A stretch of DNA of 64,000 nt from Pseudomonadota bacterium (GTDB lineage Bacteria > Myxococcota > JACRCW01 > JAFGSX01). The notes under the pieces were generated by a model, which ran no database searches, was not told the origin of the DNA, and was given only the letters and a program-made list of their open reading frames with translations. The stretch is taken from contig JBDRCO010000023.1 of assembly GCA_043821645.1 (NCBI GenBank), forward strand, positions 128,001-192,000. Direction: 5' to 3'. The translations under genes and the position numbers were made by a program. Below, piece after piece: positions 1 to 64,000 of the stretch (within the stretch, counting starts at the first letter, position 1; each line of letters opens with the position of its first letter).

Positions 1-608
1 CGACCGGCCAGGGCCCCGACGTCCTCAATCGAACCTGGCAGGGCCCGGACATCGATCAGGACGCTCGCCTCCGCGGGCAGACCGTCGCCGTAGGCAAAGG
101 GCACCACGTCGATCGCCAGGGCATCGTCCGTGGTGACTCCGAGCGCGCGCCGGATCGCGCGCCGCAGCTCGTGGACATTGAGATGCGTGGTATCGATGAC
201 GACGCTGGCCCGTTCGCGGAGGGGAGCCAGGACCTGGCGCTCCCGGACCAGCGCAGCCGCCAGGTCGGTCACTCCGTCGACCAGGGGGTGAGGCCGCCCG
301 GTGCCCGCGAAGCGGTGATCGAGCTCCGCGTCGTCGGCCTCGAGGAACAGCAGATCCACCCCGTACCCGCGCATGCGCAAGGCGTCGACGAGCGTGGGCA
401 GCATGGGGACCAGGGCAGGATCCCGCACATCACAGACCGCCGCCAGCCGCTGCAGGGCTCCACCCGCGCGCTGTGCCAGCTCGAGCAACTTCTCAAGCAA
501 AGGCAGGGGCAGGTTGTCGACGCTCCAGAACTGCAAGTCCTCGAGTGCGTGCATGGCGGTGGACTTGCCAGCGCCCGACAGACCCGTGACGAACACGAAC
601 CGTGGCAT
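1..608 (-). CDS. rapZ: RNase adapter protein RapZ (YvcJ family P-loop protein), 3' end runs off the window
   Basis: Not in the ORF track. Manual translation from ATG at 608 gives MPRFVFVTGLSGAGKSTAMHALEDLQFWSVDNLP, the RapZ Walker A plus DNLP motif. It lies directly downstream of hprK. An alternative TTG start at 641 overlaps the hprK stop. Confidence 0.92.
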   Translation of the reverse strand, partial: MPRFVFVTGLSGAGKSTAMHALEDLQFWSVDNLPLPLLEKLLELAQRAGGALQRLAAVCDVRDPALVPMLPTLVDALRMRGYGVDLLFLEADDAELDHRFAGTGRPHPLVDGVTDLAAALVRERQVLAPLRERASVVIDTTHLNVHELRRAIRRALGVTTDDALAIDVVPFAYGDGLPAEASVLIDVRALPGSIEDVGALAG

Positions 609-637
609 CGGGCGGGACCTCTCCGGTGGGTCGGGGC

Positions 638-1603
638 TCAATCGATATCCGTCGCCATGTAGCGTGCCAGACGGTGCGAGGCGAGCACCTTGTTCAGGCG
701 CTCCTCGAACTCCCGTGCCGAATTGTGGCCCTCGAACTTGAGCAGCTGGTTGCGCGCCGCCACTTCGACGATGGAGGCGATGTTGCGCCCGGGCTGCACG
801 GGAATGGTGATCAGCGGTACTTCCACGTCGAGGATGGGAAAGCTGCGCTCCTCGATCCCCAGGCGTTCATACTCCTCGTCCTCGCGCCACTGCACCAGCT
901 CGACCACCAGCTCGATGCGCTTGCGATCCCGGACCGCGGCGATGCCAAGCAGATCCTTGAGATTGAGGATCCCAAGGCCACGAACCTCGATGTGGTGCTT
1001 GACCAGCTCGGCACCCGAGCCGTAGATGATGCTGGGGCCGCGGCGCTTCACGTGCACGACGTCATCCGCCACGAGGCGGTGCCCGCGCATCACCAGATCG
1101 AGGGCGCACTCACTCTTGCCTATACCGCTGCGCCCGAGCAGAAGAACCCCCACACTGAACACCTCGAGCAGCACGCCATGCATGCTGGTCGATGGTGCCA
1201 GGTGTTCGCCCAGAAAAGCTTGCAGGTTGCTGATGAAGGCGCTGGTGAGCAAGGTCGACGAGAACAGCGGGACCGTCTCGCGTTCACAGGCCTCGCGCAG
1301 CTCCGGGGGGACGGTGAGGCCCTTGGTGACCACGACGCAGGCGAGACCCAGGCCGGCGAAGGTATCGCAGGCCCTGCGGCGTGCCTCGACGTCGAGCGAA
1401 CGCAGGTAGGATATCTCGGTGTTGCCAAGAATCTGCACCCGCCGCCGGTGCACGAAGCCGGTGAACCCGGCCAGGGCCAGGCCGTACTTCTGCACGCGGG
1501 TGTGATCGATCACTCGGTCCAGACCCGTGGCGCCGGCGAGCTGGTGCAGGTCCAGGTTGAACTCCCGGTCTCTGGCCAGCTCCTCGACACGAATGGTCAT
1601 CAT
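638..1603 (-). CDS. hprK: HPr(Ser) kinase/phosphorylase
   Basis: GRSGIGKSECALDLVMRGHRLVADD, HIEVRGLGI and PGRN motifs. Start trimmed to ATG at 1603 (MMTIRVEEL). Confidence 0.95.
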   Translation of the reverse strand: MMTIRVEELARDREFNLDLHQLAGATGLDRVIDHTRVQKYGLALAGFTGFVHRRRVQILGNTEISYLRSLDVEARRRACDTFAGLGLACVVVTKGLTVPPELREACERETVPLFSSTLLTSAFISNLQAFLGEHLAPSTSMHGVLLEVFSVGVLLLGRSGIGKSECALDLVMRGHRLVADDVVHVKRRGPSIIYGSGAELVKHHIEVRGLGILNLKDLLGIAAVRDRKRIELVVELVQWREDEEYERLGIEERSFPILDVEVPLITIPVQPGRNIASIVEVAARNQLLKFEGHNSAREFEERLNKVLASHRLARYMATDID

Positions 1604-1673
1604 GCGTGCTGCTCTCCGCTCGACGTCGCCGGCAGCATAGCATCGGCGGCACGCGCCTGACCATGCACAGCCA

Positions 1674-2936
1674 TCAGCGGTGGCGCCCGACCCGGCGCAG
1701 GCCGGGTGCCATGCCTCGCCACAGCGCCAGCGCCAGGGGCGTCCGCGAGCGCTGATCGGCCCCGAGGCACAGCACGTCCACCTGCCCTGCGGTCTCGTCT
1801 CTGTCCGCCATGGCAACGAGGATCTCCTCGCAGCCCAGGGCGGCAGCATAGGCCCCACCGTCCACCGCATCACAGCTTTCAAGCAGCGCAGTGCGGACGT
1901 CGGCGCGCAGGTGCTGCCAGGCCGGGACCGAGCACTGGCGAGCGACCTCGTGGCGGGGCACCTCGCGGGGCAACAGGGCAGACACGGGATCTTCCACGTC
2001 GGGATCCAGGGCCAGGCGATGCCCTTCGGCGTGTCTGAGCAGCGTGGACCTCCAGACGCCGGGCCGCCGGGCCTGCCCCAGAGTCGCGATGACCACCCGC
2101 AGGGGCGGTTCCCGGCCACTCCGAGCCACAGCCTGCAACGCGAGGCGGTGGGGAGGACACACCAGGATCTGGGTGCCATCACGCCGCAGCGCGGTGAGGA
2201 CATTGCGAAGTCGAAGATCCACCGCGGACAGGTCGAGCGCAGCGGGATCGATACGCACGACGGACGCCGGGCCGCGGGTGACGCCACAGAGCGCCTCCTG
2301 GTCGGCACGCTCCTCGCGCAGCCGTGGCTCCAGGGCCAGCAGGTCATCCAGAACGTCGTAGCGATCATCGTCGTCCCGCAGGCTGTCACCGCGCTGAGCC
2401 GCGAAGGCATCGAGGTTCCCGGCCACGTCGCGGACGTAGGGCGACACCACATCGACCACCGGGATGCCCTGGGCAACGAGGAGCAGCCAGCGGCCACGGG
2501 TCGGCACCAGCCCGTCGAGCACGGGCGGTGAAAAGCGCGCACGCAGCGTCGTGCCCTGCACCAGGTCCGCACAGAGCTCGGGGGTCAAGCCGAGGTGAGA
2601 CGTGAGCACACCCACCCGATCGGCGGGCAGGACTTGCAGGGCGTGACTCAGGAGACCCACTGCCTCCGCGGCACGCGCCACCACGGTCGCCGTATCTTCG
2701 GGCCCGCAGTGCCAGGTCACCTCCGCGTCGCCGTGCGCTCCCAGCACCAGGTGCCCCGCGGGCAGTCTCCCCTCGGGCTGGGCGCAGCTGCGGATGCGCT
2801 CCACCAGCGCCTCGACGGCGACAGGTGGCGTTTCCACGAAGAGCGGCGCCAACCTTGCCAGCTCGGTGGCGGTCAGCGCATCGCCATCGACGACGGCCTC
2901 CACCAGGCGCTGCAGTCGGATCAGGGGATCAGACAT
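1674..2936 (-). CDS. Hypothetical protein (weak resemblance to DUF6909-type proteins)
   Basis: 420 aa ORF co-oriented upstream of hprK with a protein-like composition. The family resemblance is from memory only. Confidence 0.6.
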   Translation of the reverse strand: MSDPLIRLQRLVEAVVDGDALTATELARLAPLFVETPPVAVEALVERIRSCAQPEGRLPAGHLVLGAHGDAEVTWHCGPEDTATVVARAAEAVGLLSHALQVLPADRVGVLTSHLGLTPELCADLVQGTTLRARFSPPVLDGLVPTRGRWLLLVAQGIPVVDVVSPYVRDVAGNLDAFAAQRGDSLRDDDDRYDVLDDLLALEPRLREERADQEALCGVTRGPASVVRIDPAALDLSAVDLRLRNVLTALRRDGTQILVCPPHRLALQAVARSGREPPLRVVIATLGQARRPGVWRSTLLRHAEGHRLALDPDVEDPVSALLPREVPRHEVARQCSVPAWQHLRADVRTALLESCDAVDGGAYAAALGCEEILVAMADRDETAGQVDVLCLGADQRSRTPLALALWRGMAPGLRRVGRHR

Positions 2937-3190
2937 CGCACGCTCCGTGCTGCGCCCGCCGCGAGTGGCTTGACCCGTGCGCAGGGCGCGTGCAGTAATC
3001 TCTCAGGCTCCCGTCGGTGGTGCAAGCTGGCAGGTTTCCACATGGCACGGCCCCCTCAGGTCGTGTCGAGGGACGGGTGGATCCTGGCCAGGCCGGGGTC
3101 AAGCCGGAAGCGCATCGGGACCACCCTCGGTGCTCCCAGGTTCGGTGGCGTCGGCGATGTTGACTGGCGCTCGCGTGAAAGGAGTTCCTC

Positions 3191-4237
3191 ATGGGGGAGC
3201 GGATCGCCGTTTTTGGTGCCGGTAGCTTTGGCACGGCCCTGGCCAAGCTGCTCGCGGAAAACGGCCACACGGTCACGGTGTGGAGCATCGAGGCGGATGT
3301 GGTCGAGGGGATCAACCGCGAGCACAGGAATCCGACCTATCTGAGTCAGGTCAAGCTACCGACGGGGCTGACCGCCACCGGCGAACTCGCCGAGGCTCTC
3401 GACGGCGCGCGTTATGTGGTCTCGGTCGTGCCCTCACACGTGACCCGCGTGACCCTGGAGAAGGCGCTGCCGCACCTGCCGCCCGACGTCATCGTGGTCA
3501 ACGCCGCCAAGGGTATCGAGAACGACTCCCTGATGACCATGGCCGAGGTGTTCGAGTCCCTGCTCCCCCCGGAGTTCCACGAACGAATCGCGCACCTCTC
3601 CGGCCCCACCTTTGCCCTGGAGCTGGCACGACGGATTCCCACCGCGGTGACCGTCGCGTCGCGTCACGAACCCACGGCCGAGAAGGTTCAGCAGCTCATC
3701 AGCACGGACTACTTCCGTGCCTACACCACCACCGATGTGATCGGCGTCGAGCTGTGCGGCTCGGTCAAGAATGTCATCGCCATCGCGGCAGGGTGCGCCG
3801 ACGGCCTGGGCTTCGGCCACAACACGCGAGCGGCACTCATCACCCGAGGCCTCGCCGAGATCACCAGGCTGGCCATCAAGCTCGGTGCCCACCCGTTGAC
3901 CATGGCGGGCCTCGCCGGTGTCGGCGACCTGTTCCTCACCTGCTCGGCTTCGCTGTCACGCAACCGCACGGTGGGCTTCGAACTCGGACAGGGCAAGACC
4001 CTGGACGATATCCTCAAAAATCTCGGCCAGGTGGCAGAGGGCGTGCGCACCGCGCGCAGTGTCCACGATCTGTGCGCCCGCGAGCAGGTGGAAATGCCCA
4101 TCAGCGAGGCCGTCTTCACCTTGCTGTTCGAGCACAAGGATGCCAAGGACGTGGTCTACGAGCTCATGGGGCGCCGCCTCAAGTCCGAGGCCGCGGACCT
4201 GATGGGCGCCCTGCGCCCGGAGACGGCCCCGGCGTGA
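3191..4237 (+). CDS. gpsA: NAD(P)H-dependent glycerol-3-phosphate dehydrogenase
   Basis: GAGSFGTALA, LSGPTFA, KNVIAIAAG and GDLFLTC...SRN motifs. GGAG RBS upstream. Confidence 0.97.
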   Translation: MGERIAVFGAGSFGTALAKLLAENGHTVTVWSIEADVVEGINREHRNPTYLSQVKLPTGLTATGELAEALDGARYVVSVVPSHVTRVTLEKALPHLPPDVIVVNAAKGIENDSLMTMAEVFESLLPPEFHERIAHLSGPTFALELARRIPTAVTVASRHEPTAEKVQQLISTDYFRAYTTTDVIGVELCGSVKNVIAIAAGCADGLGFGHNTRAALITRGLAEITRLAIKLGAHPLTMAGLAGVGDLFLTCSASLSRNRTVGFELGQGKTLDDILKNLGQVAEGVRTARSVHDLCAREQVEMPISEAVFTLLFEHKDAKDVVYELMGRRLKSEAADLMGALRPETAPA

Positions 4238-4286
4238 GTCGATGGCAGCAGGCGGTATCGACCGGTGCGCCTGCGCGGGAGGTCAC

Positions 4287-4883
4287 ATGACGACACTGTT
4301 GTGCGCGGTTCTGGTCCTGGCAGCGAAACCCGCGCCAAGCTTCGAGACACTCAAGGATGGCGCCGCAGTGCTGGAGAGACCCGGCGCTGCCACCGCAGCC
4401 CTGGTCGGCGAGTGCTCCCAGGACGATCCCGAACTCCAGATCCAGTGCCAGGAAAACATCAAGACAGCGCGCCAGGATCACCTGGACAAGCGTTACTACA
4501 TCGACCTCGGAGCCGGACACCAGGATCTGCTCGCCTTCGAGGCCCTTCGAGGCAGCAGTGCACGCTTCTTGTGGGTTCCCATGTATGACCCCGGCAATGG
4601 TCTGGCGCTGACCGCCGTCAAGCCGGGTGCGCTCACCAAGGACGGATGGCCGGTCCTCAAGAAGAAGGTGCTCGACGGCGCCGCACCCAAGGGACAGCTC
4701 GCTTCCGACCTGACCAGGCTCGCGCGGCTGGGTCAGATCAACATCGAGATCATCGGCCGCTTCGGCAAGACCTGGGCTCTGACCCACAAGGGCAAGAAGG
4801 TCCAGGGCGTGGTTTTCGAGATCCAGGCGGTGCGGCTTTCGCAGGCACGCACCGGCGAGACTGTCATCGAGACGCTATATTGA
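4287..4883 (+). CDS. Secreted hypothetical protein (myxobacterial DUF6066-like)
   Basis: GGAGG RBS before ATG 4287, signal-peptide-like N-terminus and a Cys pair. Sits between gpsA and def. Confidence 0.7.
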   Translation: MTTLLCAVLVLAAKPAPSFETLKDGAAVLERPGAATAALVGECSQDDPELQIQCQENIKTARQDHLDKRYYIDLGAGHQDLLAFEALRGSSARFLWVPMYDPGNGLALTAVKPGALTKDGWPVLKKKVLDGAAPKGQLASDLTRLARLGQINIEIIGRFGKTWALTHKGKKVQGVVFEIQAVRLSQARTGETVIETLY

Positions 4884-4949
4884 CCCGTGTCGCGTCGCCC
4901 CGAAGAGGACGACGCCTTGTTCCATTCCTAGCGGGGGAGAGGCCGCCTC

Positions 4950-5489
4950 ATGGCCCAGCGTGAGATCTTGATCTGGCCGGACCCGCGTCTCAAAAAAGTC
5001 TCCGAGCCTGTACGTGTCTTCGACGACGAGTTGCATGCGCTGGCCGATGACATGTTGCAGACCATGTACAGCGAGGACGGCATCGGTCTCGCCGCGCCGC
5101 AAATCGGGGTGCACCGGCGGATGATCGTCATCGACATCTTCGCCGGTCGCGAGGAGCGTCCCGCGGATGCGGTTCCCCTGGTCGTGATCAACCCCGAGTT
5201 CCTGGACAAGAGCGGCACCATCGTGTGGGAGGAGGGTTGTCTGTCTGTCCCCGGCGAGACCGGCGAGATCAAGCGGGCCCGTCAGGTCCGGGTGCGCTAT
5301 CAGGATCTGGAGGGTGCCACCCAGGAGATCGAGGCCCAGGACCTGCTGGCGGTGGCCCTCCAGCACGAGACCGATCACCTCGACGGTCTGCTGTTCGTGG
5401 ATCACCTGTCCAAGCTCAAGCGCGACGTCATCCGCCGCAAGATGCAGCGCCTGAAAGAAGAGCTGGAAGAAGAGCAGGCCGCGGGCTGA
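4950..5489 (+). CDS. def: Peptide deformylase
   Basis: GIGLAAPQIG, EGCLS and QHETDHL motifs. Confidence 0.98.
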   Translation: MAQREILIWPDPRLKKVSEPVRVFDDELHALADDMLQTMYSEDGIGLAAPQIGVHRRMIVIDIFAGREERPADAVPLVVINPEFLDKSGTIVWEEGCLSVPGETGEIKRARQVRVRYQDLEGATQEIEAQDLLAVALQHETDHLDGLLFVDHLSKLKRDVIRRKMQRLKEELEEEQAAG

Positions 5490-5499
5490 CAGCCCTGAC

Positions 5500-6339
5500 T
5501 CACATCACCACGAGTTCCATGGAGCTGTCGATGATCAGCGCCGACCCCTTCTCGAGGCGCTGCCAGCTCTCGGGAAAGTCGTGCACATCCGAGGCCACGA
5601 AGATGCCGCGGAAGCGCTGGTGGGATTCCCGCACACCAAAGGACACGTCCTCGTCGCGGCCACCGGCATAGCACAGCTCGCAATCCGGAATGCTGTCGCG
5701 CTGGGAATAGGCCACAGGCTCGCCCTGCCGCAGCACGAACATGCGGTGGCCATCCGTGGTGATCACGTTGGGCCCGCACACTTCCTGGATGCCGAGTTCG
5801 CCGGCCATGGCGTGGGCCTCCTCCAGGGTCGAGCGCAGGGCGGCCAGGGCGCCACTCGGATCACGGCTCCCATCCAGCTGATCCGCCTCGTGCAGACGCC
5901 ACAGAAACCGGTGAAAGAGTGCTTCCGCGCAGGTGTACCCCTGCACATCACGACGCAGGAAGTCGGGTATGCCGTCGAGCAGCCGCAAGCGGACTTCCTC
6001 CTGCTGACCCTCGCCCGGTGGCAGGCCACCGGTCATGGCCATCGCCCACTGCCGCAACTTGAAGGGCTGCAGGTCCCGCGCCGGAACCTTGGGCGGCTCC
6101 TCGGGGAAGGTGTGTGCCAGCACAACGCGGGAGTGCAGACCACCCACAAAGGACGCAAAGGGCTGCGCCTGGGTCGTCACGCTCGGCCGGCGATTGAGAA
6201 GCACGGCGTCGTCGGTGTAGTGGGCCACACCGTATCCCTGGCCCTGACCTGCCACGAGGGTCGTGCGCAGCTGATGCAGGGCACAGGCGAGGCGCTCGCG
6301 GTCGGTTCCGACATAGCCGACCATCCGACAGCTGACCAT
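5500..6339 (-). CDS. Class II glutamine amidotransferase-like (YafJ/EgtC-like) protein, probably degenerate
   Basis: N-terminal CRM, GYGVAHY, QPF, G.T..E and ASD pattern. The conserved HVR/HNG motifs are altered. Confidence 0.75.
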   Translation of the reverse strand: MVSCRMVGYVGTDRERLACALHQLRTTLVAGQGQGYGVAHYTDDAVLLNRRPSVTTQAQPFASFVGGLHSRVVLAHTFPEEPPKVPARDLQPFKLRQWAMAMTGGLPPGEGQQEEVRLRLLDGIPDFLRRDVQGYTCAEALFHRFLWRLHEADQLDGSRDPSGALAALRSTLEEAHAMAGELGIQEVCGPNVITTDGHRMFVLRQGEPVAYSQRDSIPDCELCYAGGRDEDVSFGVRESHQRFRGIFVASDVHDFPESWQRLEKGSALIIDSSMELVVM

Positions 6340-6619
6340 CTCGCATCCTCTTGTCCGGTGTCACTGGCGCGTCGACCGTGACAGCGTACTCTCACTCATG
6401 GTAGCGCGCACGATGCAGGGCCGCAATACAAGCTCCGGCACCCTTCCGCGTGCCAGGACCTTTTGCTAGCATGCGCCGGCGAGGGGAAACCTGCCCGCGA
6501 ACCACCACACGCGTGGGCGGGTTCACGGATTCCCGTGAAGCTCTTTGCTCGCACGAGCGACCGCCGGCGGCGGCACAGAGTGTGACCAGCAGGACGCGCC
6601 ACCGAGAACGAGGGTGACT

Positions 6620-8341
6620 ATGGGTGAGATCACGATGGGTATCGACCTCGGCACCTCCAACTCCTGCGTCGCCATTGTCGAGGAGGGACAGCCGACTGTC
6701 GTGGCCAACGAGTGGGGTGAGTTCATCCATGCCTCGGTGATCAGCTTTCTCGAGGACGGAACGGTCCTGGTCGGCAACGACGCCAAGCGACAGATGGTGG
6801 CCAACTACGACAACACCGTGTTCTCGGCCAAGCGTCTCATCGGACGCTTCTTCTTCTCGGAAGAGGTCAAGAAGGCGCTGGCGCTGGTGCCCTACCACAT
6901 CGTCGAGGGCCCCAATAACAGTGTACGCATCGCGGTGCGCGAGCAGGTCTACAGCCTGCCCGAACTCTCGGCGCTGATCCTCAAGGAGATGCGAGCCATC
7001 GTCGAGGGTCACGTCGGCAAGCGCGTGCGCAAGGCGGTGGTCACGGTCCCGGCCTACTTCAATGACAACCAGCGGCAAGCGACCAAGGACTCGGGCCGCA
7101 TCGCCGGTCTCGAGGTCATGCGCATCCTCAACGAGCCCACGGCAGCAGCCCTGGCCTACGGCTTTGGCCAGAACATCGCGCAGAACGTGGTGGTCTACGA
7201 CCTCGGTGGAGGGACCTTCGACGTCTCCATCCTCGAGATCGGCGCCGACGTGTTCGAGGTGATCTCCACCGCCGGCGACACCTACCTGGGTGGTGACGAC
7301 TTCGACGAGCGCATCGTGATGTGGCTGTGCGACCAGTTTCAGCAGGCCTTCCAGGTCGACCTGCGCCAGGATCGCTACGCCCTGGCCAAGATCAAGGAAG
7401 CCGCCGAGCGCGCCAAGATCGAGCTCAGCGAGGCCGAGACCGCACACATCCACGTTCCTCTGGTCTTCACCGACGCCGAGGGCTTCAGCTACGACCTCGA
7501 GGCCGACCTGCCGCGCACCCAGTTCAACCAGATGGTGATGGACATGGTGCAGCGCACGTTCAAGGTCTGCGACGAAGCCCTGCAGTCCGCCCGCCTGACG
7601 GCCAACGACATCGACGGCGTGATCCTGGTTGGCGGCCCGACCCGTCTACCCGTGGTGCGCAATTCGGTGCGTCACTACTTCCAGCGCGAGCCCAACGCCG
7701 AGATCGACCCCGATGTGGTGGTGGCCCTGGGCGCCGCCATCCAGGCCAACGCGCTCCTCGATGAGGGGACCTCGACCTTCTTGCTCGATGTCACGCCCTT
7801 GACCCTGCGCCTGGGCACCGTGGGCGGCTACTCCGAGTCCATCATCGAGAAGAACACTCCGATTCCCATCGACCGCACCCGCACCTTCACCACTGCGCGC
7901 GACAATCAGGACCGCGTGGTGATCAAGATCTTCCAGGGCGAGAGCCGGCGGACCGACGAGTGCACCCTCCTGGGGCAGTTCGAATTCTCGGGCCTGCGCC
8001 GGGCAGCCCGCGGCCTGGTCAAGATCGAGGTGACCTTCGAGATCGACACCGACGGCATCGTCAACGTGTCCGCGCGCGACGTGGACACGGGCCAGGAAGC
8101 CTCGACCACCATCAGTCTGTCGTCAGGCTTGACCGAGCAGGACATCGTGCAGGCCACCGAGAGGCAGGAGCAGATCCAGGTCGTGGATCGCTCCCCGGCG
8201 GATGGGAGCGCGCCCACGGCCCAGCTGCCCGCCCAGGGTGACAACGAGCTCACGGCGATGCTACCGGGTCAGGATGCCGGGGACGAACTCACGGCGCTGA
8301 TGGCGCAGGTGGCTGCGAGCCCCGACGTCGACGACGAATAG
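6620..8341 (+). CDS. Hsp70/DnaK-family chaperone paralog with acidic tail in place of the lid
   Basis: [38 protein letters not shown] and LLDVTPL motifs. Confidence 0.95.
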
Positions 8342-8364
8342 CCCACCGCCAGGAGAAGCAGGCC

Positions 8365-8913
8365 ATGGACTACACGCATCCCCAGTACCATCCCCAGCTC
8401 AAGCAGCTGGCCGCGCAGATCGACCAGCTCGACTACTTCGAGATCCTCAACCTCGCGCAGGATGCGACGCCTGCAGAGATCAAGTTGTCCTATTTTGATC
8501 AATCGCGCTCCCTGCATCCGGACCGTTTCTACCACCTGGCCGACGAGGAGCTGAAGCTGGCCATCCACAAGATCTACAAGCGGATCACCGAGTCCTACAT
8601 GGTGCTCAAGGATCCGGTGAAGCGCGTGAAGTACGCCCAGGATGTGAGTGGCCCCGAGCGGCTGTCGCGCCTGCGCTTCACCGAGGTGGCCGAGGAAGAG
8701 GTCAAAAAGGAGCGGGAGGACGCGCGCGAGGTCTGCAAGACGCCCAAGGGCCGCCAGCTGTGGCGGCAGGTCGATTCGGACATGCGCGCCGAGAAATGGG
8801 ACGCCGCCTTCCGCAACCTGCAGACCATCTCGCTGTGGGAGCCTCAGAACGAGGTCGTCCAGAAGCTCAAGGGCGAGGTGGACCGCAAGCGAAAAGGTCT
8901 CCCGCCGCTGTAG
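8365..8913 (+). CDS. J-domain co-chaperone
   Basis: DYFEIL...HPDRF J-domain motif. Starts 23 bp after the Hsp70 gene. Confidence 0.9.
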   Translation: MDYTHPQYHPQLKQLAAQIDQLDYFEILNLAQDATPAEIKLSYFDQSRSLHPDRFYHLADEELKLAIHKIYKRITESYMVLKDPVKRVKYAQDVSGPERLSRLRFTEVAEEEVKKEREDAREVCKTPKGRQLWRQVDSDMRAEKWDAAFRNLQTISLWEPQNEVVQKLKGEVDRKRKGLPPL

Positions 8914-8920
8914 TGCCAGC

Positions 8921-11236
8921 CTAGTACTGGGCCTCGCGCAGCCTCAGCAGCATCAGGTTCATGGTGCTGTTCACCTTGACCAGCTTGGCGGGATCGCTGC
9001 CCGCAGCCCGGTACTCCAGCAACATGCTGCGCAGCTGTGCCTCGAGCCCCTTGAACAACTCCGAGCTATCGTCGAGCCTGGGGCGAATCCGGTAGTAGGA
9101 CGTCTGCACGCGGTTGAGTTTGTTGTTGATGAAGGTCTTGCGGAAGGTGAAGCCGTCGATCTTGCCCTTGAGCCGGCCTACCAGCTCGCGGCGAACGCCA
9201 TCGTCGGTGTTTGGATTCTTGGCGGCCTTGTACTCCTCCGGCCACAGATCCACCGCGTCGTCTGGCAACAGGCCCTTGCTCCCGAGCGCCCGGTCGAGCT
9301 CGCGGATCATGTTGGTCGCGGCGGCGCTCAGCTCGTTGCTCCTGGCCGGCCTGGGCACCGCAGGAGGCTTCACGGGCTTGGGATCGACGACAGGCGGTGC
9401 CACCGTGGTCACCGGGGGGGGCTTGACCGGCGGAGGCCGTACAGGGTCCGCCCGGGGTGGTTTCTTGGGCTGTCTCGGGTGGCCGGGTGTGGTGCCCGGC
9501 GGCGGCTTGACCGGGTTGTCGACCCGCGCCTGAGGCGGGGTGTCCCTTTCAGGCCGCGGCGGCTTGTCGACGCGTGGCTTGCGGGGTGGAGGATCGAGAT
9601 CGTCCTCTCCGCTGGCTGCCTGCGCAAGTTCAGGTATCCCGGCGTCCGCGCTCGCCGGCGTGTCCGCCGCTGCCAGGACGACCGTGTCGGTCGTGTTCCC
9701 GGGTTGCGAATCCGGCCCACCCAGCATGGCCCAGAGCAGGACCACTCCCAGCAGCGCACCGCTCGCCGCCACACCGCCGAGGACCAGCAAGCGCGGCCTG
9801 GCCCGTCCCGCGAACATGGAGCGCTCGGCCTCGTCGCGTCCGTGCTGCGACCCCTGGGCTGCGATGGCTTGCGCTGCCGGGTGGCCAGTCTTCTGCACCT
9901 CCCTGGGCATCCGGTCTCCGCCCACCGCGGGCGCGGGCAGGGGGTGCTCACCAGTGCGCGGCACAATGAAGGTCTGCTCGCCGTGAATGGCGGCTGCCGG
10001 CCGGATGGCGGGCACCTCCGCCGGGAGAGCGATGGGCGCTGCAAACTCAACTTTCGCCGGTGTGGCTGCGGGCAAGGGGGCCGTGGGCTCGCGCGGGTCC
10101 ACAGGCTCCGGGATCGCCGGCGTGTCCTCCCCGACCGCGGTGCGGACAGCGGTCGCTGCCTCGAATACCGCTGCAGGACCGTCGGACATCAAGGTTGATT
10201 CCGGGACGGCCGCGGTCGGATCTGCCAGGCTGACGGAGTGCGTGGACTCGTCGGTGGACAGATCGAAGGGAGCCATGCGTCCGAGCTGCTGCATGAACTC
10301 CTTCTCGAGTTTGAGATCCACCTCGAACAGGTCGGCCAGCAGGCCCACCAGCTCCTGTCGTGCCTGCTCGTGCGTCCAGTGCGACTGTGCTCTGAGGTCC
10401 GCAAGCAGGGCCGCAGCGTCGGGGTAGCGGTCGTCGGGCTGCACCGCCAGGGCGCGCTCGACCACTGGCACCATGGCCGGCGGCAGGCGCTCGCGACGGA
10501 CGCCCTCGAGAGCCTGGCCGCGGGCGACAATGGACCACAGCTGGTTGGGATCCACGTCGTCATAGAGGCGGCGACCGCTGAGCAACTCGTACAGCATCAC
10601 CCCCGCGGCGAACAGATCGACGCGGTGATCGATGTCGTGCCCGCGGGCTTGCTCGGGAGCCATGTAGCGAAGCTTGCCCAGCACCATGCCGGGCTCGGTC
10701 GCGGTGGTGCGCGCCGCGAAGCGCGCCAGGCCGAAATCGATGAGCCGCACGTCGCCCTGCCAGCTCACCATGAGGTTCTGCGGACTGACATCGCGGTGGA
10801 TCAGGTTGAGAGTGGCGCCGCTCAGGTCCCTGGCCTGGTGCAGGTAGCCCAGGGCGTCGAGCAGCTCACCCACGACGTAGTAGGCGATCTCGGGAGGGAT
10901 CTGTCGTTCGAGGTCGCGCGCGCGCTCCAGGACGCTCCGGGCATCGCGGCCAGAGATGTACTCGAGCTCGAGGAAGTAGGTGCCCTCGGCAAAGCCGATA
11001 TCGAACACCTTGTTGATGACCGGGTGCTTGAGCACGATGGCAACGCGCGCCTCGTCGAGGAAGCGCGTCACGTATTCCTCGTCGCGGGTCAGGTCCTGGC
11101 GCAGGGTCTTGAGCGCGACGTAGCGCTGCTCCCCGGCCACCGCGGCCTTCTGGCCAAGGAAGATCTCGCCCATGCCGCCGCGCGCCAGGCGCTCCAGCAG
11201 CATGTAGTTTCCGAACCGTCTGGGCAGCGTGGACAC
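8921..11236 (-). CDS. Membrane Ser/Thr protein kinase (Hanks type)
   Basis: GGMG, VALK, HRDVSPQN, DFG and APE motifs, followed by a TM segment, Pro-rich linker and helical C-terminal domain. Confidence 0.95.
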   Translation of the reverse strand: MSTLPRRFGNYMLLERLARGGMGEIFLGQKAAVAGEQRYVALKTLRQDLTRDEEYVTRFLDEARVAIVLKHPVINKVFDIGFAEGTYFLELEYISGRDARSVLERARDLERQIPPEIAYYVVGELLDALGYLHQARDLSGATLNLIHRDVSPQNLMVSWQGDVRLIDFGLARFAARTTATEPGMVLGKLRYMAPEQARGHDIDHRVDLFAAGVMLYELLSGRRLYDDVDPNQLWSIVARGQALEGVRRERLPPAMVPVVERALAVQPDDRYPDAAALLADLRAQSHWTHEQARQELVGLLADLFEVDLKLEKEFMQQLGRMAPFDLSTDESTHSVSLADPTAAVPESTLMSDGPAAVFEAATAVRTAVGEDTPAIPEPVDPREPTAPLPAATPAKVEFAAPIALPAEVPAIRPAAAIHGEQTFIVPRTGEHPLPAPAVGGDRMPREVQKTGHPAAQAIAAQGSQHGRDEAERSMFAGRARPRLLVLGGVAASGALLGVVLLWAMLGGPDSQPGNTTDTVVLAAADTPASADAGIPELAQAASGEDDLDPPPRKPRVDKPPRPERDTPPQARVDNPVKPPPGTTPGHPRQPKKPPRADPVRPPPVKPPPVTTVAPPVVDPKPVKPPAVPRPARSNELSAAATNMIRELDRALGSKGLLPDDAVDLWPEEYKAAKNPNTDDGVRRELVGRLKGKIDGFTFRKTFINNKLNRVQTSYYRIRPRLDDSSELFKGLEAQLRSMLLEYRAAGSDPAKLVKVNSTMNLMLLRLREAQY

Positions 11237-11253
11237 GTGCGCCTGTCACCACC

Positions 11254-13056
11254 TCAGCGGGTGCTGATCGGTCCGGCGCTCACGACCTCGAACGCCTCGA
11301 CCGGTTCCGCCTTGCCCTTGAGCGGTATCGCACCGCGCGGTTGTATCAGGAACTGCCCTTGCACCAGCTCCATGGTGCGCGGACCGATCAGGATCTGGCC
11401 GGGTTCGGCGGCCTCCTCGAGCCGGGCCGCGACGTTGACCGCGTCGCCCAGCGCCGTGTATTCGAGTCGCATGCGGGAGCCGATGAGGCCGGCCACCACG
11501 GGACCGGTGTTGAGCCCGATGCGAAGTCGCAGCCGCTCGGCAGGTGGCCGCTCTGCAATCACGGCATTGAAAGCCGAGCGCATGGCCAGGGCGCAAGCCA
11601 CAGCCCGCTCGGCATCGTTGTCGCCGGGGAAGGGTGCGCCGAACAGCGCCATGACGGCGTCGCCGATGTACTTGTCGACCGTGCCGCGGTGCTGGAACAC
11701 GACCTCGGTCATTCGCGCCAGGTAGGCATTGAGCAGGTCCGCGACGCGCGAGGGCGGGTGGCGCTCCGCGAACGCGGTGAAGGAACTGAGGTCGCAGAAC
11801 AGCACCGTGGCTTCGAGCGGTTCGAGAAAGGGCTCCAGTCCGCCGGAGGAATCGGAGCCGCGGTTGAGCATGATCTTCTCGACCACCTCGGGCGTATGAA
11901 AGCGCTCGAGGGCTGACCGCAGCGAGGCCTCGGCCTGAACCTGTTCGCGCAGCCTGGACTGCTCGATGCCCAGGCCCACCAGGTGTCCCAGGGCGCCGAC
12001 CAGGTCATTCTCGGGAGGCAGGAAGGGGCGCTCGCGGGTCAGGTAGATGGCGCCCTCGGCGGCCTCGTCCCGCAGCAGGGGCACGCACAGCACCGCCTTG
12101 AGATCCAGGCGCATCACGCTCTCGCCGCTCGCGAAGCGCATGTCCGAGGCTGCGTTGGCCGCCACCACCGCCGAGCGATCGCGCACAGCGCGCTCGACCA
12201 CCGTCTGCGACAGGTGCAGGGAGCGGATGCGCTTGGCCAGCCGGACCACCCGTGGCTTCATCTCGCCAAAGGACCCCTCGGGAAGCAGCACGGCGACACC
12301 CTGGGACTGGGTGGCGTTGAGCAGGGCGTCGGCGATCTTGCCCAGGAAGTCATCGAGGGTGAGCGCCAGATGCGACTCCGCCATGACCCGGTACAGCAAG
12401 CTCAGGGCCAGGGTCTCGATGGACTCGGCGGTGGGCTGGCGGTCCAGGGTCATCGCCACGGACTTGAAGTCGCCGACCTCGCTGATGTCGACCTTGCCGC
12501 TGGAACGCGAACGCAGGTGCTGCACCAGCGGATTGCTGGCAATGGGCGTCAACCGCAGGCGCTCGGCGTCCACCTTGGGGTCGGGCTCCCAGCTCCACGC
12601 CAGATCCTTGCTGATCTGGGCCGGGACGACCGGAGCGCGCGCGCGGAGCGGATCCGTGAAATCGAGGGTGAGATCATCCTCGGCGAAATCATCGGTGATG
12701 ACGGGCAGGCTGGCGTCGACAGGCTCGGCCTTGCGGCGGTCGGGCAAGAAGCTCAGGGTCCACTCCCCGGCCTGCACCTTCTCGCCACCGTTGAGCACGA
12801 TCTCGCTGATGCGCTTGCCGTCGAAATGCGTGCCGTTATGACTCTGCAGGTCAGAGATCTTCAGCTGCTCCTCGCCCTCGGCGGCGATGCTGAAGTGGCG
12901 GCGGGAGATCTTGCGCCCCTCGAGACAGATGTCGCAGGTAGGATCCCGCCCCACCAGGGAGGGACGCGACAGGATGAACTCTCGCGTTCGCCCACCTGGC
13001 CCCTCGGCCATCACGCGCCACTTGCGGAGGAGCTGCTGTCCCGCCTCTGCGCTCAA
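11254..13056 (-). CDS. FHA-GAF-class III adenylate/guanylate cyclase
   Basis: FHA (GRD...SRRH...SHNGT), GAF (LCVPL) and cyclase (FCDLSSFT, DKYIGD, GDAVNVAARLE) motifs. Confidence 0.93.
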   Translation of the reverse strand: MSAEAGQQLLRKWRVMAEGPGGRTREFILSRPSLVGRDPTCDICLEGRKISRRHFSIAAEGEEQLKISDLQSHNGTHFDGKRISEIVLNGGEKVQAGEWTLSFLPDRRKAEPVDASLPVITDDFAEDDLTLDFTDPLRARAPVVPAQISKDLAWSWEPDPKVDAERLRLTPIASNPLVQHLRSRSSGKVDISEVGDFKSVAMTLDRQPTAESIETLALSLLYRVMAESHLALTLDDFLGKIADALLNATQSQGVAVLLPEGSFGEMKPRVVRLAKRIRSLHLSQTVVERAVRDRSAVVAANAASDMRFASGESVMRLDLKAVLCVPLLRDEAAEGAIYLTRERPFLPPENDLVGALGHLVGLGIEQSRLREQVQAEASLRSALERFHTPEVVEKIMLNRGSDSSGGLEPFLEPLEATVLFCDLSSFTAFAERHPPSRVADLLNAYLARMTEVVFQHRGTVDKYIGDAVMALFGAPFPGDNDAERAVACALAMRSAFNAVIAERPPAERLRLRIGLNTGPVVAGLIGSRMRLEYTALGDAVNVAARLEEAAEPGQILIGPRTMELVQGQFLIQPRGAIPLKGKAEPVEAFEVVSAGPISTR

Positions 13057-13309
13057 TTCAAACTCCCTGCCCCCTTGGCAATCGCGACTTTGCTCCCTTA
13101 TATCGCATTATCGCCAGAGCATGCGCCCGCATGCACTCGCATCGTCTGGCGAGCCGACCCCGAGGCCGCGACAGGTCAAAAACTTGAACAATCTAGACCA
13201 GCTTCGTATCCTAGCCAACATGAAACGGTCGTTCCAGTCTCCGCTCACACACAGCTCGCAGCAGCATGAGGGCCGGAGCAGAGCCTCCAGGTCACCCGGG
13301 CTCCACGGC

Positions 13310-14290
13310 ATGGGCCAAAGCTGGTTGTGGTGGGTTGGCCTGTGCACCGCGGGCGTCCTCCTCGCTGCGGGCTGCCCGGACAAGCGGCCCGAGGAAGAGC
13401 TGACCATCGTCGTACGCGAGGACACCCGGCGCATCGACGAGAAGAAGCAGCAACTCGAGGCCGAGCGCCTGCGCATCTTCGAGGATCAGAAGAAACTCGA
13501 CGAGAGCCTGCAGAAACTCAAGGATGGTTTCGGCGATCAGACAGATGACAAGTCGCGCGAGTTTGTCGACGTCATCAAGCGCTTGCAGGCGGAGAACAGC
13601 AGGCTGTCCAAGCGCCTGGGCGAGGAGATGGTCCAGCACAGCAGCCTGCTCGACCAGCAGAAGCAGCAGGCGACTGGCGGCGGGCGAGTCTCGAGCAGGG
13701 GCGGCGAGAGCAGTGGGGAATGGAAAGCCGAGATCTCCGAGGTCAAGCAGCAGCAGGATGCGCTGTCCAGAGATCTGGCCTCGGTGCGCGTCTCCCTGGG
13801 CGGCATCGATGCCCAGCTCCGGGCCGTGCTCGCCAAGCTGGACAACCTGCCTGCCGGGTCGGCTCCCATGGTCGCAGCGCCGGTCATCTCGTCGGGGAAG
13901 GTGGTTTCCAAGAAAGCCCTGGACAGGGCTAACAAGAAGCTGAGTTCGAGCATGAGCCGCAAGGGCATCCTCGTCATGGACCTACCCGAGGCCTACAGGA
14001 ACCACCCGCGCGACATCCGCAAGGCGCTCAACAGCGGTGACAACGCCATGGCCTACGAGCTGATCTCGCAACAGCAGTCCGTGGTGGACGGCATCGCCAT
14101 CGACAGCGCGTTCATCCAGGCCAAGATGGTCAGGGTCAACAGCCTGGTCGGCGGCAGCCGCCTCAGCGACGAGAAAAAGGCTGCGGCAGCCGACAAGCTC
14201 AAGGACGCGACCTCTGCCTTCTCCGACGGCAAGTACAAGCAGGCCAATCTCCTGATCAATGAGATCGTGGGGCTGATGGGCTCGAGCTGA
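13310..14290 (+). CDS. Coiled-coil lipoprotein, hypothetical
   Basis: MGQSWLWW...LLAAGC lipobox followed by an E/K/Q-rich coiled coil. Confidence 0.75.
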   Translation: MGQSWLWWVGLCTAGVLLAAGCPDKRPEEELTIVVREDTRRIDEKKQQLEAERLRIFEDQKKLDESLQKLKDGFGDQTDDKSREFVDVIKRLQAENSRLSKRLGEEMVQHSSLLDQQKQQATGGGRVSSRGGESSGEWKAEISEVKQQQDALSRDLASVRVSLGGIDAQLRAVLAKLDNLPAGSAPMVAAPVISSGKVVSKKALDRANKKLSSSMSRKGILVMDLPEAYRNHPRDIRKALNSGDNAMAYELISQQQSVVDGIAIDSAFIQAKMVRVNSLVGGSRLSDEKKAAAADKLKDATSAFSDGKYKQANLLINEIVGLMGSS

Positions 14291-15293
14291 GCCTCGAGCG
14301 TTCGGCCTCGCCCCCCTCCAGAAAGATAGATTCCTGAGGAATTTCGGGCAGATCCGTTGGCCAGGGTGCCACAAAGAACTGCGGAGCCACGCCGAGGTCC
14401 GGGTCAAGCTCGAGCGCCCGGGCATGCAGACACTGGCGCGGCCAACCGAGCTCGTCCACGGAGGCGGCGGCCTCGCCCCCTTCAGCCCAGCGCAGAAACC
14501 AGTCCTCGCCCTGCCCGCCGTAGATCTTGTCGCCTACGATGGGGTGACCGATGAGCGACAGGTGTGCCCGGATCTGGTGGGTGCGGCCAGTCCGCGGGTA
14601 GCACGCCACCAGGCTGCGATCGCCCAGCGCAGCCAGGAGGCGGACCTCGGTGCGCGCCGGGGGCGCATCCGGCACGGCCCCCATGCGGATGCGGATGGCT
14701 CCGCCCAGGGGACCCAGCGGGATGTCGATGCGCTGCGGGGTGGCGGACACGCTGCCCTCGACCAGAGCCCAGTAAGTCTTGTGCACCTGGCCGTGGGCGA
14801 AGGCGCGCTTGAGCCGCCGCTCCACGTCGAGAGTGCGCGCCAGTAGCAGCACGCCGCTGGTCTCGCGATCCAGGCGGTGGCAGATCCTCGGCACGACCGC
14901 GTCGGCGGACCCCGCCTGACGCCGGAGCAATTGCGTCAAGGTGGTGCGGAAGTAGCGCGCCGAGGGGTGCACGGCGAGACCCGCGGGTTTGTCGATGACC
15001 AGCAGGTGATCGTCGTCGTGAAGCACCTCGAAGGATTCGGGTGCCGCGGGCTCCTCGGGTGGGGTCCGCCACAGCGACAGGATCTCATCACCCCGCACCC
15101 GGCTCGCGGGTCTGAGAGCACGGCCGTCCCGGCGCAGGTCCCCGTTCTTCACGATGGCCGAGGCGCGGCTTCGCGACAGGCGGCGAATCTTGGTCGCCAG
15201 GAACTGGTCCGCGCGCTGGCCGTCCAGCTGCGGGTCCACGTGCAAGCTTAGGCAGATGCGTGCGTCGTCGGCCATGGCGCCCCGGGGTACCAC
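14256..15293 (-). CDS. RluA/RluD-family pseudouridine synthase
   Basis: S4-like N-terminus, DKPAGL, HRLDRETSG, TGRTHQIR and GDKIYG motifs. Confidence 0.95.
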   Translation of the reverse strand: MVPRGAMADDARICLSLHVDPQLDGQRADQFLATKIRRLSRSRASAIVKNGDLRRDGRALRPASRVRGDEILSLWRTPPEEPAAPESFEVLHDDDHLLVIDKPAGLAVHPSARYFRTTLTQLLRRQAGSADAVVPRICHRLDRETSGVLLLARTLDVERRLKRAFAHGQVHKTYWALVEGSVSATPQRIDIPLGPLGGAIRIRMGAVPDAPPARTEVRLLAALGDRSLVACYPRTGRTHQIRAHLSLIGHPIVGDKIYGGQGEDWFLRWAEGGEAAASVDELGWPRQCLHARALELDPDLGVAPQFFVAPWPTDLPEIPQESIFLEGGEAERSRLSSSPSAPRSH

Positions 15294-15325
15294 GGGTACC
15301 TCCGGTGAGCATCCTAGCGCGCGCT

Positions 15326-15607
15326 TCAGAATCCCGCGCCCACCATGTGCTCGGCGAGGGCGCGAATCAGGCGGCGGCGCAGCTCCTGCTGCATGAAGAT
15401 CACCGTCGCTCGCGTGGCGGGACGCCCAGTGCGCAGCTCGAGCCAGCTCGCGGCGAGGCTCACGGCCTGCCGGATCTTGTCCGGGTCGAGGCGGAAGTCC
15501 TCGTCCTCACGGCCGAGCAAGAAGCTCTCGACTCCGAAGCGATCGACCAGCAGGGCAAACAGCCTGCGAGAACGACGGATGTGGCAGAGATCGATCACGT
15601 GTCCCAT
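15326..15607 (-). CDS. Small hypothetical protein (93 aa, MGHVIDLC...)
   Basis: Fills the gap between the rluA-family gene and the porin. It is the C-terminal part of the long minus-strand ORF and resembles small myxobacterial hypotheticals from memory. Confidence 0.6.
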   Translation of the reverse strand: MGHVIDLCHIRRSRRLFALLVDRFGVESFLLGREDEDFRLDPDKIRQAVSLAASWLELRTGRPATRATVIFMQQELRRRLIRALAEHMVGAGF

Positions 15608-15718
15608 GTGATCGTCGATGCTAGTCGCTCCGTCGACGACGATCCATTTTTCGGACCGGGTTTTTGCTCGACCTTGTCTGCTGTTTCGTGTCATCAGATC
15701 GCGCCACAGGAGCCCCGC

Positions 15719-16966
15719 ATGAAATTCTTGACGCCTTGTGCCCTGCTGCTCCTCGGCCTGGCCACCGGCGCCCGTGCCGAGCCGAGCGCGCTCCCCGACG
15801 CTGCTTCGTCCCTGCCGTCCAGCGCCCCGGCGACGATGGACGGCGAGGACCCGGCCGCGGCGGTCGACGATCCGTTCTTCAGCGGCGATCTGGATCACGC
15901 GTTTGACGACGTCGACACCGAGTGGAAGGACGACCAGGAGGTGGCCACAGAGACCCGGACCTTCGTCGGTCCGCCCTCCCCCCTCGCCGCCTACCGCGCG
16001 CTGGTCAAGCACGACGCCATCTCGCTCCTGCTCAAGACGCGGATCCTTGCCAGCGTGCAGGAGGTGCCGGACACCCGCAGCGATGGATTTCAGATCCGGC
16101 AGCTGCGCGCGGTGGTCTCGGGCAAGCTCGGCCATGGCTTCGACTACTACACCCAGATCGACGCGGCCAGCTCGCGACCCCTGATCGACGCCATCATCGG
16201 CTGGGGGCCCATCGACGCCCTCAAGCTCTCGCTCGGCCAGATGAAGACGCCCTTCTCGGGCGAGTTTTTGATCTCGCGACCGGATCTGAGCTTCATCGAG
16301 CGCTCCGAGGCCCAGCTGGCCATCTCGGCAAATCGCTCGGTGGGCGCGCAGCTGTCGGGACACTTTCTCGACCAGCACCTGTCCTACCGCGCCGGTGTCT
16401 TCAACGGCGAGGGTTTCGATGCCCTGGAGTGGGGACGCAGCCTGCTCTACGTGGGCCGCGTCCAGGCCGTGCCGCTGGACCTGCACCTGCGCAGCCAGAA
16501 CTTTCAGTGGACCGTGGCCATCAATGCCGCCTACGGACCCCGCGCCATCCTCGAGCTGGGAGACATCCGGCCCCTGTCCCTGGCTGGCACCCTCGACGGC
16601 TCGCGCCTCCTCGCAGGAGCCGACAGCCGCCTGCAGCTCGGGCCCGTGTGGTTGGCCGGGGAATGGCTGTACGGCCTGTACGACGGGCACTCGAGCACGC
16701 GAGGGACTACCAGCTTCTTCGCCACCGGAGGCTATGGCGAGGCCGGCATGTCGCTGGTACCAGGTACCGTCGACATCATGGTTCGTTACGACGCCCTGTA
16801 CGCCTCGGTGAGCGAGGTCTACACCCAGTTCATCCTGTTCGGTGTGCGCGTGTTCGCGACCGATTTCCTGCGCATCCAGCTCAACTACGCCTGGGGTCCG
16901 GGCTACGGCACGAGCTCCTACTGGTCACCCAACCAGCTCCAGGCCGCGTTTCAGCTGCTGCTCTAG
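15719..16966 (+). CDS. Outer-membrane porin (OprO/OprP-like)
   Basis: AGGAG RBS, signal peptide, F.IRQLR, GQMKTPF.E, R.VGAQL and GVFNG motifs, amphipathic beta strands. Confidence 0.8.
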   Translation: MKFLTPCALLLLGLATGARAEPSALPDAASSLPSSAPATMDGEDPAAAVDDPFFSGDLDHAFDDVDTEWKDDQEVATETRTFVGPPSPLAAYRALVKHDAISLLLKTRILASVQEVPDTRSDGFQIRQLRAVVSGKLGHGFDYYTQIDAASSRPLIDAIIGWGPIDALKLSLGQMKTPFSGEFLISRPDLSFIERSEAQLAISANRSVGAQLSGHFLDQHLSYRAGVFNGEGFDALEWGRSLLYVGRVQAVPLDLHLRSQNFQWTVAINAAYGPRAILELGDIRPLSLAGTLDGSRLLAGADSRLQLGPVWLAGEWLYGLYDGHSSTRGTTSFFATGGYGEAGMSLVPGTVDIMVRYDALYASVSEVYTQFILFGVRVFATDFLRIQLNYAWGPGYGTSSYWSPNQLQAAFQLLL

Positions 16967-17087
16967 CTCGCCAGCGCCACAAAGGCCGAGCACGGCCGCT
17001 GCTCCCGGCGAGGTTGTCAAAACCTCGGTCTGTCCCCGGCTTTTGTTCGCGGCAGGTTTATGCCAAGGTCTGGCCACGGAGGAGAGT

Positions 17088-18203
17088 TTGAGCGAGCCCC
17101 CCCACCCCACCGAGTTTCCCAGGAAAGCCATGGTACTGGCCGCGGGGCTGGGCACGCGCCTGCTTCCCCTGACCCAGTTTGTTCCCAAGCCCATGCTCCC
17201 CGTCGCCTCGGTGCCCTTGATTCGCTATGCGCTGCGACTGCTCGCCTCCGCTGGCTGCCAGGAGGTCATGGTCAACCTGCATCACCTGCCCGAGCAGATC
17301 GAGGAGGAGGTCGGGCGCAAGGCCGAGGGCCTCAAGATCCAGTACTCGCACGAAGCCACCATCCTGGGGACCGGCGGCGGCCTGCGCAAGGTGGCGGGAT
17401 TCTTCGACCAGACCTTCTTTTTGCTCAATGCCGACTCCATCATCGACCTCGATCTGGCAGCGGCCCTTGCCACGCACCGCGCTCACGACGCCCTCGCCAC
17501 CATGGTGCTGCGCAGCCGCGTCAAGGGGGACACCTACACGGTGATCGGTGTGGACGACGCGGGGCTGGTGCGGCAGATCGGCGAGCGCGTCAAGTACCAA
17601 GGTCCCGATCTGCATCCCTACCTGTTCACCGGCGTCCATGTGCTCGAGCCCGAGTTCCTGGACTACATCCCGCCGGACATCGAGAGCTGCATCAACGGCT
17701 ACGCCTACCCCAAGGTCATCGAGGACGGCCGCACGGTGGCGGCCCACATCCAGGAGGGCTACTGGGCCGACGTGGGCACGCTCGAGCGCTACTGGCAGAC
17801 CAACGTCGATCTGTTGACCCGTCGGGCCCAGCTGAGCTTCTTCGATCCCCTGGCCAGTTTCGCCCATGGACCGAGCAAGGACGTCGACACCGTGATTCGC
17901 CTGGGTGAGAAGTGCAGCCTGGGTACCTCGGTGCGCCTGGACCCTCCCGTGCTCCTGGGCGACGGCGTGCGCGTGGGCGACGAGGTCGCGGTGGGCCCGG
18001 AGGTGGTGGTAGGTGCGGGCTGCATCCTCGGCAAGAACTGCCGTGTGCGGCGCGCCATCCTGCTGCCAGGGGCCCGTATCGAGCCCGGGGAGGTCGTGGA
18101 TTCCGAGGTGGTCACGCGAAAGATTCGCGTTCCCTTCGGAACACGCAGCGAGGCGGCCGATGCGCCGCATCCACCGGCAACAGCTCGACCCATTTCGCGC
18201 TGA
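17088..18203 (+). CDS. NDP-sugar synthase (mannose-1-phosphate guanylyltransferase-like) with left-handed beta-helix
   Basis: KAMVLAAGLGTRLLPLT..PKPM, GTGGG and W.DVGT motifs plus hexapeptide repeats. TTG start after GGAG (or ATG 17130). Confidence 0.9.
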   Translation: MSEPPHPTEFPRKAMVLAAGLGTRLLPLTQFVPKPMLPVASVPLIRYALRLLASAGCQEVMVNLHHLPEQIEEEVGRKAEGLKIQYSHEATILGTGGGLRKVAGFFDQTFFLLNADSIIDLDLAAALATHRAHDALATMVLRSRVKGDTYTVIGVDDAGLVRQIGERVKYQGPDLHPYLFTGVHVLEPEFLDYIPPDIESCINGYAYPKVIEDGRTVAAHIQEGYWADVGTLERYWQTNVDLLTRRAQLSFFDPLASFAHGPSKDVDTVIRLGEKCSLGTSVRLDPPVLLGDGVRVGDEVAVGPEVVVGAGCILGKNCRVRRAILLPGARIEPGEVVDSEVVTRKIRVPFGTRSEAADAPHPPATARPISR

Positions 18204-18235
18204 ACCCTCGGAGCATGAGGCGCGAGGGGGCGAGC

Positions 18236-18250
18236 CCCCCGCCAGAACAC
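18236..18250. repeat. GC-rich hairpin (REP-like or terminator-like) between convergent genes
   Basis: ggggg-cgag-ccccc near 18226-18240. Coordinates are approximate. Confidence 0.3.
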
Positions 18251-18353
18251 CCTTCCGTCCGCAGCGTGCGACAACCCCAGGACGCCTCTTCCGGAAAGAC
18301 CTGCCCGTCGCGGGGAGCACCGTTAAGGAAAGCGCAGGGAAGGCAGGGGGGGG

Positions 18354-18716
18354 CTAGTGCTTGGGCGCCGGCTTCTCGAAGGGCGATTCCAGGGCCTGGT
18401 GCAACGCCTCGCGCTCGGCCACCGCGTCCACCAGATCGACCCCCGCGGTCCTGTTGACGAAGTTTGCGAAGTGCCGCAGCACCTCGTCGAGGTGATCATC
18501 CGCCCACAGGCGCATGGCTTGAAACACGTACTCGTCGACGAACCACTGCGGGATCACGTCCGCGTGCTTGTCGCAGAACGCTCGGAATCCGTCCTCGACC
18601 GCTTCCCAGTCGCAGGCCGTGACGCCCTTGCGAAGCAGCCCGAAGGTGCGCTGGAGCTCGCCATGAAGCGCGGTCTGCTCGGGCGCAGGAGCGATGTCAT
18701 CCCCTTGTCGTGCCAT
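18354..18716 (-). CDS. Hypothetical protein (~120 aa, helical)
   Basis: MARQGDDIAP... with protein-like composition and GC3-biased codons. Confidence 0.65.
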   Translation of the reverse strand: MARQGDDIAPAPEQTALHGELQRTFGLLRKGVTACDWEAVEDGFRAFCDKHADVIPQWFVDEYVFQAMRLWADDHLDEVLRHFANFVNRTAGVDLVDAVAEREALHQALESPFEKPAPKH

Positions 18717-18814
18717 GGCTGTCCATGATGCCACGGTCCCGGACCGGCGGTCCATGGCCCATCGACGTGAGCGCGCCTTGACAGCCAACTATTCGTGTGT
18801 TTGTTCCTGACTCC

Positions 18815-19060
18815 ATGAGGATGTGGTCCATTATCCTACTCGGGGCCATCGCCGTGGCTCCGCTGGCTCAGGCCCGGGTGGCGGCGCCTCAGGCACGCCC
18901 CGGGACCAGCTCTGCTGCAGACCTTCAGCCCCAGCGTGGTCGTTTGATCCTGCAGCCCGTGCGGGACCTGCAACCCAAGATCCGCCCGCAGCCTGCGCCT
19001 GGAAGCTCCTCGCAACCCGGCGATTTCCCCACGCCCACACGCACCCTTCGGGCCTGCTGA
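18815..19060 (+). CDS. Small putative secreted protein
   Basis: MRMWSIILLGAIAVAPLAQA signal-peptide-like start and Pro-rich remainder. Confidence 0.35.
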   Translation: MRMWSIILLGAIAVAPLAQARVAAPQARPGTSSAADLQPQRGRLILQPVRDLQPKIRPQPAPGSSSQPGDFPTPTRTLRAC

Positions 19061-19085
19061 GCGACCGCCCTCGCGGAGGCCCGCC

Positions 19086-19676
19086 CTGGTCCTGCATCTG
19101 CACTGCTGCATCGCCTGCGCCCTTGGAGCCTCGGCTGCCCTGGCCGCGTATGTGCCGCTGGCCGCCGTGCCAAGGATCTGGCAGCGCATGGCAGTGGTGA
19201 GCGCGACCTTGCTGGCTGCGCTGGTCCTGGCGCCGACGGGTGCCTACCTCGCTTACCGCTTTCCAGACTGGTACGTGATGTACACCCTGCCCTTGTCGAC
19301 CTGGCCGAGCTGGCAGCAGCTCGCCCTCGGCGCGGCCCCGGCCCTCCTCGCCCCGCTGGCGGCGATGCTCAGTGCCCTGTTGTTGCAGCGGCGGCTGGTC
19401 ACTCTGGCCTGGTCCGTGATGGCCCTGGGTGCAGCTGGCACCGCGGGCATCCTGGTGTGGGGAGGCAATCGTCTGTGGTGGGTGGGAAGCGCAGAGGCCT
19501 TCTCCAGCGAGACCCGCTCGCTCATGCCGCAGCTCGGCGAACACCGCCTGCTGGCGGGCATGATCATCATGCTTGCGGGCCTTGGTGCATGCTGGCTATG
19601 GACGCTGCACACGCTGCGTCGCCAGCGTCGCGCCATGCGTGCCAGCCCCGGGGGAGACACGATAGTCCCTGGTTGA
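19086..19676 (+). CDS. Integral membrane hypothetical protein (probable CTG start)
   Basis: GGAGG at 19075-19079 lies 6 nt before an in-frame CTG. About 5 hydrophobic helices and an APTGAYL..FPDW..MY motif. Confidence 0.65.
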   Translation: MVLHLHCCIACALGASAALAAYVPLAAVPRIWQRMAVVSATLLAALVLAPTGAYLAYRFPDWYVMYTLPLSTWPSWQQLALGAAPALLAPLAAMLSALLLQRRLVTLAWSVMALGAAGTAGILVWGGNRLWWVGSAEAFSSETRSLMPQLGEHRLLAGMIIMLAGLGACWLWTLHTLRRQRRAMRASPGGDTIVPG

Positions 19677-19778
19677 CCAACCGCTCCGGGCAGGATTTTC
19701 TCCCCAGCTACCGACGCCAGAATCGGCCGGCCGGTTCGGGCACCCAGATCGACACCCATCCCTGGCAGGGAGTCCCTG

Positions 19779-20981
19779 ATGAAAGCTGCTTCGAACGTCC
19801 CCCTGTTGCCCGCCCTCAAGCTCATGAGCTCGGACCTCCAGGTCACCGGCAAGGTGGTGTGGGGCCTGGCGATGCGCAAGATCATGCCCTTCTTGATCGA
19901 CCACGAGTTCGTGCGCGACGACAACGCCGAGATCGGGCTGGTCAGCATCAAGCTCACCGACATGTGCAACCTGCGCTGCCGCCCCTGCGCACAGTGGGGC
20001 GAGAACGGCTACAATCTTGGCCTGTCGATCAAGGACCTCAAGAAGAAGGAACTCCCCGCCGACGTGTACGCCAAGCTCGTCGACGACGTGGCGGCCTGGG
20101 GCACCAAGCCGCTATGGTACATCTGGGGCGGCGAGCCCTTCATGCACCGCGAGATCCTCGACATCACGGGATCCATCCGTCGCGCCGGCATGCACGGCGC
20201 CATCGTCACCAATGGCTACAAGGTCAAGGAGTCGGCGCGCACCCTGGTCGAGCAGGGCTGGGACCTGATGTACATGTCCCAGGACGGCACCCACGAGATC
20301 CACCGCGAGAACCGCCCCGGCGCCAACAGCAAGTTCGACAGCTACCAGATGATGCAGGACGGCGTGACCGAGCTGGTCGCCGAGCGCGGGCGCCTGGACA
20401 AGAAGTTCCCGGTGGTGCTGACCCTGACCTGCATCACCAGCATCAACCAGCACGATCTGCTCGAGACCATCCTCGATGCCCAGGCCATGGGCACCGACGC
20501 CATGGTCATGTACCCGGCCTGGTTCACCACCCTCGAGGACGGCCGCAAGCACGAGGCCGAGTTCGAGCGCCGCTTCGGCTTCAAACCTTTCATGTGGAAG
20601 GGCTACGTGGCCGATTGCCACGACGTGGATGTGCCGGCCCTGGTCGAGGAGCTCAAGCGCATCCAGGCCGATCCGCGGGTCAAGATCCCCTGGACGCTGA
20701 TGCCCGACATCTCCTTCGATCAGCTGGAGACCTACTACAAGGACCACGCGGATTTCCTGGGCTACGGCCAGTGCTTCTACCCGTGGACCTACGTCGAGAT
20801 CCAGCCCAACGGCGACGTGTCGACCTGCCGCGACTACGGCGACTACATCTGCGGCAACATCACCGAGGACAGCCTGGCCTCCATCTTCAACAACGAGAAG
20901 TACCAGGCCTTCCGCAAGTCCTTGCGCAAGGACGGCATGATGCCCATCTGTTCGCGCTGCTGCGGTCTGATGGGCTTCTAG
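19779..20981 (+). CDS. Radical SAM enzyme with SPASM/twitch domain
   Basis: CNLRCRPC, GGEP, TNG and C-terminal CFYPW...G.V..C...CGN...CSRCC motifs. Confidence 0.93.
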   Translation: MKAASNVPLLPALKLMSSDLQVTGKVVWGLAMRKIMPFLIDHEFVRDDNAEIGLVSIKLTDMCNLRCRPCAQWGENGYNLGLSIKDLKKKELPADVYAKLVDDVAAWGTKPLWYIWGGEPFMHREILDITGSIRRAGMHGAIVTNGYKVKESARTLVEQGWDLMYMSQDGTHEIHRENRPGANSKFDSYQMMQDGVTELVAERGRLDKKFPVVLTLTCITSINQHDLLETILDAQAMGTDAMVMYPAWFTTLEDGRKHEAEFERRFGFKPFMWKGYVADCHDVDVPALVEELKRIQADPRVKIPWTLMPDISFDQLETYYKDHADFLGYGQCFYPWTYVEIQPNGDVSTCRDYGDYICGNITEDSLASIFNNEKYQAFRKSLRKDGMMPICSRCCGLMGF

Positions 20982-20990
20982 TTTTCTTGG

Positions 20991-21110
20991 GGGGCGTTCG
21001 GCACGCCCCCTTGGGCGCCGGAGTGAATCCGTCGCCATTCACCCCCTGGCAGCAGCTGCTCTTCTCGAAGGGGCGTTCGGCACGCGCCCTTGGGCGCCGG
21101 AATGAATCCG
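20991..21110. repeat. Two 41-bp direct repeats with internal hairpin, separated by 38 bp
   Basis: ggggcgttcggcacgcccccttgggcgccggagtgaatccg (20991-21031) and ggggcgttcggcacgcgcccttgggcgccggaatgaatccg (21070-21110), 2 mismatches. Confidence 0.85.
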
Positions 21111-21134
21111 GCAGGGGCCCCTCTCCGGCAGCCG

Positions 21135-22040
21135 CTAGTGCCTCTGGTGCACCTTCAAGAACGCGATCAGAGCCTCGGGGTCGTCGGTGATGATGCCGTC
21201 GACGTCGAGCTCGAGCATACGACGCCAGCTTTTCTCCTCGTTGACGGTCCAGGGGATCACGCGCAGACCCGCGGCGTGACAGGCGTGCACCTCGGTCGCC
21301 GTGATCCAGTCCTGGTGCGGGGACACGATGGCCGCCCCGGCAGCCCTGGCCACGGCCACCAGGTCGGGCAAGGTCTCGTCGATCAGAACCGCGGTGGTCA
21401 GGGCAGGTTCAAATTTCTTGGCTTCGATCAGGATGCGGTGATCGAAGCTCTGCAGCACCGCGCGCGAGACCATGCCGTGATCCTGCAGGCTGTCGACGAC
21501 GAGGCGCGCGAAGCGATCGGGCGGCGGGGAGAGATCCGTTCGGCCGGGCACGCTCTTGGCCTCGATGTTCAGGCGCACTGTTCTCGCGGCCGGAGCCGGG
21601 GAGGACCGCAGCAGCTCGAAGACCTGCACCAAGCTCGGGGGAGGCGTGCCGGGAGATGTGCTCTGGGCTGGAAAGCGCGGGTTCTGCACGGCGCCGCAGT
21701 CCAGGGCCTGCGCCTGCACCAGGCGAAGTGAGCGCAGCGCCGTGTCCGGCGCCACGGCCGTGCCATCGCGGTGGCGGCACAGCACCGTGCTGACCACGGG
21801 ATCATGCATCACCAGCAACTGGTCGTCGGCGGTGACCACCACGTCGAGTTCGAGCACGTCGACACCCACCTGAAGGGCGTGCGCGAAGGCCGGCAGAGTG
21901 TTCTCGGGAAAGCGCGCGCGGGCACCGCGGTGTCCCTGCACCTCGATGGCGCGCGGCCTGGACGTGGTCGCAGCATGCATGGTGTTGACCGTGGTCGCTG
22001 ATAGCAGCGTGGCGACAAGAAGGGGAGGCCCCAGACTCAT
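21135..22040 (-). CDS. Glycerophosphodiester phosphodiesterase
   Basis: GHRGAR..PENT, ELDV, HD, IEAK, QSFD, WTVN and GIITD motifs. Confidence 0.95.
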   Translation of the reverse strand: MSLGPPLLVATLLSATTVNTMHAATTSRPRAIEVQGHRGARARFPENTLPAFAHALQVGVDVLELDVVVTADDQLLVMHDPVVSTVLCRHRDGTAVAPDTALRSLRLVQAQALDCGAVQNPRFPAQSTSPGTPPPSLVQVFELLRSSPAPAARTVRLNIEAKSVPGRTDLSPPPDRFARLVVDSLQDHGMVSRAVLQSFDHRILIEAKKFEPALTTAVLIDETLPDLVAVARAAGAAIVSPHQDWITATEVHACHAAGLRVIPWTVNEEKSWRRMLELDVDGIITDDPEALIAFLKVHQRH

Positions 22041-22044
22041 GGCT

Positions 22045-23001
22045 TCACCGCGCAGTCGCCGGAGCGGCAGAGGGCGCGCTGGCAGGTGTGGCCGGGCGCG
22101 AGGCTGGGTCGTGGCGAGGAGCTATCCCGGTCGTGTGGTCGAGGCAGTCCCGGTCCAGGTGCGCCACCACGTCCCGCAGCGAGAACCCAAGGCCCAGCGT
22201 GCCATCGAGCTGCAAGGCGCGGCCAAGCTGCTCGACCACGGTCGGCATGGCGCCATCCCGTCGACCGACCAGGATCACGTTGGCCGATTGCACGGCGCGG
22301 TAGCAGGCGGTGACCGGGAACACCGAGGTAAAAGAGGCGAGCAGCACCAGCTCCTCATCGGGATCTGCGGCCGCCACGTTGGCCACCACCGCACCGCCCG
22401 CCGCCAGGCGAGTTCGCACCGCCTTGAAGAACTCGACCGTGGTCAGGTGCCGCGGAATGCCGTCGCCACTGTAGGCATCGAGCACGATGAGGTCTCGCGG
22501 CACGCGGTCCTTCTCGATGAAAGCCCGGCCGTCGCCAAGGGAGATTCGGTGGCGCGCATCCTCGACCACGCCGAAGTGCGCCTTGGCCGCCTTGACGACG
22601 ACGGGGTCGATGTCAACCACGTCCATCTGCAGCCCGGGCATGGTCCGGTGCAGCAGCATGGTGAAGGTGCCACCCCCGAGACCCACCATGAGCAGGCTGC
22701 GCGGTTTGTCGACGTGAAGCAGGCCCGCGGCCATGTGCCGCACATAGTCCATGGGAACGGCCCGGGGATCGTCGAGGGAGATCATGCTCTGGTCGTCGCC
22801 ATCCAGGCTGTCAAAGCGCAGGTAGCGTCGCCGCCCCTCGTCGATGACCAGCACCCGCGCGTAGGGTGAACGCTCGTCGAAGACGATGTGCGGGATCGCT
22901 CCGGAGCGGGCGCCCAGCACCACCGCCCCGAGCAGGACGAGCGCACCGGCGTTCCGGCCATGTGTCCGCCAGGTCCTCGCCTCGGGCTGCTGGCTCACCA
23001 T
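22045..23001 (-). CDS. Spermidine-synthase-like SAM-dependent transferase
   Basis: SPY, GLGGG, VDIDPVVV, GDGR and LIVLDAY motifs. Start overlaps the upstream stop. Confidence 0.85.
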   Translation of the reverse strand: MVSQQPEARTWRTHGRNAGALVLLGAVVLGARSGAIPHIVFDERSPYARVLVIDEGRRRYLRFDSLDGDDQSMISLDDPRAVPMDYVRHMAAGLLHVDKPRSLLMVGLGGGTFTMLLHRTMPGLQMDVVDIDPVVVKAAKAHFGVVEDARHRISLGDGRAFIEKDRVPRDLIVLDAYSGDGIPRHLTTVEFFKAVRTRLAAGGAVVANVAAADPDEELVLLASFTSVFPVTACYRAVQSANVILVGRRDGAMPTVVEQLGRALQLDGTLGLGFSLRDVVAHLDRDCLDHTTGIAPRHDPASRPATPASAPSAAPATAR

Positions 23002-23585
23002 CCGCTGTCCCACATCTTGAAGTACACGCCTATCACGACAACGTAGGACGTGTGCAGACCTCCGTCCGCCCAGTCCAGAGCGACCCCACCCTCGAGCTCG
23101 AGGTGAAATTTGTCAGCCAGCAGGTAGCCCAGCGCCACCATGGGCTCGACCGTCGGGGACCAGCGATCGAGATCGCGCACGTGGCGCAGGCCCGCAGCGT
23201 CCACGGAGGTGGTCTGCGCCATCACCAGATGCGAGCCACCCAGGCGCGCGCCGGCCAGGGCGTAGGCGTCCAGGAACAGCGGCACCTGACCCTCGAGCGA
23301 TACGAAGATCAGACTGCGCTTGAGGCTGCTCAGGTCGTCCTGCTCAAACTCGCCCTGCACCAGGCCGAGCTGCAGGCGCAGATGGTCGAACAGCCGCAGC
23401 ATGAGCCGACCCGAGATGCCAAGCCCCACGCCCTCGTGCAGGCGCCCGGCGAGGGGCTGCGCCTGCGGCCACACGGTCAGGCCCATGCCGCCGGTGAGGC
23501 GGAAGGTCGAGGCTGCGGCCGGCGTCGCCGCCACCAGGAGAGCCAGACCAGCCGCAAAGACCAGGGCGTGACGACGTGCAATCAC
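22995..23585 (-). CDS. Putative outer-membrane beta-barrel protein
   Basis: GAGGAG RBS, GTG start, signal peptide (..PAAA/ST) and alternating beta strands ending GVYF. Confidence 0.65.
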   Translation of the reverse strand: MIARRHALVFAAGLALLVAATPAAASTFRLTGGMGLTVWPQAQPLAGRLHEGVGLGISGRLMLRLFDHLRLQLGLVQGEFEQDDLSSLKRSLIFVSLEGQVPLFLDAYALAGARLGGSHLVMAQTTSVDAAGLRHVRDLDRWSPTVEPMVALGYLLADKFHLELEGGVALDWADGGLHTSYVVVIGVYFKMWDSGW

Positions 23586-23803
23586 CAGCACTCCTCGGTG
23601 CGAGCAGCACATGTACGCGATGGCTGCCGCAGGGGCAAGTCTGCACGAAGCGGCAATGTGAGCTGCCACACAGGTGTCACCGGGTGCCTTATGGGGCAGC
23701 GGCGGGACGTGCGTGCGCCATCCTGGATCACCTGGCTGCAGAAGATTGCGCCGTTCAACCCAGGATCCCGCATTCCGCGGGCCGCAAGGGCCTGGGAGAG
23801 AGG

Positions 23804-23819
23804 TGGCATGAAGCTCGCT
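23804..23819 (+). promoter_or_regulatory. sigma54 (-24/-12) promoter candidate
   Basis: TGGCATGAAGCTCGCT matches the TGGCACG-N4-TTGCW spacing, 41 nt upstream of ATG 23861. Confidence 0.65.
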
Positions 23820-23860
23820 ATACCAGTTCCCGAGCGCGCAACAGCGCTCAGGAGGTCCTG

Positions 23861-26068
23861 ATGAGCCATGCAACATCCACCACCATCGAGATCGTGCACG
23901 TGATGTCCGGCGCCGACATCCTGCGCGCCGGCGAGGTGCAGCTGGCCCTGGGCTTTCCCGAGGAGGTGGTCAAGGCCTGGATGCGCGCGGGTCACAGCCC
24001 CAACGCCTGGCTGGTGCCAGACCGGCGCAGCGCCGACGGAGTGGTGCAGTGGGCCTTCGAGTTTCCGCTGTACTACGCGCTGTTCGTGCAGGGCCTGTTC
24101 ACCCGCGGAGAGAAGATCCCGGTGCTGGTCAAGGAACGCGACTGGACGGACCTGGTCGAATACCTGCGCCTGACCTTGCTCGGGCTCCGTGGCGACGAGA
24201 TGAAGCGCGAAGGCGTGCGCGCCCAGGTGGTGGAGCAGCTGACCCGAGAAGGAGCGGCCATGGCGCTCAAGCGCAGCGATGGCGAGATCGCGGGGATCGA
24301 GGATTTTCTGGAGCCACACTTCTTCGACGCCGAGGGCGTGGTCGAATACCTCGGCCTGCGCGTCAAGGCCCATGGCGACAACGTCTACTCCTACTACACC
24401 GAGGCTGATCGCCTGGAGGAGGTGCTGTTGCAGACGGGAGGGGCCGAGGCGCCGCCCTACAGCACGCCGCTGGCGCCGGCCACGGTACCGGTCATGCCGC
24501 AGCCCTTCGAGGTCATCACCCTGGGTTCATCGTCGGGCTTCGATCCGGCCAACCCCTGCACCAGCGTGCTGGTTCAGGCCCATGGCCGGTTCGTGCTGGT
24601 GGACTGCGGGCCCTACGTGCGAGCCCTGCTCCGCCACGCAGGTGTCAGCTTGCAGCAGATCCAGGCGCTCGTCGTCACCCATGCGCACGAGGATCATGCG
24701 GTGGGGCTGAGCGCCCTGCTCGACCTGACGCACCGCCTGCAGCTGTTCGTGACCCGCGAGACCGCAGCCATCTTGCGCCGCAAGCTGGCCATCCTGAACC
24801 CGCAGGTGAGCCGTCCCGAGCGCCTGCTCGACGACGCCTTTGACCTGGTCTACGTGGAACCGGGCCGGGAGGTGAGTTTTCTCGGACTCACGCTGCGCTT
24901 TCACTACACCATGCACGCCATCCCCTGCACCGGCGTCGAGCTCAGCATGCGAGTCGGCACGGAGATCAAGCGCGTCCTCGTGGTCGGCGACAACAACGCC
25001 CGCGCCAACATCGAGCAAGCCGCGACCCAGGGCGTGATCGATGCTGCCCGTCGCGACGAACTGCTGGCGCTGTACGCGTGGCAGGGTGATCTGCTCATCG
25101 CCGACGCCGGTGGCGGCCTGATTCACGGTGTTCCGGCCGACTTCGCGGGCAATCCATCGAGGGACGTGGTCTGCGTGCATACCGGCGCGCTCAAGCCAGA
25201 AGAAAGACACCTGTATACCCTGGCCGCACCAGGTCTCCGCTACACCCTGGTGTCGGAGCAGCGTGGTCCGACCCCCCTTGAGCGCGGGCTCGCCCATCGC
25301 GCCCTGAACGAGGCTTTCACCCAGAGCGCCTCGGCCTGGCTGGACGCCATGCTCGACGCTGCCGAGCCCCTGAGCGTCAACCGCGGCCAGATCGTGGTGC
25401 GCAACGGCGACAGCGGTCAGGACCTGTACGTCGCCTTGACCGGTGAACTGGCCGTGTTGATCGAGGAAGACGGCACGTCGCGCCAGGTCGCCACCGTGAA
25501 CGCCGGCGAGGTCTTTGGCGAGATGGCGGTCGTCAACAGCGCGCCGCGCTCTGCCACGGTGATGGCTCAGACACCGGCGCGCCTGCTGCGCATCCCGGGG
25601 GAGCTGTTCCACTGCTTCGTGGCCGACGCCAAGCTGACCGGAAGCCTGCCCGAGCTGTGGTCCAAGCGCCACGACCTCGAGCGCGTGACCGTGCTCTCCA
25701 ACGCCTCGGTGACGACCCGCAACCTGCTGGCGCGTGCGGCGGTTCGGCGGCAGGTGGAGCCCGGTGCCACCCTCATTCGCGAGGGTTCCCAGAGCGACAC
25801 GGTGTTCATCCTGGTGCAGGGCCGGGTCCAGGTCTACAAGGGCGCCGCGCCTCTGCTCGCGGGAGGCACGCCCATCATCGTCGAGCCGGGCTCCCTGATC
25901 GGTGAGACCGCGCCCTTTCTCAAGCAAGCGCGCAACGCCAGCATCGTGGCACTCGACGCGTGCGAGGTGCTGGCCATTCGCGGCAGTGACTTCAAGCGCG
26001 TGGTGCAGTGTGCTCCGCAACTGTTCCTGGCCATCTCGCGCGTGGTGCGCTCGCGCCAGGCAGCCTGA
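23861..26068 (+). CDS. MBL-fold metallohydrolase with two cyclic-nucleotide-binding domains (putative cNMP-regulated phosphodiesterase)
   Basis: THAHEDH (HxHxDH), HAIPC and GD motifs. CNB motifs FGEMAV..APRSATV and IGETAP..ARNASI. GGAGG RBS. Confidence 0.88.
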   Translation: MSHATSTTIEIVHVMSGADILRAGEVQLALGFPEEVVKAWMRAGHSPNAWLVPDRRSADGVVQWAFEFPLYYALFVQGLFTRGEKIPVLVKERDWTDLVEYLRLTLLGLRGDEMKREGVRAQVVEQLTREGAAMALKRSDGEIAGIEDFLEPHFFDAEGVVEYLGLRVKAHGDNVYSYYTEADRLEEVLLQTGGAEAPPYSTPLAPATVPVMPQPFEVITLGSSSGFDPANPCTSVLVQAHGRFVLVDCGPYVRALLRHAGVSLQQIQALVVTHAHEDHAVGLSALLDLTHRLQLFVTRETAAILRRKLAILNPQVSRPERLLDDAFDLVYVEPGREVSFLGLTLRFHYTMHAIPCTGVELSMRVGTEIKRVLVVGDNNARANIEQAATQGVIDAARRDELLALYAWQGDLLIADAGGGLIHGVPADFAGNPSRDVVCVHTGALKPEERHLYTLAAPGLRYTLVSEQRGPTPLERGLAHRALNEAFTQSASAWLDAMLDAAEPLSVNRGQIVVRNGDSGQDLYVALTGELAVLIEEDGTSRQVATVNAGEVFGEMAVVNSAPRSATVMAQTPARLLRIPGELFHCFVADAKLTGSLPELWSKRHDLERVTVLSNASVTTRNLLARAAVRRQVEPGATLIREGSQSDTVFILVQGRVQVYKGAAPLLAGGTPIIVEPGSLIGETAPFLKQARNASIVALDACEVLAIRGSDFKRVVQCAPQLFLAISRVVRSRQAA

Positions 26069-26100
26069 CGCCCGTCCAGATCAGCCCCGGGAGGTCCTCC

Positions 26101-27327
26101 ATGCAAACCGTGACCGCCGAACACGCCCTGGCTGTGACCACACAGGTCCAGATCCCGGGCGACGGAGAGGTGCTGCTACGCTGGCAGGCCTCGGGCTCGC
26201 CGTCCTCTTTGTGCGTGCTCATCATCCGCAGCGGCGCGGTGCCTGCTTACACCTCGATCGGTCTCACCGCGCAGAACACGTGTTACCACCTGCGCAACCT
26301 GAGCCGGCATCAGCGCTACATGGTTGCGGTGGCGGCCCTGGGTGGTGGACAGGTGGCTCTCAGTACCTGGACCTCGGTGACACCGCGCGCAGGCCTGCAC
26401 GCCCTGTGCAGCGACGACGGAAACGCTCTGACGCCACACCTCGCGCATGTGACCTCACTCTCCGCCATGCCTCAGGATCGCCGTCTCACCGCCTACTGGA
26501 AACTCTCGAGGGGCTTCGTCGACGGAGTGGTGGTCTCGCTGCACAGTGCAGGGCGCTGCCTCCACCGCTTCGAGCTGGAACCCGAAGTGGTCAGCCTGTC
26601 CCTGGACCAGGGTCGAGGTGTGGCGCTGCGCAATGGCGTGGACTACGAACTCCGCGTGCACAGCCGCTTCGCGGGTGTCGACGTACCTGGGCCCGAGGCG
26701 GTGACCTGCACACCCGCGGCCCAGGGTGAGGAGCGACAGGCGAACCGGAAGCACCCGCAGGCGAACCTGTTTTTCCCCTTTCTCTCCATCGACGCGGAGC
26801 TCAAGGTCTTCGACGACGACGGTTCCGATGAGGCCACGGCGCCGGCTCCTTTGCTGTGCCAGCACTGCCGCAAGCCTGTCTCCTGGGAGCGCTACGAACT
26901 GCGCTGCGTGGGCTGTGGTGCCGAGTACATCCCCAACAGCCTGGGCTCGGTCCTGGAGGTGCGCCGTCTGCGCTTTGGCACCTGCGCCTGTTGCTTGCCG
27001 CGGAGCATCCTGATCCAGAAGCGCGGCAGCACATCACTGACCTGCGCACAGTCCGGCAAGGAACACATCCGTACAGGCAGCGCGGGCTTTTCTCTCATCG
27101 AGGATCTCCCCCACGGCCTGTGCCAGTGCTGCCGGCCGCGCAGGCCCTTGCAGCGCAAGAGTGGAAAGGTGACCTGCAGCAAGACCGGCGAGCCGCACAG
27201 CAACCAGGACGGACGCTATGTGTTGGCGCCGACCCAGCCCGTCTTCGACGCTGCAGCCATCGACGCACTGCTCGATCAGGGGCTGGCGGAGATCTGCTCG
27301 ACGGGTGTCACGCGCGGTCGCCGCTGA
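26101..27327 (+). CDS. FnIII-like domain protein with Cys-rich Zn-binding tail
   Basis: Two FnIII-like segments (LRW...NL....Y.V.VAA and AYW...L.NGVDY.LRV), then CxxC-CxxC and two CxCC...C modules. GGAGG RBS and no signal peptide. Confidence 0.75.
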   Translation: MQTVTAEHALAVTTQVQIPGDGEVLLRWQASGSPSSLCVLIIRSGAVPAYTSIGLTAQNTCYHLRNLSRHQRYMVAVAALGGGQVALSTWTSVTPRAGLHALCSDDGNALTPHLAHVTSLSAMPQDRRLTAYWKLSRGFVDGVVVSLHSAGRCLHRFELEPEVVSLSLDQGRGVALRNGVDYELRVHSRFAGVDVPGPEAVTCTPAAQGEERQANRKHPQANLFFPFLSIDAELKVFDDDGSDEATAPAPLLCQHCRKPVSWERYELRCVGCGAEYIPNSLGSVLEVRRLRFGTCACCLPRSILIQKRGSTSLTCAQSGKEHIRTGSAGFSLIEDLPHGLCQCCRPRRPLQRKSGKVTCSKTGEPHSNQDGRYVLAPTQPVFDAAAIDALLDQGLAEICSTGVTRGRR

Positions 27328-27340
27328 ACAGCGCGGGGAG

Positions 27341-28849
27341 CTAAATGGGAGGAGGCAGGATGGGGAGGTCGAGTCGCCGGCGCTCGCTCCGCGCCACCGA
27401 GGCCTTGAGCGAGAAGTCTTGCTCGACCACCAGCTCGAGCTGGAGCGGGCCTGGGTTCTGCTGCAACCAGTCCGCCGGCACGCGAAGCAGGCCGACCAGC
27501 TCACGCTCGACGCTGTGCAGCTCGACAGCCTGGATCAGCCCCATCACCAGGTCCTGACCACGGGCCACCGGGGGGGATACGCTGGTGCCACGGCGGCAGG
27601 GCACACCCGTGTTTCGCGGTATGACCTCGTGCATGGCCCCACCTGGCAGCACCACGCCGATGGGTATCGAGACCACGTCGACCAGGTCAGGCCCAGCGGG
27701 CAGATCCATGGAGTGACCGAGGATGGCCGCACCGACGGCCACCGCGAGCTCGGGGTTGATGGCCTTCGTGGGATCGTTCTTGAACGCTGCAGACAGGCGG
27801 CGCTTGAGGGGCAGCATGCGCGTCTGGCCACCCACGAAGACCAGCTCATCCACGTCGTCACGCGTCATCCCGGCGTGCTTGAGCGCCTCGTCACAGGCGC
27901 CCAGGGTCCGCTCGATGAGGTTGGAAGTCAGGGTCTCCAGCGCATCGCGGATCAGCGTGTACTCGAAGTCCACGAACTGGCCATCAGCGCCGCTGCACAC
28001 GAAGGGGACGCGCAGCGTGGTCTCCTCCTGTGTCGACAGCGCGATCTTGGCGGCCTCGGCGGCCAGGAACACACGCTGCATGACCACCTTGTTGGACTGC
28101 ACATCCAGACCGCGAGCGACCTCGAAGCGCTCGATGAGCCTGCGACCTATCTGCTCGTCGAAGTCAGCGCCGCCCAGGAACGCGTCCCCACCTGTGGCGA
28201 GCACGCTGGCCAGGGCGCCGCGCACGGCCACCACGCTGACATCGAAGGTGCCACCTCCCAGATCGTAGATGAGCAGGGTTTGCTCTATTCCGCGCTTCTT
28301 GGCGGCGAACAGGGCAGCAGCGGTGGGCTCATTCACCAGGGCGCGGACCCGCAACCCCGCATCGCTGGCAGCTCGCGCCAGCTCTCGACGCTGGGTATAG
28401 CCGTAGTGCGCCGGCACCGTCAGCACGCAGTCCTCGAAGGGCGCGCCAGCGGCGGCCTGGGCCAGCTCGGCGATGCGGCGCAGCACCAGCGTGGCCACCT
28501 CTCGTAGATGGACCACCTGGCCATAGATCTCCACCGCGCACAGTCCGAGCTCATCTGGGACGAGGGGGTACAGGAAACGCTCGCGATGCCGCTGTACGAA
28601 GCTCGACTTGAGGGAGCGCCCGAGGAACCTTTTGAAGCCGTGGATGGTGTGCGTGGGGTCGTCGATGAGCTGGGTCCGTGCGTTGCTCCCGACGACGTGC
28701 TTGTCGCGTGCGCGGAACCAGACCACGGTGGGCAACACGGCGCTGCGCTCGCTCACAGGGACGACGCGCAAGGTGCGCTTGTGATCGATCCACGCGGCAC
28801 TGGTATTGGTGGTGCCGAAGTCGATACCCAGCACCGGTCGCGGCATCAT
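27341..28849 (-). CDS. Hsp70-family protein (second paralog, short C-terminus)
   Basis: [31 protein letters not shown] and VGGQTR motifs. Confidence 0.93.
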   Translation of the reverse strand: MMPRPVLGIDFGTTNTSAAWIDHKRTLRVVPVSERSAVLPTVVWFRARDKHVVGSNARTQLIDDPTHTIHGFKRFLGRSLKSSFVQRHRERFLYPLVPDELGLCAVEIYGQVVHLREVATLVLRRIAELAQAAAGAPFEDCVLTVPAHYGYTQRRELARAASDAGLRVRALVNEPTAAALFAAKKRGIEQTLLIYDLGGGTFDVSVVAVRGALASVLATGGDAFLGGADFDEQIGRRLIERFEVARGLDVQSNKVVMQRVFLAAEAAKIALSTQEETTLRVPFVCSGADGQFVDFEYTLIRDALETLTSNLIERTLGACDEALKHAGMTRDDVDELVFVGGQTRMLPLKRRLSAAFKNDPTKAINPELAVAVGAAILGHSMDLPAGPDLVDVVSIPIGVVLPGGAMHEVIPRNTGVPCRRGTSVSPPVARGQDLVMGLIQAVELHSVERELVGLLRVPADWLQQNPGPLQLELVVEQDFSLKASVARSERRRLDLPILPPPI

Positions 28850-29065
28850 GGCGGGCTCAAGCTCCCTTCCAGAAACAAGTTCTCCCCGCGACAGCAGCGC
28901 CGGGACACACTCCCCTCCGTCGAGAATCGAACGCAGGGCCAAGGCCCGTCAACGTATTTCCCTCTTTCGGTGCAGCTGCACCCCGCTTCTGATCCACCCT
29001 GGCGCAGAGTGCCCGCAGGAGGCTCCGGTCCACGCGATGGCCCCTGCTTTTTTCTGCAACGGCGC

Positions 29066-29081
29066 TGGCACGACTCTCGCT
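29066..29081 (+). promoter_or_regulatory. sigma54 (-24/-12) promoter candidate
   Basis: TGGCACGACTCTCGCT, with correct GG-N10-GC spacing, upstream of the 29208 operon. Confidence 0.7.
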
Positions 29082-29207
29082 TCACCTGAATGCGAGGACA
29101 GCAGGAGAGCCGACAGCATCGTCGTCCTCCTGGCGAGGCGCCGCGAGTCTGGAGCGCCTGTCCCGCACAGCGCGCGCTCGACCTGGGTCGACGCCGAGGA
29201 GGATGCC

Positions 29208-29546
29208 ATGTCGCAAACCCTGACAACCCTGGAGCCTATGATCGCTGGCCTGGTTCGCGCGATCTGCACGTGCTGCACCGAGGCGCAGCCGTTGACAGGT
29301 CACCCCGACCTCGACGCCACACAGCTTCTCTGTCCCTCGACACGCTTGACCTACCTCGACCGTGGCGACGGCCTGTTCGAGCCCGATGGGGGACAGTTCA
29401 GCGTGACGGTCGTGCCTACCCAGGGAGCCACCGCGCAGACCGGCGCCGAACCCGATGTGCTGAGCGATAGACCGCGACGCACAGGCAGCAAGGTCAGGAT
29501 CGAGCTGGAACGCGCGACCTTTGCTGGTTTCCGCCGCGCGCGCTGA
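29208..29546 (+). CDS. Small CxCC Zn-binding hypothetical protein (112 aa)
   Basis: GAGGAGG RBS and a CTCC-x18-C motif. First gene of the E2-JAB-E1 operon. Confidence 0.75.
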   Translation: MSQTLTTLEPMIAGLVRAICTCCTEAQPLTGHPDLDATQLLCPSTRLTYLDRGDGLFEPDGGQFSVTVVPTQGATAQTGAEPDVLSDRPRRTGSKVRIELERATFAGFRRAR

Positions 29547-29573
29547 AGACCCCATCGGGGTGAGGAGGACGCC

Positions 29574-30284
29574 ATGGCCGACAAGCTGACCCAGCTCTTC
29601 CCGCGCCGCGTCGACGGGCAGATCACACACCGGACCTGGAGCGTGGACCTGGGCACGGCGCTTCACGTCAACGACCTCGGGGATGGCGGTGGGAGCAGAC
29701 TCCATCGTGAGGTGCAAGAGATGGCCGAGCACTTGCCTCGCTGGGTGCTCACCGTCGCCGAGAACAGCCAGCGGATACCCTGCCCCTCCTGTGGCGGCGT
29801 CCTAGTATTCGACCGGGGAATCCGCTGTGCCGAGTGCGAGCGGGCGCTGGCCAGCCGGCAGATCAAGCGCGGCTTCCTGCTGGCATGGTTCGGGCTGATG
29901 CCGCCCATCGGCATTGACGGTCTGGGCCGGCTCAAGGCTGCGGTGATCAAGCGCGCCCCGCCCCAGCACGTCGTCGGACAGCAGGCTGGAATCGGCCACT
30001 TCTTGCTGGTACCCCTGACCGCGATCTACCCGCCGGGTTTTCCGCACCGCCAGGTCAAGGTGGCCTACCTGCCGGGCTTCTTCAGCATGCCGGGTGTCCC
30101 GTCGACAGGCATGCGTCACGACATCCACATGCTGGACCAGGGTTTCATGTGTCTTTTCGCCGGAGGCCAGTGGCAACCCGAGATGAGTTGCCGCGAGGTG
30201 CTGCAGCAGCGCGCCTACGCGCACGTGGTCAAGCTTCTCAATTTCGGCAATGGCAAGAAGAACGCCTTTGCCAAGGTGAGCTGA
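29574..30284 (+). CDS. Prokaryotic E2/UBC-like protein with inserted Zn ribbon
   Basis: RLHREVQEM helix, W.G strand, IYPPGFPH, H-x6-MCLF (putative catalytic Cys) and W.P. The CPSC...CAEC ribbon is an insertion. Confidence 0.75.
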   Translation: MADKLTQLFPRRVDGQITHRTWSVDLGTALHVNDLGDGGGSRLHREVQEMAEHLPRWVLTVAENSQRIPCPSCGGVLVFDRGIRCAECERALASRQIKRGFLLAWFGLMPPIGIDGLGRLKAAVIKRAPPQHVVGQQAGIGHFLLVPLTAIYPPGFPHRQVKVAYLPGFFSMPGVPSTGMRHDIHMLDQGFMCLFAGGQWQPEMSCREVLQQRAYAHVVKLLNFGNGKKNAFAKVS

Positions 30285-31186
30285 TGCGTGCTCTGCCGCG
30301 AATGGAGATCGGGCGCCAGGTGTGGCGGCGCGTGGCGCGCGAACTGGACCGGGTTGCACCCGCCGAAGGGCTGGCCGTGCCCCTGCTCGCGCTGACACCG
30401 CGGGATGTGCAACGCAATCCGTGCACGACACTGCGCCTGGAAGATCTCGAAGTGGTCACCATTGCCCGTGCGGTTCTCGTGCCGCCCGAGCTCCAGCGCA
30501 ACCACCTGATGAGCGTGCGCGCACTGGGCAGTGCTGACGAGCGTGTCAATCGGGAGGTGGTCGGACTCGGACTTCGCTATCCCAGGCTACGGCCCGCTGG
30601 CCACCTTCACTCGCACCCCTTTGCCCGGGGGAACACCTGGCCGTCGAGCGGCCTCAGCGGGGATATCGACGGCCACATGCGGCCCCTGCTGGTGCACAAC
30701 AGCGACGCGGGCGTCGAGGTCAGCTTCAGCTTCATCGCCTGCCGCGATCAAACAGGCCAGAGCTGGGTACTGCAGGCCTTCTCCCTGGATGGCTCCGGGC
30801 AGGTGCACGACCTTGGCCCCTGCCAGGTCGTCGAGGATGAGGCACTGATCGCGCGCGGTCTCTTCACGCCAGGGACGGAGCGTCAGCCCTTGCTGCGAGG
30901 TCTCTGGCAATGCTGGGTCAGGGACCTGAGACGGCAGGGGTGGGCCTGCCGCTGCGCCACGCTCCTCGAAGGCTGGCAACGCTGCATCGTCGAGATGGGT
31001 CAGGGTCTGTGCGCCGTGTTCCTGCTCCCGATCGACTTCCCGGACCGGCCATGCCAGGTCCACGTGGTCATGGCGGGTTCCTCGCGGAGTGAGCGCTTTT
31101 TCACGCCTCACCTGCGGAGTCTGGACACCGATGCCTGGGTGCGGGTCGCCCTGGAAGTGGAGGTTGCCTGCCGTGCCGCAGCATGA
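30284..31186 (+). CDS. JAB/MPN metallopeptidase with C-terminal E2/RWD-like segment
   Basis: N-terminal E, HSHP...PS...D JAMM motif and C-terminal LPIDFPDRP. TGATG coupling with the upstream gene. Confidence 0.8.
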   Translation: MRALPRMEIGRQVWRRVARELDRVAPAEGLAVPLLALTPRDVQRNPCTTLRLEDLEVVTIARAVLVPPELQRNHLMSVRALGSADERVNREVVGLGLRYPRLRPAGHLHSHPFARGNTWPSSGLSGDIDGHMRPLLVHNSDAGVEVSFSFIACRDQTGQSWVLQAFSLDGSGQVHDLGPCQVVEDEALIARGLFTPGTERQPLLRGLWQCWVRDLRRQGWACRCATLLEGWQRCIVEMGQGLCAVFLLPIDFPDRPCQVHVVMAGSSRSERFFTPHLRSLDTDAWVRVALEVEVACRAAA

Positions 31187-32657
31187 CGACTACTTCGCCC
31201 GGGTTCGCCCCCTCCTCGGGGAGGGTCTTGCCAGGATGTGCATCGACGTCGACGACCTGTCCCTGTGCAGCAAGACCATCGCGCTGCTCGGCTCGTGCAT
31301 GCTGGGGTCCGTTCACGTCCGGGACACCCAGGAGGTGGCCAGATGGCCCCTCGTCGAACGGGCGCGATCCCCCTCGCCCGGTGCCGCACTCCCGCGTGCC
31401 ATCGACGTGCTGAAGACCGCTCTGGAGTGGAACAACCCGCAACACGCGGTGCATCTCGACGGAGATCCCGCATCGTCCATCCATCTTCGAGGGCAGCGCA
31501 CCGCAGCCGGGGGGACCTGTGCCGTGCACTGGGACCCCGAGGCTCGACGCTACACCCTGCTCGTTCCGGAAAAGGACACCTGGTCCTGGCACCTGGCCTC
31601 TTACCTGTCTGCCCTGGACCTCCGGGATCACCTTCTAAAAAGGCGAATCCTTCCCCCCGGGACACGTCACCTCGGACATCCATCCTGGCCCTTTGCGCAG
31701 TCCAGCGCGCCCGTGCCGTCGTGGTGGGGACCCCAGCTCCGCACCCAGACAGGCCATGTGATGGTGGTCGGCCTGGGCAGCGTGGGCAGCGAAGTGTTAC
31801 GGACCCTGTCGGGCGCCCCGCTGCGCTTCACCCTGGTCGACGACGGACACGTGAGCGCCTTCAATCTGGTCCGGCAGTGGTTCGGGGCCGAGGAGATCGG
31901 AGAGCACAAGGTCGAGGCGTTGGCCTCGCGCGTCGGTCGAGATCGTTGCCACGCCGTTCCGCTGGCGCTCGGACAGGGCAACCGGGTCCAGTTGCATCAG
32001 CTCCTTGACGAAGACAGACCTGATCTGGTGGTGCTGTCGACGGGAACCCATGATCACAGTGCCCTGGCCGCGGAACTGTGGCGCGCAAAAATTCCGCACG
32101 TGGTGGCCTGTGCCTATCCCCAAGCCCGTTTCTTTGAACTCAACCTGGTCGACCCGGTCGCTGGCACACCCTGCCTGCACTGCTTCCGCGGCCGGCTGTT
32201 CGCCGGACCCGCCAGCGCGCCTGTGGTGGCGGACGAACTATCGCGATTTCTGTATCGCTCCGTCGACGACGCCGAGCGCGATCGGCTGTACACGGACCTC
32301 GTGGCGGAACCTGCTTCGCGCATCGAGACCTCGCGCATCGCGGATCTGGCGGCGCTGGCCGCAGCCGAACTGCTGCTGCCGCGGCAGCTCCGAAGTCCGT
32401 GGGTCGAACGGTGCTTCGACGAGGACACCACCTGCCTGCTCGGTGGCAATACCGTGGCCACCGTCGACTCGGGCGAGGTCGCCTATGGCATCTCCACTCC
32501 CGGGCAGGTGATTCGCCTGGGACTCGATGACGTCGTGGGCAGCGCTGAAATCCAGCACTGCGAGGTATGCGGCCGGACCCTCGAGACCGCACACCGGCTG
32601 CACTGGGACGAGGCTGCTCCCGGGTGCGTCGACGAGGCCCTTCTCGCTGCAGGGTGA
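31173..32657 (+). CDS. E1/ThiF-family adenylyltransferase
   Basis: VVGLGSVGS, LVDDG.V...NLVRQ, K, PCLHC and CEVC motifs. GTG start after GGAGG, overlapping the JAB gene end. Confidence 0.88.
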   Translation: MPQHDDYFARVRPLLGEGLARMCIDVDDLSLCSKTIALLGSCMLGSVHVRDTQEVARWPLVERARSPSPGAALPRAIDVLKTALEWNNPQHAVHLDGDPASSIHLRGQRTAAGGTCAVHWDPEARRYTLLVPEKDTWSWHLASYLSALDLRDHLLKRRILPPGTRHLGHPSWPFAQSSAPVPSWWGPQLRTQTGHVMVVGLGSVGSEVLRTLSGAPLRFTLVDDGHVSAFNLVRQWFGAEEIGEHKVEALASRVGRDRCHAVPLALGQGNRVQLHQLLDEDRPDLVVLSTGTHDHSALAAELWRAKIPHVVACAYPQARFFELNLVDPVAGTPCLHCFRGRLFAGPASAPVVADELSRFLYRSVDDAERDRLYTDLVAEPASRIETSRIADLAALAAAELLLPRQLRSPWVERCFDEDTTCLLGGNTVATVDSGEVAYGISTPGQVIRLGLDDVVGSAEIQHCEVCGRTLETAHRLHWDEAAPGCVDEALLAAG

Positions 32658-32675
32658 GACCACCTCGAGCGGGCG

Positions 32676-33983
32676 TCAGGAAACGGCCAGCCCCAGCGCG
32701 CCTTCGATGGCGCCCAGGTCGGCGGCGACCTCGACGATGGGGTTGGGCTGCGATGGCGTGAGTCCGGCCAGGCGGTCCGTGTGAAAGTCCACTCCGACCT
32801 GCGAAAACTTGGCTCCGTGCGCGGTCAGGATGACGACCACGCTCTGTCCATCGTCGATGATCTTCTGTGCCCGCAGGGTACGCAGGCCAGCCAGGGCCAC
32901 GCCTGAGTTCGGGCACACGGCGATTCCCGCACGATCGGCCAGGGCCTTGGCGTCCATCAACTCCTGCTCGCTGACCTCCTCGACCACGCCGTCAAACTCG
33001 CGCACCACTTTCTTGGCCTTGTGGTGGCTGACCGGTGCTCCGATGCGGATGGCCGAAGCCAGGGTGGGCTGTGCCGTGACCGTGACCATCTCGGAGAAGT
33101 CCTTCTGGTAGCTGCGGTAGAACGGATCCGCCGCCGCGGCCTGGATACCTGCAATGCGCGGCAAGCGATCGATGATGCCGAGCGCATGCGCCTCGCGCAG
33201 CCCCTTGCCCAGTGCGCTGATGTTACCTGCATTGCCCACCGGGATGACGAACCAGTCCGGGACCTGCCAGCCCAGCTGCTGGATGGCCTCGATACCGATG
33301 GATTTCTGGCCTTCGATGCGAAAGCTGTTCATCGAATTGAGCAGGTACACCGGATGGCGTTCGCAGATCTTCTGCACCAGGCGCATGCAGCCATCGAAGT
33401 CGGTATCCACAGCGAGGGTGGTGGCACCGTAGCTGATGGCCTGGCTGAGCTGCTCAGGGCTGACCTTGTTGGCGGGCAAGAACACCACGCCGCGCATGCC
33501 CTCGACTTGCGCCGCATAGGCAGCCATCGCCGCCGAGGTATCGCCCGTCGAGGCACAGGCCACCACAGGCCGGCCAAGGTGGTGAGCCCAGCTCACGCCC
33601 GCGGTCATGCCCCGGTCTTTGAAAGACAAGGTCGGATTCTCACCCTCGTGCTTGAGGTACAGCCTCTCTGTTGCGAAGGCGCGTGACAGCTTGGGTGTTC
33701 GATACAGGTTGGTGTTGCCCTCGGGCTTGCTCACCACCTGTTCAATGGGCAACTCGGGCAGGATCAACTCGTGGTAGCGCCACACTCCCGACACGTACGG
33801 CCACGCGCGCGTTCCGACACGCTCGTCGAAGCGTGCGCGAAGTTCCGGGTGGGCATGGCGCAGGCGTTCGAGATCGTGAACCACCTCGAGAAGCTCGCCG
33901 CAGTCACAGCGATAGCGCACCTCGTGCGTGTCATAGCTGCGTGCGCAGGCGATGCAGCGCAGGATCGACAGGCCACTGCTCAT
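32676..33983 (-). CDS. thrC: Threonine synthase
   Basis: EGNT, NPTLSFKDRG, CASTGDTS and PVGNAGN motifs. ATGA overlap with thrB. Confidence 0.95.
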   Translation of the reverse strand: MSSGLSILRCIACARSYDTHEVRYRCDCGELLEVVHDLERLRHAHPELRARFDERVGTRAWPYVSGVWRYHELILPELPIEQVVSKPEGNTNLYRTPKLSRAFATERLYLKHEGENPTLSFKDRGMTAGVSWAHHLGRPVVACASTGDTSAAMAAYAAQVEGMRGVVFLPANKVSPEQLSQAISYGATTLAVDTDFDGCMRLVQKICERHPVYLLNSMNSFRIEGQKSIGIEAIQQLGWQVPDWFVIPVGNAGNISALGKGLREAHALGIIDRLPRIAGIQAAAADPFYRSYQKDFSEMVTVTAQPTLASAIRIGAPVSHHKAKKVVREFDGVVEEVSEQELMDAKALADRAGIAVCPNSGVALAGLRTLRAQKIIDDGQSVVVILTAHGAKFSQVGVDFHTDRLAGLTPSQPNPIVEVAADLGAIEGALGLAVS

Positions 33984-34942
33984 AGGCGTCGCGCTCCATC
34001 GAGACTCAGGCGGGTGACGTGATGCTGACAGCTCAGACCGCGGGCTTTGCAGATCTGTGCCATGGCCAGCGCGGTGCGAGCCGCGCTCTCCGCGTCGAGG
34101 GTCAGCGCGAACAGGGTGGGCCCCGAGCCACTGATGGAGAAGGCCAGGGCTCCAGCCTCCAGCGCCGCGTCGCGACACGCGCCATGGTGCGGGATGAGCG
34201 TCGCCCGACAGGGCTCGACGATGCGGTCCGTGAGGGCGACCCGCAGCAGTTCGGCGTCGCCGGTGCACAGGGCCGCCACCACGGCGGCAGCATTGCTCCA
34301 CGTCGCCACCGCGTCGCTCAGGCTCACCTGGGCCGGCAAGATCTCCCGCGCCGCACGGGTCGAGATCTCGATGTCTGCACTCAGCAGCGCCACGTGCAGC
34401 TCCAGCTTCGGCTCCAGTCTGACGACCCTTAAGGGGTCGTTGCTCTGCACCACCGTGAAAGCCCCCAGCAAGCAGGGCGCCACGTTATCGGCGTGGCGGC
34501 TTCCGGAGGCCAGGACCTCGCCGTCGAGGGCAGCCTCGAGAACAGCTTGTGGCGAGAACCGCTCCCCGGTGATCTCGCAGCGCAGCAGCATGGCAGCGAG
34601 GGCTCCAGCGACGGCGCTGGCAGCGCTGGAGCCGAGGCCAGAGCACAGGGGCAAGCCCTTCTCGACGATGAGTTCCAGTCCGGCTTGCTGTAGGGCGTCG
34701 ATGCTCCACACGGAGACGGCAGCACGGCTCGCGGTGTTGGCCAGGACCTCGCGCGGCAACGCGCCCCCGTCTCCGGTCACGTCGACGAGGTGCACGCCGG
34801 GTCTGTCGACGATGCGTGCGCGCACGCGATCCCCCAGACCCTCGACGGCGAAGCCGAAGCAATCGTAGCCGGGCCCCACGTTGGCCACCGTCGCTGGCGC
34901 GAAGACCTGTATCCACCCATGAGCCGTCGGAGCCTGGGTCAT
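33980..34942 (-). CDS. thrB: Homoserine kinase
   Basis: PATVANVGPGYD, GLGSSAAS, HADNVAP and SGSGPT motifs. Confidence 0.96.
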   Translation of the reverse strand: MTQAPTAHGWIQVFAPATVANVGPGYDCFGFAVEGLGDRVRARIVDRPGVHLVDVTGDGGALPREVLANTASRAAVSVWSIDALQQAGLELIVEKGLPLCSGLGSSAASAVAGALAAMLLRCEITGERFSPQAVLEAALDGEVLASGSRHADNVAPCLLGAFTVVQSNDPLRVVRLEPKLELHVALLSADIEISTRAAREILPAQVSLSDAVATWSNAAAVVAALCTGDAELLRVALTDRIVEPCRATLIPHHGACRDAALEAGALAFSISGSGPTLFALTLDAESAARTALAMAQICKARGLSCQHHVTRLSLDGARRL

Positions 34943-37407
34943 GTGCGCCTCGCGATCTTGAGGATGTCCCCGAACACCCCCGCCGAGGTGACCTCGGCTC
35001 CTGCTCCAGGCCCGCGGATGATCAAGGGGTTCTCGCGGTAGCGCTCAGTGCGGTAGATGACGATGTTGTCCGGGCCACTGAGCTGACCCAGGGCGCTCCC
35101 GGTATCCACCTCGCTCAGTCCAACCTTGACGCCACTGGCGCCGATCTCCGCGGTGTAGCGCAAGACCTTGCCGCGCTGCCTGGCCCTTTCCACACGCGTG
35201 GCGAAGCTCGAGTCGAGGGAGGGCAGATGGCGCATGAAGCTCTCGACGTCGGGCAGGGCCATGGCCTCGGCCGGAAGCATGCCCTCGAGCTGTACCTGCG
35301 ACATCTCCAGGTCGAGGCCAAGCTCGCGGGCGATGATCAGAGCCTTGCGCGCAACGTCCAGGCCACTGAGATCGTCCCGCGGGTCGGGCTCGGTGTAGCC
35401 CTTCTCCTTGGCCGTCACCACGATCTCGCTCAGCGGGCGTCCCGCCTGCAGGCCACTGCAGACAAAGCCCAGCGTGCCCGAGAAGCAGCCCACGATGCCC
35501 TCGACGCGGTCGCAGGTGGCGAGCAGGTCCTGCAGGGTGAACAGCACCGGCAGCCCGGCTCCGAATGTGGTTTCGTGGTGGTAGCCCACACCCTGCTCCA
35601 GGGCGGTGCGCCGGATCTGGTGATACAGCGACAACTCCCCGGACAGGGGTTTCTTGTTGGCCGTGACCACGTGCAGTCCCCGTTGCAGGGCCGCCAGGTG
35701 CAAGGGCCCGGTCTCCTCGGCGGTGATGTCGACCAGCACGGTATCCAGGCGCCGCTCCCGGGACAGTGCATCAAGGAGCGCGGTGTCGTCGGGCCGCCCG
35801 CTACCCCCCAGGCTCTCGAGCGCCTCGCCCGCCGCCACGCGCCGCAGGGTCTCGTCGGGGATGCCCGCAGGCTGGTGCAGCCAGCTCGACCTCCCGGCCA
35901 CCCCCACCACCTTGAGCGACAGCCCGTGTTCCCGGAGCAGCCGGTCGCGCGCCTCGACGAGCTGCCGGAGCAGGGTGCGCCCGATGAGACCCTTTCCCAG
36001 GAGGAACACGTGGGTGTCGTGGGTCAGGCCGAAGGCCGTGTGCACGGCGCCCACAGCGCGATGCAGGTCTGCCTGCGCGACCACCACGGACACGTTGAGC
36101 TCACTGGAGCCCTGGGCAATGGCCAGGACGTTGATGCGCGCGCGCCCGAGGGCACTGAACAGTTTCTGACTGATGCCAGGCGTGCCCCTCATGCCCTCGC
36201 CGATGATGGCCAAGATCGCGACCTCGGTCTTGACGTCGATGCGATCGATGCGGCGCCGGCTCAGTTCAAGCTCGAATTCCTGCGAGAGCTCCTCGCGGGC
36301 ACGTTTACCGTCGTCCCGACGCACCAGGAAGCTGATGTTCTGCTCACTGGAGGCCTGGGAGATCATGAGCACGTTGATCCCGGCGCGGGCGGTGGCGCTG
36401 AACACGCGCCCGACCACTCCCGGTACGCCGATCATGCCACGGCCCTCGACGGTGACCAGAGCCATGTCCGAGATCGAGGTGACGGTCTTGACCCCGCCTG
36501 CGGTCTCGTCACGCTGTCCCGTGATGCGCGTGCCCGCGACCTCGGGCCGCAGGCTGTTTCGAATACGCAGGGGGATGTTCGCGCGCACCGCCGGCGTCAT
36601 GGTGCTCGGGTGCAGCACCTTGCTGCCAAAGTAGGCCATCTCCGCGGCCTCGCGGTAGGTGATGACGTCGAGGATGCGGGCCTCGGGCACGACCCTCGGA
36701 TCCGCGGTCATCACGCCGTCAACGTCCGTCCAGATCCAGATCTCCCTGGCGTCCAGGTAAGCCCCGATGAGCGACGCGCTGTAGTCGCTGCCGCCGCGCC
36801 CCAGGGTCGTGGTCAAGCCATCGACAGTCGCCGCGATGAAGCCCGTGACGACGGGGACACCGGACTGCGCCAGGCTGAGCAGCCGCTCCCTCGCCACCAC
36901 GCGACTGTGCTCGTGATCCACCACGGCCCGGCCAAAACTGGCGTCCGTGCGCAGGATCTCGCGGGCGTCCACCGCCTCCGAGTTCGCTCCGGCGCGCCGC
37001 AGGGCTGCCGCGAACAGAGGTGCGGCCAGGCGCTCGCCAAAGGACTGGATGAGGTCCAGGGAGCGCGGTGTGAGTTCCTGCAACAGCCGCACGCCATGCA
37101 GAAGCTGCTCCAGATCGAGGATCAGGCCAGTCACCGACGACAGGAGGGACTCCCGGCTGGCGCCCTGGTCCGTCAGTTCTTCCGCGGCCTGCAGATGGCG
37201 TCGCTTGAGCTGCGACTGACGGCTCTCGACCTCCCCTGTCCGGCGCTCGCTGGCCAGTCCAGCAAGGGCGATGAGCTCGTCGGTGACTCCGGCCATGGCC
37301 GAGGTCACCACCACCGCCGGTTGACCGGCCAGCAGGACTTGCTTGGCCGCGCCCAGCAAGCGCGTGGCATCGGCCACCGAGGTTCCACCGAACTTGTGCA
37401 CCAGCAT
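34939..37407 (-). CDS. thrA: Bifunctional aspartokinase/homoserine dehydrogenase
   Basis: KFGGTSV, GRGGSDYSA, ACT domains, G.G.IG, VTANKK and YTEPDPRDDL motifs. Start trimmed to ATG 37407. Confidence 0.96.
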   Translation of the reverse strand: MLVHKFGGTSVADATRLLGAAKQVLLAGQPAVVVTSAMAGVTDELIALAGLASERRTGEVESRQSQLKRRHLQAAEELTDQGASRESLLSSVTGLILDLEQLLHGVRLLQELTPRSLDLIQSFGERLAAPLFAAALRRAGANSEAVDAREILRTDASFGRAVVDHEHSRVVARERLLSLAQSGVPVVTGFIAATVDGLTTTLGRGGSDYSASLIGAYLDAREIWIWTDVDGVMTADPRVVPEARILDVITYREAAEMAYFGSKVLHPSTMTPAVRANIPLRIRNSLRPEVAGTRITGQRDETAGGVKTVTSISDMALVTVEGRGMIGVPGVVGRVFSATARAGINVLMISQASSEQNISFLVRRDDGKRAREELSQEFELELSRRRIDRIDVKTEVAILAIIGEGMRGTPGISQKLFSALGRARINVLAIAQGSSELNVSVVVAQADLHRAVGAVHTAFGLTHDTHVFLLGKGLIGRTLLRQLVEARDRLLREHGLSLKVVGVAGRSSWLHQPAGIPDETLRRVAAGEALESLGGSGRPDDTALLDALSRERRLDTVLVDITAEETGPLHLAALQRGLHVVTANKKPLSGELSLYHQIRRTALEQGVGYHHETTFGAGLPVLFTLQDLLATCDRVEGIVGCFSGTLGFVCSGLQAGRPLSEIVVTAKEKGYTEPDPRDDLSGLDVARKALIIARELGLDLEMSQVQLEGMLPAEAMALPDVESFMRHLPSLDSSFATRVERARQRGKVLRYTAEIGASGVKVGLSEVDTGSALGQLSGPDNIVIYRTERYRENPLIIRGPGAGAEVTSAGVFGDILKIARRT

Positions 37408-37572
37408 GATTGGACCTCGCCAGTCGAGAGGCGTCGCACCACCCTCAGGCGGTTCCGATTCGTGAAGGCTGATAACATCCTCTCGTGCACTGCATGTCCA
37501 CAGGCCCTGCACGGCATCCGCAGAGTTCTGGTCGGAGTCGCCTGCTCCCACATGGTACCTTCGCACAGGGCT

Positions 37573-37923
37573 ATGCTGACCTGCATCGGTGGCTATACGG
37601 GGTCGTGCGATACCCGCGCGCAGGCGACCTGCACCACCGACGTGTCCTGCCCGGCCGGCTTCTGCTGCCACGAGGGCACCTGTGCGCGCATTTTGGACGC
37701 CAGCGCCACTGCTGACGGCTCGTCCGATGTCATCGTCTCGGTGGAGGCCTCCGGGGACATCCAGGTGCTGCCCAGCGCCGGGCTCTCGAGCTTGGCTGGC
37801 GCAGCCAAAGGCCGTGGTGTGACGTCCCACGGGGTCACAGTGAGACTGCGCGCCCCCCCGATCGGGGGCCTGGAAAGCGACCCTCCGTCTCAGGTCGAGG
37901 TAGAGCGCCTGGTCGTGCCCTGA
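37573..37923 (+). CDS. Small Cys-rich hypothetical protein or gene remnant
   Basis: CTTDVSCPAGFCCHEGTC is a myxobacterial-type disulfide module. Start uncertain. Confidence 0.35.
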   Translation: MLTCIGGYTGSCDTRAQATCTTDVSCPAGFCCHEGTCARILDASATADGSSDVIVSVEASGDIQVLPSAGLSSLAGAAKGRGVTSHGVTVRLRAPPIGGLESDPPSQVEVERLVVP

Positions 37924-38063
37924 GCTGGCCCCGCCCCCCTCCCCTTTCCCCAACCGGGCGATGACGCCCCCGGAGCAAACCGCTAGACTGCGCCGCGCGA
38001 TCAGCCGGAAAGCGCGATCGCGATCACCGCACGCAGGGGCAGGTCCCCGACGAGGTCCAGGCC

Positions 38064-39458
38064 ATGGCAGCAACATTCAAGGTCATCAGTCCCGTCGACG
38101 GTTCAGTCTATGTCGAGCGTCCCCTGCCCAGTGACGACGAGGTGCAGGGCGCCCTCAACAAGGCTCGCGGTGCCCAGCGCGACTGGAAGGCCACCCCCCT
38201 GATCCAGCGCCAGATGCTCATGCACAAGTTCGTCGACGCCATGGTCTCCCACGCCGACGAGATCGCCACCGAACTGACCTGGCAGATGGGGCGCGCCATT
38301 CGCCACAGCCCGAACGAGATCAAGGGCGGTTTCAACGAGCGGGCCCGCTACATGATCGACGTGGCCGAGGAGGCCCTGACCGACGTGCGAGTCGGCCCCA
38401 AGGAGGGCTTTCGCCGCTTCCTGCGCCGCGACCCCCTGGGCACGGTGTTCGTGATCGCACCCTGGAACTACCCCTACCTGTGCTCGGTGAACGCCGTGGT
38501 GCCCGCCCTCGTCGCTGGCAACAGCGTGATCCTCAAGATGTCGGCCCAGACCCCGCTGGTCGCCGAGCGCTACGCCCAGGCGGCCAAGGAGGCCGGTCTT
38601 CCCGAGGGTCTGCTGCAGTACCTGCACGTCAATCACGATCAGGTGTCGCGCATGATAGGCGACGAGCGCGTCAACTTCGTGGCCTTCACCGGCTCGGTGG
38701 ATGGCGGTCGCTCGGTGCACCGCGCCGGCGCCGAGCGCTTCATCAACATGGGCCTCGAGCTCGGCGGCAAGGACCCGTCCTACGTGCGCCCCGACACCAA
38801 CATGGCCCACGCCGTGGATTGCCTTGTGGACGGCAGCTACTTCAATGCGGGTCAGTCCTGCTGCGGCATCAAGCGCATCTACGTGCACAAGGACGTCTAC
38901 GATACCTTCATCGAGGGCTTTGTGGCCCTGACCTACCAGTACAAGCTGGACAATCCCCTGGAGCAGAGCACCACCATCGGTCCCGTCGTGCGCGCCAAGG
39001 CTGCGGCCGACATCCGCGCCCAGATCCAGGCTGCCGTGGCCAAGGGCGCCAAGACCCTGATCGACGAGAAGAAGTTCGACAAGGCCAAGAACGGCACGCC
39101 CTACATGGCGCCGCAGGCCCTGGTGAACCTCGACAACAGCATGGACTTCGTGCGCGAGGAGACCTTTGGCCCCGCCGTGGGCATCCTCAAGGTGTCCTCA
39201 GACGACGAGGCCATCAAGCTCATGAACGACAATCGCTACGGCCTGACCGCGTCCATCTTCACCTCTGACCTCGACGCGGCCGAGCGCATTGGCGACCAGA
39301 TCGACACCGGCACCTGGTACATGAACCGCTGTGACTACCTCGACCCGGCCCTGGGTTGGGTAGGCGTCAAGGACTCGGGCATAGGCTGCACCCTGAGCAA
39401 GGTGGGCTACGAGTACCTCACCCGACCCAAGAGCTTTCACCTGCGCTGGAAAGTCTGA
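38064..39458 (+). CDS. Aldehyde dehydrogenase family protein
   Basis: PWNYP, FTGS, LELGGKDP, GQSCC, EETFGP and YGLTAS motifs. Confidence 0.96.
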   Translation: MAATFKVISPVDGSVYVERPLPSDDEVQGALNKARGAQRDWKATPLIQRQMLMHKFVDAMVSHADEIATELTWQMGRAIRHSPNEIKGGFNERARYMIDVAEEALTDVRVGPKEGFRRFLRRDPLGTVFVIAPWNYPYLCSVNAVVPALVAGNSVILKMSAQTPLVAERYAQAAKEAGLPEGLLQYLHVNHDQVSRMIGDERVNFVAFTGSVDGGRSVHRAGAERFINMGLELGGKDPSYVRPDTNMAHAVDCLVDGSYFNAGQSCCGIKRIYVHKDVYDTFIEGFVALTYQYKLDNPLEQSTTIGPVVRAKAAADIRAQIQAAVAKGAKTLIDEKKFDKAKNGTPYMAPQALVNLDNSMDFVREETFGPAVGILKVSSDDEAIKLMNDNRYGLTASIFTSDLDAAERIGDQIDTGTWYMNRCDYLDPALGWVGVKDSGIGCTLSKVGYEYLTRPKSFHLRWKV

Positions 39459-39475
39459 GCGAGAGGAGAGCCACC

Positions 39476-40642
39476 ATGAGTACCAACTTCACCGCCAACT
39501 GGAACTATCCCTGCGCCGTGCGCTTCGGCATCGGCCGCCTGAAGGATCTCCCGACGCTGTGCAGCGAGCTGGGCATGAAGAAACCCCTGCTCGTCACCGA
39601 CCCTGGCCTGGCCAGGCTGCCCATCGTCGACGAGGCCGTGACCATCAACAAAAAGGCAGGCCTGCCCACCGGCGTGTTCTCGGAGGTCAAGCCCAACCCC
39701 GTTGGCCAGAACGTTGACGACGGCGTGGCCGCGTTCAAGAAGGGCGGTCACGACGGCGTGATCTCCTTCGGCGGCGGCAGCGCCCTGGACGTGGGCAAGG
39801 CCGTGGCCCTGATGGTGGGCCAGAAGCGACCGCTGTGGGACTTCGAGGATATCGACGACTGGTGCAACCGCGTCGACGAGAAAGGCATCGCCCCTCACCT
39901 GGCCGTGCCCACCACCTCGGGCACGGGCTCCGAGGTCGGCCGCTCCTCCGTCATCACCGACGAGGCGGCGAAGCGCAAGAAGGTCATCTTTCACCCGCGC
40001 ATGCAGCCCTGGCGCGCTCTGTGTGATCCGGAGCTCACCGTCGGTCTACCACCCAAGCTCACCGCCACCACGGGCATGGACGCCCTGAGCCACAACCTCG
40101 AGGCCTTCTGCACGAGCTACTTCCACCCCATGGGCGACGGCGTGGCGGTCGAGGGCATGCGGCTCGTCGACGAGGCCCTGCTCACGGCCTACAAGAATGG
40201 CAAGGACCTGGATGCACGCGCCAAGATGATGGCAGCCTCGGCCATGGGTGCCACCGCCTTCCAGAAGGGCCTGGGCGCCATGCACAGCATCGGTCACTCG
40301 GTGGGAGCCATGTTCGACACCCACCACGGCGAGACCATGGCCACGCTCATGCCCTACGTGTTGCTGTTCAACCGCGAGATGATCCAGGACAAGCTCGAGC
40401 GCCTGGCGCGCTACCTCGACCTGCCGACTCCCGGCTTCGACGGTGTGCTGGAGTGGGTGCTGTACCTGCGCAGCGAGCTCAAGATCCCGCACACCCTCAA
40501 GGACCTGGGCGTGCAGGGCGACAAGCTGGATGCCCTCGCCGAAAAGTCGGTCAATGACCCCACGGCGGGGTCCAACCCCGTGCCCCTCACCGTCGCGAAC
40601 CTGCGCAGCTTGATCCAGAAAGCCTACGACGGGACCCTGTAG
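39476..40642 (+). CDS. Iron-containing alcohol dehydrogenase
   Basis: GGGSALD, PTTSGTGSE, DALSH, H...H and HHG motifs. Confidence 0.95.
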   Translation: MSTNFTANWNYPCAVRFGIGRLKDLPTLCSELGMKKPLLVTDPGLARLPIVDEAVTINKKAGLPTGVFSEVKPNPVGQNVDDGVAAFKKGGHDGVISFGGGSALDVGKAVALMVGQKRPLWDFEDIDDWCNRVDEKGIAPHLAVPTTSGTGSEVGRSSVITDEAAKRKKVIFHPRMQPWRALCDPELTVGLPPKLTATTGMDALSHNLEAFCTSYFHPMGDGVAVEGMRLVDEALLTAYKNGKDLDARAKMMAASAMGATAFQKGLGAMHSIGHSVGAMFDTHHGETMATLMPYVLLFNREMIQDKLERLARYLDLPTPGFDGVLEWVLYLRSELKIPHTLKDLGVQGDKLDALAEKSVNDPTAGSNPVPLTVANLRSLIQKAYDGTL

Positions 40643-40663
40643 TTCGAACGTCAGACTTTCAAT

Positions 40664-41110
40664 TCACAGGCTTTTCCACGACGTCACGAGAACGCGGATG
40701 TAGCGCACGCTCGACAGCACCAGCGCACCGCCCATGGCCACGTAGAAGGGCGCCAGCCAGGCGTGGGGGATGGGCGAGTGCCTGAGCGCGATGCCCATGC
40801 CCATCATCACCGCAACCATTCCATAGCTGCGCAGGGGCATGAAGGAGAACACACAGGGTCTGTCCGGTGCAGCGCGGATGCGTCCCAGGTTGCGGTCGAC
40901 GATGCGCAGGAAGCCGAGGTGGTGAATGAGCAGGGCCGCCACGGCTCCCGCGACACCGAGTTCCCAGGTGACGGTGCGTGTTTCGGGTCCCAGCCAGATC
41001 CAGGCCAGGCGCAGCAGCATCAGCCCGACCCCGAGCCACATGCCACCTGCCAGCGCCAGCAGCACACGCCGGCTCGCTGAGGGCTTGAATCGGTGCAACC
41101 ACCACCACAC
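40664..41110 (-). CDS. Small integral membrane hypothetical protein
   Basis: GTG after AAGGGG and 4 hydrophobic segments. Confidence 0.65.
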   Translation of the reverse strand: MWWWLHRFKPSASRRVLLALAGGMWLGVGLMLLRLAWIWLGPETRTVTWELGVAGAVAALLIHHLGFLRIVDRNLGRIRAAPDRPCVFSFMPLRSYGMVAVMMGMGIALRHSPIPHAWLAPFYVAMGGALVLSSVRYIRVLVTSWKSL

Positions 41111-41249
41111 GCTGCGCGTACCCCCTTGTTTGGACCGCAGCCTGTCAGCTTGAACTTGGTGGCGTGTCAAGACAAGGTCAGGCGTGCTGCCCTCGAGGCC
41201 AAACCGCGCCATCTCGCCTAGGGAGAACAAGGAGACAGGTGGTACACGC

Positions 41250-42137
41250 GTGATCGAACTGCTGCTGGTGTCCCTGCTGTGGGCCTTTTCCTTTGGCCTG
41301 GTCAAGGGCGAGCTCGTCGCCCTGGACCCGTCGTGGGTGGCTTTCTGCCGGCTCGTCATCGCGGCCGCGATCTTTGCGCCCCTGGTGCGCTGGCGTGAGT
41401 TGCCGCGACGCCTCGTCGTCGAACTGGCGCTCCTGGGTGGTGTGCAGTTTGGCCTGATGTACGCGACCTACATCGCTGCCTTTCAAGTCCTCAAATCCTT
41501 CGAGGTGGCACTGCTGACCATCTTCACGCCACTATTTGTGGTCGCGGTCGAGGCCATGCTCGCGCGCTCACTGCGCTGGCTGTTCCTGGTGGCCGCCGGC
41601 CTTGCCACCCTGGGCACGGGACTGGCGATGCGCGAAAGCCTGGTGCAGGCCAGCCCGGCATGGACCGGCATCCTGCTCATGCAGCTGTCCAACCTGTGCT
41701 TTGCCCTGGGTCAGGTGTGGTACCGCCGGCTGCTGGCCCGAGAACACGGCATTGTCGATCGCCAGGTGTTCGGCGTGCTCTACGTGGGCGCGGCCCTCAC
41801 CGCAGCCTTGCTGACCCTGGTCCTCGGTGACGTCGAGAAAGTGGCCATGACAGGCCGCCAGTTCGGGGTCTTGGTGTACCTGGGCGCGGTGGCGTCAGGA
41901 CTGGGATTCTTTTTGTGGAATCGAGGTGCGCGTCGCGTCGACGTGGGCACCCTGGCCGTGTTCAACGACCTCAAGATTCCCCTGGCCACCCTGGTCTCCC
42001 TGCTCGTGTTCGGCGAACAGGCCAACCTGCAGGATCTGGCCCTGGGCGGCGGACTGGTGATCCTGGCCCTGCTCGCCATACGAGCCCTGCAGCGACGACG
42101 CAGTGCACCTCCAGACGCTCCGCCACCCACGGAGTGA
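41250..42137 (+). CDS. EamA/DMT family transporter
   Basis: SLLWAFSF and about 10 TM helices in a duplicated arrangement. Confidence 0.9.
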   Translation: MIELLLVSLLWAFSFGLVKGELVALDPSWVAFCRLVIAAAIFAPLVRWRELPRRLVVELALLGGVQFGLMYATYIAAFQVLKSFEVALLTIFTPLFVVAVEAMLARSLRWLFLVAAGLATLGTGLAMRESLVQASPAWTGILLMQLSNLCFALGQVWYRRLLAREHGIVDRQVFGVLYVGAALTAALLTLVLGDVEKVAMTGRQFGVLVYLGAVASGLGFFLWNRGARRVDVGTLAVFNDLKIPLATLVSLLVFGEQANLQDLALGGGLVILALLAIRALQRRRSAPPDAPPPTE

Positions 42138-42165
42138 CGACGAGGTTCGGTGCTGTCTCAGCGCT

Positions 42166-43500
42166 TCACACGCTGGCCTTGCCCGCCCGCGCCCGCAAAT
42201 AGAGCACCACCGTTAAAAGCGTACCCACCGTCGCCACCACCACCAGCATCAGGAAGATGGGGACCAGGTCCTGGCCGCCGGTCTTGTACAGCCAGCCTAT
42301 GATCTGCTCCTGAAAGACCGGGCCTATGGATCCCATGCCGTTGATGATGCCTGCCGCGACCAGGGCGCCGCGCACGCTGCCGATATCGATGGCGCCAACA
42401 CCTGAGAGCAGCGAGTCCGGCCCGTACAGCATGAAGCCGGCCAGGCCCATGGACACGCTGAACACGATCACGCTGTGCGCGCCAAGCCCGTACATGAGTC
42501 CAAAGGAGGCGGTCATGAGTGCCAGCATGATCACGGCCAGGGCTGCGCGACGCCCCTTGAACAGGCGGTCCGAGATCACGCCGGCCAGCAGCACGCCCAC
42601 GAAGCCGCACAGGTCGAACACCGTCGACAGGTAGCCCGCCTGATCACCTGCCAGGCCGAAGTTCTTGCTCAGGAAGTAGGGCGCCCAGGACCACAGGGCG
42701 TAGCGCAGGAACTTGATGCAGAAGTAGATGCTGCCCATGAGCAGCACCGCGATCACGGTATCGCGGCTCCACCCCAGCTCGGAGGACGAGTGCAGCCCAC
42801 GCGGTACCTTGCCGGGATCCGTCACCTCGTCGTCGAACAGGGCATCGACTGAACGCGAGTCGTCCTCATCGGAGACCGAACGCAGGCCCACGTCTTCGGG
42901 GGTGTTGGGGTGCAGCCACAGCACGATGGCCCACACCACCAGCAACACCGCCGAGGCGCCGAAGAAGGACCGCCACCCCGCCGCACCCAGCAGGAAAGCT
43001 GCGAACGACGTCGCCAGCACCGAGCCCACCTGGTAGCAGGTGGCCCACACACCCATGATGCTGCCGCGCTGCTCTCGCTGGAACCAGAAGCCCAGAGAAC
43101 CGATGCAGCCGGGCCAGCCAGTGCCCTGGGCCATGCCGTTGAGGGTCATGAACAGAGCGATGGTGGCCATGCCGTTGCTGACACCAAAGGCCACGTTGCA
43201 GGCAATAGAGATGGCCATCCCGAACAGCAGCAGCCGCTTGGGACCGAGCCGGCGCCCGAAGTAGGCGGACGAGAACTGGCCGATGGCGTAGCCCACCAGG
43301 TAGGCGGTGCCGATCTGCGCCAGGTCGACGCTGGTCAGATCCAGGGCCTGGCCCAGGTCCTTCTTGACGACGTAGAAGGCCTTGCGACAGAAATAGTAAC
43401 CGGCATAGGCCAGCCAGGTGGCGACCAGGATCTTGATCTGCCAGCGACGGTAAAGGCGCGGATCGGGGTCTGGCGTGGTGCTGGTTCCCCCGTCGTTCAA
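42166..43500 (-). CDS. MFS transporter, GlpT/UhpT (OPA)-like
   Basis: YAGYYFCRK, QGTGWPGC..WF..RG, SDR and GPDSLL motifs. Confidence 0.9.
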   Translation of the reverse strand: MNDGGTSTTPDPDPRLYRRWQIKILVATWLAYAGYYFCRKAFYVVKKDLGQALDLTSVDLAQIGTAYLVGYAIGQFSSAYFGRRLGPKRLLLFGMAISIACNVAFGVSNGMATIALFMTLNGMAQGTGWPGCIGSLGFWFQREQRGSIMGVWATCYQVGSVLATSFAAFLLGAAGWRSFFGASAVLLVVWAIVLWLHPNTPEDVGLRSVSDEDDSRSVDALFDDEVTDPGKVPRGLHSSSELGWSRDTVIAVLLMGSIYFCIKFLRYALWSWAPYFLSKNFGLAGDQAGYLSTVFDLCGFVGVLLAGVISDRLFKGRRAALAVIMLALMTASFGLMYGLGAHSVIVFSVSMGLAGFMLYGPDSLLSGVGAIDIGSVRGALVAAGIINGMGSIGPVFQEQIIGWLYKTGGQDLVPIFLMLVVVATVGTLLTVVLYLRARAGKASV

Positions 43501-43504
43501 GGTG

Positions 43505-44365
43505 CTACTGGCTCCCCAGCCGGGGTCTCACCACCACATCAATGAAATTCTTGAACTCGAGCTGGCGGCGGTCGATGTCCAGCACGTCGTCGTCGATGTC
43601 GAGCTGCCAGCGCAGGTCCTTTCGCGTGGGGTCCGCAGCCAGGGCGCGCAGCTTGTCGACATAGGCCATCAGGTCGTCGTGACCGCTGAAGAACTTCTCG
43701 CGTACCAGCTTGGGCTCGCGCACCACGATCAGAGCCGCGAGATCGGCCAGGTCGTACTCGGGATGGTACTGCACGGCCCAGAAGGTGCCCTTCTGATGGG
43801 TGACGGCGATGGCCTGTATGCGGGTCCAATCGTTGCTGGCGAGCCACACCGCACCGGGCGGCAGGGCGGTCACCTGGTCGTCGTGGCTGATGAAGCCGCA
43901 GAACACAGGCGGCTTGCCCCGCATCATGGGGTGGTCGCGCCCCTCGTCGGTGATGAAGACCTTGCGCGCCAGTCCCATCTCGCGACCCTTGGGGTTGGGC
44001 TTGACCTCGCCCCCGGCGCAGAAGGCGGCCATCTGCAGGCCCCAGCACGAGCCGAACTGCGGCACCCCCACCTCGTAGGCGCGCTTGCTCAGGGCGATCT
44101 GTCGCGTCACCCGCTCGTCGTGGTCGTGGTAGATGGTGAGGTTGCAGCCCGTCCATAGCACGCCCGCGTAGGTCTCGACGCCCTGGGCGTCAGGAAGCTC
44201 GGCGGTGTCGCTGGGAAGCCACACAGCAACCTCGGCCTCGGGGACATGCCGTCTGAGCATGTTGGCGTACAGGTCGAAGCTCAGGGTCATGCCTGCGGTG
44301 TCGAACTCGTCCCGGCTGGGCTTGGGATATCCGTCGACAACGAGAAAGCGAGGGGCTGGGCTCAT
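43505..44365 (-). CDS. Type 1 glutamine amidotransferase
   Basis: GSCWGLQ nucleophile elbow and QYHPE. Confidence 0.9.
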   Translation of the reverse strand: MSPAPRFLVVDGYPKPSRDEFDTAGMTLSFDLYANMLRRHVPEAEVAVWLPSDTAELPDAQGVETYAGVLWTGCNLTIYHDHDERVTRQIALSKRAYEVGVPQFGSCWGLQMAAFCAGGEVKPNPKGREMGLARKVFITDEGRDHPMMRGKPPVFCGFISHDDQVTALPPGAVWLASNDWTRIQAIAVTHQKGTFWAVQYHPEYDLADLAALIVVREPKLVREKFFSGHDDLMAYVDKLRALAADPTRKDLRWQLDIDDDVLDIDRRQLEFKNFIDVVVRPRLGSQ

Positions 44366-44368
44366 GCT

Positions 44369-45127
44369 CTACCTCTTGTCCAGGCGCGCGATGGTCGCCG
44401 GGAGTTCACGGGCGTCACCACAGATGGCGTCGGCCTGGCTGCCGTCGCTGCCGCGGTCGATCGCGTAGGTCACCAGCACGGCGCGCGCGCCCACGCGGTG
44501 GGCACCGTCGATGTCGTTGTGCTCACGATCGCCCAGGTGCACCAGGGCGTCGAGAGAGCAGCCGGCGAGCTTCGCCGCCTCGTGAAAGACGCGGGGCTCG
44601 GGCTTGCTGCAACCCAGCTCGTCCGAGAACACGAAGCCCTTGAAGTGCTGCAGCAGCTGGTAGTGCTCGAGCAGCTGCCTGAGCGCACGCCCCGGCGAGA
44701 AGATGGCGTCGGAGATCACCACCAGAGTGTAGCGGGACGCCAGCTCGGCCATGGCCTCGGCGATGCCCGTGGCCAGGTCGGGCTGGACTTCCAGCTCCAT
44801 GTCCTCGTGGCACCGCACCAGCTCGGCAAAGCGATCCGCGGAGAGCTCGCGGTGCAGACCAGCCAGCACGATCTGCAATCGCTGGGTCACGGTCCAGGTG
44901 AAGAACTGGTCGTGCCACACCGTGCGAAAGGCCGCGTCCGCCGCATCGTAGGCGCAGTCCACCAGGGCGCGATCGATGGAACCGCTCTCCTCGACAAACT
45001 GCTGCACCAGGTTGCGGCGCGCCACCTTCTTGCTGGGGAGTCCGGCGGCCTTGCGCTTGGGCTCGTCCGAATCGTCGACGAAGACGGTGTCCCACAGGTC
45101 GAACGAGATGGCCTGAACCGCTGCCAT
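44369..45127 (-). CDS. HAD-family hydrolase
   Basis: FDLWDT, ISD, KP and GD...NDIDGA motifs. Confidence 0.9.
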   Translation of the reverse strand: MAAVQAISFDLWDTVFVDDSDEPKRKAAGLPSKKVARRNLVQQFVEESGSIDRALVDCAYDAADAAFRTVWHDQFFTWTVTQRLQIVLAGLHRELSADRFAELVRCHEDMELEVQPDLATGIAEAMAELASRYTLVVISDAIFSPGRALRQLLEHYQLLQHFKGFVFSDELGCSKPEPRVFHEAAKLAGCSLDALVHLGDREHNDIDGAHRVGARAVLVTYAIDRGSDGSQADAICGDARELPATIARLDKR

Positions 45128-45302
45128 GGGCGCCTCCACGATGGGCGAGACCATAGCGCCGCACCGGGCGGCTTTCGACAGAGAAGTGGTGGGTGACCTT
45201 GACCTGGCCTGCGCTCTCTCGCAGGGTAGGTGTGCACGGCGCAGCCCAGGCACTCGCCCCAAAGCGATCTTGGCCAGCGACGCCACACGGAAAGGACCTC
45301 CG

Positions 45303-45875
45303 ATGGGACAGCCAGATCAGGTGACCTCGCGCTGGGTGTGGATAGACCTCGAGATGACAGGTCTCGACGTGGAACAGGATGTCATCCTGCAGATTGCCAC
45401 GGTGATCACAGACTCCGAGCTCAACGAACTGGCAAGCCTGGAGCAGGTGGTGTGGCAACCCGACGAGGTGCTGGCACGCATGACGCCCTTCGTGCGCGAC
45501 ATGCACGGCAAGAATGGGTTGCGCGATCGCGTGCGCGCCTCTGCCACCTCGCTGCGCGTGGCCGAGCGCCATACCATGGAGCTGCTCTGCGCCCACGTCC
45601 CCTATGGTCAAGGAATCCTGGCAGGCGCCAGCATCAGCACCGACCGCTCCTTTTTACGTCGCTACATGACCAGCATTGACGGCTACCTGCACTATCGCCA
45701 CCTCGACGTCACCAGCCTCAAGATCGCGTGCTCGGCGTGGCTGGGTGAGGCAGGGATGCCCCCGGAGGTGGAGTCGCCACACACCGCCCTCGAGGACATC
45801 CGCCAGTCCATCGCCGATCTGCGCTTCTATCGCGACCTGGTGCTCGACCGGCACACCGCCCCGTCGAAGGGCTGA
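45303..45875 (+). CDS. orn: Oligoribonuclease
   Basis: WIDLEMTGLD, MH..NGL, HYR.LDV and H.ALEDI motifs. Confidence 0.93.
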   Translation: MGQPDQVTSRWVWIDLEMTGLDVEQDVILQIATVITDSELNELASLEQVVWQPDEVLARMTPFVRDMHGKNGLRDRVRASATSLRVAERHTMELLCAHVPYGQGILAGASISTDRSFLRRYMTSIDGYLHYRHLDVTSLKIACSAWLGEAGMPPEVESPHTALEDIRQSIADLRFYRDLVLDRHTAPSKG

Positions 45876-45878
45876 ACC

Positions 45879-46856
45879 GTGGCGTCCGCTCCGGGGAGGC
45901 CCCGTGTGGCTGTCACCCGCGGTGCCGAAATCGCAGCCTACGCTTTCCCCGACGGCCACCCCTTTGGCCCGGACCGCCACGATGTTTTCTGGCGGGCGCT
46001 CGATCACAGTGCGCTGGCAGGGCGCGTGGAGGCTCGTGCGCCGGTGCTGGCACGTGACGACGAGCTCGCGACCTTTCACGAGGCGAAGTACGTGGAGCGG
46101 GTGCGCTCGCTGTCCGCACTCGGGCATGGCCTGCTCGACCACGGTGATACCCCGGCATTCGCGGGCTGCTACGAGGCGGCGGCCCACGTCGTGGGTTCCG
46201 CCCTGGACCTGGCGCGGGCCATTCTCCGCGGCGAACTCGACCGCGGCTTCGTCCCCATCGCAGGTCTGCACCATGCGCGGCGCGAGCGCGCAGGAGGCTT
46301 CTGCATCTTCAATGACGCGGGCGTGGTGATCGAGGTGCTGCGCGCCGAACTCGGGCTCGAGCGCTTCGCCTATGTGGACATCGACGCCCACCATGGCGAC
46401 GGTGTGTTCTACGGTTTCGTCGACGACCCGCAGGTGACCATCGCGGACCTCCACGAGGATGGGCGCTTTCTCTACCCGGGCACGGGCTTCGCCCACGAGA
46501 CGGGAGAGGGAGCGGCGAGGGGTACCAAGCACAACTTCTGTCTGCAACCTGACGACGGAGACGAGGCCTTTGAGCGCCACTGGTCCAGGGTCGAGGCGAT
46601 CGTGGACGCGGCGAGGCCACAGCTCATCGTTTTGCAGGCCGGTGCCGATTGCCTGGATGGCGATCCCATCACCCATCTTCGGTGCAGCGAGCGATCCCAC
46701 TCCCTGGCCACCAGGACCCTGGTCGGTCTGGCCAAGCGGCACTGCGACGGACATGTGCTGGCCCTTGGGGGGGGTGGCTACCACAGGCCCAACCTGGTCA
46801 GGGCGTGGCTGGCCATGGTTGCGGGTTTGCTCGACGATGCCCCGGGCAGCCCCTGA
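45879..46856 (+). CDS. AcuC/histone deacetylase family protein
   Basis: GLHHA, GFCIFND, DIDAHHGDG and GGGGY motifs. Confidence 0.93.
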   Translation: MASAPGRPRVAVTRGAEIAAYAFPDGHPFGPDRHDVFWRALDHSALAGRVEARAPVLARDDELATFHEAKYVERVRSLSALGHGLLDHGDTPAFAGCYEAAAHVVGSALDLARAILRGELDRGFVPIAGLHHARRERAGGFCIFNDAGVVIEVLRAELGLERFAYVDIDAHHGDGVFYGFVDDPQVTIADLHEDGRFLYPGTGFAHETGEGAARGTKHNFCLQPDDGDEAFERHWSRVEAIVDAARPQLIVLQAGADCLDGDPITHLRCSERSHSLATRTLVGLAKRHCDGHVLALGGGGYHRPNLVRAWLAMVAGLLDDAPGSP

Positions 46857-46998
46857 TTTCGTAATAATTCATCATAAATCCAGTTATTTCATATTGATGG
46901 ATGACGTGTACTCGAAGGTGCCGAAATGTAGCAACGTATCCTACCCGGCACCGATAACACCCTCACGAACACATCAGACCCAGCCAGGGAGTTCGACC

Positions 46999-47361
46999 AT
47001 GTGCCTGAGCCTGCTCGAGACCAAGCGCCAGCGCGATGCCAGGCTGCTGCTGTGGGTGCAGGACGCGCAGCGCCTGGGCGATCAGGTCCTGGAGTGCCGC
47101 GACGCCCGCGGGCAGATCAGCCACAGCGTGGTCCTCGCCGCGGCCGCAGCCACTGGCTACCAGCACGTGACCACGGCGGTGCAACAGACCAGGCCGTGGC
47201 AGGATGCGCGCGAGATCCAGGCTGCCCTGGCTCGCGAGCATGATGCCCTGGAACACGAGGCCACACCCCTGGCGCGGCTGCTGCCCGTGTCGGGCGCGGC
47301 CCTTCCCTCGGGGATCTGCTCGGCGCGGCTGGCTCCCCGACCCCGGCGCGGCCTCGCCTAA
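46999..47361 (+). CDS. Hypothetical protein (120 aa)
   Basis: AGGGAG RBS, GC3-rich codons, downstream of an AT-rich promoter-like stretch. Confidence 0.5.
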   Translation: MCLSLLETKRQRDARLLLWVQDAQRLGDQVLECRDARGQISHSVVLAAAAATGYQHVTTAVQQTRPWQDAREIQAALAREHDALEHEATPLARLLPVSGAALPSGICSARLAPRPRRGLA

Positions 47362-47392
47362 TACCGAATCGCTTTGATTGAGCTCGATATGG

Positions 47393-47461
47393 GGGGCCCA
47401 GGTGAGACTTTTTTTTAGAGCTTGCGAGGACAAAAAGACTCGCCGGTGAAGGCGGGGCCCC
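47393..47461. terminator. Long stem-loop between convergent genes (terminator or structured RNA)
   Basis: ggtgagacttttt (47401-47413) pairs with aaaaagactcgcc (47432-47444). Outer ggggccc/gggcccc stem. Confidence 0.45.
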
Positions 47462-47637
47462 ACAACAGGGTCGAATCCAAGCGATTTCTTATTACACGCC
47501 ACCAGCCACGGATTTCACCTGCTGATGCAGCGGCACGACCCTGCGCGACGAGCGGCCAACGACCACCGGGCGATCCCGCGAGATCTTCGACCCCACACAT
47601 CTTTCTTTGGTGCTGTCGCGAGGCGGCCTGGCCAGGT

Positions 47638-48165
47638 TCAGCCGCGGTCCGGACAGGTCGGGGGAGCGCAGGTGGTCTCGTCGACACAGATGCCGCCGCA
47701 GTCGGCGCCACCGTGGGCGGGATCGCAGTTGTCCGCCTGGTCGTCGACGCAGAGGAAACCCTCGGCGCAGGGCCTGGCTGCGAATCCACCGCAGAACGCG
47801 TAGCTCGGGCAGGTGCGGATCTCCCAGCCACAGGTGCCACTGGCATTGCGGTAGCAGTCACCGGGACCACCCAAGGTGCCGTCGGAGCACAGGGTGTTGG
47901 GCATGCCCGGGGCAGGCCCGCACTCGGCCTGGGTGCAGGGCTCGGGGCAGGTGATGATCTCCCAGCCACAGCTTCCGTCGGCATGGCGCACGCAGTCCCC
48001 GGGCCCGGCGACAGTGCCGTCGGCGCACAGGGTGTTGGGCATGCCCAGTGGCGGGCCGCACTCGTCCGGTCCGCAGGTGGTCGGGGGCTCGGGCTGGCAC
48101 TCGCCGGCGAACAGGAAGGCGCAGCCGAACAGGGTCAGGCCAGCCAGGGTGCATCGCTTGAACAT
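47638..48165 (-). CDS. Cys-rich secreted/lipoprotein with two 46-aa repeats
   Basis: AGGGAGG RBS, signal peptide, two ECGP..GMPNTLC.DGT..GPGDC.R...G.CGWEI.TCP repeats, then a CGG...C.DD..D.CDP..GGADC.GIC module. Confidence 0.8.
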   Translation of the reverse strand: MFKRCTLAGLTLFGCAFLFAGECQPEPPTTCGPDECGPPLGMPNTLCADGTVAGPGDCVRHADGSCGWEIITCPEPCTQAECGPAPGMPNTLCSDGTLGGPGDCYRNASGTCGWEIRTCPSYAFCGGFAARPCAEGFLCVDDQADNCDPAHGGADCGGICVDETTCAPPTCPDRG

Positions 48166-48449
48166 GACATCCTCCCTTGGGTCCATGCGCACGCAGGTTC
48201 GCGATCCTTATGCATGTCGCCACGAATTTGGCCAGGAGCGGCTCGCGCGCTCCCGGCGGGTGCCAGCTCTCGGCGCAGCCGGCAGCCGAGCATGCACCGC
48301 AGACCGTCCTGGGGTCCTCGCCTCGCGTGCCCTGCCGGACGGCGGAGGTGCGCCACCCACCTGGCGCAGAGACTCGTGGTACAACGGGGGCGGAATCGCT
48401 CAGCGCGCGCGGGAGCAGTGCGAGGACCGCGCGCAGGGTGGCGAGCGCC

Positions 48450-49385
48450 ATGTCCCAGTGCAGCGTCAGGATATCGGGACTGAGCAAGCGCTATGGCGAT
48501 CTCATCGCCGTGGACAGGCTTGACCTCGAGGTCGGCGCGGGCGAGATCCTCGGCTTCCTGGGGCCCAACGGCGCCGGCAAGACCACCACCCTGCAGATGA
48601 TGTGCGGCCTGCTGAAGCCCGATGCTGGAAGCGTCGAGCTCGAGGGGCGCGTGCTCACCGCCGGCCAGGGCGTGCCCAGCATCGGGGTGTCGCCGCAGAA
48701 CCTGGTGATCTGGAACACCCTGACCTGCCAGGAGCAGCTCGAGTTCGTGGGTCGCATGTACGATCTGTCGTATCGCGACGCACGGCAGCGCGCCCGGCGC
48801 TTGCTCGGGGACTTCGGCCTGCAGGACAAGGCCCGCCGACTGGGTCGGACCCTGTCCGGAGGCATGCAGCGTCGGCTCAACATCGCGCTTGCCCTGGTGC
48901 ACGGTCCTCACATCCTGTTTCTCGACGAGCCCCAGGCTGGCCTCGATCCCCAGAGTCGCGTCCTGGTGCGCGAGTACCTGCAATCGCTGCGCGGCCGCAT
49001 GACCGTGATCGTCACCACCCACGACATGGAGGAGGCGGCCAAGCTAAGCGATCGCGTGTGCGTCCTGGATCACGGGCGCTTGCTCGCCCTGGATACGGTG
49101 ACGGGAATCCTGCAGGGCCATGGCGAGGGAGCACTCACCTCCATCGTCATCGGCTGCGACGCTGCCGATGCCCGCCTGGCCAACCTGGAGTCACAGATCA
49201 CCGCGAGCGGGTGGAGACGACATGGCAATGAGCTGCGCCAGCTCGGACCGACCCGGGCCAGCGCGGTGGCCGAGGTGCTGCAGATCATCGCGCGCGAAGA
49301 TCTCGAGGTGACGGGGATTCACACGCGCGAGACCACCCTGGAGGACGTGTTCCTGGCACTCACCGGCAGGAGCCTGCGCGAATGA
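48450..49385 (+). CDS. ABC transporter ATP-binding protein
   Basis: GPNGAGKTT, LSGGMQRR, LDEP and TTH motifs. Confidence 0.95.
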   Translation: MSQCSVRISGLSKRYGDLIAVDRLDLEVGAGEILGFLGPNGAGKTTTLQMMCGLLKPDAGSVELEGRVLTAGQGVPSIGVSPQNLVIWNTLTCQEQLEFVGRMYDLSYRDARQRARRLLGDFGLQDKARRLGRTLSGGMQRRLNIALALVHGPHILFLDEPQAGLDPQSRVLVREYLQSLRGRMTVIVTTHDMEEAAKLSDRVCVLDHGRLLALDTVTGILQGHGEGALTSIVIGCDAADARLANLESQITASGWRRHGNELRQLGPTRASAVAEVLQIIAREDLEVTGIHTRETTLEDVFLALTGRSLRE

Positions 49386-50557
49386 GAGTCCTCGCTTACC
49401 TGCACAAGACCTTCTTGGAGAACCTGCGCGAGTGGAAGGTGCTGTCCTTTGCCCTCGTATTCGCGCCGGCCTTCGTCTTCATGATGTACGGCTACTACAA
49501 CGCGGCGTCTTCATCCTACGCCCTGCTCGTGCTCGACGGGGACCGCTCCCGGGAGGCCCCGGGTCCTGGCGCTGAGGTCGAGGTCCTGCTCTCGGCCCTG
49601 CGCGAGGCGAAGCACGCGGACGGCGTGCCGCTGTTCGTCGTAAATGAGGTGCGGGATCTGGAGGCGGCGCGTGCACGCGTTCGCCAGCGCAGCGCGGATC
49701 TTCTGGTCGAGATCCCGGCCGGTTTTGCGGCGGCGGTGAGGGCTTTTCGCGACGGCCAGAGCTCCGAACCCGCCCACCTGGTTCACCACAGCGACGACAA
49801 AAACCTGCGCGGGTCCATGGCCATGGCGCTGTCCGACTACGTGCTCTACACCACCCTCACCGAGGTCACCCGGGCCAGACTCCCGCTCGCCGTGTCCGTG
49901 CAGCCCGTGGGAAGCGGACGCCCGCTGAGCGAGTTTGACCTGTACGTGCCGGCACTGCTGGTGCTGGCCATCATCATGATCCTGTTCACGGCAGCGACCT
50001 CTCTGATCCAGGAGGTGGATCGCGGCACCCTGATGCGACTGTCCCTGTCCCGGCTGAAGCTGTGGGAACTGCTGGCCGCGGTCTCCGCCAACCAGGTGCT
50101 GCTGGGGCTGGTGGCCCTGACCCTCGCCTACCTGGCCGCCCTGTCCTGTGGCTACCGCAGCGAGGGATCGCTGGTCGTCCTGCTCGTGGTCGGCGCCTTG
50201 ACCAGCCTGAGCGTGGTCGCGATCGCGGTGATCACCGCGGCCTTGCTGAGGTCCATGTTCGAACTGCTCACCGTCGGCACTTTTCCCTTCTTCATCCTCA
50301 TGTTCTTTTCCGAGTGCATGTTTCCCCTCCCCAAGCTCCCGGTGGTGCAGATCCTGGGGCACACCCTGTACGCCAACGACGTGCTGCCCACGACGCTGTG
50401 CGTTCGCGCCTTTCAGCAGGTGCTCAACTTCGGTGCCGGGATCCGCGACGTGGGATTCGAGCTGGTCGTCATCGGCCTGCTCACCACCCTGTACTTCGCC
50501 CTGGGTACCTGGCTCTTTTCCCGTCGTCACGGGCGCATGTCAGCCCGGCGGGCGTGA
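49382..50557 (+). CDS. ABC-2 type exporter permease
   Basis: N-terminal TM, extracytoplasmic loop, E...GT..RL and multiple TMs. ATGA overlap with the ATPase gene. Confidence 0.9.
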   Translation: MRVLAYLHKTFLENLREWKVLSFALVFAPAFVFMMYGYYNAASSSYALLVLDGDRSREAPGPGAEVEVLLSALREAKHADGVPLFVVNEVRDLEAARARVRQRSADLLVEIPAGFAAAVRAFRDGQSSEPAHLVHHSDDKNLRGSMAMALSDYVLYTTLTEVTRARLPLAVSVQPVGSGRPLSEFDLYVPALLVLAIIMILFTAATSLIQEVDRGTLMRLSLSRLKLWELLAAVSANQVLLGLVALTLAYLAALSCGYRSEGSLVVLLVVGALTSLSVVAIAVITAALLRSMFELLTVGTFPFFILMFFSECMFPLPKLPVVQILGHTLYANDVLPTTLCVRAFQQVLNFGAGIRDVGFELVVIGLLTTLYFALGTWLFSRRHGRMSARRA

Positions 50558-50601
50558 GCTGAGGGGATGCAGACCGGTGTGACCTTCGACCGCTCGGCTT
50601 C

Positions 50602-51003
50602 TCAGCCCTCGGCCCAGGTCAAGGCCGTGGTCGGACAGAAGGCCGCACAGGTGGGATTGCCCTTGCACAGGTCGCACTTGAGCGCGACCTGGGTGTCTTG
50701 CCGGAAGTACATGGCGCCGAAGGGGCAGGCATACACGCAGGCCTGGCAGCCAAAGCAGCGGTCGTTGACCTCGAGGGCATGGGTGTCGGAGTTGCGGGTG
50801 ATGGCCTCGACCGGGCAGGCCTTGACACAGGCCGCGTCGTCGCATTGCAGGCAGGTCAGGGGCACGGGGACGGTGTCGACCCGCCGCACGTCGATGACGC
50901 GAGGACCAATGGGGCTGGGCGCGCCGGAATGGTAAAAGGCACAGGCCAGCTCGCAGTTGCGGCAGTGGGTGCACTCTGTGGGGCGAACGATGAGTCGCTT
51001 CAT
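50602..51003 (-). CDS. 4Fe-4S dicluster (HydN/CooF/DmsB-like) ferredoxin
   Basis: CTHCRNCELAC, CLQCDDAACVKACP, CFGCQACVYACP and KCDLC...C...CP motifs. Confidence 0.92.
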   Translation of the reverse strand: MKRLIVRPTECTHCRNCELACAFYHSGAPSPIGPRVIDVRRVDTVPVPLTCLQCDDAACVKACPVEAITRNSDTHALEVNDRCFGCQACVYACPFGAMYFRQDTQVALKCDLCKGNPTCAAFCPTTALTWAEG

Positions 51004-51008
51004 CGTGG

Positions 51009-51839
51009 TCACCTCCTCATCGTGCCGCTGGGCAGCGGCGGTGGCGTGCCACCCATGGCCTTGGGCGTGAAGCCCGGGTGGGTCTTGAGCACCACGTCGG
51101 CGAAGGTGCTGGCGGTGCGCTGACGCTTGCAGCTCGGGCACTCCTCGTAATAGCTGGCGTCGAGCCCGCTGCGCCGGACCAGCAGGTCTCTTTCGTCGGC
51201 CGTCATGAAGGGCGCGTGGCAGGTCTTGCAGGTGAGAAGCGCGAACTCGCGCTCCCAGATCCGACGAACCCCCTGTTTCTCCTCGAAGGGAATGCACGCT
51301 GTGGGGCAGATGCGCGCGCAGGCAAAGCAGCCCACGCAGGCCTCGGCCGCACCGCCAAAAGGTGTGGCGATGACCTTGTCGCTGCCGCGCTGGGCCGTGG
51401 TGATGGCGTGGGCACCCACGCGATCACAGGCACGCACACACAGGCCGCACAGGATGCAGTCGTCCGCATCCGTCCGCGGCGTGTAGCTGGTCCTGGCCAC
51501 GCCCGCGTCGCGGGCCATCTGCTGGATCAGGGGTGCGTCCGGGCACCGCGCGAGAAGCAGATCCAGAAGCTGGGCGCGCGTACGGCGCACGCGCTCGCTC
51601 TGGGTGGACACCTGCAAGCCCTCCTCGACGGGATAGAGGCACGAGGTGACCAGCTTGCTCCAGCCGTCCCAGCTCGGACGTGTGATCTCGACCACGCACA
51701 CGCGGCAGGCCCCGACGTCCTCGACCGCGGGGTGGTGGCACAAGGTCGGAATGGGAATGCCTGCGCGCGTGGCGGCATCAAGCAGGGTCTCGCCCTCGCG
51801 CGCCGTCAGCTTGCGGTCGTCAATGTGGAGCGTCACCAT
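51009..51839 (-). CDS. NuoG/HydA N-terminal-like Fe-S protein without catalytic domain
   Basis: PTLCH...GACRVC...SC (2Fe-2S), CILCGLCVRAC, CVGCFACARICP and C-terminal CKTC...CPSC. No H-cluster or Mo/W domain. Confidence 0.88.
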   Translation of the reverse strand: MVTLHIDDRKLTAREGETLLDAATRAGIPIPTLCHHPAVEDVGACRVCVVEITRPSWDGWSKLVTSCLYPVEEGLQVSTQSERVRRTRAQLLDLLLARCPDAPLIQQMARDAGVARTSYTPRTDADDCILCGLCVRACDRVGAHAITTAQRGSDKVIATPFGGAAEACVGCFACARICPTACIPFEEKQGVRRIWEREFALLTCKTCHAPFMTADERDLLVRRSGLDASYYEECPSCKRQRTASTFADVVLKTHPGFTPKAMGGTPPPLPSGTMRR

Positions 51840-53752
51840 CAGATCACCTTGATCGCGTCAAAGGTGCAGGCGCGAATGCACACGCCGCAGTGGGTACAGG
51901 TGTCCTGGTCAATCAGGTGTAGCTGCTGCTTCTCGCCGGCAATGGCGTCGACGGGGCACAGGCGCTTGCACACCAGGCAGCCTGTGCAGCTGTCGAGCAC
52001 CTCGAAGCGGCTGAGCGCGGTGCACACGCCGGCGCGGCAGCGCTTGTGCTCGATGTGTTCGATGTACTCGTCGCGAAAGTACTTCAGCGTCGACATCACC
52101 GGGTTCATGGCCGAGGTGCCCAGTGCACACAGGCTGGCCTCGAGCACGAAGGCGATGTTCTCGATGCTGTCGAGGTCCTCGAGACGACCCTCGCCCCGGC
52201 AGATGCGGTCGAGGATGCCGAGGAGCTGGGTCAATCCCTCTCGGCACGGCACGCATTTGCCGCAGCTCTCCTCGGTGAGGAAGCGCGTGAAGTAGCGGGC
52301 GACGTCCACCATGCAGGTGAAGTCGTCCATGACGATCATGCCGCCCGAGCCCATCATGGCCCCGGCCTTGGTCAAGGAATCAAAGTCGACGTGCAGGTCG
52401 AGGCAGCTCTCGGGCAAGCACCCGCCCGATGGGCCCCCGGTCTGTACGGCCTTGAAGGGGCGCTCGTTCAGGATACCGCCGCCCACATCGTAGATGATGT
52501 GGCGCAGGGTGACGCCCATGGGCACCTCGATGAGGCCCGTGTGCCGCACCGTCCCGGACAGCGAGAAGGCCTTGGTGCCTGGAGATTTCTTGGGGCCGAT
52601 GGACGCGAAGGCCTCGGCTCCGTGCTCGAGGATCCAGGGCACGCAGGTCCAGGTCTCGACGTTGTTGAGCACCGTGGGTTCGTCAAACAGCCCGCGCTCG
52701 ACGCTGCGCACGTACTTGGCGCGCGGTTCACCGACATTGCCGGCGACGCTCTGCATCAGGGCACTGGACTCGCCGCAGACGAAGGCGCCGCCGCCTCGGC
52801 TGATCGTGAGATCGAAACAAAAGCCCGTGCCCAGGATGTCCTCGCCGAGAAGACCGTGGGTGCGCGCGTCGACGATGGCCCTGCCCAGGCGCTCCACGGC
52901 CAGGGGGTACTCCTCCCGCACGTAGATCCAGCCGTGCTGCGAACCCAGGGCGTAGGCGCCGAGGATCATCCCCTCGACCACCGCGTGCGGATCGCCCTCC
53001 ATGATCACGCGGTCCATGAAGGCCCCTGGATCACCCTCGTCACCGTTGCACAGCACGTGGCGCGGCACCTTGCCCTCACCCTCGGCCTCGCGCTTCTCGG
53101 CGGCGGCGATGCAGCTCTTCCACTTGCGGCCCGTGGCAAATCCAGCTCCGCCGCGGCCGCGCAGGCCAGAGCGGTCGACCACCGCGAGCACGTCCGCCGG
53201 CGTCATCGAGGTGAGCGCCTGCACCAGCGCTCGGTACGCGCCGTGGGCGATGGCGTCCTCGATGCTCTCGGGGTCGATGACCCCGCAGTGACGCAGGGTC
53301 AGGCGGTGCTGGTGCTTGTAAAAGGGGATCTCGTCGAAGCGCGCCACGGGCGCACCGGGCTTGGTCTTCTTGCCCGGCTTGGGTTTTGCGAGGGCCACGG
53401 TGGGGCGGTAGGCCAGCTTCTCGTCATAGCCATCGCCCACCACGCTGGCGTCGAGAATGGCGTCCAGCATGGTCGGCTTGACCTTGGGGTACAGCAGGTG
53501 GCCTGGCTCGATGATGACCAGAGGGCCGCGCTCACACAGGCCGTGACAGCCCGTGAGGGTGGTGCGCAGCGTGGTCTGGACGTCGAGCTTGCGCGCGCGG
53601 ATCTTGTCCTGCAGCGCCTGGTAGAGCCGCGCCGAACCGGCCGCCAGGCAGCCGGGGCCGCCGCACACGAGGACGTGCTTCCGGGTCTTGCCCTGCCGCG
53701 CCACGACGCTGTCGCGCCAGGTATCCAGGTCCTTTTGCGTCTGCACCCGCAT
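51839..53752 (-). CDS. NuoF/HydB-like FMN/NAD-binding subunit
   Basis: N-terminal 2Fe-2S domain, GRGGAGF, NGDEGDPGAFMDR, GGPSGG, CGKCVPCREG and C-terminal 2x[4Fe-4S]. Confidence 0.95.
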   Translation of the reverse strand: MRVQTQKDLDTWRDSVVARQGKTRKHVLVCGGPGCLAAGSARLYQALQDKIRARKLDVQTTLRTTLTGCHGLCERGPLVIIEPGHLLYPKVKPTMLDAILDASVVGDGYDEKLAYRPTVALAKPKPGKKTKPGAPVARFDEIPFYKHQHRLTLRHCGVIDPESIEDAIAHGAYRALVQALTSMTPADVLAVVDRSGLRGRGGAGFATGRKWKSCIAAAEKREAEGEGKVPRHVLCNGDEGDPGAFMDRVIMEGDPHAVVEGMILGAYALGSQHGWIYVREEYPLAVERLGRAIVDARTHGLLGEDILGTGFCFDLTISRGGGAFVCGESSALMQSVAGNVGEPRAKYVRSVERGLFDEPTVLNNVETWTCVPWILEHGAEAFASIGPKKSPGTKAFSLSGTVRHTGLIEVPMGVTLRHIIYDVGGGILNERPFKAVQTGGPSGGCLPESCLDLHVDFDSLTKAGAMMGSGGMIVMDDFTCMVDVARYFTRFLTEESCGKCVPCREGLTQLLGILDRICRGEGRLEDLDSIENIAFVLEASLCALGTSAMNPVMSTLKYFRDEYIEHIEHKRCRAGVCTALSRFEVLDSCTGCLVCKRLCPVDAIAGEKQQLHLIDQDTCTHCGVCIRACTFDAIKVI

Positions 53753-53754
53753 GA

Positions 53755-54213
53755 TCAGTTCCTCGCGCCTGGCAGGAGAGCAGGAGCGCTCGCCGGGGTG
53801 ACCGCACCATGCACCTCGTCATCGATCATGACGACGGGCGCCAGGGCACACGCACCCACGCAGTTGACCCCCTCGAGGGTGTGCTTCATGTCCGCGGTGG
53901 TCTCGCCCCGGGCCACGCCCAGAGCCTTCTCGAGCTCCTCGATGACCAGACCGCTGCCCCGCACGTGGCAGGCCGTCCCCGTGCACACCCGCACGCGATG
54001 CTCGCCCCGCGGGGTGAGGCTGAAGGCCTTGTAGAAGGTCGCGATGGCGTAGACCTTGGAGGCTGGCACCTCGAGGTAGTCGGCAGTCGCGCGCAGAGCA
54101 GCCTCGGGCAAATAGCGAAAGTGCTTCTGGAAGTCGTGCAGCAGGCCAACCATGGAGGCGGACTGGCGCGGGTGCTGCTGCAGGATGTTCTCGATGTCCG
54201 CATGGTCGCACAT
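53755..54213 (-). CDS. NuoE/HydC-like 2Fe-2S subunit
   Basis: ATFY..F, CTGTACH and CVGACALAP motifs. Confidence 0.95.
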   Translation of the reverse strand: MCDHADIENILQQHPRQSASMVGLLHDFQKHFRYLPEAALRATADYLEVPASKVYAIATFYKAFSLTPRGEHRVRVCTGTACHVRGSGLVIEELEKALGVARGETTADMKHTLEGVNCVGACALAPVVMIDDEVHGAVTPASAPALLPGARN

Positions 54214-54228
54214 GGGTTCTACCCTCGG

Positions 54229-54771
54229 TCAGGCTTTTGGCTGCACGGCGTCGTGTCCGCGTTGCAGGGCGCGCAGGTTGATGTCGACGATCTTGGGTTT
54301 GTGGCCAAAGGTCTCCTTGATGAGGTGGTGCACGGTCTCCAGCTTGACCGCATGGGTGAGGCCCAGATAGGCGCCCAGAGCCACCATGTTGGCGGCCTTG
54401 CCCGTGCCCTCCTCCATGGCAATGTCATTGCAGGCGACGTGGTGCACCTGGATATCGGTGCGGTCGGTGTCGACGTCGATGAGCGAGGTGTTGATGATGA
54501 GCACGCCGCCAGGCTTGACCCGCGGTCCGAACTTGTCGAGCGAGGGCCGGTTCATCACCACCGCGGCCGTGGGATTCTGGAACACCGGCGAACCGATGGG
54601 CTGGTCCGAGATGACGACGTTGCAGTAGGCGGTGCCCCCGCGCATCTCGGGACCGTAGGAGGGCAACCACACCACCTCGCGACCCTCGTCGAGACCAGCG
54701 TGGGCCAGCAGCTTGCCCGTGAGCAGGATGCCCTGGCCGCCGAAGCCAGCGATGGTGACCTCACGATGCAT
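54229..54771 (-). CDS. 2-oxoacid:ferredoxin oxidoreductase gamma subunit
   Basis: AGFGGQG, PSYGPEMRGG and ANMVALGA motifs. Confidence 0.95.
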   Translation of the reverse strand: MHREVTIAGFGGQGILLTGKLLAHAGLDEGREVVWLPSYGPEMRGGTAYCNVVISDQPIGSPVFQNPTAAVVMNRPSLDKFGPRVKPGGVLIINTSLIDVDTDRTDIQVHHVACNDIAMEEGTGKAANMVALGAYLGLTHAVKLETVHHLIKETFGHKPKIVDINLRALQRGHDAVQPKA

Positions 54772-55528
54772 GCGACACCTCGCGGGCTCCATCCTCGGGT
54801 GTCTTGAACAGGCCGAGCGGATAGGCCGGCACCATGTTCTTGGCAAGCCAGGTGGCCGACTCGGGCGGCGTCAGGCCCCAGTTGGTGGGACAGGTCGACA
54901 GGCACTCGACGAGGGAGAAGCAACGGCCCTCGATCTGGTACTCGAAGGCACGGCGGATGGCGGCCTTGGCGGCCACGCTGTGCATCTCGTCGTGAACCGA
55001 CACCCGCTCCAGGTAGGCCGGCGTCTGCAGGGTCGACAGCAGCTCGACGATGCGGATGGGCCAGCCCGCCTGGTTCACGTCGCGGCCCGCCGGACAGGTG
55101 GTGGTGACCTGACCGGGCAAGGTCGTCGGCGCCATCTGGCCCCCGGTCATGCCGTAGATCGCGTTGTTCACGAAGATGGTGGTGAACTTCTCGCCACGAT
55201 TGGCCGAGTGGACGGTCTCGGCCATGCCGATCGACGCCAGATCGCCATCCCCCTGGTAGCTGAACACGACAAGATCCGGACGAGCGCGCTTGATGCCCGT
55301 GGCCACCGCCGGAGCGCGGCCATGTGCAGCCTCGTGCATGTCACAGTTGAAGTAGTTGTAGGCCAGCACCGAGCAGCCCACGGGCGCCACGCCAACGGTT
55401 CGCTCGCGCACCCCCAGCTCGTCGAGGACCTCGCCCACCATGCGGTGCAGGATGCCGTGGGTACATCCCGGACAGTAGTGGGTCTTGACGTCGACCAGTC
55501 CAGGCGTGTTCTTGAAGACCAGTTCCAT
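54761..55528 (-). CDS. 2-oxoacid:ferredoxin oxidoreductase TPP-binding (beta) subunit, VOR-like
   Basis: YCPGC.HG, GC, HGRA, GDGD...IG, NN.IYGMTGGQ and CPTNW motifs. Confidence 0.95.
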   Translation of the reverse strand: MELVFKNTPGLVDVKTHYCPGCTHGILHRMVGEVLDELGVRERTVGVAPVGCSVLAYNYFNCDMHEAAHGRAPAVATGIKRARPDLVVFSYQGDGDLASIGMAETVHSANRGEKFTTIFVNNAIYGMTGGQMAPTTLPGQVTTTCPAGRDVNQAGWPIRIVELLSTLQTPAYLERVSVHDEMHSVAAKAAIRRAFEYQIEGRCFSLVECLSTCPTNWGLTPPESATWLAKNMVPAYPLGLFKTPEDGAREVSHAS

Positions 55529-55536
55529 GATCGACC

Positions 55537-56637
55537 TCACACGGTTGAGGAGAAGGGATCTCCCAGAACCGTGACCTTCTTGCCGTCAAGCACCTGTCTG
55601 GCCACGTGCAGGACCTCCTCGGGCGAGCACACCATGCCGCCGGCGCGACCGAAGAACGAGATGGGCTGGCGGTCCGACGTCGACAGGCGCACGTCCTCGA
55701 TCATCTGTCCCATGCTCAGCTCGACCACCAGGATGGCCCTGGCCTTCTCAGCACGCGCACGCAGTTCTGCCTCGGCGAAGGGCCACAGGGTGATGGGACG
55801 AAACACGGCCACCTTGCGGCCTTCACGGTTGAGTTCGTCGGCGGTGGTCTTGGAGATGCGCGCCACCGTGCCGTAGGCCACGATGAGCAGGTCCAGGTCG
55901 CCCTCGGCACCGTAGTGTTCGAAGCGCGACTCCTGGCTGGTGATGCGCTCGTACTTGCGACGCAGCATGATGTTGTGCTGCTCGAGTTCCAGCGGATCCA
56001 GGAACAGGGAATTGACGATGTTGGGTGCGCGACCCTTGGCTCCCGTCGTGGCCCAGCTCTTGACCGGCAGGTCGGAGGCACCACGAGGGTTGAACTGCAC
56101 CGGCTCCATCATCTGGCCGATGAGGCCATCGCCCATGACCATCACGGGATTGCGGTAGCGGTCTGCGATGTCAAAGGCATCCATCATCAGATCCGCGGCT
56201 TCCTGCACCGTCGACGGCGCCAGAACGACCATCCGGTAGTCGCCGTGGCCGCCTCCTTTGGTGGCCTGCAGGTAGTCACCCTGCCCGGGCAGGATGCCGC
56301 CCAGGCCAGGCCCTGCCCGCACGATGTTGATGATCACCGCGGGCAGTTCCGAGCCAGCCATGTAGGAGATGCCCTCGGTCATCAGGCTCAGGCCCGGACT
56401 CGAGGTGGAGGTGAACACGCGCGCACCAGCGCCGGCGGCGCCATAAAGCATGTTGACCGAGGCCACCTCGCTCTCGGCCTGAACGAACACACCCCCCACC
56501 TCGGGCAGGCGTTTTGACAGGTACTCGGGCACCTCGGTCTGCGGGGTGATGGGATAGCCGAAGAAGCACAGCGCTCCCGCCTGGATGGCAGCCTCGCCCA
56601 GTGCCTCGCAACCCTTCATCAGCTTCTTGTCGCTCAT
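55537..56637 (-). CDS. 2-oxoacid:ferredoxin oxidoreductase alpha subunit (3-methyl-2-oxobutanoate dehydrogenase VorB-like)
   Basis: GYPITPQTE, QAESE, TSSPG and R.GPGLG..Q.DY...KGGGHGD motifs. Confidence 0.95.
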   Translation of the reverse strand: MSDKKLMKGCEALGEAAIQAGALCFFGYPITPQTEVPEYLSKRLPEVGGVFVQAESEVASVNMLYGAAGAGARVFTSTSSPGLSLMTEGISYMAGSELPAVIINIVRAGPGLGGILPGQGDYLQATKGGGHGDYRMVVLAPSTVQEAADLMMDAFDIADRYRNPVMVMGDGLIGQMMEPVQFNPRGASDLPVKSWATTGAKGRAPNIVNSLFLDPLELEQHNIMLRRKYERITSQESRFEHYGAEGDLDLLIVAYGTVARISKTTADELNREGRKVAVFRPITLWPFAEAELRARAEKARAILVVELSMGQMIEDVRLSTSDRQPISFFGRAGGMVCSPEEVLHVARQVLDGKKVTVLGDPFSSTV

Positions 56638-56638
56638 G

Positions 56639-56872
56639 TCAGTACTCGAACAGCTTGTACTGGTTACCGTTCAGGCCGACCTGGATCGCACAGTCCGGGC
56701 AGGTGATGGCGCACAACCCGCAGCCTATGCAGCGCGACGGGTCGTTCATCAAGGCCGGGAAGTAGCCCATGACGTTGATCTCCCGCGCCATGCCCAGGAT
56801 GCGCTGCGGACAGGCCACGACACAGCGCTCGCAGCCCTTGCACAACTTGGTATCGATCAGCACCCGCGGCAT
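56639..56872 (-). CDS. 2x[4Fe-4S] ferredoxin (oxidoreductase delta subunit)
   Basis: CKGCERCVVACP and CIGCGLCAITCPD motifs. Confidence 0.93.
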   Translation of the reverse strand: MPRVLIDTKLCKGCERCVVACPQRILGMAREINVMGYFPALMNDPSRCIGCGLCAITCPDCAIQVGLNGNQYKLFEY

Positions 56873-56890
56873 GGCGTGCTCCTTTGCATG

Positions 56891-57661
56891 TCACTTCACC
56901 CCGGCCGGCAAGGCCGGCGTCGGTGGTCGGCCAATAGGGCCACGCCTCTGGTTCGGCTCCCAGGGCGACGTCATGAAGCGTTCGAGCGCGAGCACCGGAC
57001 AGTCGAAGGCGTTCTCGCCCACGGTCTCGAGCACTCCGCGCTCGACGCTGGCGAAGCGAAGCGGCACGCCCACCTGCTCGCCGAAGGCGCGGGCAAACGC
57101 GATGCCACCCTGAACAACCTCGACGCTGGTCTCGTGAATCAGGTGCGCGTTGGCGACCAGACCCGTGACCTTGAGACGACTCGCGGCCTCGAGGTCGTTG
57201 TACATGCGCTGGCAGCCCTCCGCGGAGTCGGTGAAGGGACGGCGCTGATTGACGACCTGGAGCACATCGGCCTTTTGCAGCCTCAACGTCGCCGAATAGG
57301 TCCCCAGCACGCGCGCACCCAGGTCATCACCGCCCACATCGAGGACCACGTGACCATCGGCGCTGGCGATGGCGCCCGCCACTTCGCGCAGCAGGATGGG
57401 CAGATCCGCAAAGGCATACTCGTTGGCCGGCGCCACCACCTCGATCCCCTGGGCCTCGACGTGGCTGCGCGCCTCCCGGCTGCGGAAGAACAGGTTGATG
57501 ATGTCCAGGTCAACCAGTTGAACGCGTGCACCCGTGGTTCTGAGGGCCAGCGCGTAGTTGATCGCGATCTCGGTCTTGCCGGATCCGAAGTTTCCAATGA
57601 AGACGGTGACCGGCTGGGGCGGCGGGAGGTTCCAGTGGTTGTGGCCTGGTGCCATGGTCAT
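56891..57661 (-). CDS. P-loop NTPase (MinD/CobQ-like) leading the oxidoreductase operon
   Basis: GNFGSGKTE, DLDIIN.FFRSRE and DVGGD..GA motifs. Confidence 0.85.
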   Translation of the reverse strand: MTMAPGHNHWNLPPPQPVTVFIGNFGSGKTEIAINYALALRTTGARVQLVDLDIINLFFRSREARSHVEAQGIEVVAPANEYAFADLPILLREVAGAIASADGHVVLDVGGDDLGARVLGTYSATLRLQKADVLQVVNQRRPFTDSAEGCQRMYNDLEAASRLKVTGLVANAHLIHETSVEVVQGGIAFARAFGEQVGVPLRFASVERGVLETVGENAFDCPVLALERFMTSPWEPNQRRGPIGRPPTPALPAGVK

Positions 57662-57957
57662 GGTTCCCGATCCGCTATGTGCTGCCGCTCCGTACACGCA
57701 CAGCTCGGCGCTGCGCCGGCCTCCCCCCTTGCGCGCTGCTTGCGGATCTGCAGGCGCCAGGTCTCTGCTGGTGCGCCCGCTTCAGCCGCTTCATCCCGCC
57801 CGGATTCTCATCCAATTCATGCCAAGAGCGTCGTCACCATGCGATCTGGACCGTCAAAAGTCAATCGCTGCGCCGGTGGGAACGCACCGGCACTGGAGGC
57901 CATGTGACGACGAACCACACCGAGTGTGAAGGCTCTTGTGGCGGGAGAAGCTCCAGA

Positions 57958-60051
57958 TCAGGCCATGTTCACGATGCCGGTCTCGGCGAGCACATAGAGC
58001 ACGGCCAGGGCGCGCTGCTGTGCATCATGGGCCACGGCGCCACAGCTCAGGATCACCTGAGGCAGACTTCGCTCCCCGTCAATGGCCCGCACCACAGCGA
58101 GTTCGTCCGGACGGAGCCGAAGCGCATCGATGTGGGACGCCTTGGCATCGCGCAAATTGACAAGTCGCTGGCCACGCGGGACCAGGTTGGCCTTGAGCTC
58201 CTCGAGGGTGAAGGTACGGCGAATCGCGCGGGTCAGGAGGCCTGGCAAGGACGCGATGCGGAAGTGCACGGTGACCGGAGGCGGCGCTTCTGGAAAAACC
58301 CGCACCCGGGCATGCGGCCAGGCGAAGCACGGATAGAGACGGCTACGCAGCAAGGCGCCGAGGTCACGGCGCTGCGCCTCGACGTCGACATCCGGCAGCC
58401 TGAGCAGGGCCACGTCGATGGGTACCAGGCGCGTCAGGGTCTCGTTCAGAGCCAGGCGCGCTCGCCTCGCCCGCTGGTCCTCGATGCGGAGCATCAGGGC
58501 GGGCAACCCATCCTTATGGCGTGAACTCGCCACGTAGAGAAGACGCCCCTCCTTCAGGTACAGCTCGCGCCATTGATCCGGCGTCGCGTTCTCGATGCGC
58601 AGCAGCCCACTGAGGCGACGCAACGAAGCCTCGTAGAGCACCCGGGTCAGGGAGACCTCGGCAAGCGAGATCTCGAGGCGTGGTGGTCCCTGCGGCGGCG
58701 GCCAGGCAGCCACGGTATCCCACAGGCAGGCCTCGCCAAAGCGTCGGACCGGGATGTGCGGTGCCCCGACCAACCCGAGCTGCCGCACGCTCCCGTCATC
58801 CTTGGCGAGCCTGTCGACGAGCGCCTCCAGTTTCACCTCCCCGAGAAGCTGATCGCCAGCACCCAGAAGCTGGACCAGCGGCTCAGGCGGCGCACGCTCG
58901 TCGATGTCAAAATCGAAATCTTCACCAGTCCCCAGCCCAGGATCGGTCTCGATCTGCGAGCCCATGGGCTCTATCCAGCTCGCCGGTGGCTCCGGATCAA
59001 ACGCGGTGTTGCCCCCCATCTGCAGGGCCAGGATGCGCGAGGTGTTGTCGGTGAAATCGCCCCAGTCGTCATCGCCGACCTGGCCGCGGGGCAGTGGTGG
59101 CGGGAGCACGAGGGGCAGGGCCTCGAACGGAAAGAGTGAACTCATCACGTCGCCAATGCGCCTGCGGTTCCAGCGCAAGCGGCGCGCGAAGAGAAAATCG
59201 CTCAGGGCTTCTTCCAGCTCCTGGGCGCTTTGAAAGCGCTTGTCGCGGTCCTTGACCAGCGCCTTTTGCACGATGCGATCGATATCCGGGGCGATCCGCG
59301 GGTTGAAGTTCGAGGGCGGGGGCGCCTCCTCGCCTCGAACCTTGACCAGCACCTCGACGTCGGTGCGGCCAGTGAAGAGACGTTGGCCGGCCAGGGTCTC
59401 CCACAGACTGACCCCGGCGGCGAAGACATCCGCCCGCTGATCCACTTCGAGGTGCTGCAAGATCTCTGGCGCCAGGTAGCCGTACTTGCCGCGCAGCTCG
59501 TGACCGGCCTCGTCGCCCGCGCCGTGCGACACCCCGAAATCCCCGAGCTTCACTTCACCACTGAAGGCCACATAGATATTGGCCGGCGTGACATCGCGAT
59601 GCACCAGCCCCAGGGGTTTGCCGTCGGGACCCGGTGCCGCGTGGGCGAAGCCCAGACCCTTGAGCATCTCGACGAAGCAATGCAGCGTGAAATCTACGGG
59701 CAGGTCGAAGCTGCGGGCCTGGGCGCGCTTGAGCACCTGCAACAGGTCCGCGCCGTGCACGTACTCCAGCACGATGAAGGGCTGGCGCCCCTCCTGGCCA
59801 AGCGACAGGGTCTGCACGACATTGGCATGCTGCAAACCACTCGCGGTCTTGGCCTCGGTGATGAACATCTCGACGAAGCGGGGCTGCGCAGCCAGCGGGC
59901 CGAGCAATCGCTTGATCACCGCTATCTTCTCAAAGCCCTGCGCTCCGTGGGTCCTGGCCAGGTACACCTCTGCCATGCCACCGGTTCCGAGATGCCTGAG
60001 CAACTCGTAGTCGCCGAACCAGTGAGGAACAAAGATGCTCGTCGGCTGCAA
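57958..60051 (-). CDS. Ser/Thr protein kinase with C-terminal DUF4388-like domain
   Basis: GGMAEV, HRDVTPAN, DFG and APE motifs. C-terminal SGLLRI...LYL..G.L..VAS. TTG start after GGAGGAG. Confidence 0.9.
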   Translation of the reverse strand: MQPTSIFVPHWFGDYELLRHLGTGGMAEVYLARTHGAQGFEKIAVIKRLLGPLAAQPRFVEMFITEAKTASGLQHANVVQTLSLGQEGRQPFIVLEYVHGADLLQVLKRAQARSFDLPVDFTLHCFVEMLKGLGFAHAAPGPDGKPLGLVHRDVTPANIYVAFSGEVKLGDFGVSHGAGDEAGHELRGKYGYLAPEILQHLEVDQRADVFAAGVSLWETLAGQRLFTGRTDVEVLVKVRGEEAPPPSNFNPRIAPDIDRIVQKALVKDRDKRFQSAQELEEALSDFLFARRLRWNRRRIGDVMSSLFPFEALPLVLPPPLPRGQVGDDDWGDFTDNTSRILALQMGGNTAFDPEPPASWIEPMGSQIETDPGLGTGEDFDFDIDERAPPEPLVQLLGAGDQLLGEVKLEALVDRLAKDDGSVRQLGLVGAPHIPVRRFGEACLWDTVAAWPPPQGPPRLEISLAEVSLTRVLYEASLRRLSGLLRIENATPDQWRELYLKEGRLLYVASSRHKDGLPALMLRIEDQRARRARLALNETLTRLVPIDVALLRLPDVDVEAQRRDLGALLRSRLYPCFAWPHARVRVFPEAPPPVTVHFRIASLPGLLTRAIRRTFTLEELKANLVPRGQRLVNLRDAKASHIDALRLRPDELAVVRAIDGERSLPQVILSCGAVAHDAQQRALAVLYVLAETGIVNMA

Positions 60052-60260
60052 AGGACTCCTCCGGCGCGTGACCGGCGCATGGTAGGCAGAGACAGCCCCC
60101 GTTTCAAGCAGACACGGCCCCATGCCTCGCGGTCACATTCGACGTCTGCGGTCAGGTCGAAGCTGGAGCCGGTGAACGTGCCGCCCGACCACGCAACCGC
60201 ACGCAGCACGGCCCACACCCTACGACTCGAGCTCCGTGATTGGCAGGGACATCGACGCAC

Positions 60261-62156
60261 TCAACGCAGGTTGTTGCGGACCGAGCCTGTTCGACGGCAG
60301 CGCCATCCTAAAAGCCCCAGCAGGAAAAGAATCCCAGGCCGGGAGACACTCGTTCTGCACTGGCAGCCTGCGGTGCTGGGAGTAGGCGGATCGCACGGCT
60401 CCCCGACGCAGGCCAGTGAGCGGTCGTCCGCGTCTCCACCCGAGACTGCTGCATCGACACCAGTGTTCGCGACGCTGTCGTTCGTGGCCAAGTCCGAGCC
60501 TGCCCAAGCGTCACCCGTGTTGCTGGCATCGACGGGAGCAACGGTCCCGACGTCAGCCAGGCTGGTTCCCGCATCCGGAGTGCCTGCATCAGCGGCCATG
60601 CACTGACCTTGCGCGCAGGTCTGCTCCGCACCACATGCACCACACACGCCGCCACAGCCGTCCGGTCCACAGACGCGCCCCGCACAATCGGGCACACAGC
60701 CAGCACGTGGCTTTCCCCATAGCATGGTGCGTGCGTAGCCCAGCCCCAGGCTGGCGCCCATGCAGAACTCGCCCACCGCGGTCGGGCCCTCCAGAAACCA
60801 CATGTACGGATCCTGCAGATCCTCGCCGAGCACAAACCAGCGCAGCACGTCCCAGGCGTAGAAGTAGCAGGGGCCCATATGCAGGCCCCCCGCCACCAGG
60901 GCCCGGGTGTCGTAGCCCCGGTCCGCCATCAGGGGCTCGACCATGAGAATCTGGCGCTTGCCGCGGTTGGTCATCTCGACCAGGTCGGCGTACTTGTCGT
61001 TGCCCGGGCTGCGGCCCATGTCCATCCAGTCGGCATAGCCCCAGTTCTCCTGGATGAAGGTGGTGGAGCCAACGCGGGCGCTGTCGCTGCCCGCGCAGAG
61101 GTCGGCGATCGCCTGGTATGGGTAGAACACGTAGAGGTAGCGGCGCAGGGTGCCCTGACCGGGGTCGGGCGGATACGCACTGAGGCCGGCGCCGCGCATC
61201 CTCCAGTAGATGCCACCGATGTAGAAGGCCAGCAGTTCCCGCTCGCGGTCACTCAGCGCCGGGTGCAGCAGCTCTGGGCGCACCCGCCCCTGGGCCTCGA
61301 CGGCGGCGCGGTCGTCCGCGGCCTGGGCCAGCCCCTCGCTGTACAGGGTGTTCAGCCCGCTGCGCACCGCCGTGAGCTCGTCGACCAGGGTCCCGATGGT
61401 GGTGGCCAGACTCTGTCGCGCCACACTGTCAAAGCAGCTCGTGTTTGCCTGCAGCAGCCCGAGCACACTGGCATAGGCGTCGAGGCGACTCTGGAGCTGG
61501 GCCTGCAGCGGGTCATGGCGGATCTTGGCGATCACTCTTCGAGCAGTCGCGACAAAATCGTCCGGGAGCAGGCCAGACGGGTATTCGACATGGGTCAGGG
61601 CTTCACCAGCGTAACTGATGAGGCCCTCGAAGCTGGACAGGTACTCGCCGGTGACCGCTCCCGGAGTCTGCCTGAAGACAAAGGTCTCGGGGAACTCCAC
61701 CTCGAGACAGGTCTCGTCGACGTGCTCGAGGGCAGCGCCTATTCGAGTGTTCACGCCCTGACAGGCCAGGGACGGGTTCGGCACCAGCAAGTTCGGGACG
61801 CTGAAGCGAGCATGCTCGACGCAGGACTGCGGGACCCGATCCCAGGCCGGGTCCTCCCCTGGCCCAGACGCCGCGGCGCGCTCCAGGGCGTCGACGACAT
61901 CCGTGAAGAAGTACAGATCCGCCAGGTCGACACTGCGAGCCTCCAGTTGCCCGGGGGGCAAGCCAGGGAGGTCGGTGCCGAGCTCGGCGAGTTTCTCCTC
62001 GACGTAGGCCGGATTCGCCGTGTCTTGAGGATCGAGATCAAAGGGCCAGGGATTCGGCTGGCCGCGCGAGAGAGCCGGCACGAGCAGGCAGATCACAAAG
62101 GGGAGCACGCCGAAGCAGCGAGGCTGGGACCGGGGAGCGGCGCGGTACTGCGACAT
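60261..62156 (-). CDS. Secreted protein with Cys-rich module and MYXO-CTERM-like sorting signal
   Basis: Signal peptide, CVPDCAGRVCGPDGCGGVCG module, DAG-rich linker, and GCQC + hydrophobic stretch + RRR tail. Confidence 0.8.
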   Translation of the reverse strand: MSQYRAAPRSQPRCFGVLPFVICLLVPALSRGQPNPWPFDLDPQDTANPAYVEEKLAELGTDLPGLPPGQLEARSVDLADLYFFTDVVDALERAAASGPGEDPAWDRVPQSCVEHARFSVPNLLVPNPSLACQGVNTRIGAALEHVDETCLEVEFPETFVFRQTPGAVTGEYLSSFEGLISYAGEALTHVEYPSGLLPDDFVATARRVIAKIRHDPLQAQLQSRLDAYASVLGLLQANTSCFDSVARQSLATTIGTLVDELTAVRSGLNTLYSEGLAQAADDRAAVEAQGRVRPELLHPALSDRERELLAFYIGGIYWRMRGAGLSAYPPDPGQGTLRRYLYVFYPYQAIADLCAGSDSARVGSTTFIQENWGYADWMDMGRSPGNDKYADLVEMTNRGKRQILMVEPLMADRGYDTRALVAGGLHMGPCYFYAWDVLRWFVLGEDLQDPYMWFLEGPTAVGEFCMGASLGLGYARTMLWGKPRAGCVPDCAGRVCGPDGCGGVCGACGAEQTCAQGQCMAADAGTPDAGTSLADVGTVAPVDASNTGDAWAGSDLATNDSVANTGVDAAVSGGDADDRSLACVGEPCDPPTPSTAGCQCRTSVSRPGILFLLGLLGWRCRRTGSVRNNLR

Positions 62157-62409
62157 GATGCTCCCTGGCTTACCGAAGGCCCGGCTTCCGTGCTGCTTGC
62201 GGAGCGGCATGGGACTGCCTGTGTTGGCTGTCGTTCCACTCATGGCAGCTCAAGTATGAGCATGTAGGTTGAGGTCACACATCGGTCGATCGGACGATGA
62301 GCGCAGGCGCAGGTCGATCGAATGCAGGATGACTTTTTCACCCGCTACAGGCCGGAATGACACCAGGTACTGGTCATGGTGGGAGAAAACGGTCGTGGAC
62401 GCGTTCGGA

Positions 62410-64000
62410 TCAGGAATCCACGCGCACCTTGAGCGGTGAGGCCCAGGCCTTGTGCTCGGCGGTGTAGTACAGGTAGGTCGAGGATGCGGGCGCGGTGTAG
62501 GTGCCAGGCACGTTGGCCACCAGGTCGATGGCAACCTCCTTCTTGGCGCGCGGCGGCAGGGCCCTGTAGTACACGATGACCTCGCGCGGCCGGGTCTCGT
62601 AGAAGTCGACCAGCTTCTTGTCGACCAGCTCTTTGAGCTGCCAGGTCTGGAAGGTCAGGCCGCCGGGGATGCCAATGCGGATGAGGGTCATGGGCAGGCC
62701 CTCGTCGCTGGTGCTCTCGAGGTTCGCCGTCACCCTCACGGTCTCGCCCATCTTGACCTCGCTCTTGGCTGCGGTGGTGGTCAGTTTGAGCGGTACCTCC
62801 GGGCTGTTGGCGGGATCGTTGCTCCGGTAGTCCACGCTCACGGTGTAGGGCAGCTCTGCCGCCGAGGTCAGCACCAGCTCCACGGTGTTGGCGCCGGCGG
62901 TCAGGTGCTTGCCGAGATCCTCGAACACGATGGGCTCGTTGCGGCCGGCATCGAAGCTCAGGGTCTGCACGGTGTCACCGTTGACCTTGATGGCGATCTC
63001 GCCCCCAGCCTTCATGCGCTTGGCAGCGCGGTCGTAGGCCGTGATGGCCTTGAGCGCCAGGATGGTGGCCTGGGTCGAGCCGAAACCGCCGTAGCCTGAA
63101 CTCTGGGTGAGCAGCCACTGCATCGCGCGCTGCAAGGCCACGGGCTGCTTGCCGTCCTTGGCCAGGGCCAGAATGGCCAGCGAGGTGGTCTCCACGTCGA
63201 GACTCTGGCCACCGGAGCGGGTGACCGAGTGGGTGGTGCCGGCGAAGCGGCCATCCTTCTGCTGCAGCTTCTCGAGCCTGTCGACCAGGGTTTTCGCCGC
63301 GCTGCCCCGGGTGTTGAGCTGGGCGTTGGCGGCGAGCGCCACGATGTAAGGATCGCTCGAGGTCTTGGCGCGGTTGGTGACCGTGGTGAGTTCGAGGTCG
63401 AGGTCGCTCATCCCGGCCTCGGTCAGGGCGTACACGATGTAAGCATCGGTGACCTCGGTGCTGGCGCCGCCAAAGCTGTCCAGGGCGCGGCTGTTGCGCT
63501 GGAACCCACCCTTGCCGTCGCGGCGACTGTACAACCACTTCTTGGTGCGCTCGATCATGGCGCTGTCGACGCCGCCAAACACGGCCTTCATGTCGACAAA
63601 CTCCATCAGGCCGTAGGCGGTCAGGGCCTCGTGCCCCGGGTCGCCACCGAACCACTCGTAGCCCTTCTGCGGACTCTCATAACCGGCGATCTTTCCGTAG
63701 CCCGAGGTCAGCAGCCGGCTCGAGCGCTCGACGATGGCGGGCTCGGCCGCGTCGTGTTCCTGCAAGTAGCGCATGACCATGATGTTGGGGTAGTTGCTCG
63801 ACGAGGCCTGCTCGAAGCAGCCAGAAGGCTCCTGCAGGATGCTCGCCACGCCGCTGAGCATCTGTGCCGCGGGCGACGGGTAGAACGAGACCACACCCGC
63901 CACACTGCCCTCGACCGCACCCTTGAGGTCGAAGCTGTGGGAGGCCTTCTTGGCCAGGTTGCCGCTCTGCGAAAGGTTGCGCGGGAAACCAAGTGGCACC
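62410..64000 (-). CDS. Alpha-2-macroglobulin/thioester-containing protein, C-terminal part
   Basis: PSGCFEQ thioester-like motif, YEWFG, LTAYGL, STQAT, and a C-terminal receptor-binding-like domain ending YLYY. The 5' end is outside the window. Confidence 0.9.
   Translation of the reverse strand, partial: VPLGFPRNLSQSGNLAKKASHSFDLKGAVEGSVAGVVSFYPSPAAQMLSGVASILQEPSGCFEQASSSNYPNIMVMRYLQEHDAAEPAIVERSSRLLTSGYGKIAGYESPQKGYEWFGGDPGHEALTAYGLMEFVDMKAVFGGVDSAMIERTKKWLYSRRDGKGGFQRNSRALDSFGGASTEVTDAYIVYALTEAGMSDLDLELTTVTNRAKTSSDPYIVALAANAQLNTRGSAAKTLVDRLEKLQQKDGRFAGTTHSVTRSGGQSLDVETTSLAILALAKDGKQPVALQRAMQWLLTQSSGYGGFGSTQATILALKAITAYDRAAKRMKAGGEIAIKVNGDTVQTLSFDAGRNEPIVFEDLGKHLTAGANTVELVLTSAAELPYTVSVDYRSNDPANSPEVPLKLTTTAAKSEVKMGETVRVTANLESTSDEGLPMTLIRIGIPGGLTFQTWQLKELVDKKLVDFYETRPREVIVYYRALPPRAKKEVAIDLVANVPGTYTAPASSTYLYYTAEHKAWASPLKVRVDS

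Follow-up and report, generated by a model that had tools for sequence, protein, structure and literature searches.

We describe a six-gene cassette that we read as a single sigma54-dependent unit later split by an insertion, in which E1, E2 and JAB enzymes would conjugate the small CxCC protein, a tag outside the beta-grasp fold; we give this reading somewhat better than an even chance. By the window we mean the whole stretch of DNA that was analysed, 64 kb in length. Open reading frames, third-position GC and Pfam matches confirm the arrangement given in the preliminary description, that is, two plus-strand units with an opposite-strand Hsp70 gene between them (Table 1); open reading frames and third-position GC support the six plus-strand genes and the Hsp70 gene alike.

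Table 1. Positions of the cassette genes, predicted promoter elements and inserted gene in the window
Feature	Position	Strand	Description	Basis
First sigma54-type -24/-12 element	23804..23819	+	TGGCATGAAGCTCGCT; 57 nt upstream of first gene	Exact pattern match
MBL-cNMP	23861..26068	+	735 aa; N-domain (~1-215), MBL with HxHxDH, two tandem cNMP-binding domains	Pfam
FnZn	26101..27327	+	408 aa	Alignments
Hsp70 paralog	27341..28849	-	502 aa from MMPRP start	PF00012 1.2e-99
Second sigma54-type element	29066..29081	+	TGGCACGACTCTCGCT; 142 nt upstream of CxCC	Exact pattern match
CxCC	29208..29546	+	112 aa	Alignment of 27 sequences
E2-like	29574..30284	+	236 aa; UBC/UEV fold, inserted Zn ribbon (C70 C73 C85 C88)	Model
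JAB/JAMM-type metallopeptidase	30284..31186	+	300 aa; start overlaps E2 stop codon	Invariant motif
E1	~31131..32657	+	~508 aa, start uncertain	PF00899

The predicted conjugation enzymes and the candidate tag

The model of the E2-like protein has a pLDDT of 94.2 and a pTM of 0.91, and all 50 VIA matches listed for it are UBC, UEV, UFC1 or RWD chains, the best at Z 9.2 (rmsd 4.1, 132 residues aligned). The Foldseek matches listed are likewise all UBC/UEV, with a weak best E of 7e-3. Residues H182, H185, C193 and W200 are invariant in 44/44 close relatives, and C193 is nearly invariant in 24 distant ones. Some E2 relatives are no more than 19-37% identical. By DSSP of the model, C193 lies between strands 181-192 and a helix at 206-225, in a predicted catalytic Cys loop before the long helix. 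The JAB protein carries the E...HxH...S...D motif, with E28, H109, S110, H111, S121 and D127 invariant in 26 sequences, and its sole solved-structure profile match, BRCC36 (E 0.28), falls over that motif. Fold and motifs thus bear out the E2 and JAB labels assigned earlier; neither protein is recognised by Pfam (E<=0.01), NCBIfam or PADLOC.

The E1 comprises an N-terminal domain of ~200 aa, a ThiF adenylation domain (PF00899, 42.3 bits, 6.3e-11, cut-off 28.1), a CxxC...CxxC arrangement and an invariant C435. Its solved-structure matches are TcdA, MccB, MoeB, UBA3, ATG7 and Cap2. G214, G216, S217, G219, D237, R248, Q249, K260 and D298 are also invariant, and C348, C351, C477 and C480 nearly so. 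The alignment makes C435 the candidate catalytic cysteine; the Cys of the ACAYPQ motif is not invariant, being Tyr in 3/11 sequences (L007, L008 and L019). An internal duplication of the E1, with an inactive and an active adenylation domain, found no support in hhalign (15-195 against 196-508, probability 0.8%, E 0.066).

CxCC consists of a small metal-binding beta domain (C20, C22, C23, H32 and C42), the motif YLDRGDG, a variable linker and an invariant tail, SDRPxRTxxKxRIxLERATFA, to which the window sequence adds GFRRAR. The protein terminates with ...ATFA in 20/36 loci and bears short, non-conserved extensions in the other 16. Variable extensions after an invariant motif would mark CxCC, and not MBL-cNMP, as a processed precursor. 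Bil and Bub precursors trimmed by JAB peptidases show such a tail pattern (PMC11601596; 10.1101/2023.09.26.559546). The CxCC model has an overall pLDDT of 68.9, with 84-89 in the three-stranded domain; linker and tail are unstructured and the tail ends in Ala. A structural search with this model gave a best match of Z 3.8, and no Pfam family was found at E<=0.01. Speaking against CxCC as a tag are the non-beta-grasp model, the unstructured tail and the terminal Ala in place of Gly.

We also modelled the E1 in complex with CxCC 1-106, and the CxCC tail was placed at the E1 nucleotide loop. Contacts run from CxCC 84-91 and 96-106 to E1 214, 216-219, 303-306, 326-336 and 435. The median score was 0.66, with the best of 3 controls at 0.00 and one of the three runs at 0.19; the 0.66 mark is attained by 58/80 solved complexes and 2/110 mismatched pairs, a calibration that is rough for this model, which was built from our own alignments. 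Contact agreement between runs was at least 13%, and partner pLDDT at least 48, which leaves the partner fold uncertain.

CxCC is probably the conjugated tag, filling the place of the "missing Ubl". A possible pathway would begin with JAB removing the residues past the invariant ...LERATFA (GFRRAR in the window genome). The 20-residue CxCC tail would then be bound by the E1 and its C-terminal Ala106 adenylated, after which the tag would pass to the E1 cysteine, with C435 as candidate, and on to Cys193 of the E2. CxCC would finally be joined to a target protein, and JAB could undo the attachment. More tentatively, and with a confidence that falls somewhat short of even, we suggest that CxCC may be a new type of modifier, a metal-binding module of ~100 residues with a disordered, invariant, Ala-ending tail and a JAB-trimmed precursor, in a pathway that may be tied both to the sensing or breakdown of cyclic nucleotides and to a sigma54 activator.

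The predicted cyclic-nucleotide-binding partner and FnZn

Pfam matches to MBL-cNMP include PF12706 (5.1e-12), PF00753 (3.7e-11) and two cNMP_binding stretches (1.4e-35). Among solved structures, the MBL part is matched best by Apyc1 (7u2s, 6.1e-5 over ~70 residues), followed by RNase Z and RNase J, and the cNMP-binding (CNB) domains resemble those of PKA-R and PKG. Invariant residues in the MBL region, metal ligands included, are H274, H276, E277, D278, H279, H348, H352, D377, H422 and H440, and in the CNB domains G553, E554, R563 and A565, then G681, E682, R691 and A693. Structural neighbours in the Atlas have the architecture of an N-domain followed by an Apyc1-like MBL, with or without CNB domains, and 71-98% of their members carry PF23023, against which MBL-cNMP itself scores 21.2 bits (cut-off 50). 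In NCBIfam, NF041851 matches at 1.2e-4 and RNase Z scores higher, at 49.5 bits, below its own cut-off. Judged from these similarities, the "cNMP hydrolase" label for MBL-cNMP is likely. A hydrolase of the Apyc1/RNase Z kind joined to two CNB domains would couple the pathway to signals of the cAMP/cGMP type, and its role may be that of a regulated phosphodiesterase or a nucleotide-activated effector.

MBL-cNMP could itself be what is conjugated. The enzyme that signals is also the protein that becomes conjugated in CBASS, Pycsar and MBL pathways (PMC11601596), and by the same logic E1 and E2 would attach MBL-cNMP through its C-terminal Ala and so switch its activity, with CxCC and FnZn as targets, adaptors or regulators. 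Its C-terminus is indeed fixed as ...R(x)AA in 15/15 loci and never extended, and no cassette protein is better conserved (58.5% mean pairwise identity, with the four others measured at 44.6-52.0%). The top NCBIfam match of the E1 is moreover the 6A-MBL cap2_3 model, NF058523, but its 37.3 bits fall far short of the cut-off (320) and the match covers the Rossmann stretch only. Precursor-like extensions sit on CxCC and are absent from MBL-cNMP, and the E1-CxCC tail model beat its controls. We therefore regard conjugation of MBL-cNMP as unlikely, if worth keeping in mind.

Returning to CxCC as substrate, its C-terminus could be activated for a different end: an MccB-like or sulfur-carrier-activating E1 might convert it into a peptide-nucleotide or thiocarboxylate, with the E2-like protein as a non-catalytic scaffold. 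The best solved-structure and NCBIfam matches of the E1 include MccB, MoeB and ThiF, and the long conserved CxCC tail looks like a recognised peptide substrate. The CysO/Mec+ system, in which a sulfur carrier is partnered by a JAB peptidase, offers a precedent. A PALP enzyme gene also adjoins the cassette in the window, but it is a threonine synthase (255 bits, above cut-off) beside an aspartokinase-homoserine dehydrogenase; we excluded it as a CysM-like partner because it is a housekeeping gene that is not conserved at other loci. The conserved genes of the cassette include none for a rhodanese, for export or for immunity, and the invariance of E2 Cys193 and its flanking His is hard to reconcile with a scaffold. 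Such peptide or cofactor chemistry is in our estimate quite improbable.

Within the pathway that has CxCC as tag, FnZn, two of whose Cys modules are patterned like the tag, is the likeliest adaptor or target. The protein has a beta-rich, FnIII-like N-terminal half, three Cys modules (CxxC..CxxC, then CxCC..C..H twice) and a conserved helical C-terminal stretch. It belongs to no Pfam (E<=0.01), NCBIfam or PADLOC family, and in the Atlas only fn3 leads appear (score 0.85-0.87). It had been claimed that the two units share Cys modules; this holds for the pattern C-x-CC ... C, while homology is weakly supported (hhalign of CxCC 12-50 against FnZn 287-323, E 0.0027, probability 11%).

Gene order, predicted promoters and the insertion

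The order MBLcNMP-FnZn-CxCC-E2-JAB-E1, all on one strand, is found in 6/6 genome loci and 35/35 metagenome loci, each judged as far as its contig extends. FnZn and MBL-cNMP accordingly accompany E2, JAB and E1 wherever the contig of a related locus extends to them, a co-occurrence on which the preliminary description had staked its case. FnZn and CxCC are 2-120 nt apart in each of the 27 other loci that span their junction, as against 1883 nt in the window. The ancestral state is a single six-gene operon with one promoter. Beyond these six genes, no small ORF of the cassette proved to be conserved. In one locus each, CxCC reads through into E2 (L022) and JAB into E1 (L019). The cassette is rare, occurring in 9/401 genomes of the phylum. 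The flanks of five genome loci have no neighbour gene in common, and among them a GAF-sigma54 activator adjoins the E1 in L007 only.

The 64 kb contain exactly two copies of the pattern TGGCAYG-N4-TCGCT. They start at 23804 and 29066 on the plus strand, one upstream of each unit, just where a motif had been claimed. Only 0.02 sites are expected, and 0/100 shuffles contained two matches. Ahead of the first gene, a -24/-12 element lies at -46 to -73 in 12/12 loci (element threshold, a score of at least 18 of 20; background 0.018 per 250 nt). Upstream of CxCC, an element scoring at least 18 is present in 1/28 loci with 250 nt of upstream sequence, namely the window. That the second element occurs solely in the split locus argues for selection for co-expression of the halves. 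The genome holds rpoN and 45 PF00158 matches. Control of the predicted promoters by sigma54 is supported at the level of sequence. A GCACC-N5-GGTGC palindrome is enriched upstream in 5/12 loci and absent from the window.

The Hsp70 gene lies inside a 1.9-kb insert that interrupts the cassette and is found in this genome only. Contigs of sequencing run X1 span both insert junctions; those of runs X2-X4 carry exact pieces of the region and none spans the junctions. The genome has 10 Hsp70-family matches, of which the nearest (61% identity) is on another contig. We exclude Hsp70 as a member of the system because it is missing between FnZn and CxCC in 27/27 other loci. The earlier picture of a split system with Hsp70 between its halves is thus correct for the window and fails as a trait of the system, being peculiar to one genome.

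The view that the two units have nothing to do with each other and that their motif pair arose by chance, as the opposite-strand gene between them in the window alone might suggest, can be set aside for practical purposes: strict synteny across all related loci refutes it, and the low motif expectation and the promoter kept at all 12 loci stand against it. The same promoter conservation and synteny, with the lack of a classifying model, support the initial proposal of a distinct conjugation system linked to cyclic nucleotides and sigma54.

Relation to known systems and significance

Eukaryotic ubiquitination has its nearest relatives in bacterial E1/E2/JAB operons, of which, to our knowledge, every family characterised to date revealed a new mechanism. 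In CBASS the enzyme is the conjugated moiety, in Bil a Ubl is conjugated onto phage tails, and in Bub the intermediates are oxyesters. As to whether the present system is one already classified, no PADLOC, Pfam or NCBIfam model fits it; PADLOC matches are to generic domains only, with the cNMP-binding domains matching Pycsar effectors and the Rossmann part of the E1 matching Cap2 models. Among the viral contigs scanned, none carried a relative of the E2.

Similar to Bil (BilABCD, Type I/II), the cassette has separate genes for a putative modifier, E2, JAB and E1 in a comparable order, and JAB-type trimming of its modifier precursor is plausible. The two Cys pairs of its E1 are placed as in the structural Zn site of BilD (10.1101/2023.09.26.559546). 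However, the candidate modifier of the cassette models as a metal-binding domain with a disordered Ala-ending tail, whereas that of Bil is a beta-grasp protein ending in Gly, and the cassette adds the conserved MBL-cNMP and FnZn and a sigma54-type promoter, with no family-model match. The 6A-MBL system, which pairs a fused E2-E1-JAB "cap2_3" protein with an MBL protein (row 6a of Iyer 2006, PMC1779556), likewise sets E1/E2/JAB chemistry beside a metallo-beta-lactamase-fold protein. Here, in contrast, E2, JAB and E1 are each encoded by a gene of their own, with the E1 far below the NF058523 cut-off, the MBL protein has two cNMP-binding domains as well as an N-terminal domain, and there are two more conserved genes.

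Type II CBASS and Pycsar also couple a conjugation machine to cyclic-nucleotide signalling, and the cassette's cNMP-binding domains match Pycsar effectors in PADLOC (PycTIR, 5.1e-25). Unlike those systems, the cassette encodes no cyclase or CD-NTase among its six proteins (Pfam, PADLOC), has the same six genes at all loci, keeps E1 and E2 unfused, and combines nucleotide binding with an Apyc1-like hydrolase of the signal-degrading type in place of a TIR or membrane effector. Compared to Bub (6E/DUF6527), the tag-E2 read-through of L022 and the JAB-E1 read-through of L019 mirror BubAB and BubCD (PMC11601596), and a solved BubB chain is among the structural matches of the cassette E2 (Z 6.8). 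The cassette E2 nevertheless has an invariant Cys where that of Bub has a catalytic Ser, and the cassette lacks a DUF6527 protein (Pfam E<=0.01) and probably also a beta-grasp Ubl.

Literature searches did not find a small non-beta-grasp tag, a cyclic-nucleotide-sensing partner and a conserved sigma54 promoter described together. With six genes the cassette is compact, and direct in vitro testing is therefore feasible. The split locus offers a natural experiment, its halves having been re-supplied with the same promoter type after insertion. To the known bacterial conjugation systems, the cassette would add a dedicated small tag modelled outside the beta-grasp fold, a conserved partner for the sensing and probable hydrolysis of cyclic nucleotides, and a sigma54 promoter conserved in every locus with an examinable upstream region. 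If CxCC is indeed a new type of modifier, even a dedicated small tag would not need the beta-grasp fold to take part in ubiquitin-type E1/E2 chemistry.

One conserved cassette, split in the window

Third-position GC backs the gene calls across the cassette region (67% G+C), and with them the layout given in the preliminary description, in which two plus-strand units flank an opposite-strand Hsp70 gene. The motif described ahead of both units, TGGCAYG-N4-TCGCT, has two exact copies in 64 kb (23804 and 29066; 0.02 expected). The gene order MBLcNMP-FnZn-CxCC-E2-JAB-E1, on one strand, is constant in 6 genome and 35 metagenome loci, judged to the limit of each contig. The co-occurrence of FnZn and MBL-cNMP with E2, JAB and E1, which had been proposed as a check, is found in these same loci (contig permitting) and, on this synteny, the two units are one cassette.

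Genes and features of the window, with regions of CxCC and E1
Feature	Position	Strand	Remarks
Ser/Thr protein kinase + FHA-GAF-class III nucleotide cyclase	8921-13056	-	
174-aa ORF + radical SAM/SPASM enzyme	19152-20981	+	enzyme gene 19779-20981
MBL-cNMP	23861-26068	+	
FnZn	26101-27327	+	
Hsp70	27341-28849	-	
CxCC	29208-29546	+	
CxCC, small metal-binding domain			C20, C22, C23, H32, C42
CxCC, invariant stretch			YLDRGDG
CxCC, linker			variable
CxCC, invariant tail			SDRPxRTxxKxRIxLERATFA
E2	29574-30284	+	
JAB	30284-31186	+	
E1	~31131-32657	+	start approximate
E1, N-terminal region			200 residues

FnZn and CxCC are 2-120 nt apart in 27/27 other loci, compared to 1883 nt here, and we therefore regard Hsp70 as a later insertion. 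The inserted copy is one of 10 matches to the Hsp70 family in this genome, and its closest paralog, 61% identical, lies on another contig. The inserted gene belongs to a short Hsp70 subfamily (about 500 aa), and related genomes hold 54-56% identical copies away from their cassettes. Contigs from sequencing run X1, probably the source sample, span both insert junctions with no differences; three runs from two other studies (X2-X4) contain exact pieces, and the junctions are not bridged there.

The E2 query recovered 94 relatives (identity 44-76%), none with a Pfam family or a name beyond 'hypothetical protein'. E2 is present in 5/41 related genomes and in 9/401 genomes sampled phylum-wide (8/154 genera), and only 68 cluster representatives among 1.84 billion proteins match it at E<=0.001. 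Pfam matches in the region are to MBL, cNMP-binding (two stretches), HSP70 and ThiF, with no family matched by FnZn, CxCC, E2 or JAB; PADLOC and NCBIfam returned only generic domain matches for the cassette proteins.

Cassette-flanking genes vary from locus to locus, and those in the window are housekeeping genes (threonine synthase, aspartokinase-homoserine dehydrogenase). The kinase and the class III nucleotide cyclase, encoded some 11 kb 5' of the cassette, are not conserved beside other cassette loci; the cyclase is a possible local cNMP source. The radical SAM/SPASM enzyme and the preceding unassigned ORF may be a peptide-maturation pair.

Sigma54-type promoters

A sigma54-type -24/-12 element (score >=18 of 20; background 0.018 per 250 nt) precedes the first cassette gene by 46-73 nt in 12/12 loci with the region available, and this conservation of a predicted element agrees with the sigma54 control proposed earlier. 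Of the 28 loci for which 250 nt ahead of CxCC are available, the window alone carries an element of this kind at that place. The downstream half thus appears to have gained the same promoter type after the split, which argues that co-expression of both halves is under selection. The genome encodes rpoN and 45 matches to the sigma54 activator domain, none of them on this contig. In one related locus alone, a GAF - sigma54-interaction - HTH_8 activator gene (L007:13300-14817, +) lies immediately 3' of E1 and is a candidate cognate regulator. An inverted repeat, GCACC-N5-GGTGC (<=1 mismatch; 0.066 expected per 300 nt), occurs in 5/12 loci (L006, L008, L010, L014 and L034, with three copies in L010) at 116-183 nt before the start of the cassette, is absent from the window, and may be an activator binding site.

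Predicted conjugation enzymes and the candidate tag

The E2 model (pLDDT 94.2, pTM 0.91) places the protein in the UBC/UEV/RWD superfamily, to which 50/50 matches listed in a wide structural search belong; the best of those listed is Vps23 UEV (Z 9.2), and they include bacterial CdnG-associated E2 (Z 6.9) and BubB (Z 6.8). Foldseek listed the same fold, weakly (best E 7e-3). All 44 sequences aligned share C193, H182, H185 and W200, and the protein carries an inserted CxxC...CxxC ribbon. In a second tier of metagenome E2-like proteins (P0097-P0156; identity 19-37%, 214-330 aa), the Zn ribbon is retained together with His185, Cys193 and Trp200, with a Pfam family in 0/30 scanned. JAB has invariant E28, H109, H111, S121 and D127 (26 sequences), and E1 has the ThiF nucleotide loop, Arg-Gln and Asp motifs, invariant C435 and two nearly invariant Cys pairs.

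CxCC ends exactly in ...ATFA in 20/36 loci, and the other 16 proteins bear short, mutually unrelated extensions (GFRRAR in the window). Its fold model shows a three-stranded domain (pLDDT 84-89) with linker and tail unstructured, and a structural search gave no match above Z 3.8. We modelled E1 with CxCC residues 1-106 in three runs with three controls, using alignments we built ourselves. The median score was 0.66 versus 0.00 for the best control, a mark reached by 58/80 solved complexes and 2/110 mismatched pairs, a calibration that, given our own alignments for this pair, applies only roughly; a single run of the three fell to 0.19, contact agreement between runs was at least 13% and partner pLDDT at least 48. 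Confident modelled contacts join CxCC tail residues 84-91 and 96-106 to E1 214, 216-219, 303-306, 326-336 and 435, that is, the nucleotide loop and its surroundings. From its invariant tail and these models, CxCC is likely the tag of the cassette, and a non-beta-grasp tag is probable.

In single cases CxCC continues in frame into E2 (L022:4060-5085, 342 aa) and JAB into E1 (L019:4770-7151, 794 aa). Both may reflect natural fusions, or else errors in sequencing; they resemble the BubAB and BubCD fusions of Bub (PMC11601596).

The probable hydrolase and possible roles of the cassette

In a comparison of five cassette proteins (all but E2), MBL-cNMP showed the highest conservation. Across 12 sequences it keeps every MBL metal ligand and, in each of its two cNMP-binding domains, the Gly-Glu ... 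Arg-x-Ala motif. Its MBL part is nearest to Apyc1 (6.1e-5), then RNase Z and RNase J, and its tandem cNMP-binding domains are similar to those of PKA-R and PKG. By predicted structure, the N-terminal domain matches N-terminal parts of Apyc1-like MBL clusters (TM 0.76-0.87), which often also bear cNMP-binding domains. By these motifs and matches, the cassette probably includes a cyclic-nucleotide-linked hydrolase. FnZn has a beta-rich half with weak fn3 leads and three Cys modules, the second aligning weakly with the CxCC metal domain (E 0.0027, probability 11%).

Alternatively, E1 and E2 could conjugate MBL-cNMP itself rather than CxCC. In CBASS, Pycsar and MBL pathways the enzyme itself is stated to be the conjugated moiety (PMC11601596). 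MBL-cNMP ends in ...R(x)AA in 15/15 loci, although its length shifts by one residue just before. This C-terminus may itself be functionally important. The fixed ...AA ending is in favour of the alternative, which is less likely than CxCC as the tag.

The literature lists Type II CBASS/Pycsar, 6A-MBL, 6C/Bil and 6E/Bub as bacterial systems (Iyer 2006 PMC1779556, Bub preprint PMC11601596, Bil preprint, Kaur 2020, 2025 preprint, 2026 review). The gene set is absent from their descriptions in the available text of these sources, whose supplementary tables might list such operons, and full-text literature searches for the gene combination found nothing relevant. What the preliminary description suggested as a distinct conjugation system corresponds to a genuine E1/E2/JAB cassette, conserved across loci and as yet unnamed. 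A role in conflict is favoured by how sparsely the cassette is distributed and by the affinity of its parts to defence systems, yet regulated signalling would accord equally well with its sigma54 promoter, its housekeeping neighbours and the lack of E2 relatives among the viral contigs scanned.

Follow-up and report, generated by a model that had tools for sequence, protein, structure and literature searches.

The closest described relatives of the locus reported here are the BilABCD, type II CBASS and 6A-MBL systems. BilABCD operons of types I and II (ISG15-like) run in the order Ubl-E2-DUB-E1, with a JAB-type DUB and an E1 that carries Cys pairs and an additional N-terminal domain; in the modifier, BilA, a conserved Gly precedes up to nine unconserved residues, which the DUB removes (according to the available text of PMC10557695). 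In type II CBASS the C-terminus activated by the E1/E2 machinery belongs to a protein without the beta-grasp fold, and a JAB peptidase counteracts or processes it (available text of PMC10557695 and PMC11601596). The 6A-MBL type of 2006 (row 6a) ties E1, E2 and JAB activities to a protein of MBL fold (PMC1779556, as far as its available text goes).

We analysed a window of 64,000 nucleotides, the relevant features of which are collected in Table 1. The original prediction had joined the gene of an FnIII protein with a Cys-rich tail (the tail protein) and a downstream unit containing an E2 into one system because their Cys motifs looked alike. Gene order bears this out and is stronger evidence than motif likeness. 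The genes for a metallo-beta-lactamase with cNMP-binding domains (MBL-cNMP), the tail protein, a small CxCC protein, E2, JAB and E1 are contiguous, in this order and on one strand, in all eight related loci with flanks, MBL-cNMP lying directly upstream of the tail-protein gene in each. A Blastocatellia locus of 34% GC (L037) keeps the order tail protein, small protein, E2, JAB, E1, with the MBL-cNMP gene absent; the pairing of tail and small proteins thus recurs in another phylum. The last four genes are contiguous in the window, in the eight loci and in L037. At one locus (L019) the contig ends just before the small-protein gene, and adjacency of that gene to E2 was counted in 8/8 loci with flanks; another (L018) is the only one to join JAB and E1, in one open frame. 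In the window an Hsp70-like gene on the opposite strand separates the tail-protein and small-protein genes. It is missing from that position in all eight related loci and is an insertion peculiar to the window, outside the conserved unit. The two supposed units are one six-gene operon.

Table 1 Features of the analysed window (nucleotide positions within the window; residue numbers refer to the respective protein)
Feature	Position	Strand	Basis or remark
MBL-cNMP: metallo-beta-lactamase and two cNMP-binding domains, first gene of the six-gene unit	23861..26068	+	Pfam
FnIII-Cys tail protein, 408 aa: two FnIII domains, conserved linker, Cys-rich tail domain	26101..27327	+	
CxxC-x12-CxxC zinc ribbon of the tail (C253, C256, C269, C272)	26857..26916	+	invariant in 88/88
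CxCC module 1 (C295, C297, C298, C315, then K320 E321 H322)	26983..27066	+	invariant columns
CxCC module 2 (C341, C343, C344, C359, then E364 H366)	27121..27198	+	invariant columns
C-terminal helix of the tail domain, residues 385-400	27253..27300	+	model, alignment
Hsp70-like gene between the tail-protein and small-protein genes	27341..28942	-	matches positions 1-421 of the 599-position Pfam HSP70 profile (1.2e-99)
Small CxCC protein, 112 aa, candidate modifier	29208..29546	+	40 homologues
CxCC module of the small protein (C20, C22, C23, C42-P43)	29265..29333	+	hhalign against diverse modules
C-terminal heptapeptide LERATFA, residues 100-106	29505..29525	+	in 40/40 homologues
E2-like protein with zinc-ribbon insert (C70-C88); candidate catalytic C193 (nt 30150-30152)	29574..30284	+	
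JAB/JAMM-like peptidase; His...Asp part nt 30608-30664	30284..31186	+	
E1-like (ThiF family) enzyme: N-terminal extra domain, two CxxC pairs, invariant C435	31131..32657	+	start uncertain, 31131 or 31089

Profile matches place the E1 in the ThiF/MoeB/UBA superfamily, which is marked by an adenylation domain of Rossmann type with a Gly-rich loop. Pfam ThiF matches above its cut-off (6.3e-11), and TcdA and MoeB match at 2.5e-9 to 4e-9; for the NEDD8 E1 catalytic subunit the range is 2e-7 to 3e-7; 58 PDB sequences of the E1 family are found at E ≤0.01 and the GxGSxGS motif is invariant. The JAB/JAMM motif consists of Glu, H-x-H, Ser and Asp, and in the peptidase-like protein E28, H109-S-H111, S121 and D127 are invariant in 10/10. 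This protein gave no Pfam or PDB sequence match, and we call it JAB/JAMM-like by motif and gene position. In the UBC core of E2 enzymes the catalytic Cys comes after an HxN-like motif. The E2 is a candidate on its motifs (C70, C73, C85, C88, H182, H185 and C193 invariant in 10/10) and on weak profile matches across the active-site region, residues 131-204 (UBE2G2 E 0.42, UBC9 E 1.9). That the E2 and JAB identities lean on motifs and weak matches counts against reading the small protein as a modifier, which is discussed below.

The MBL-cNMP protein (start codon placed where tblastn alignments begin) matches Pfam cNMP_binding in two stretches (1.4e-35) and Lactamase_B_2 (5e-12). Its presence recalls 6A-MBL, and the E1 weakly matches the NCBIfam model 6A-MBL cap2_3 (1.2e-9; 37 bits, the cut-off being 320). 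However, E2, JAB and E1 are three ORFs here and a single E2-E1-JAB polypeptide in 6A-MBL; the MBL forms one protein with two cNMP-binding domains, and two further proteins, both with the CxCC module, are obligatory neighbours. With three separate ORFs and a score so far below the cut-off, we do not assign the locus to 6A-MBL despite the MBL neighbour. Type II CBASS was likewise set aside, no nucleotidyltransferase (CD-NTase) family match being found in the six proteins. The proposed likeness to its Cap2/Cap3 lies in E1/E2 machinery that would act on a non-beta-grasp C-terminus, together with a JAB; in contrast to CBASS, E1 and E2 are unfused and the candidate substrate is a dedicated, putative zinc protein of ~100 aa. 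PADLOC matched only the E1 part of its E1-E2 models.

The same neighbour suggests that the E1 substrate might be MBL-cNMP itself, its C-terminal Ala-Ala being conjugated, as happens to the CD-NTase of type II CBASS and has been suggested for 6A-MBL, with the small and tail proteins as targets, regulators or adaptors. The protein ends in R-x-A-A with no extension in the window (...RQAA) and in 8/8 loci, E2, E1 and JAB beside an MBL constitute the '6a' operon type (available text of PMC1779556), and the weak cap2_3 match points the same way. L037, however, keeps the five other genes without MBL-cNMP, the triple fusion is not seen here, and a C-terminus that is already mature would give JAB nothing to trim; the pattern of a precursor is seen instead in the small protein. 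We consider this assignment of the substrate unlikely. The invariant small-residue end of MBL-cNMP, as that of a possible E1 substrate, is an observation against the small protein as modifier.

The original prediction further took three CxCC-xn-C motifs for copies of one module and two CxxC ribbons for relatives of each other, and suggested that these modules could serve homotypic interaction or substrate tagging. All five motifs are found in the sequence where it had placed them: GTCACC-x16-C (C295/C297/C298/C315) and GLCQCC-x14-C (C341/C343/C344/C359) in the tail protein, AICTCC-x18-C (C20/C22/C23/C42) in the small protein, and the ribbons CQHCRKPVSWERYELRCVGC (tail-protein residues 253-272, nt 26857-26916) and CPSCGGVLVFDRGIRCAEC (C70-C88 of the E2 insert, nt 29781-29837). 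The bare pattern C.CC.{10,22}C is not rare; the genome of the window has 21,363 stop-to-stop ORFs with 150 aa or more, and 154 contain it, so Cys spacing alone proves nothing and evidence beyond chance has to come from profile tests. Tail modules 1 and 2 match each other by hhalign at 97.5% (E 6e-12; 0/100 shuffles). Profiles built from the window families only gave hhalign values of 47% and 23% between the tail modules and the small-protein copy, no better than Cys-fixed shuffles (the real score was reached by 8/120 and 24/120), and there were no HMMER cross matches genome-wide. These results, with the frequency of the pattern, fit a coincidence of unrelated zinc knuckles of equal spacing that have neither origin nor partner in common. 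Against diverse module profiles, however, the small-protein copy matched at 96.5% and 95.3%, a result equalled by 0/100 Cys-fixed shuffles in each case (z 10.3 and 6.3). Among 88,891 ORFs of the genome the small protein is the sole match after the tail protein (E 1.3e-4; next 0.32), and the pair of proteins recurs in another phylum. We regard coincidence as highly improbable and, on these profile comparisons, the three copies as one homologous module. The absence of profile similarity beyond Cys spacing, named beforehand as the result that would tell against the module, is what the window families alone gave; the homology becomes visible only when distant relatives are added to the profiles as intermediate sequences.

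The module was correctly supposed to be unnamed, as no Pfam or NCBIfam family covers it. None matches the small protein above its curated cut-off (window protein and 40 members), and on the tail domain none was found in 20 short forms and none at E ≤1e-5 in 102 representatives. CxCC-xn-C is a real domain of ~40 residues, probably of zinc-ribbon type and zinc-binding, that occurs in two settings: as a tandem pair in the tail domain and as a single copy heading a protein of ~100 aa. HEAT-CxCC-trypsin proteins are found without E1, E2 or JAB nearby; the module therefore also occurs outside conjugation systems, an adverse observation for the small protein as modifier.

Coincidence does hold for the two CxxC ribbons. 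The E2 ribbon matches diverse tail ribbons (hhalign 96%), and the tail-ribbon HMM ranks the E2 ORF only 16th genome-wide (E 0.57). The best non-self match is a housekeeping Trm112-like (UPF0434-like) ORF at E 0.0017, so the resemblance claimed for tail ribbon and E2 insert is surpassed within the same genome; judged by sequence, both are ordinary, generic short zinc ribbons. Trm112p/UPF0434 is also the best structural lead for the head of the small protein (2jny, Z 4.1, rmsd 4.1, 59 residues aligned; below naming thresholds). Atlas leads to UPF0434 from the small protein as well as from tail module 2, in each case below the naming bar, and Pfam Trm112p scores 0.08-0.3 in 2/20 and 1/40 members, below the naming threshold. 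In this fold class a beta hairpin lies between two knuckles that bind one Zn. Unlike these ribbons, the first knuckle here is C-x-C-C and the second gives a single Cys-Pro.

The tail protein has 96 homologues and a confident AF2 model (pLDDT 89.4, pTM 0.86). Its N-terminal part is assigned from the model to fibronectin type III, a seven-strand beta sandwich: Foldseek aligns it with tandem FnIII pairs over ~210 columns (E ≤2e-8, about 1e-8), Pfam fn3 reaching only 0.075 on the window's protein. All 12 Cys are invariant in 32/32 aligned homologues and in 88/88 of a second alignment. In the model the ribbon forms a beta hairpin (259-269), and the module 2 strands (349-353 and 356-359) end at C359. 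The C-terminal helix, after which the alignment shows GV(S/T)R and then a basic end that varies, is kept in short and HEAT forms too. Ribbon, two modules and helix make up a mobile domain of ~150 aa without a Pfam family; its 106 representatives are partnered with FnIII or HEAT, or are short or trypsin-linked.

The gene of the small protein has a GGAGGA (RBS) 6 nt before its ATG. All four Cys are invariant in 23/23 homologues; in a 40-row alignment, some rows of which are fragments, C42 stays invariant and each of the remaining Cys reaches at least 90%. The AF2 model, made from a 40-sequence alignment, has middling confidence (mean pLDDT 70.8), and an unusual fold is possible. It contains three short strands (39-41, 47-51 and 57-63) and no helix, with a zinc-ribbon-like head (residues 18-63), residues 64-112 being without secondary structure; as modelled, the protein is a zinc ribbon with a disordered tail. 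A PDB search gave no significant match. A beta-grasp, ubiquitin-like fold was rejected for this protein on the strands, the missing helix and the unstructured residues 64-112, and Pfam and NCBIfam found no beta-grasp gene among the six. About 25 C-terminal residues are conserved (SDRP...K.RI.LERATFA). LERATFA is the exact C-terminus in 15 of the 40 homologues and is followed by 2-45 unconserved residues in the other 25, the window's protein having a non-conserved extension, residues 107-112 (GFRRAR). The distant homologue in L037 ends ...EERFG-LK. Fusions of the small protein to other domains were looked for and not found, which is weak evidence against its being the modifier.

The small protein is proposed as the modifier because its gene occupies the Ubl slot of the Ubl-E2-DUB-E1 order and because its invariant heptapeptide precedes a variable extension, in parallel to BilA. 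In contrast to BilABCD, the conserved end is the Ala of LERATFA and not Gly, the modelled protein has no beta-grasp (mean pLDDT 70.8), the E2 carries a zinc-ribbon insert and two extra genes, those of MBL-cNMP and the tail protein, are conserved; PADLOC and Pfam gave no Bil-type match. By analogy, then, the small protein looks like a modifier of non-beta-grasp fold. JAB would trim the variable residues after LERATFA, E1 would adenylate the exposed Ala, and E2, through C193, would pass the modifier to its target. The tail protein, bearing built-in copies of the modifier's head, would dock to the modifier's partner, while its FnIII, HEAT or other N-terminal part may bring in the target or act as a sensor. 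Many ubiquitin-pathway proteins similarly carry integral ubiquitin-like domains. We judge the chances even that the small protein is the modifier of this ubiquitination-like operon and that the tail protein docks to the same partner through its head copies. The link of the small-protein C-terminus to the E1 is itself inferred, which weighs against the modifier reading, as does a conserved stretch of ~25 residues that exceeds what an E1-bound tail needs and could mean another role.

The small protein could instead be a non-conjugated zinc-binding adaptor or regulator, either a bridging factor of E3 type or an inhibitor imitating the tail modules, its C-terminal peptide serving as a docking motif and not as an activated carboxylate. 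A conserved end longer than typical E1-bound tails and the lack of a beta-grasp fold suit such a role, and a head paralogous to the tail-protein domains fits competition for one site. However, a set of E1, E2 and JAB needs a C-terminal substrate, only the small protein combines an invariant end with variable extensions, and its gene sits in the Ubl slot; an adaptor or regulator is accordingly improbable in our view.

The locus is of a known kind, a ubiquitination-like operon; new are the unnamed, probably zinc-binding module shared by two of its proteins and a candidate modifier without the ubiquitin fold. Read as a modifier, the small protein would supply a conjugated tag made of a zinc-ribbon head and a flexible tail ending in LERATFA, and the same head would also serve as an integral docking domain in a receptor family whose variable FnIII, HEAT or protease portions would select the target or detect the trigger. 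This fuller picture is possible and still doubtful. If true, it would represent an independent invention, on a different fold, of ubiquitin's two-sided logic, in which a single domain works on its own as a modifier and is also built into other proteins.

In eight related loci with enough flanking sequence, the genes for a metallo-beta-lactamase with two cNMP-binding domains (MBL-cNMP), the FnIII-Cys protein (tail protein), the small CxCC protein, E2, JAB and E1 are contiguous and on one strand in every case. These are L004 (on the same contig as L016), L005, L006, L017, L018, L020, L021 and L022; a ninth related locus, L019, is cut off and lies outside the set. In L018 the JAB and E1 coding regions share a 796-codon open frame uninterrupted by a stop codon (9329-11716, +), which is either a natural fusion or the result of a lost stop codon. 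The Hsp70-like gene of the window is absent from all eight loci, where its two neighbours adjoin, and is thus an insertion in the window that splits the operon. It comprises the nucleotide-binding part plus a short stretch at the C-terminus (positions 1-421 of 599 in the Pfam HSP70 profile). Flanking repeats and promoter or terminator patterns were looked for around it and none were found; G+C is 65-69% across the whole window. Pfam and NCBIfam names in the operon region are limited to the Hsp70, ThiF, MBL and cNMP parts, and the sole PADLOC match is the E1. The downstream flank (32676-38076, -) holds threonine synthase, homoserine kinase and aspartokinase-homoserine dehydrogenase-like ORFs, putative assignments read from translations; if these are correct, the neighbours are housekeeping genes and not a defence island.

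Genes of the operon region (window coordinates) and of two loci encoding HEAT-CxCC-trypsin proteins
Feature	Coordinates	Strand	Remark
MBL with two cNMP-binding domains	about 23861-26068	+	upstream of FnIII gene
Tail protein, 408 aa	26101-27327	+	two FnIII domains and Cys-rich tail
Hsp70-like gene	27341-28942	-	between FnIII gene and small gene; Pfam HSP70 1.2e-99
Small protein, 112 aa	29208-29546	+	
E2-like protein, 236 aa	29574-30284	+	
JAB-like gene	30284-31186		downstream of E2
ThiF-type E1	31131-32657		downstream of JAB-like gene
HEAT-CxCC-trypsin protein	L035:8279-10753	-	
HEAT-CxCC-trypsin protein	L036 about 6219-8801	+	

A Blastocatellia MAG of 34% G+C (locus L037) encodes, in this order, a tail protein of the short form, a CxCC protein of 77 aa, E2, JAB and E1. 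We note that upstream of its tail protein (7149-8786, +) a Ser/Thr protein kinase stands in place of the MBL-cNMP gene; the kinase has a zinc-ribbon-like N-terminal start (CxxC...CP) and a C-terminal hydrophobic segment. The six-gene order in the eight loci and the core kept in this MAG bear out the original prediction that the FnIII gene and the E2 unit form one system. E2 turned up in 8 of the 400 other genomes that were sampled from the window's phylum, and in none of 400 others from the phylum of the Blastocatellia locus. The operon is therefore rare and patchy, a spread typical of accessory or conflict systems, as judged from distribution alone.

The same prediction held that the FnIII tail reuses the CxCC-xn-C module of the small protein and the CxxC ribbon of the E2. 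All of the motifs it quoted are found where it placed them, and its spacings (x16, x14 and x18) are right. The 12 Cys of the tail are invariant in 32/32 and 88/88 homologues, as are the four of the small protein (23/23 homologues) and the four ribbon Cys of the E2 (10/10). Of the genome's 21,363 long ORFs, 154 match the bare CxCC-xn-C regex, and Cys spacing alone is thus weak evidence. Compared with each other, tail modules 1 and 2 gave an hhalign probability of 97.5% (E 6e-12), a score reached by none of 100 column shuffles with Cys held fixed; by this measure the two are clear duplicates.

The comparison with the small protein depends on the profiles used. Against profiles of the FnIII family only, the small protein scored 46.8% (module 1) and 22.7% (module 2) in hhalign, 8/120 and 24/120 Cys-fixed shuffles matched the real score, and HMMER with these narrow profiles gave no cross matches in the genome (88,891 six-frame ORFs). 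On such scores homology would have been rejected. In the wider tail family many modules read C-x-C-C ... L-x-C-P-x-[ST], like the small protein. More diverse module alignments were assembled by regex from the two-module proteins of that family (67 and 65 sequences, modules shorter than 17 residues removed). Against these, the small-protein module scored 96.5% (E 1e-9) and 95.3% (E 2e-8) over 39-41 columns; in each case 0/100 Cys-fixed shuffles reached the real score (z 10.3 and 6.3). Run over the whole genome, the diverse module HMM placed the FnIII protein first (7.7e-24) and the small protein second (1.3e-4), with nothing else below 0.32. The E2 and tail ribbons reached 3-5% against the same module profile. 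We conclude from these profile comparisons that the CxCC modules of the tail protein and the small protein are homologous. The view that the three CxCC copies are one module thus survives: a lack of profile similarity beyond Cys spacing, which would have spoken against it, was seen with the window-family profiles and overturned with the diverse ones. Weak extra matches of the module HMMs in the genome were discarded as out-of-frame junk. With the whole small protein as query no paralogue was found in the genome; a longer or fused form was also sought and none found, which is weak evidence.

The ribbons behave differently. The E2 insert matched the diverse tail ribbons (62 sequences, four rows without a ribbon removed) at 96%, with 0/120 shuffles reaching the score. 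Genome-wide, the tail-ribbon HMM ranked the E2 ORF 16th (E 0.57); a Trm112/UPF0434-like ORF of the same genome scored better (E 0.0017), and the reverse genome searches gave no matches. The special kinship claimed for the tail ribbon and the E2 insert finds no support in these comparisons; both are, from sequence, ordinary short zinc ribbons.

The model of the FnIII protein (pLDDT 89.4, pTM 0.86) contains two FnIII domains, with Foldseek support of about 1e-8, behind which lie a beta-rich tail and a terminal helix. Each tail module is predicted to run from C-x-C-C through two strands, the second of which ends at the fourth Cys, to one or two further strands. This order recurs at residues 18-63 of the small-protein model (pLDDT 70.8). 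The latter has no helix, and residues 64-112 are without regular structure, features which argue that the small protein is not a beta-grasp protein. In the PDB, the small-protein model is best matched by the Trm112-like protein 2jny (Z 4.1 over 59 aligned residues); Foldseek gave it no match at E up to 0.001. Atlas feature matches, all below 0.85 and taken as pointers only, suggest UPF0434/Trm112p for the small protein as well as for tail module 2, under the naming bar in each case.

A tail profile built from the window and the eight loci (alignment A6) was run against 1.84 billion representatives; with an E cut-off of 0.001 it matched 106 proteins, 68 of them at 1e-10 or less. The whole unit of about 150 aa (ribbon, two CxCC modules and C-terminal helix) recurs behind differing N-terminal parts. 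Pfam at E up to 1e-5 on the 102 representatives not seen before found HEAT repeats and nothing else in 26, a trypsin-like peptidase in seven (two also with HEAT), fn3 in three and no family in 66. In this set the tail itself is not covered by any family, in agreement with the suggestion that the CxCC module is unnamed. The HEAT-CxCC-trypsin proteins (about 820-860 aa) carry HEAT repeats, a CxCC module with ribbon and a trypsin-like peptidase; E1, E2 and JAB were not found within about 8 kb of the two such genes in L035 and L036. The opposite-strand neighbours in L035 are SWIM, DUF5691, MoxR AAA_5, DUF5682 and VWA_CoxE. Short-form tail proteins (alignment A9, P0150 among them) have a conserved N-terminal M-x-Y-F-x4-G, a low-complexity spacer and a conserved end, ...G-L-F-D-x-x. 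Single-protein locus scans with P0150 and P0143 gave no matches, and that with P0146 gave HEAT-repeat matches only.

The E1 belongs to the ThiF family; its Gly loop, its Cys pairs and C435 are invariant. The JAMM residues of the JAB-like protein are likewise invariant, as are H182, H185 and C193 of the E2, whose profile matches to UBE2G2 and UBC9 are weak. The C-terminal motif LERATFA is present in 40/40 small proteins; it forms the very end in 15 and is followed by 2-45 unconserved residues in the other 25. The distant homologue in L037 ends ...EERFG-LK. According to PMC10557695, the BilABCD operon runs Ubl-E2-DUB-E1, which the order small protein-E2-JAB-E1 in the window parallels, and in BilA the DUB removes up to nine unconserved residues that lie behind a conserved Gly. 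Informed by this Bil-like order, by LERATFA with its variable ends and by the features of the three enzymes, we propose that the small protein serves as a modifier without a beta-grasp fold. In the conjugation steps that we infer, trimming of the small protein would fall to JAB, its activation at Ala106 to E1 and its transfer to E2. By means of its two copies of the small protein's head domain the tail protein would dock to the shared partner, and it would present its variable N-terminal part.

The main alternative is that the MBL-cNMP protein is the E1 substrate, as in CBASS type II or 6A-MBL. That protein ends R-x-A-A without extension, the stop codon coming next, in 9/9 sequences (window about 26040-26068 and the eight loci), and a C-terminus so fixed suggests recognition by the E1 or JAB enzyme. 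Evidence against this alternative is the Blastocatellia locus, where the MBL-cNMP gene is absent and the tail protein, small protein, E2, JAB and E1 are kept.

Going by the sources consulted, characterised bacterial E1-E2-DUB systems are of two kinds: Bil and Bub conjugate beta-grasp proteins, and in type II CBASS an enzyme is itself conjugated through its C-terminus. Neither the operon nor the CxCC module is described in the literature searched, a scope that stops short of Burroughs et al. 2011 and the Corbett-lab supplementary operon tables. If our proposal is true, a dedicated small zinc-ribbon modifier would widen the range of cargo of E1-E2 cascades, and the system would become modular through a partner family that shares its domain. 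Names and boundaries would also be given to an unannotated domain, which occurs in 106 or more sequence clusters and has FnIII, HEAT and protease parts among its fusion partners.
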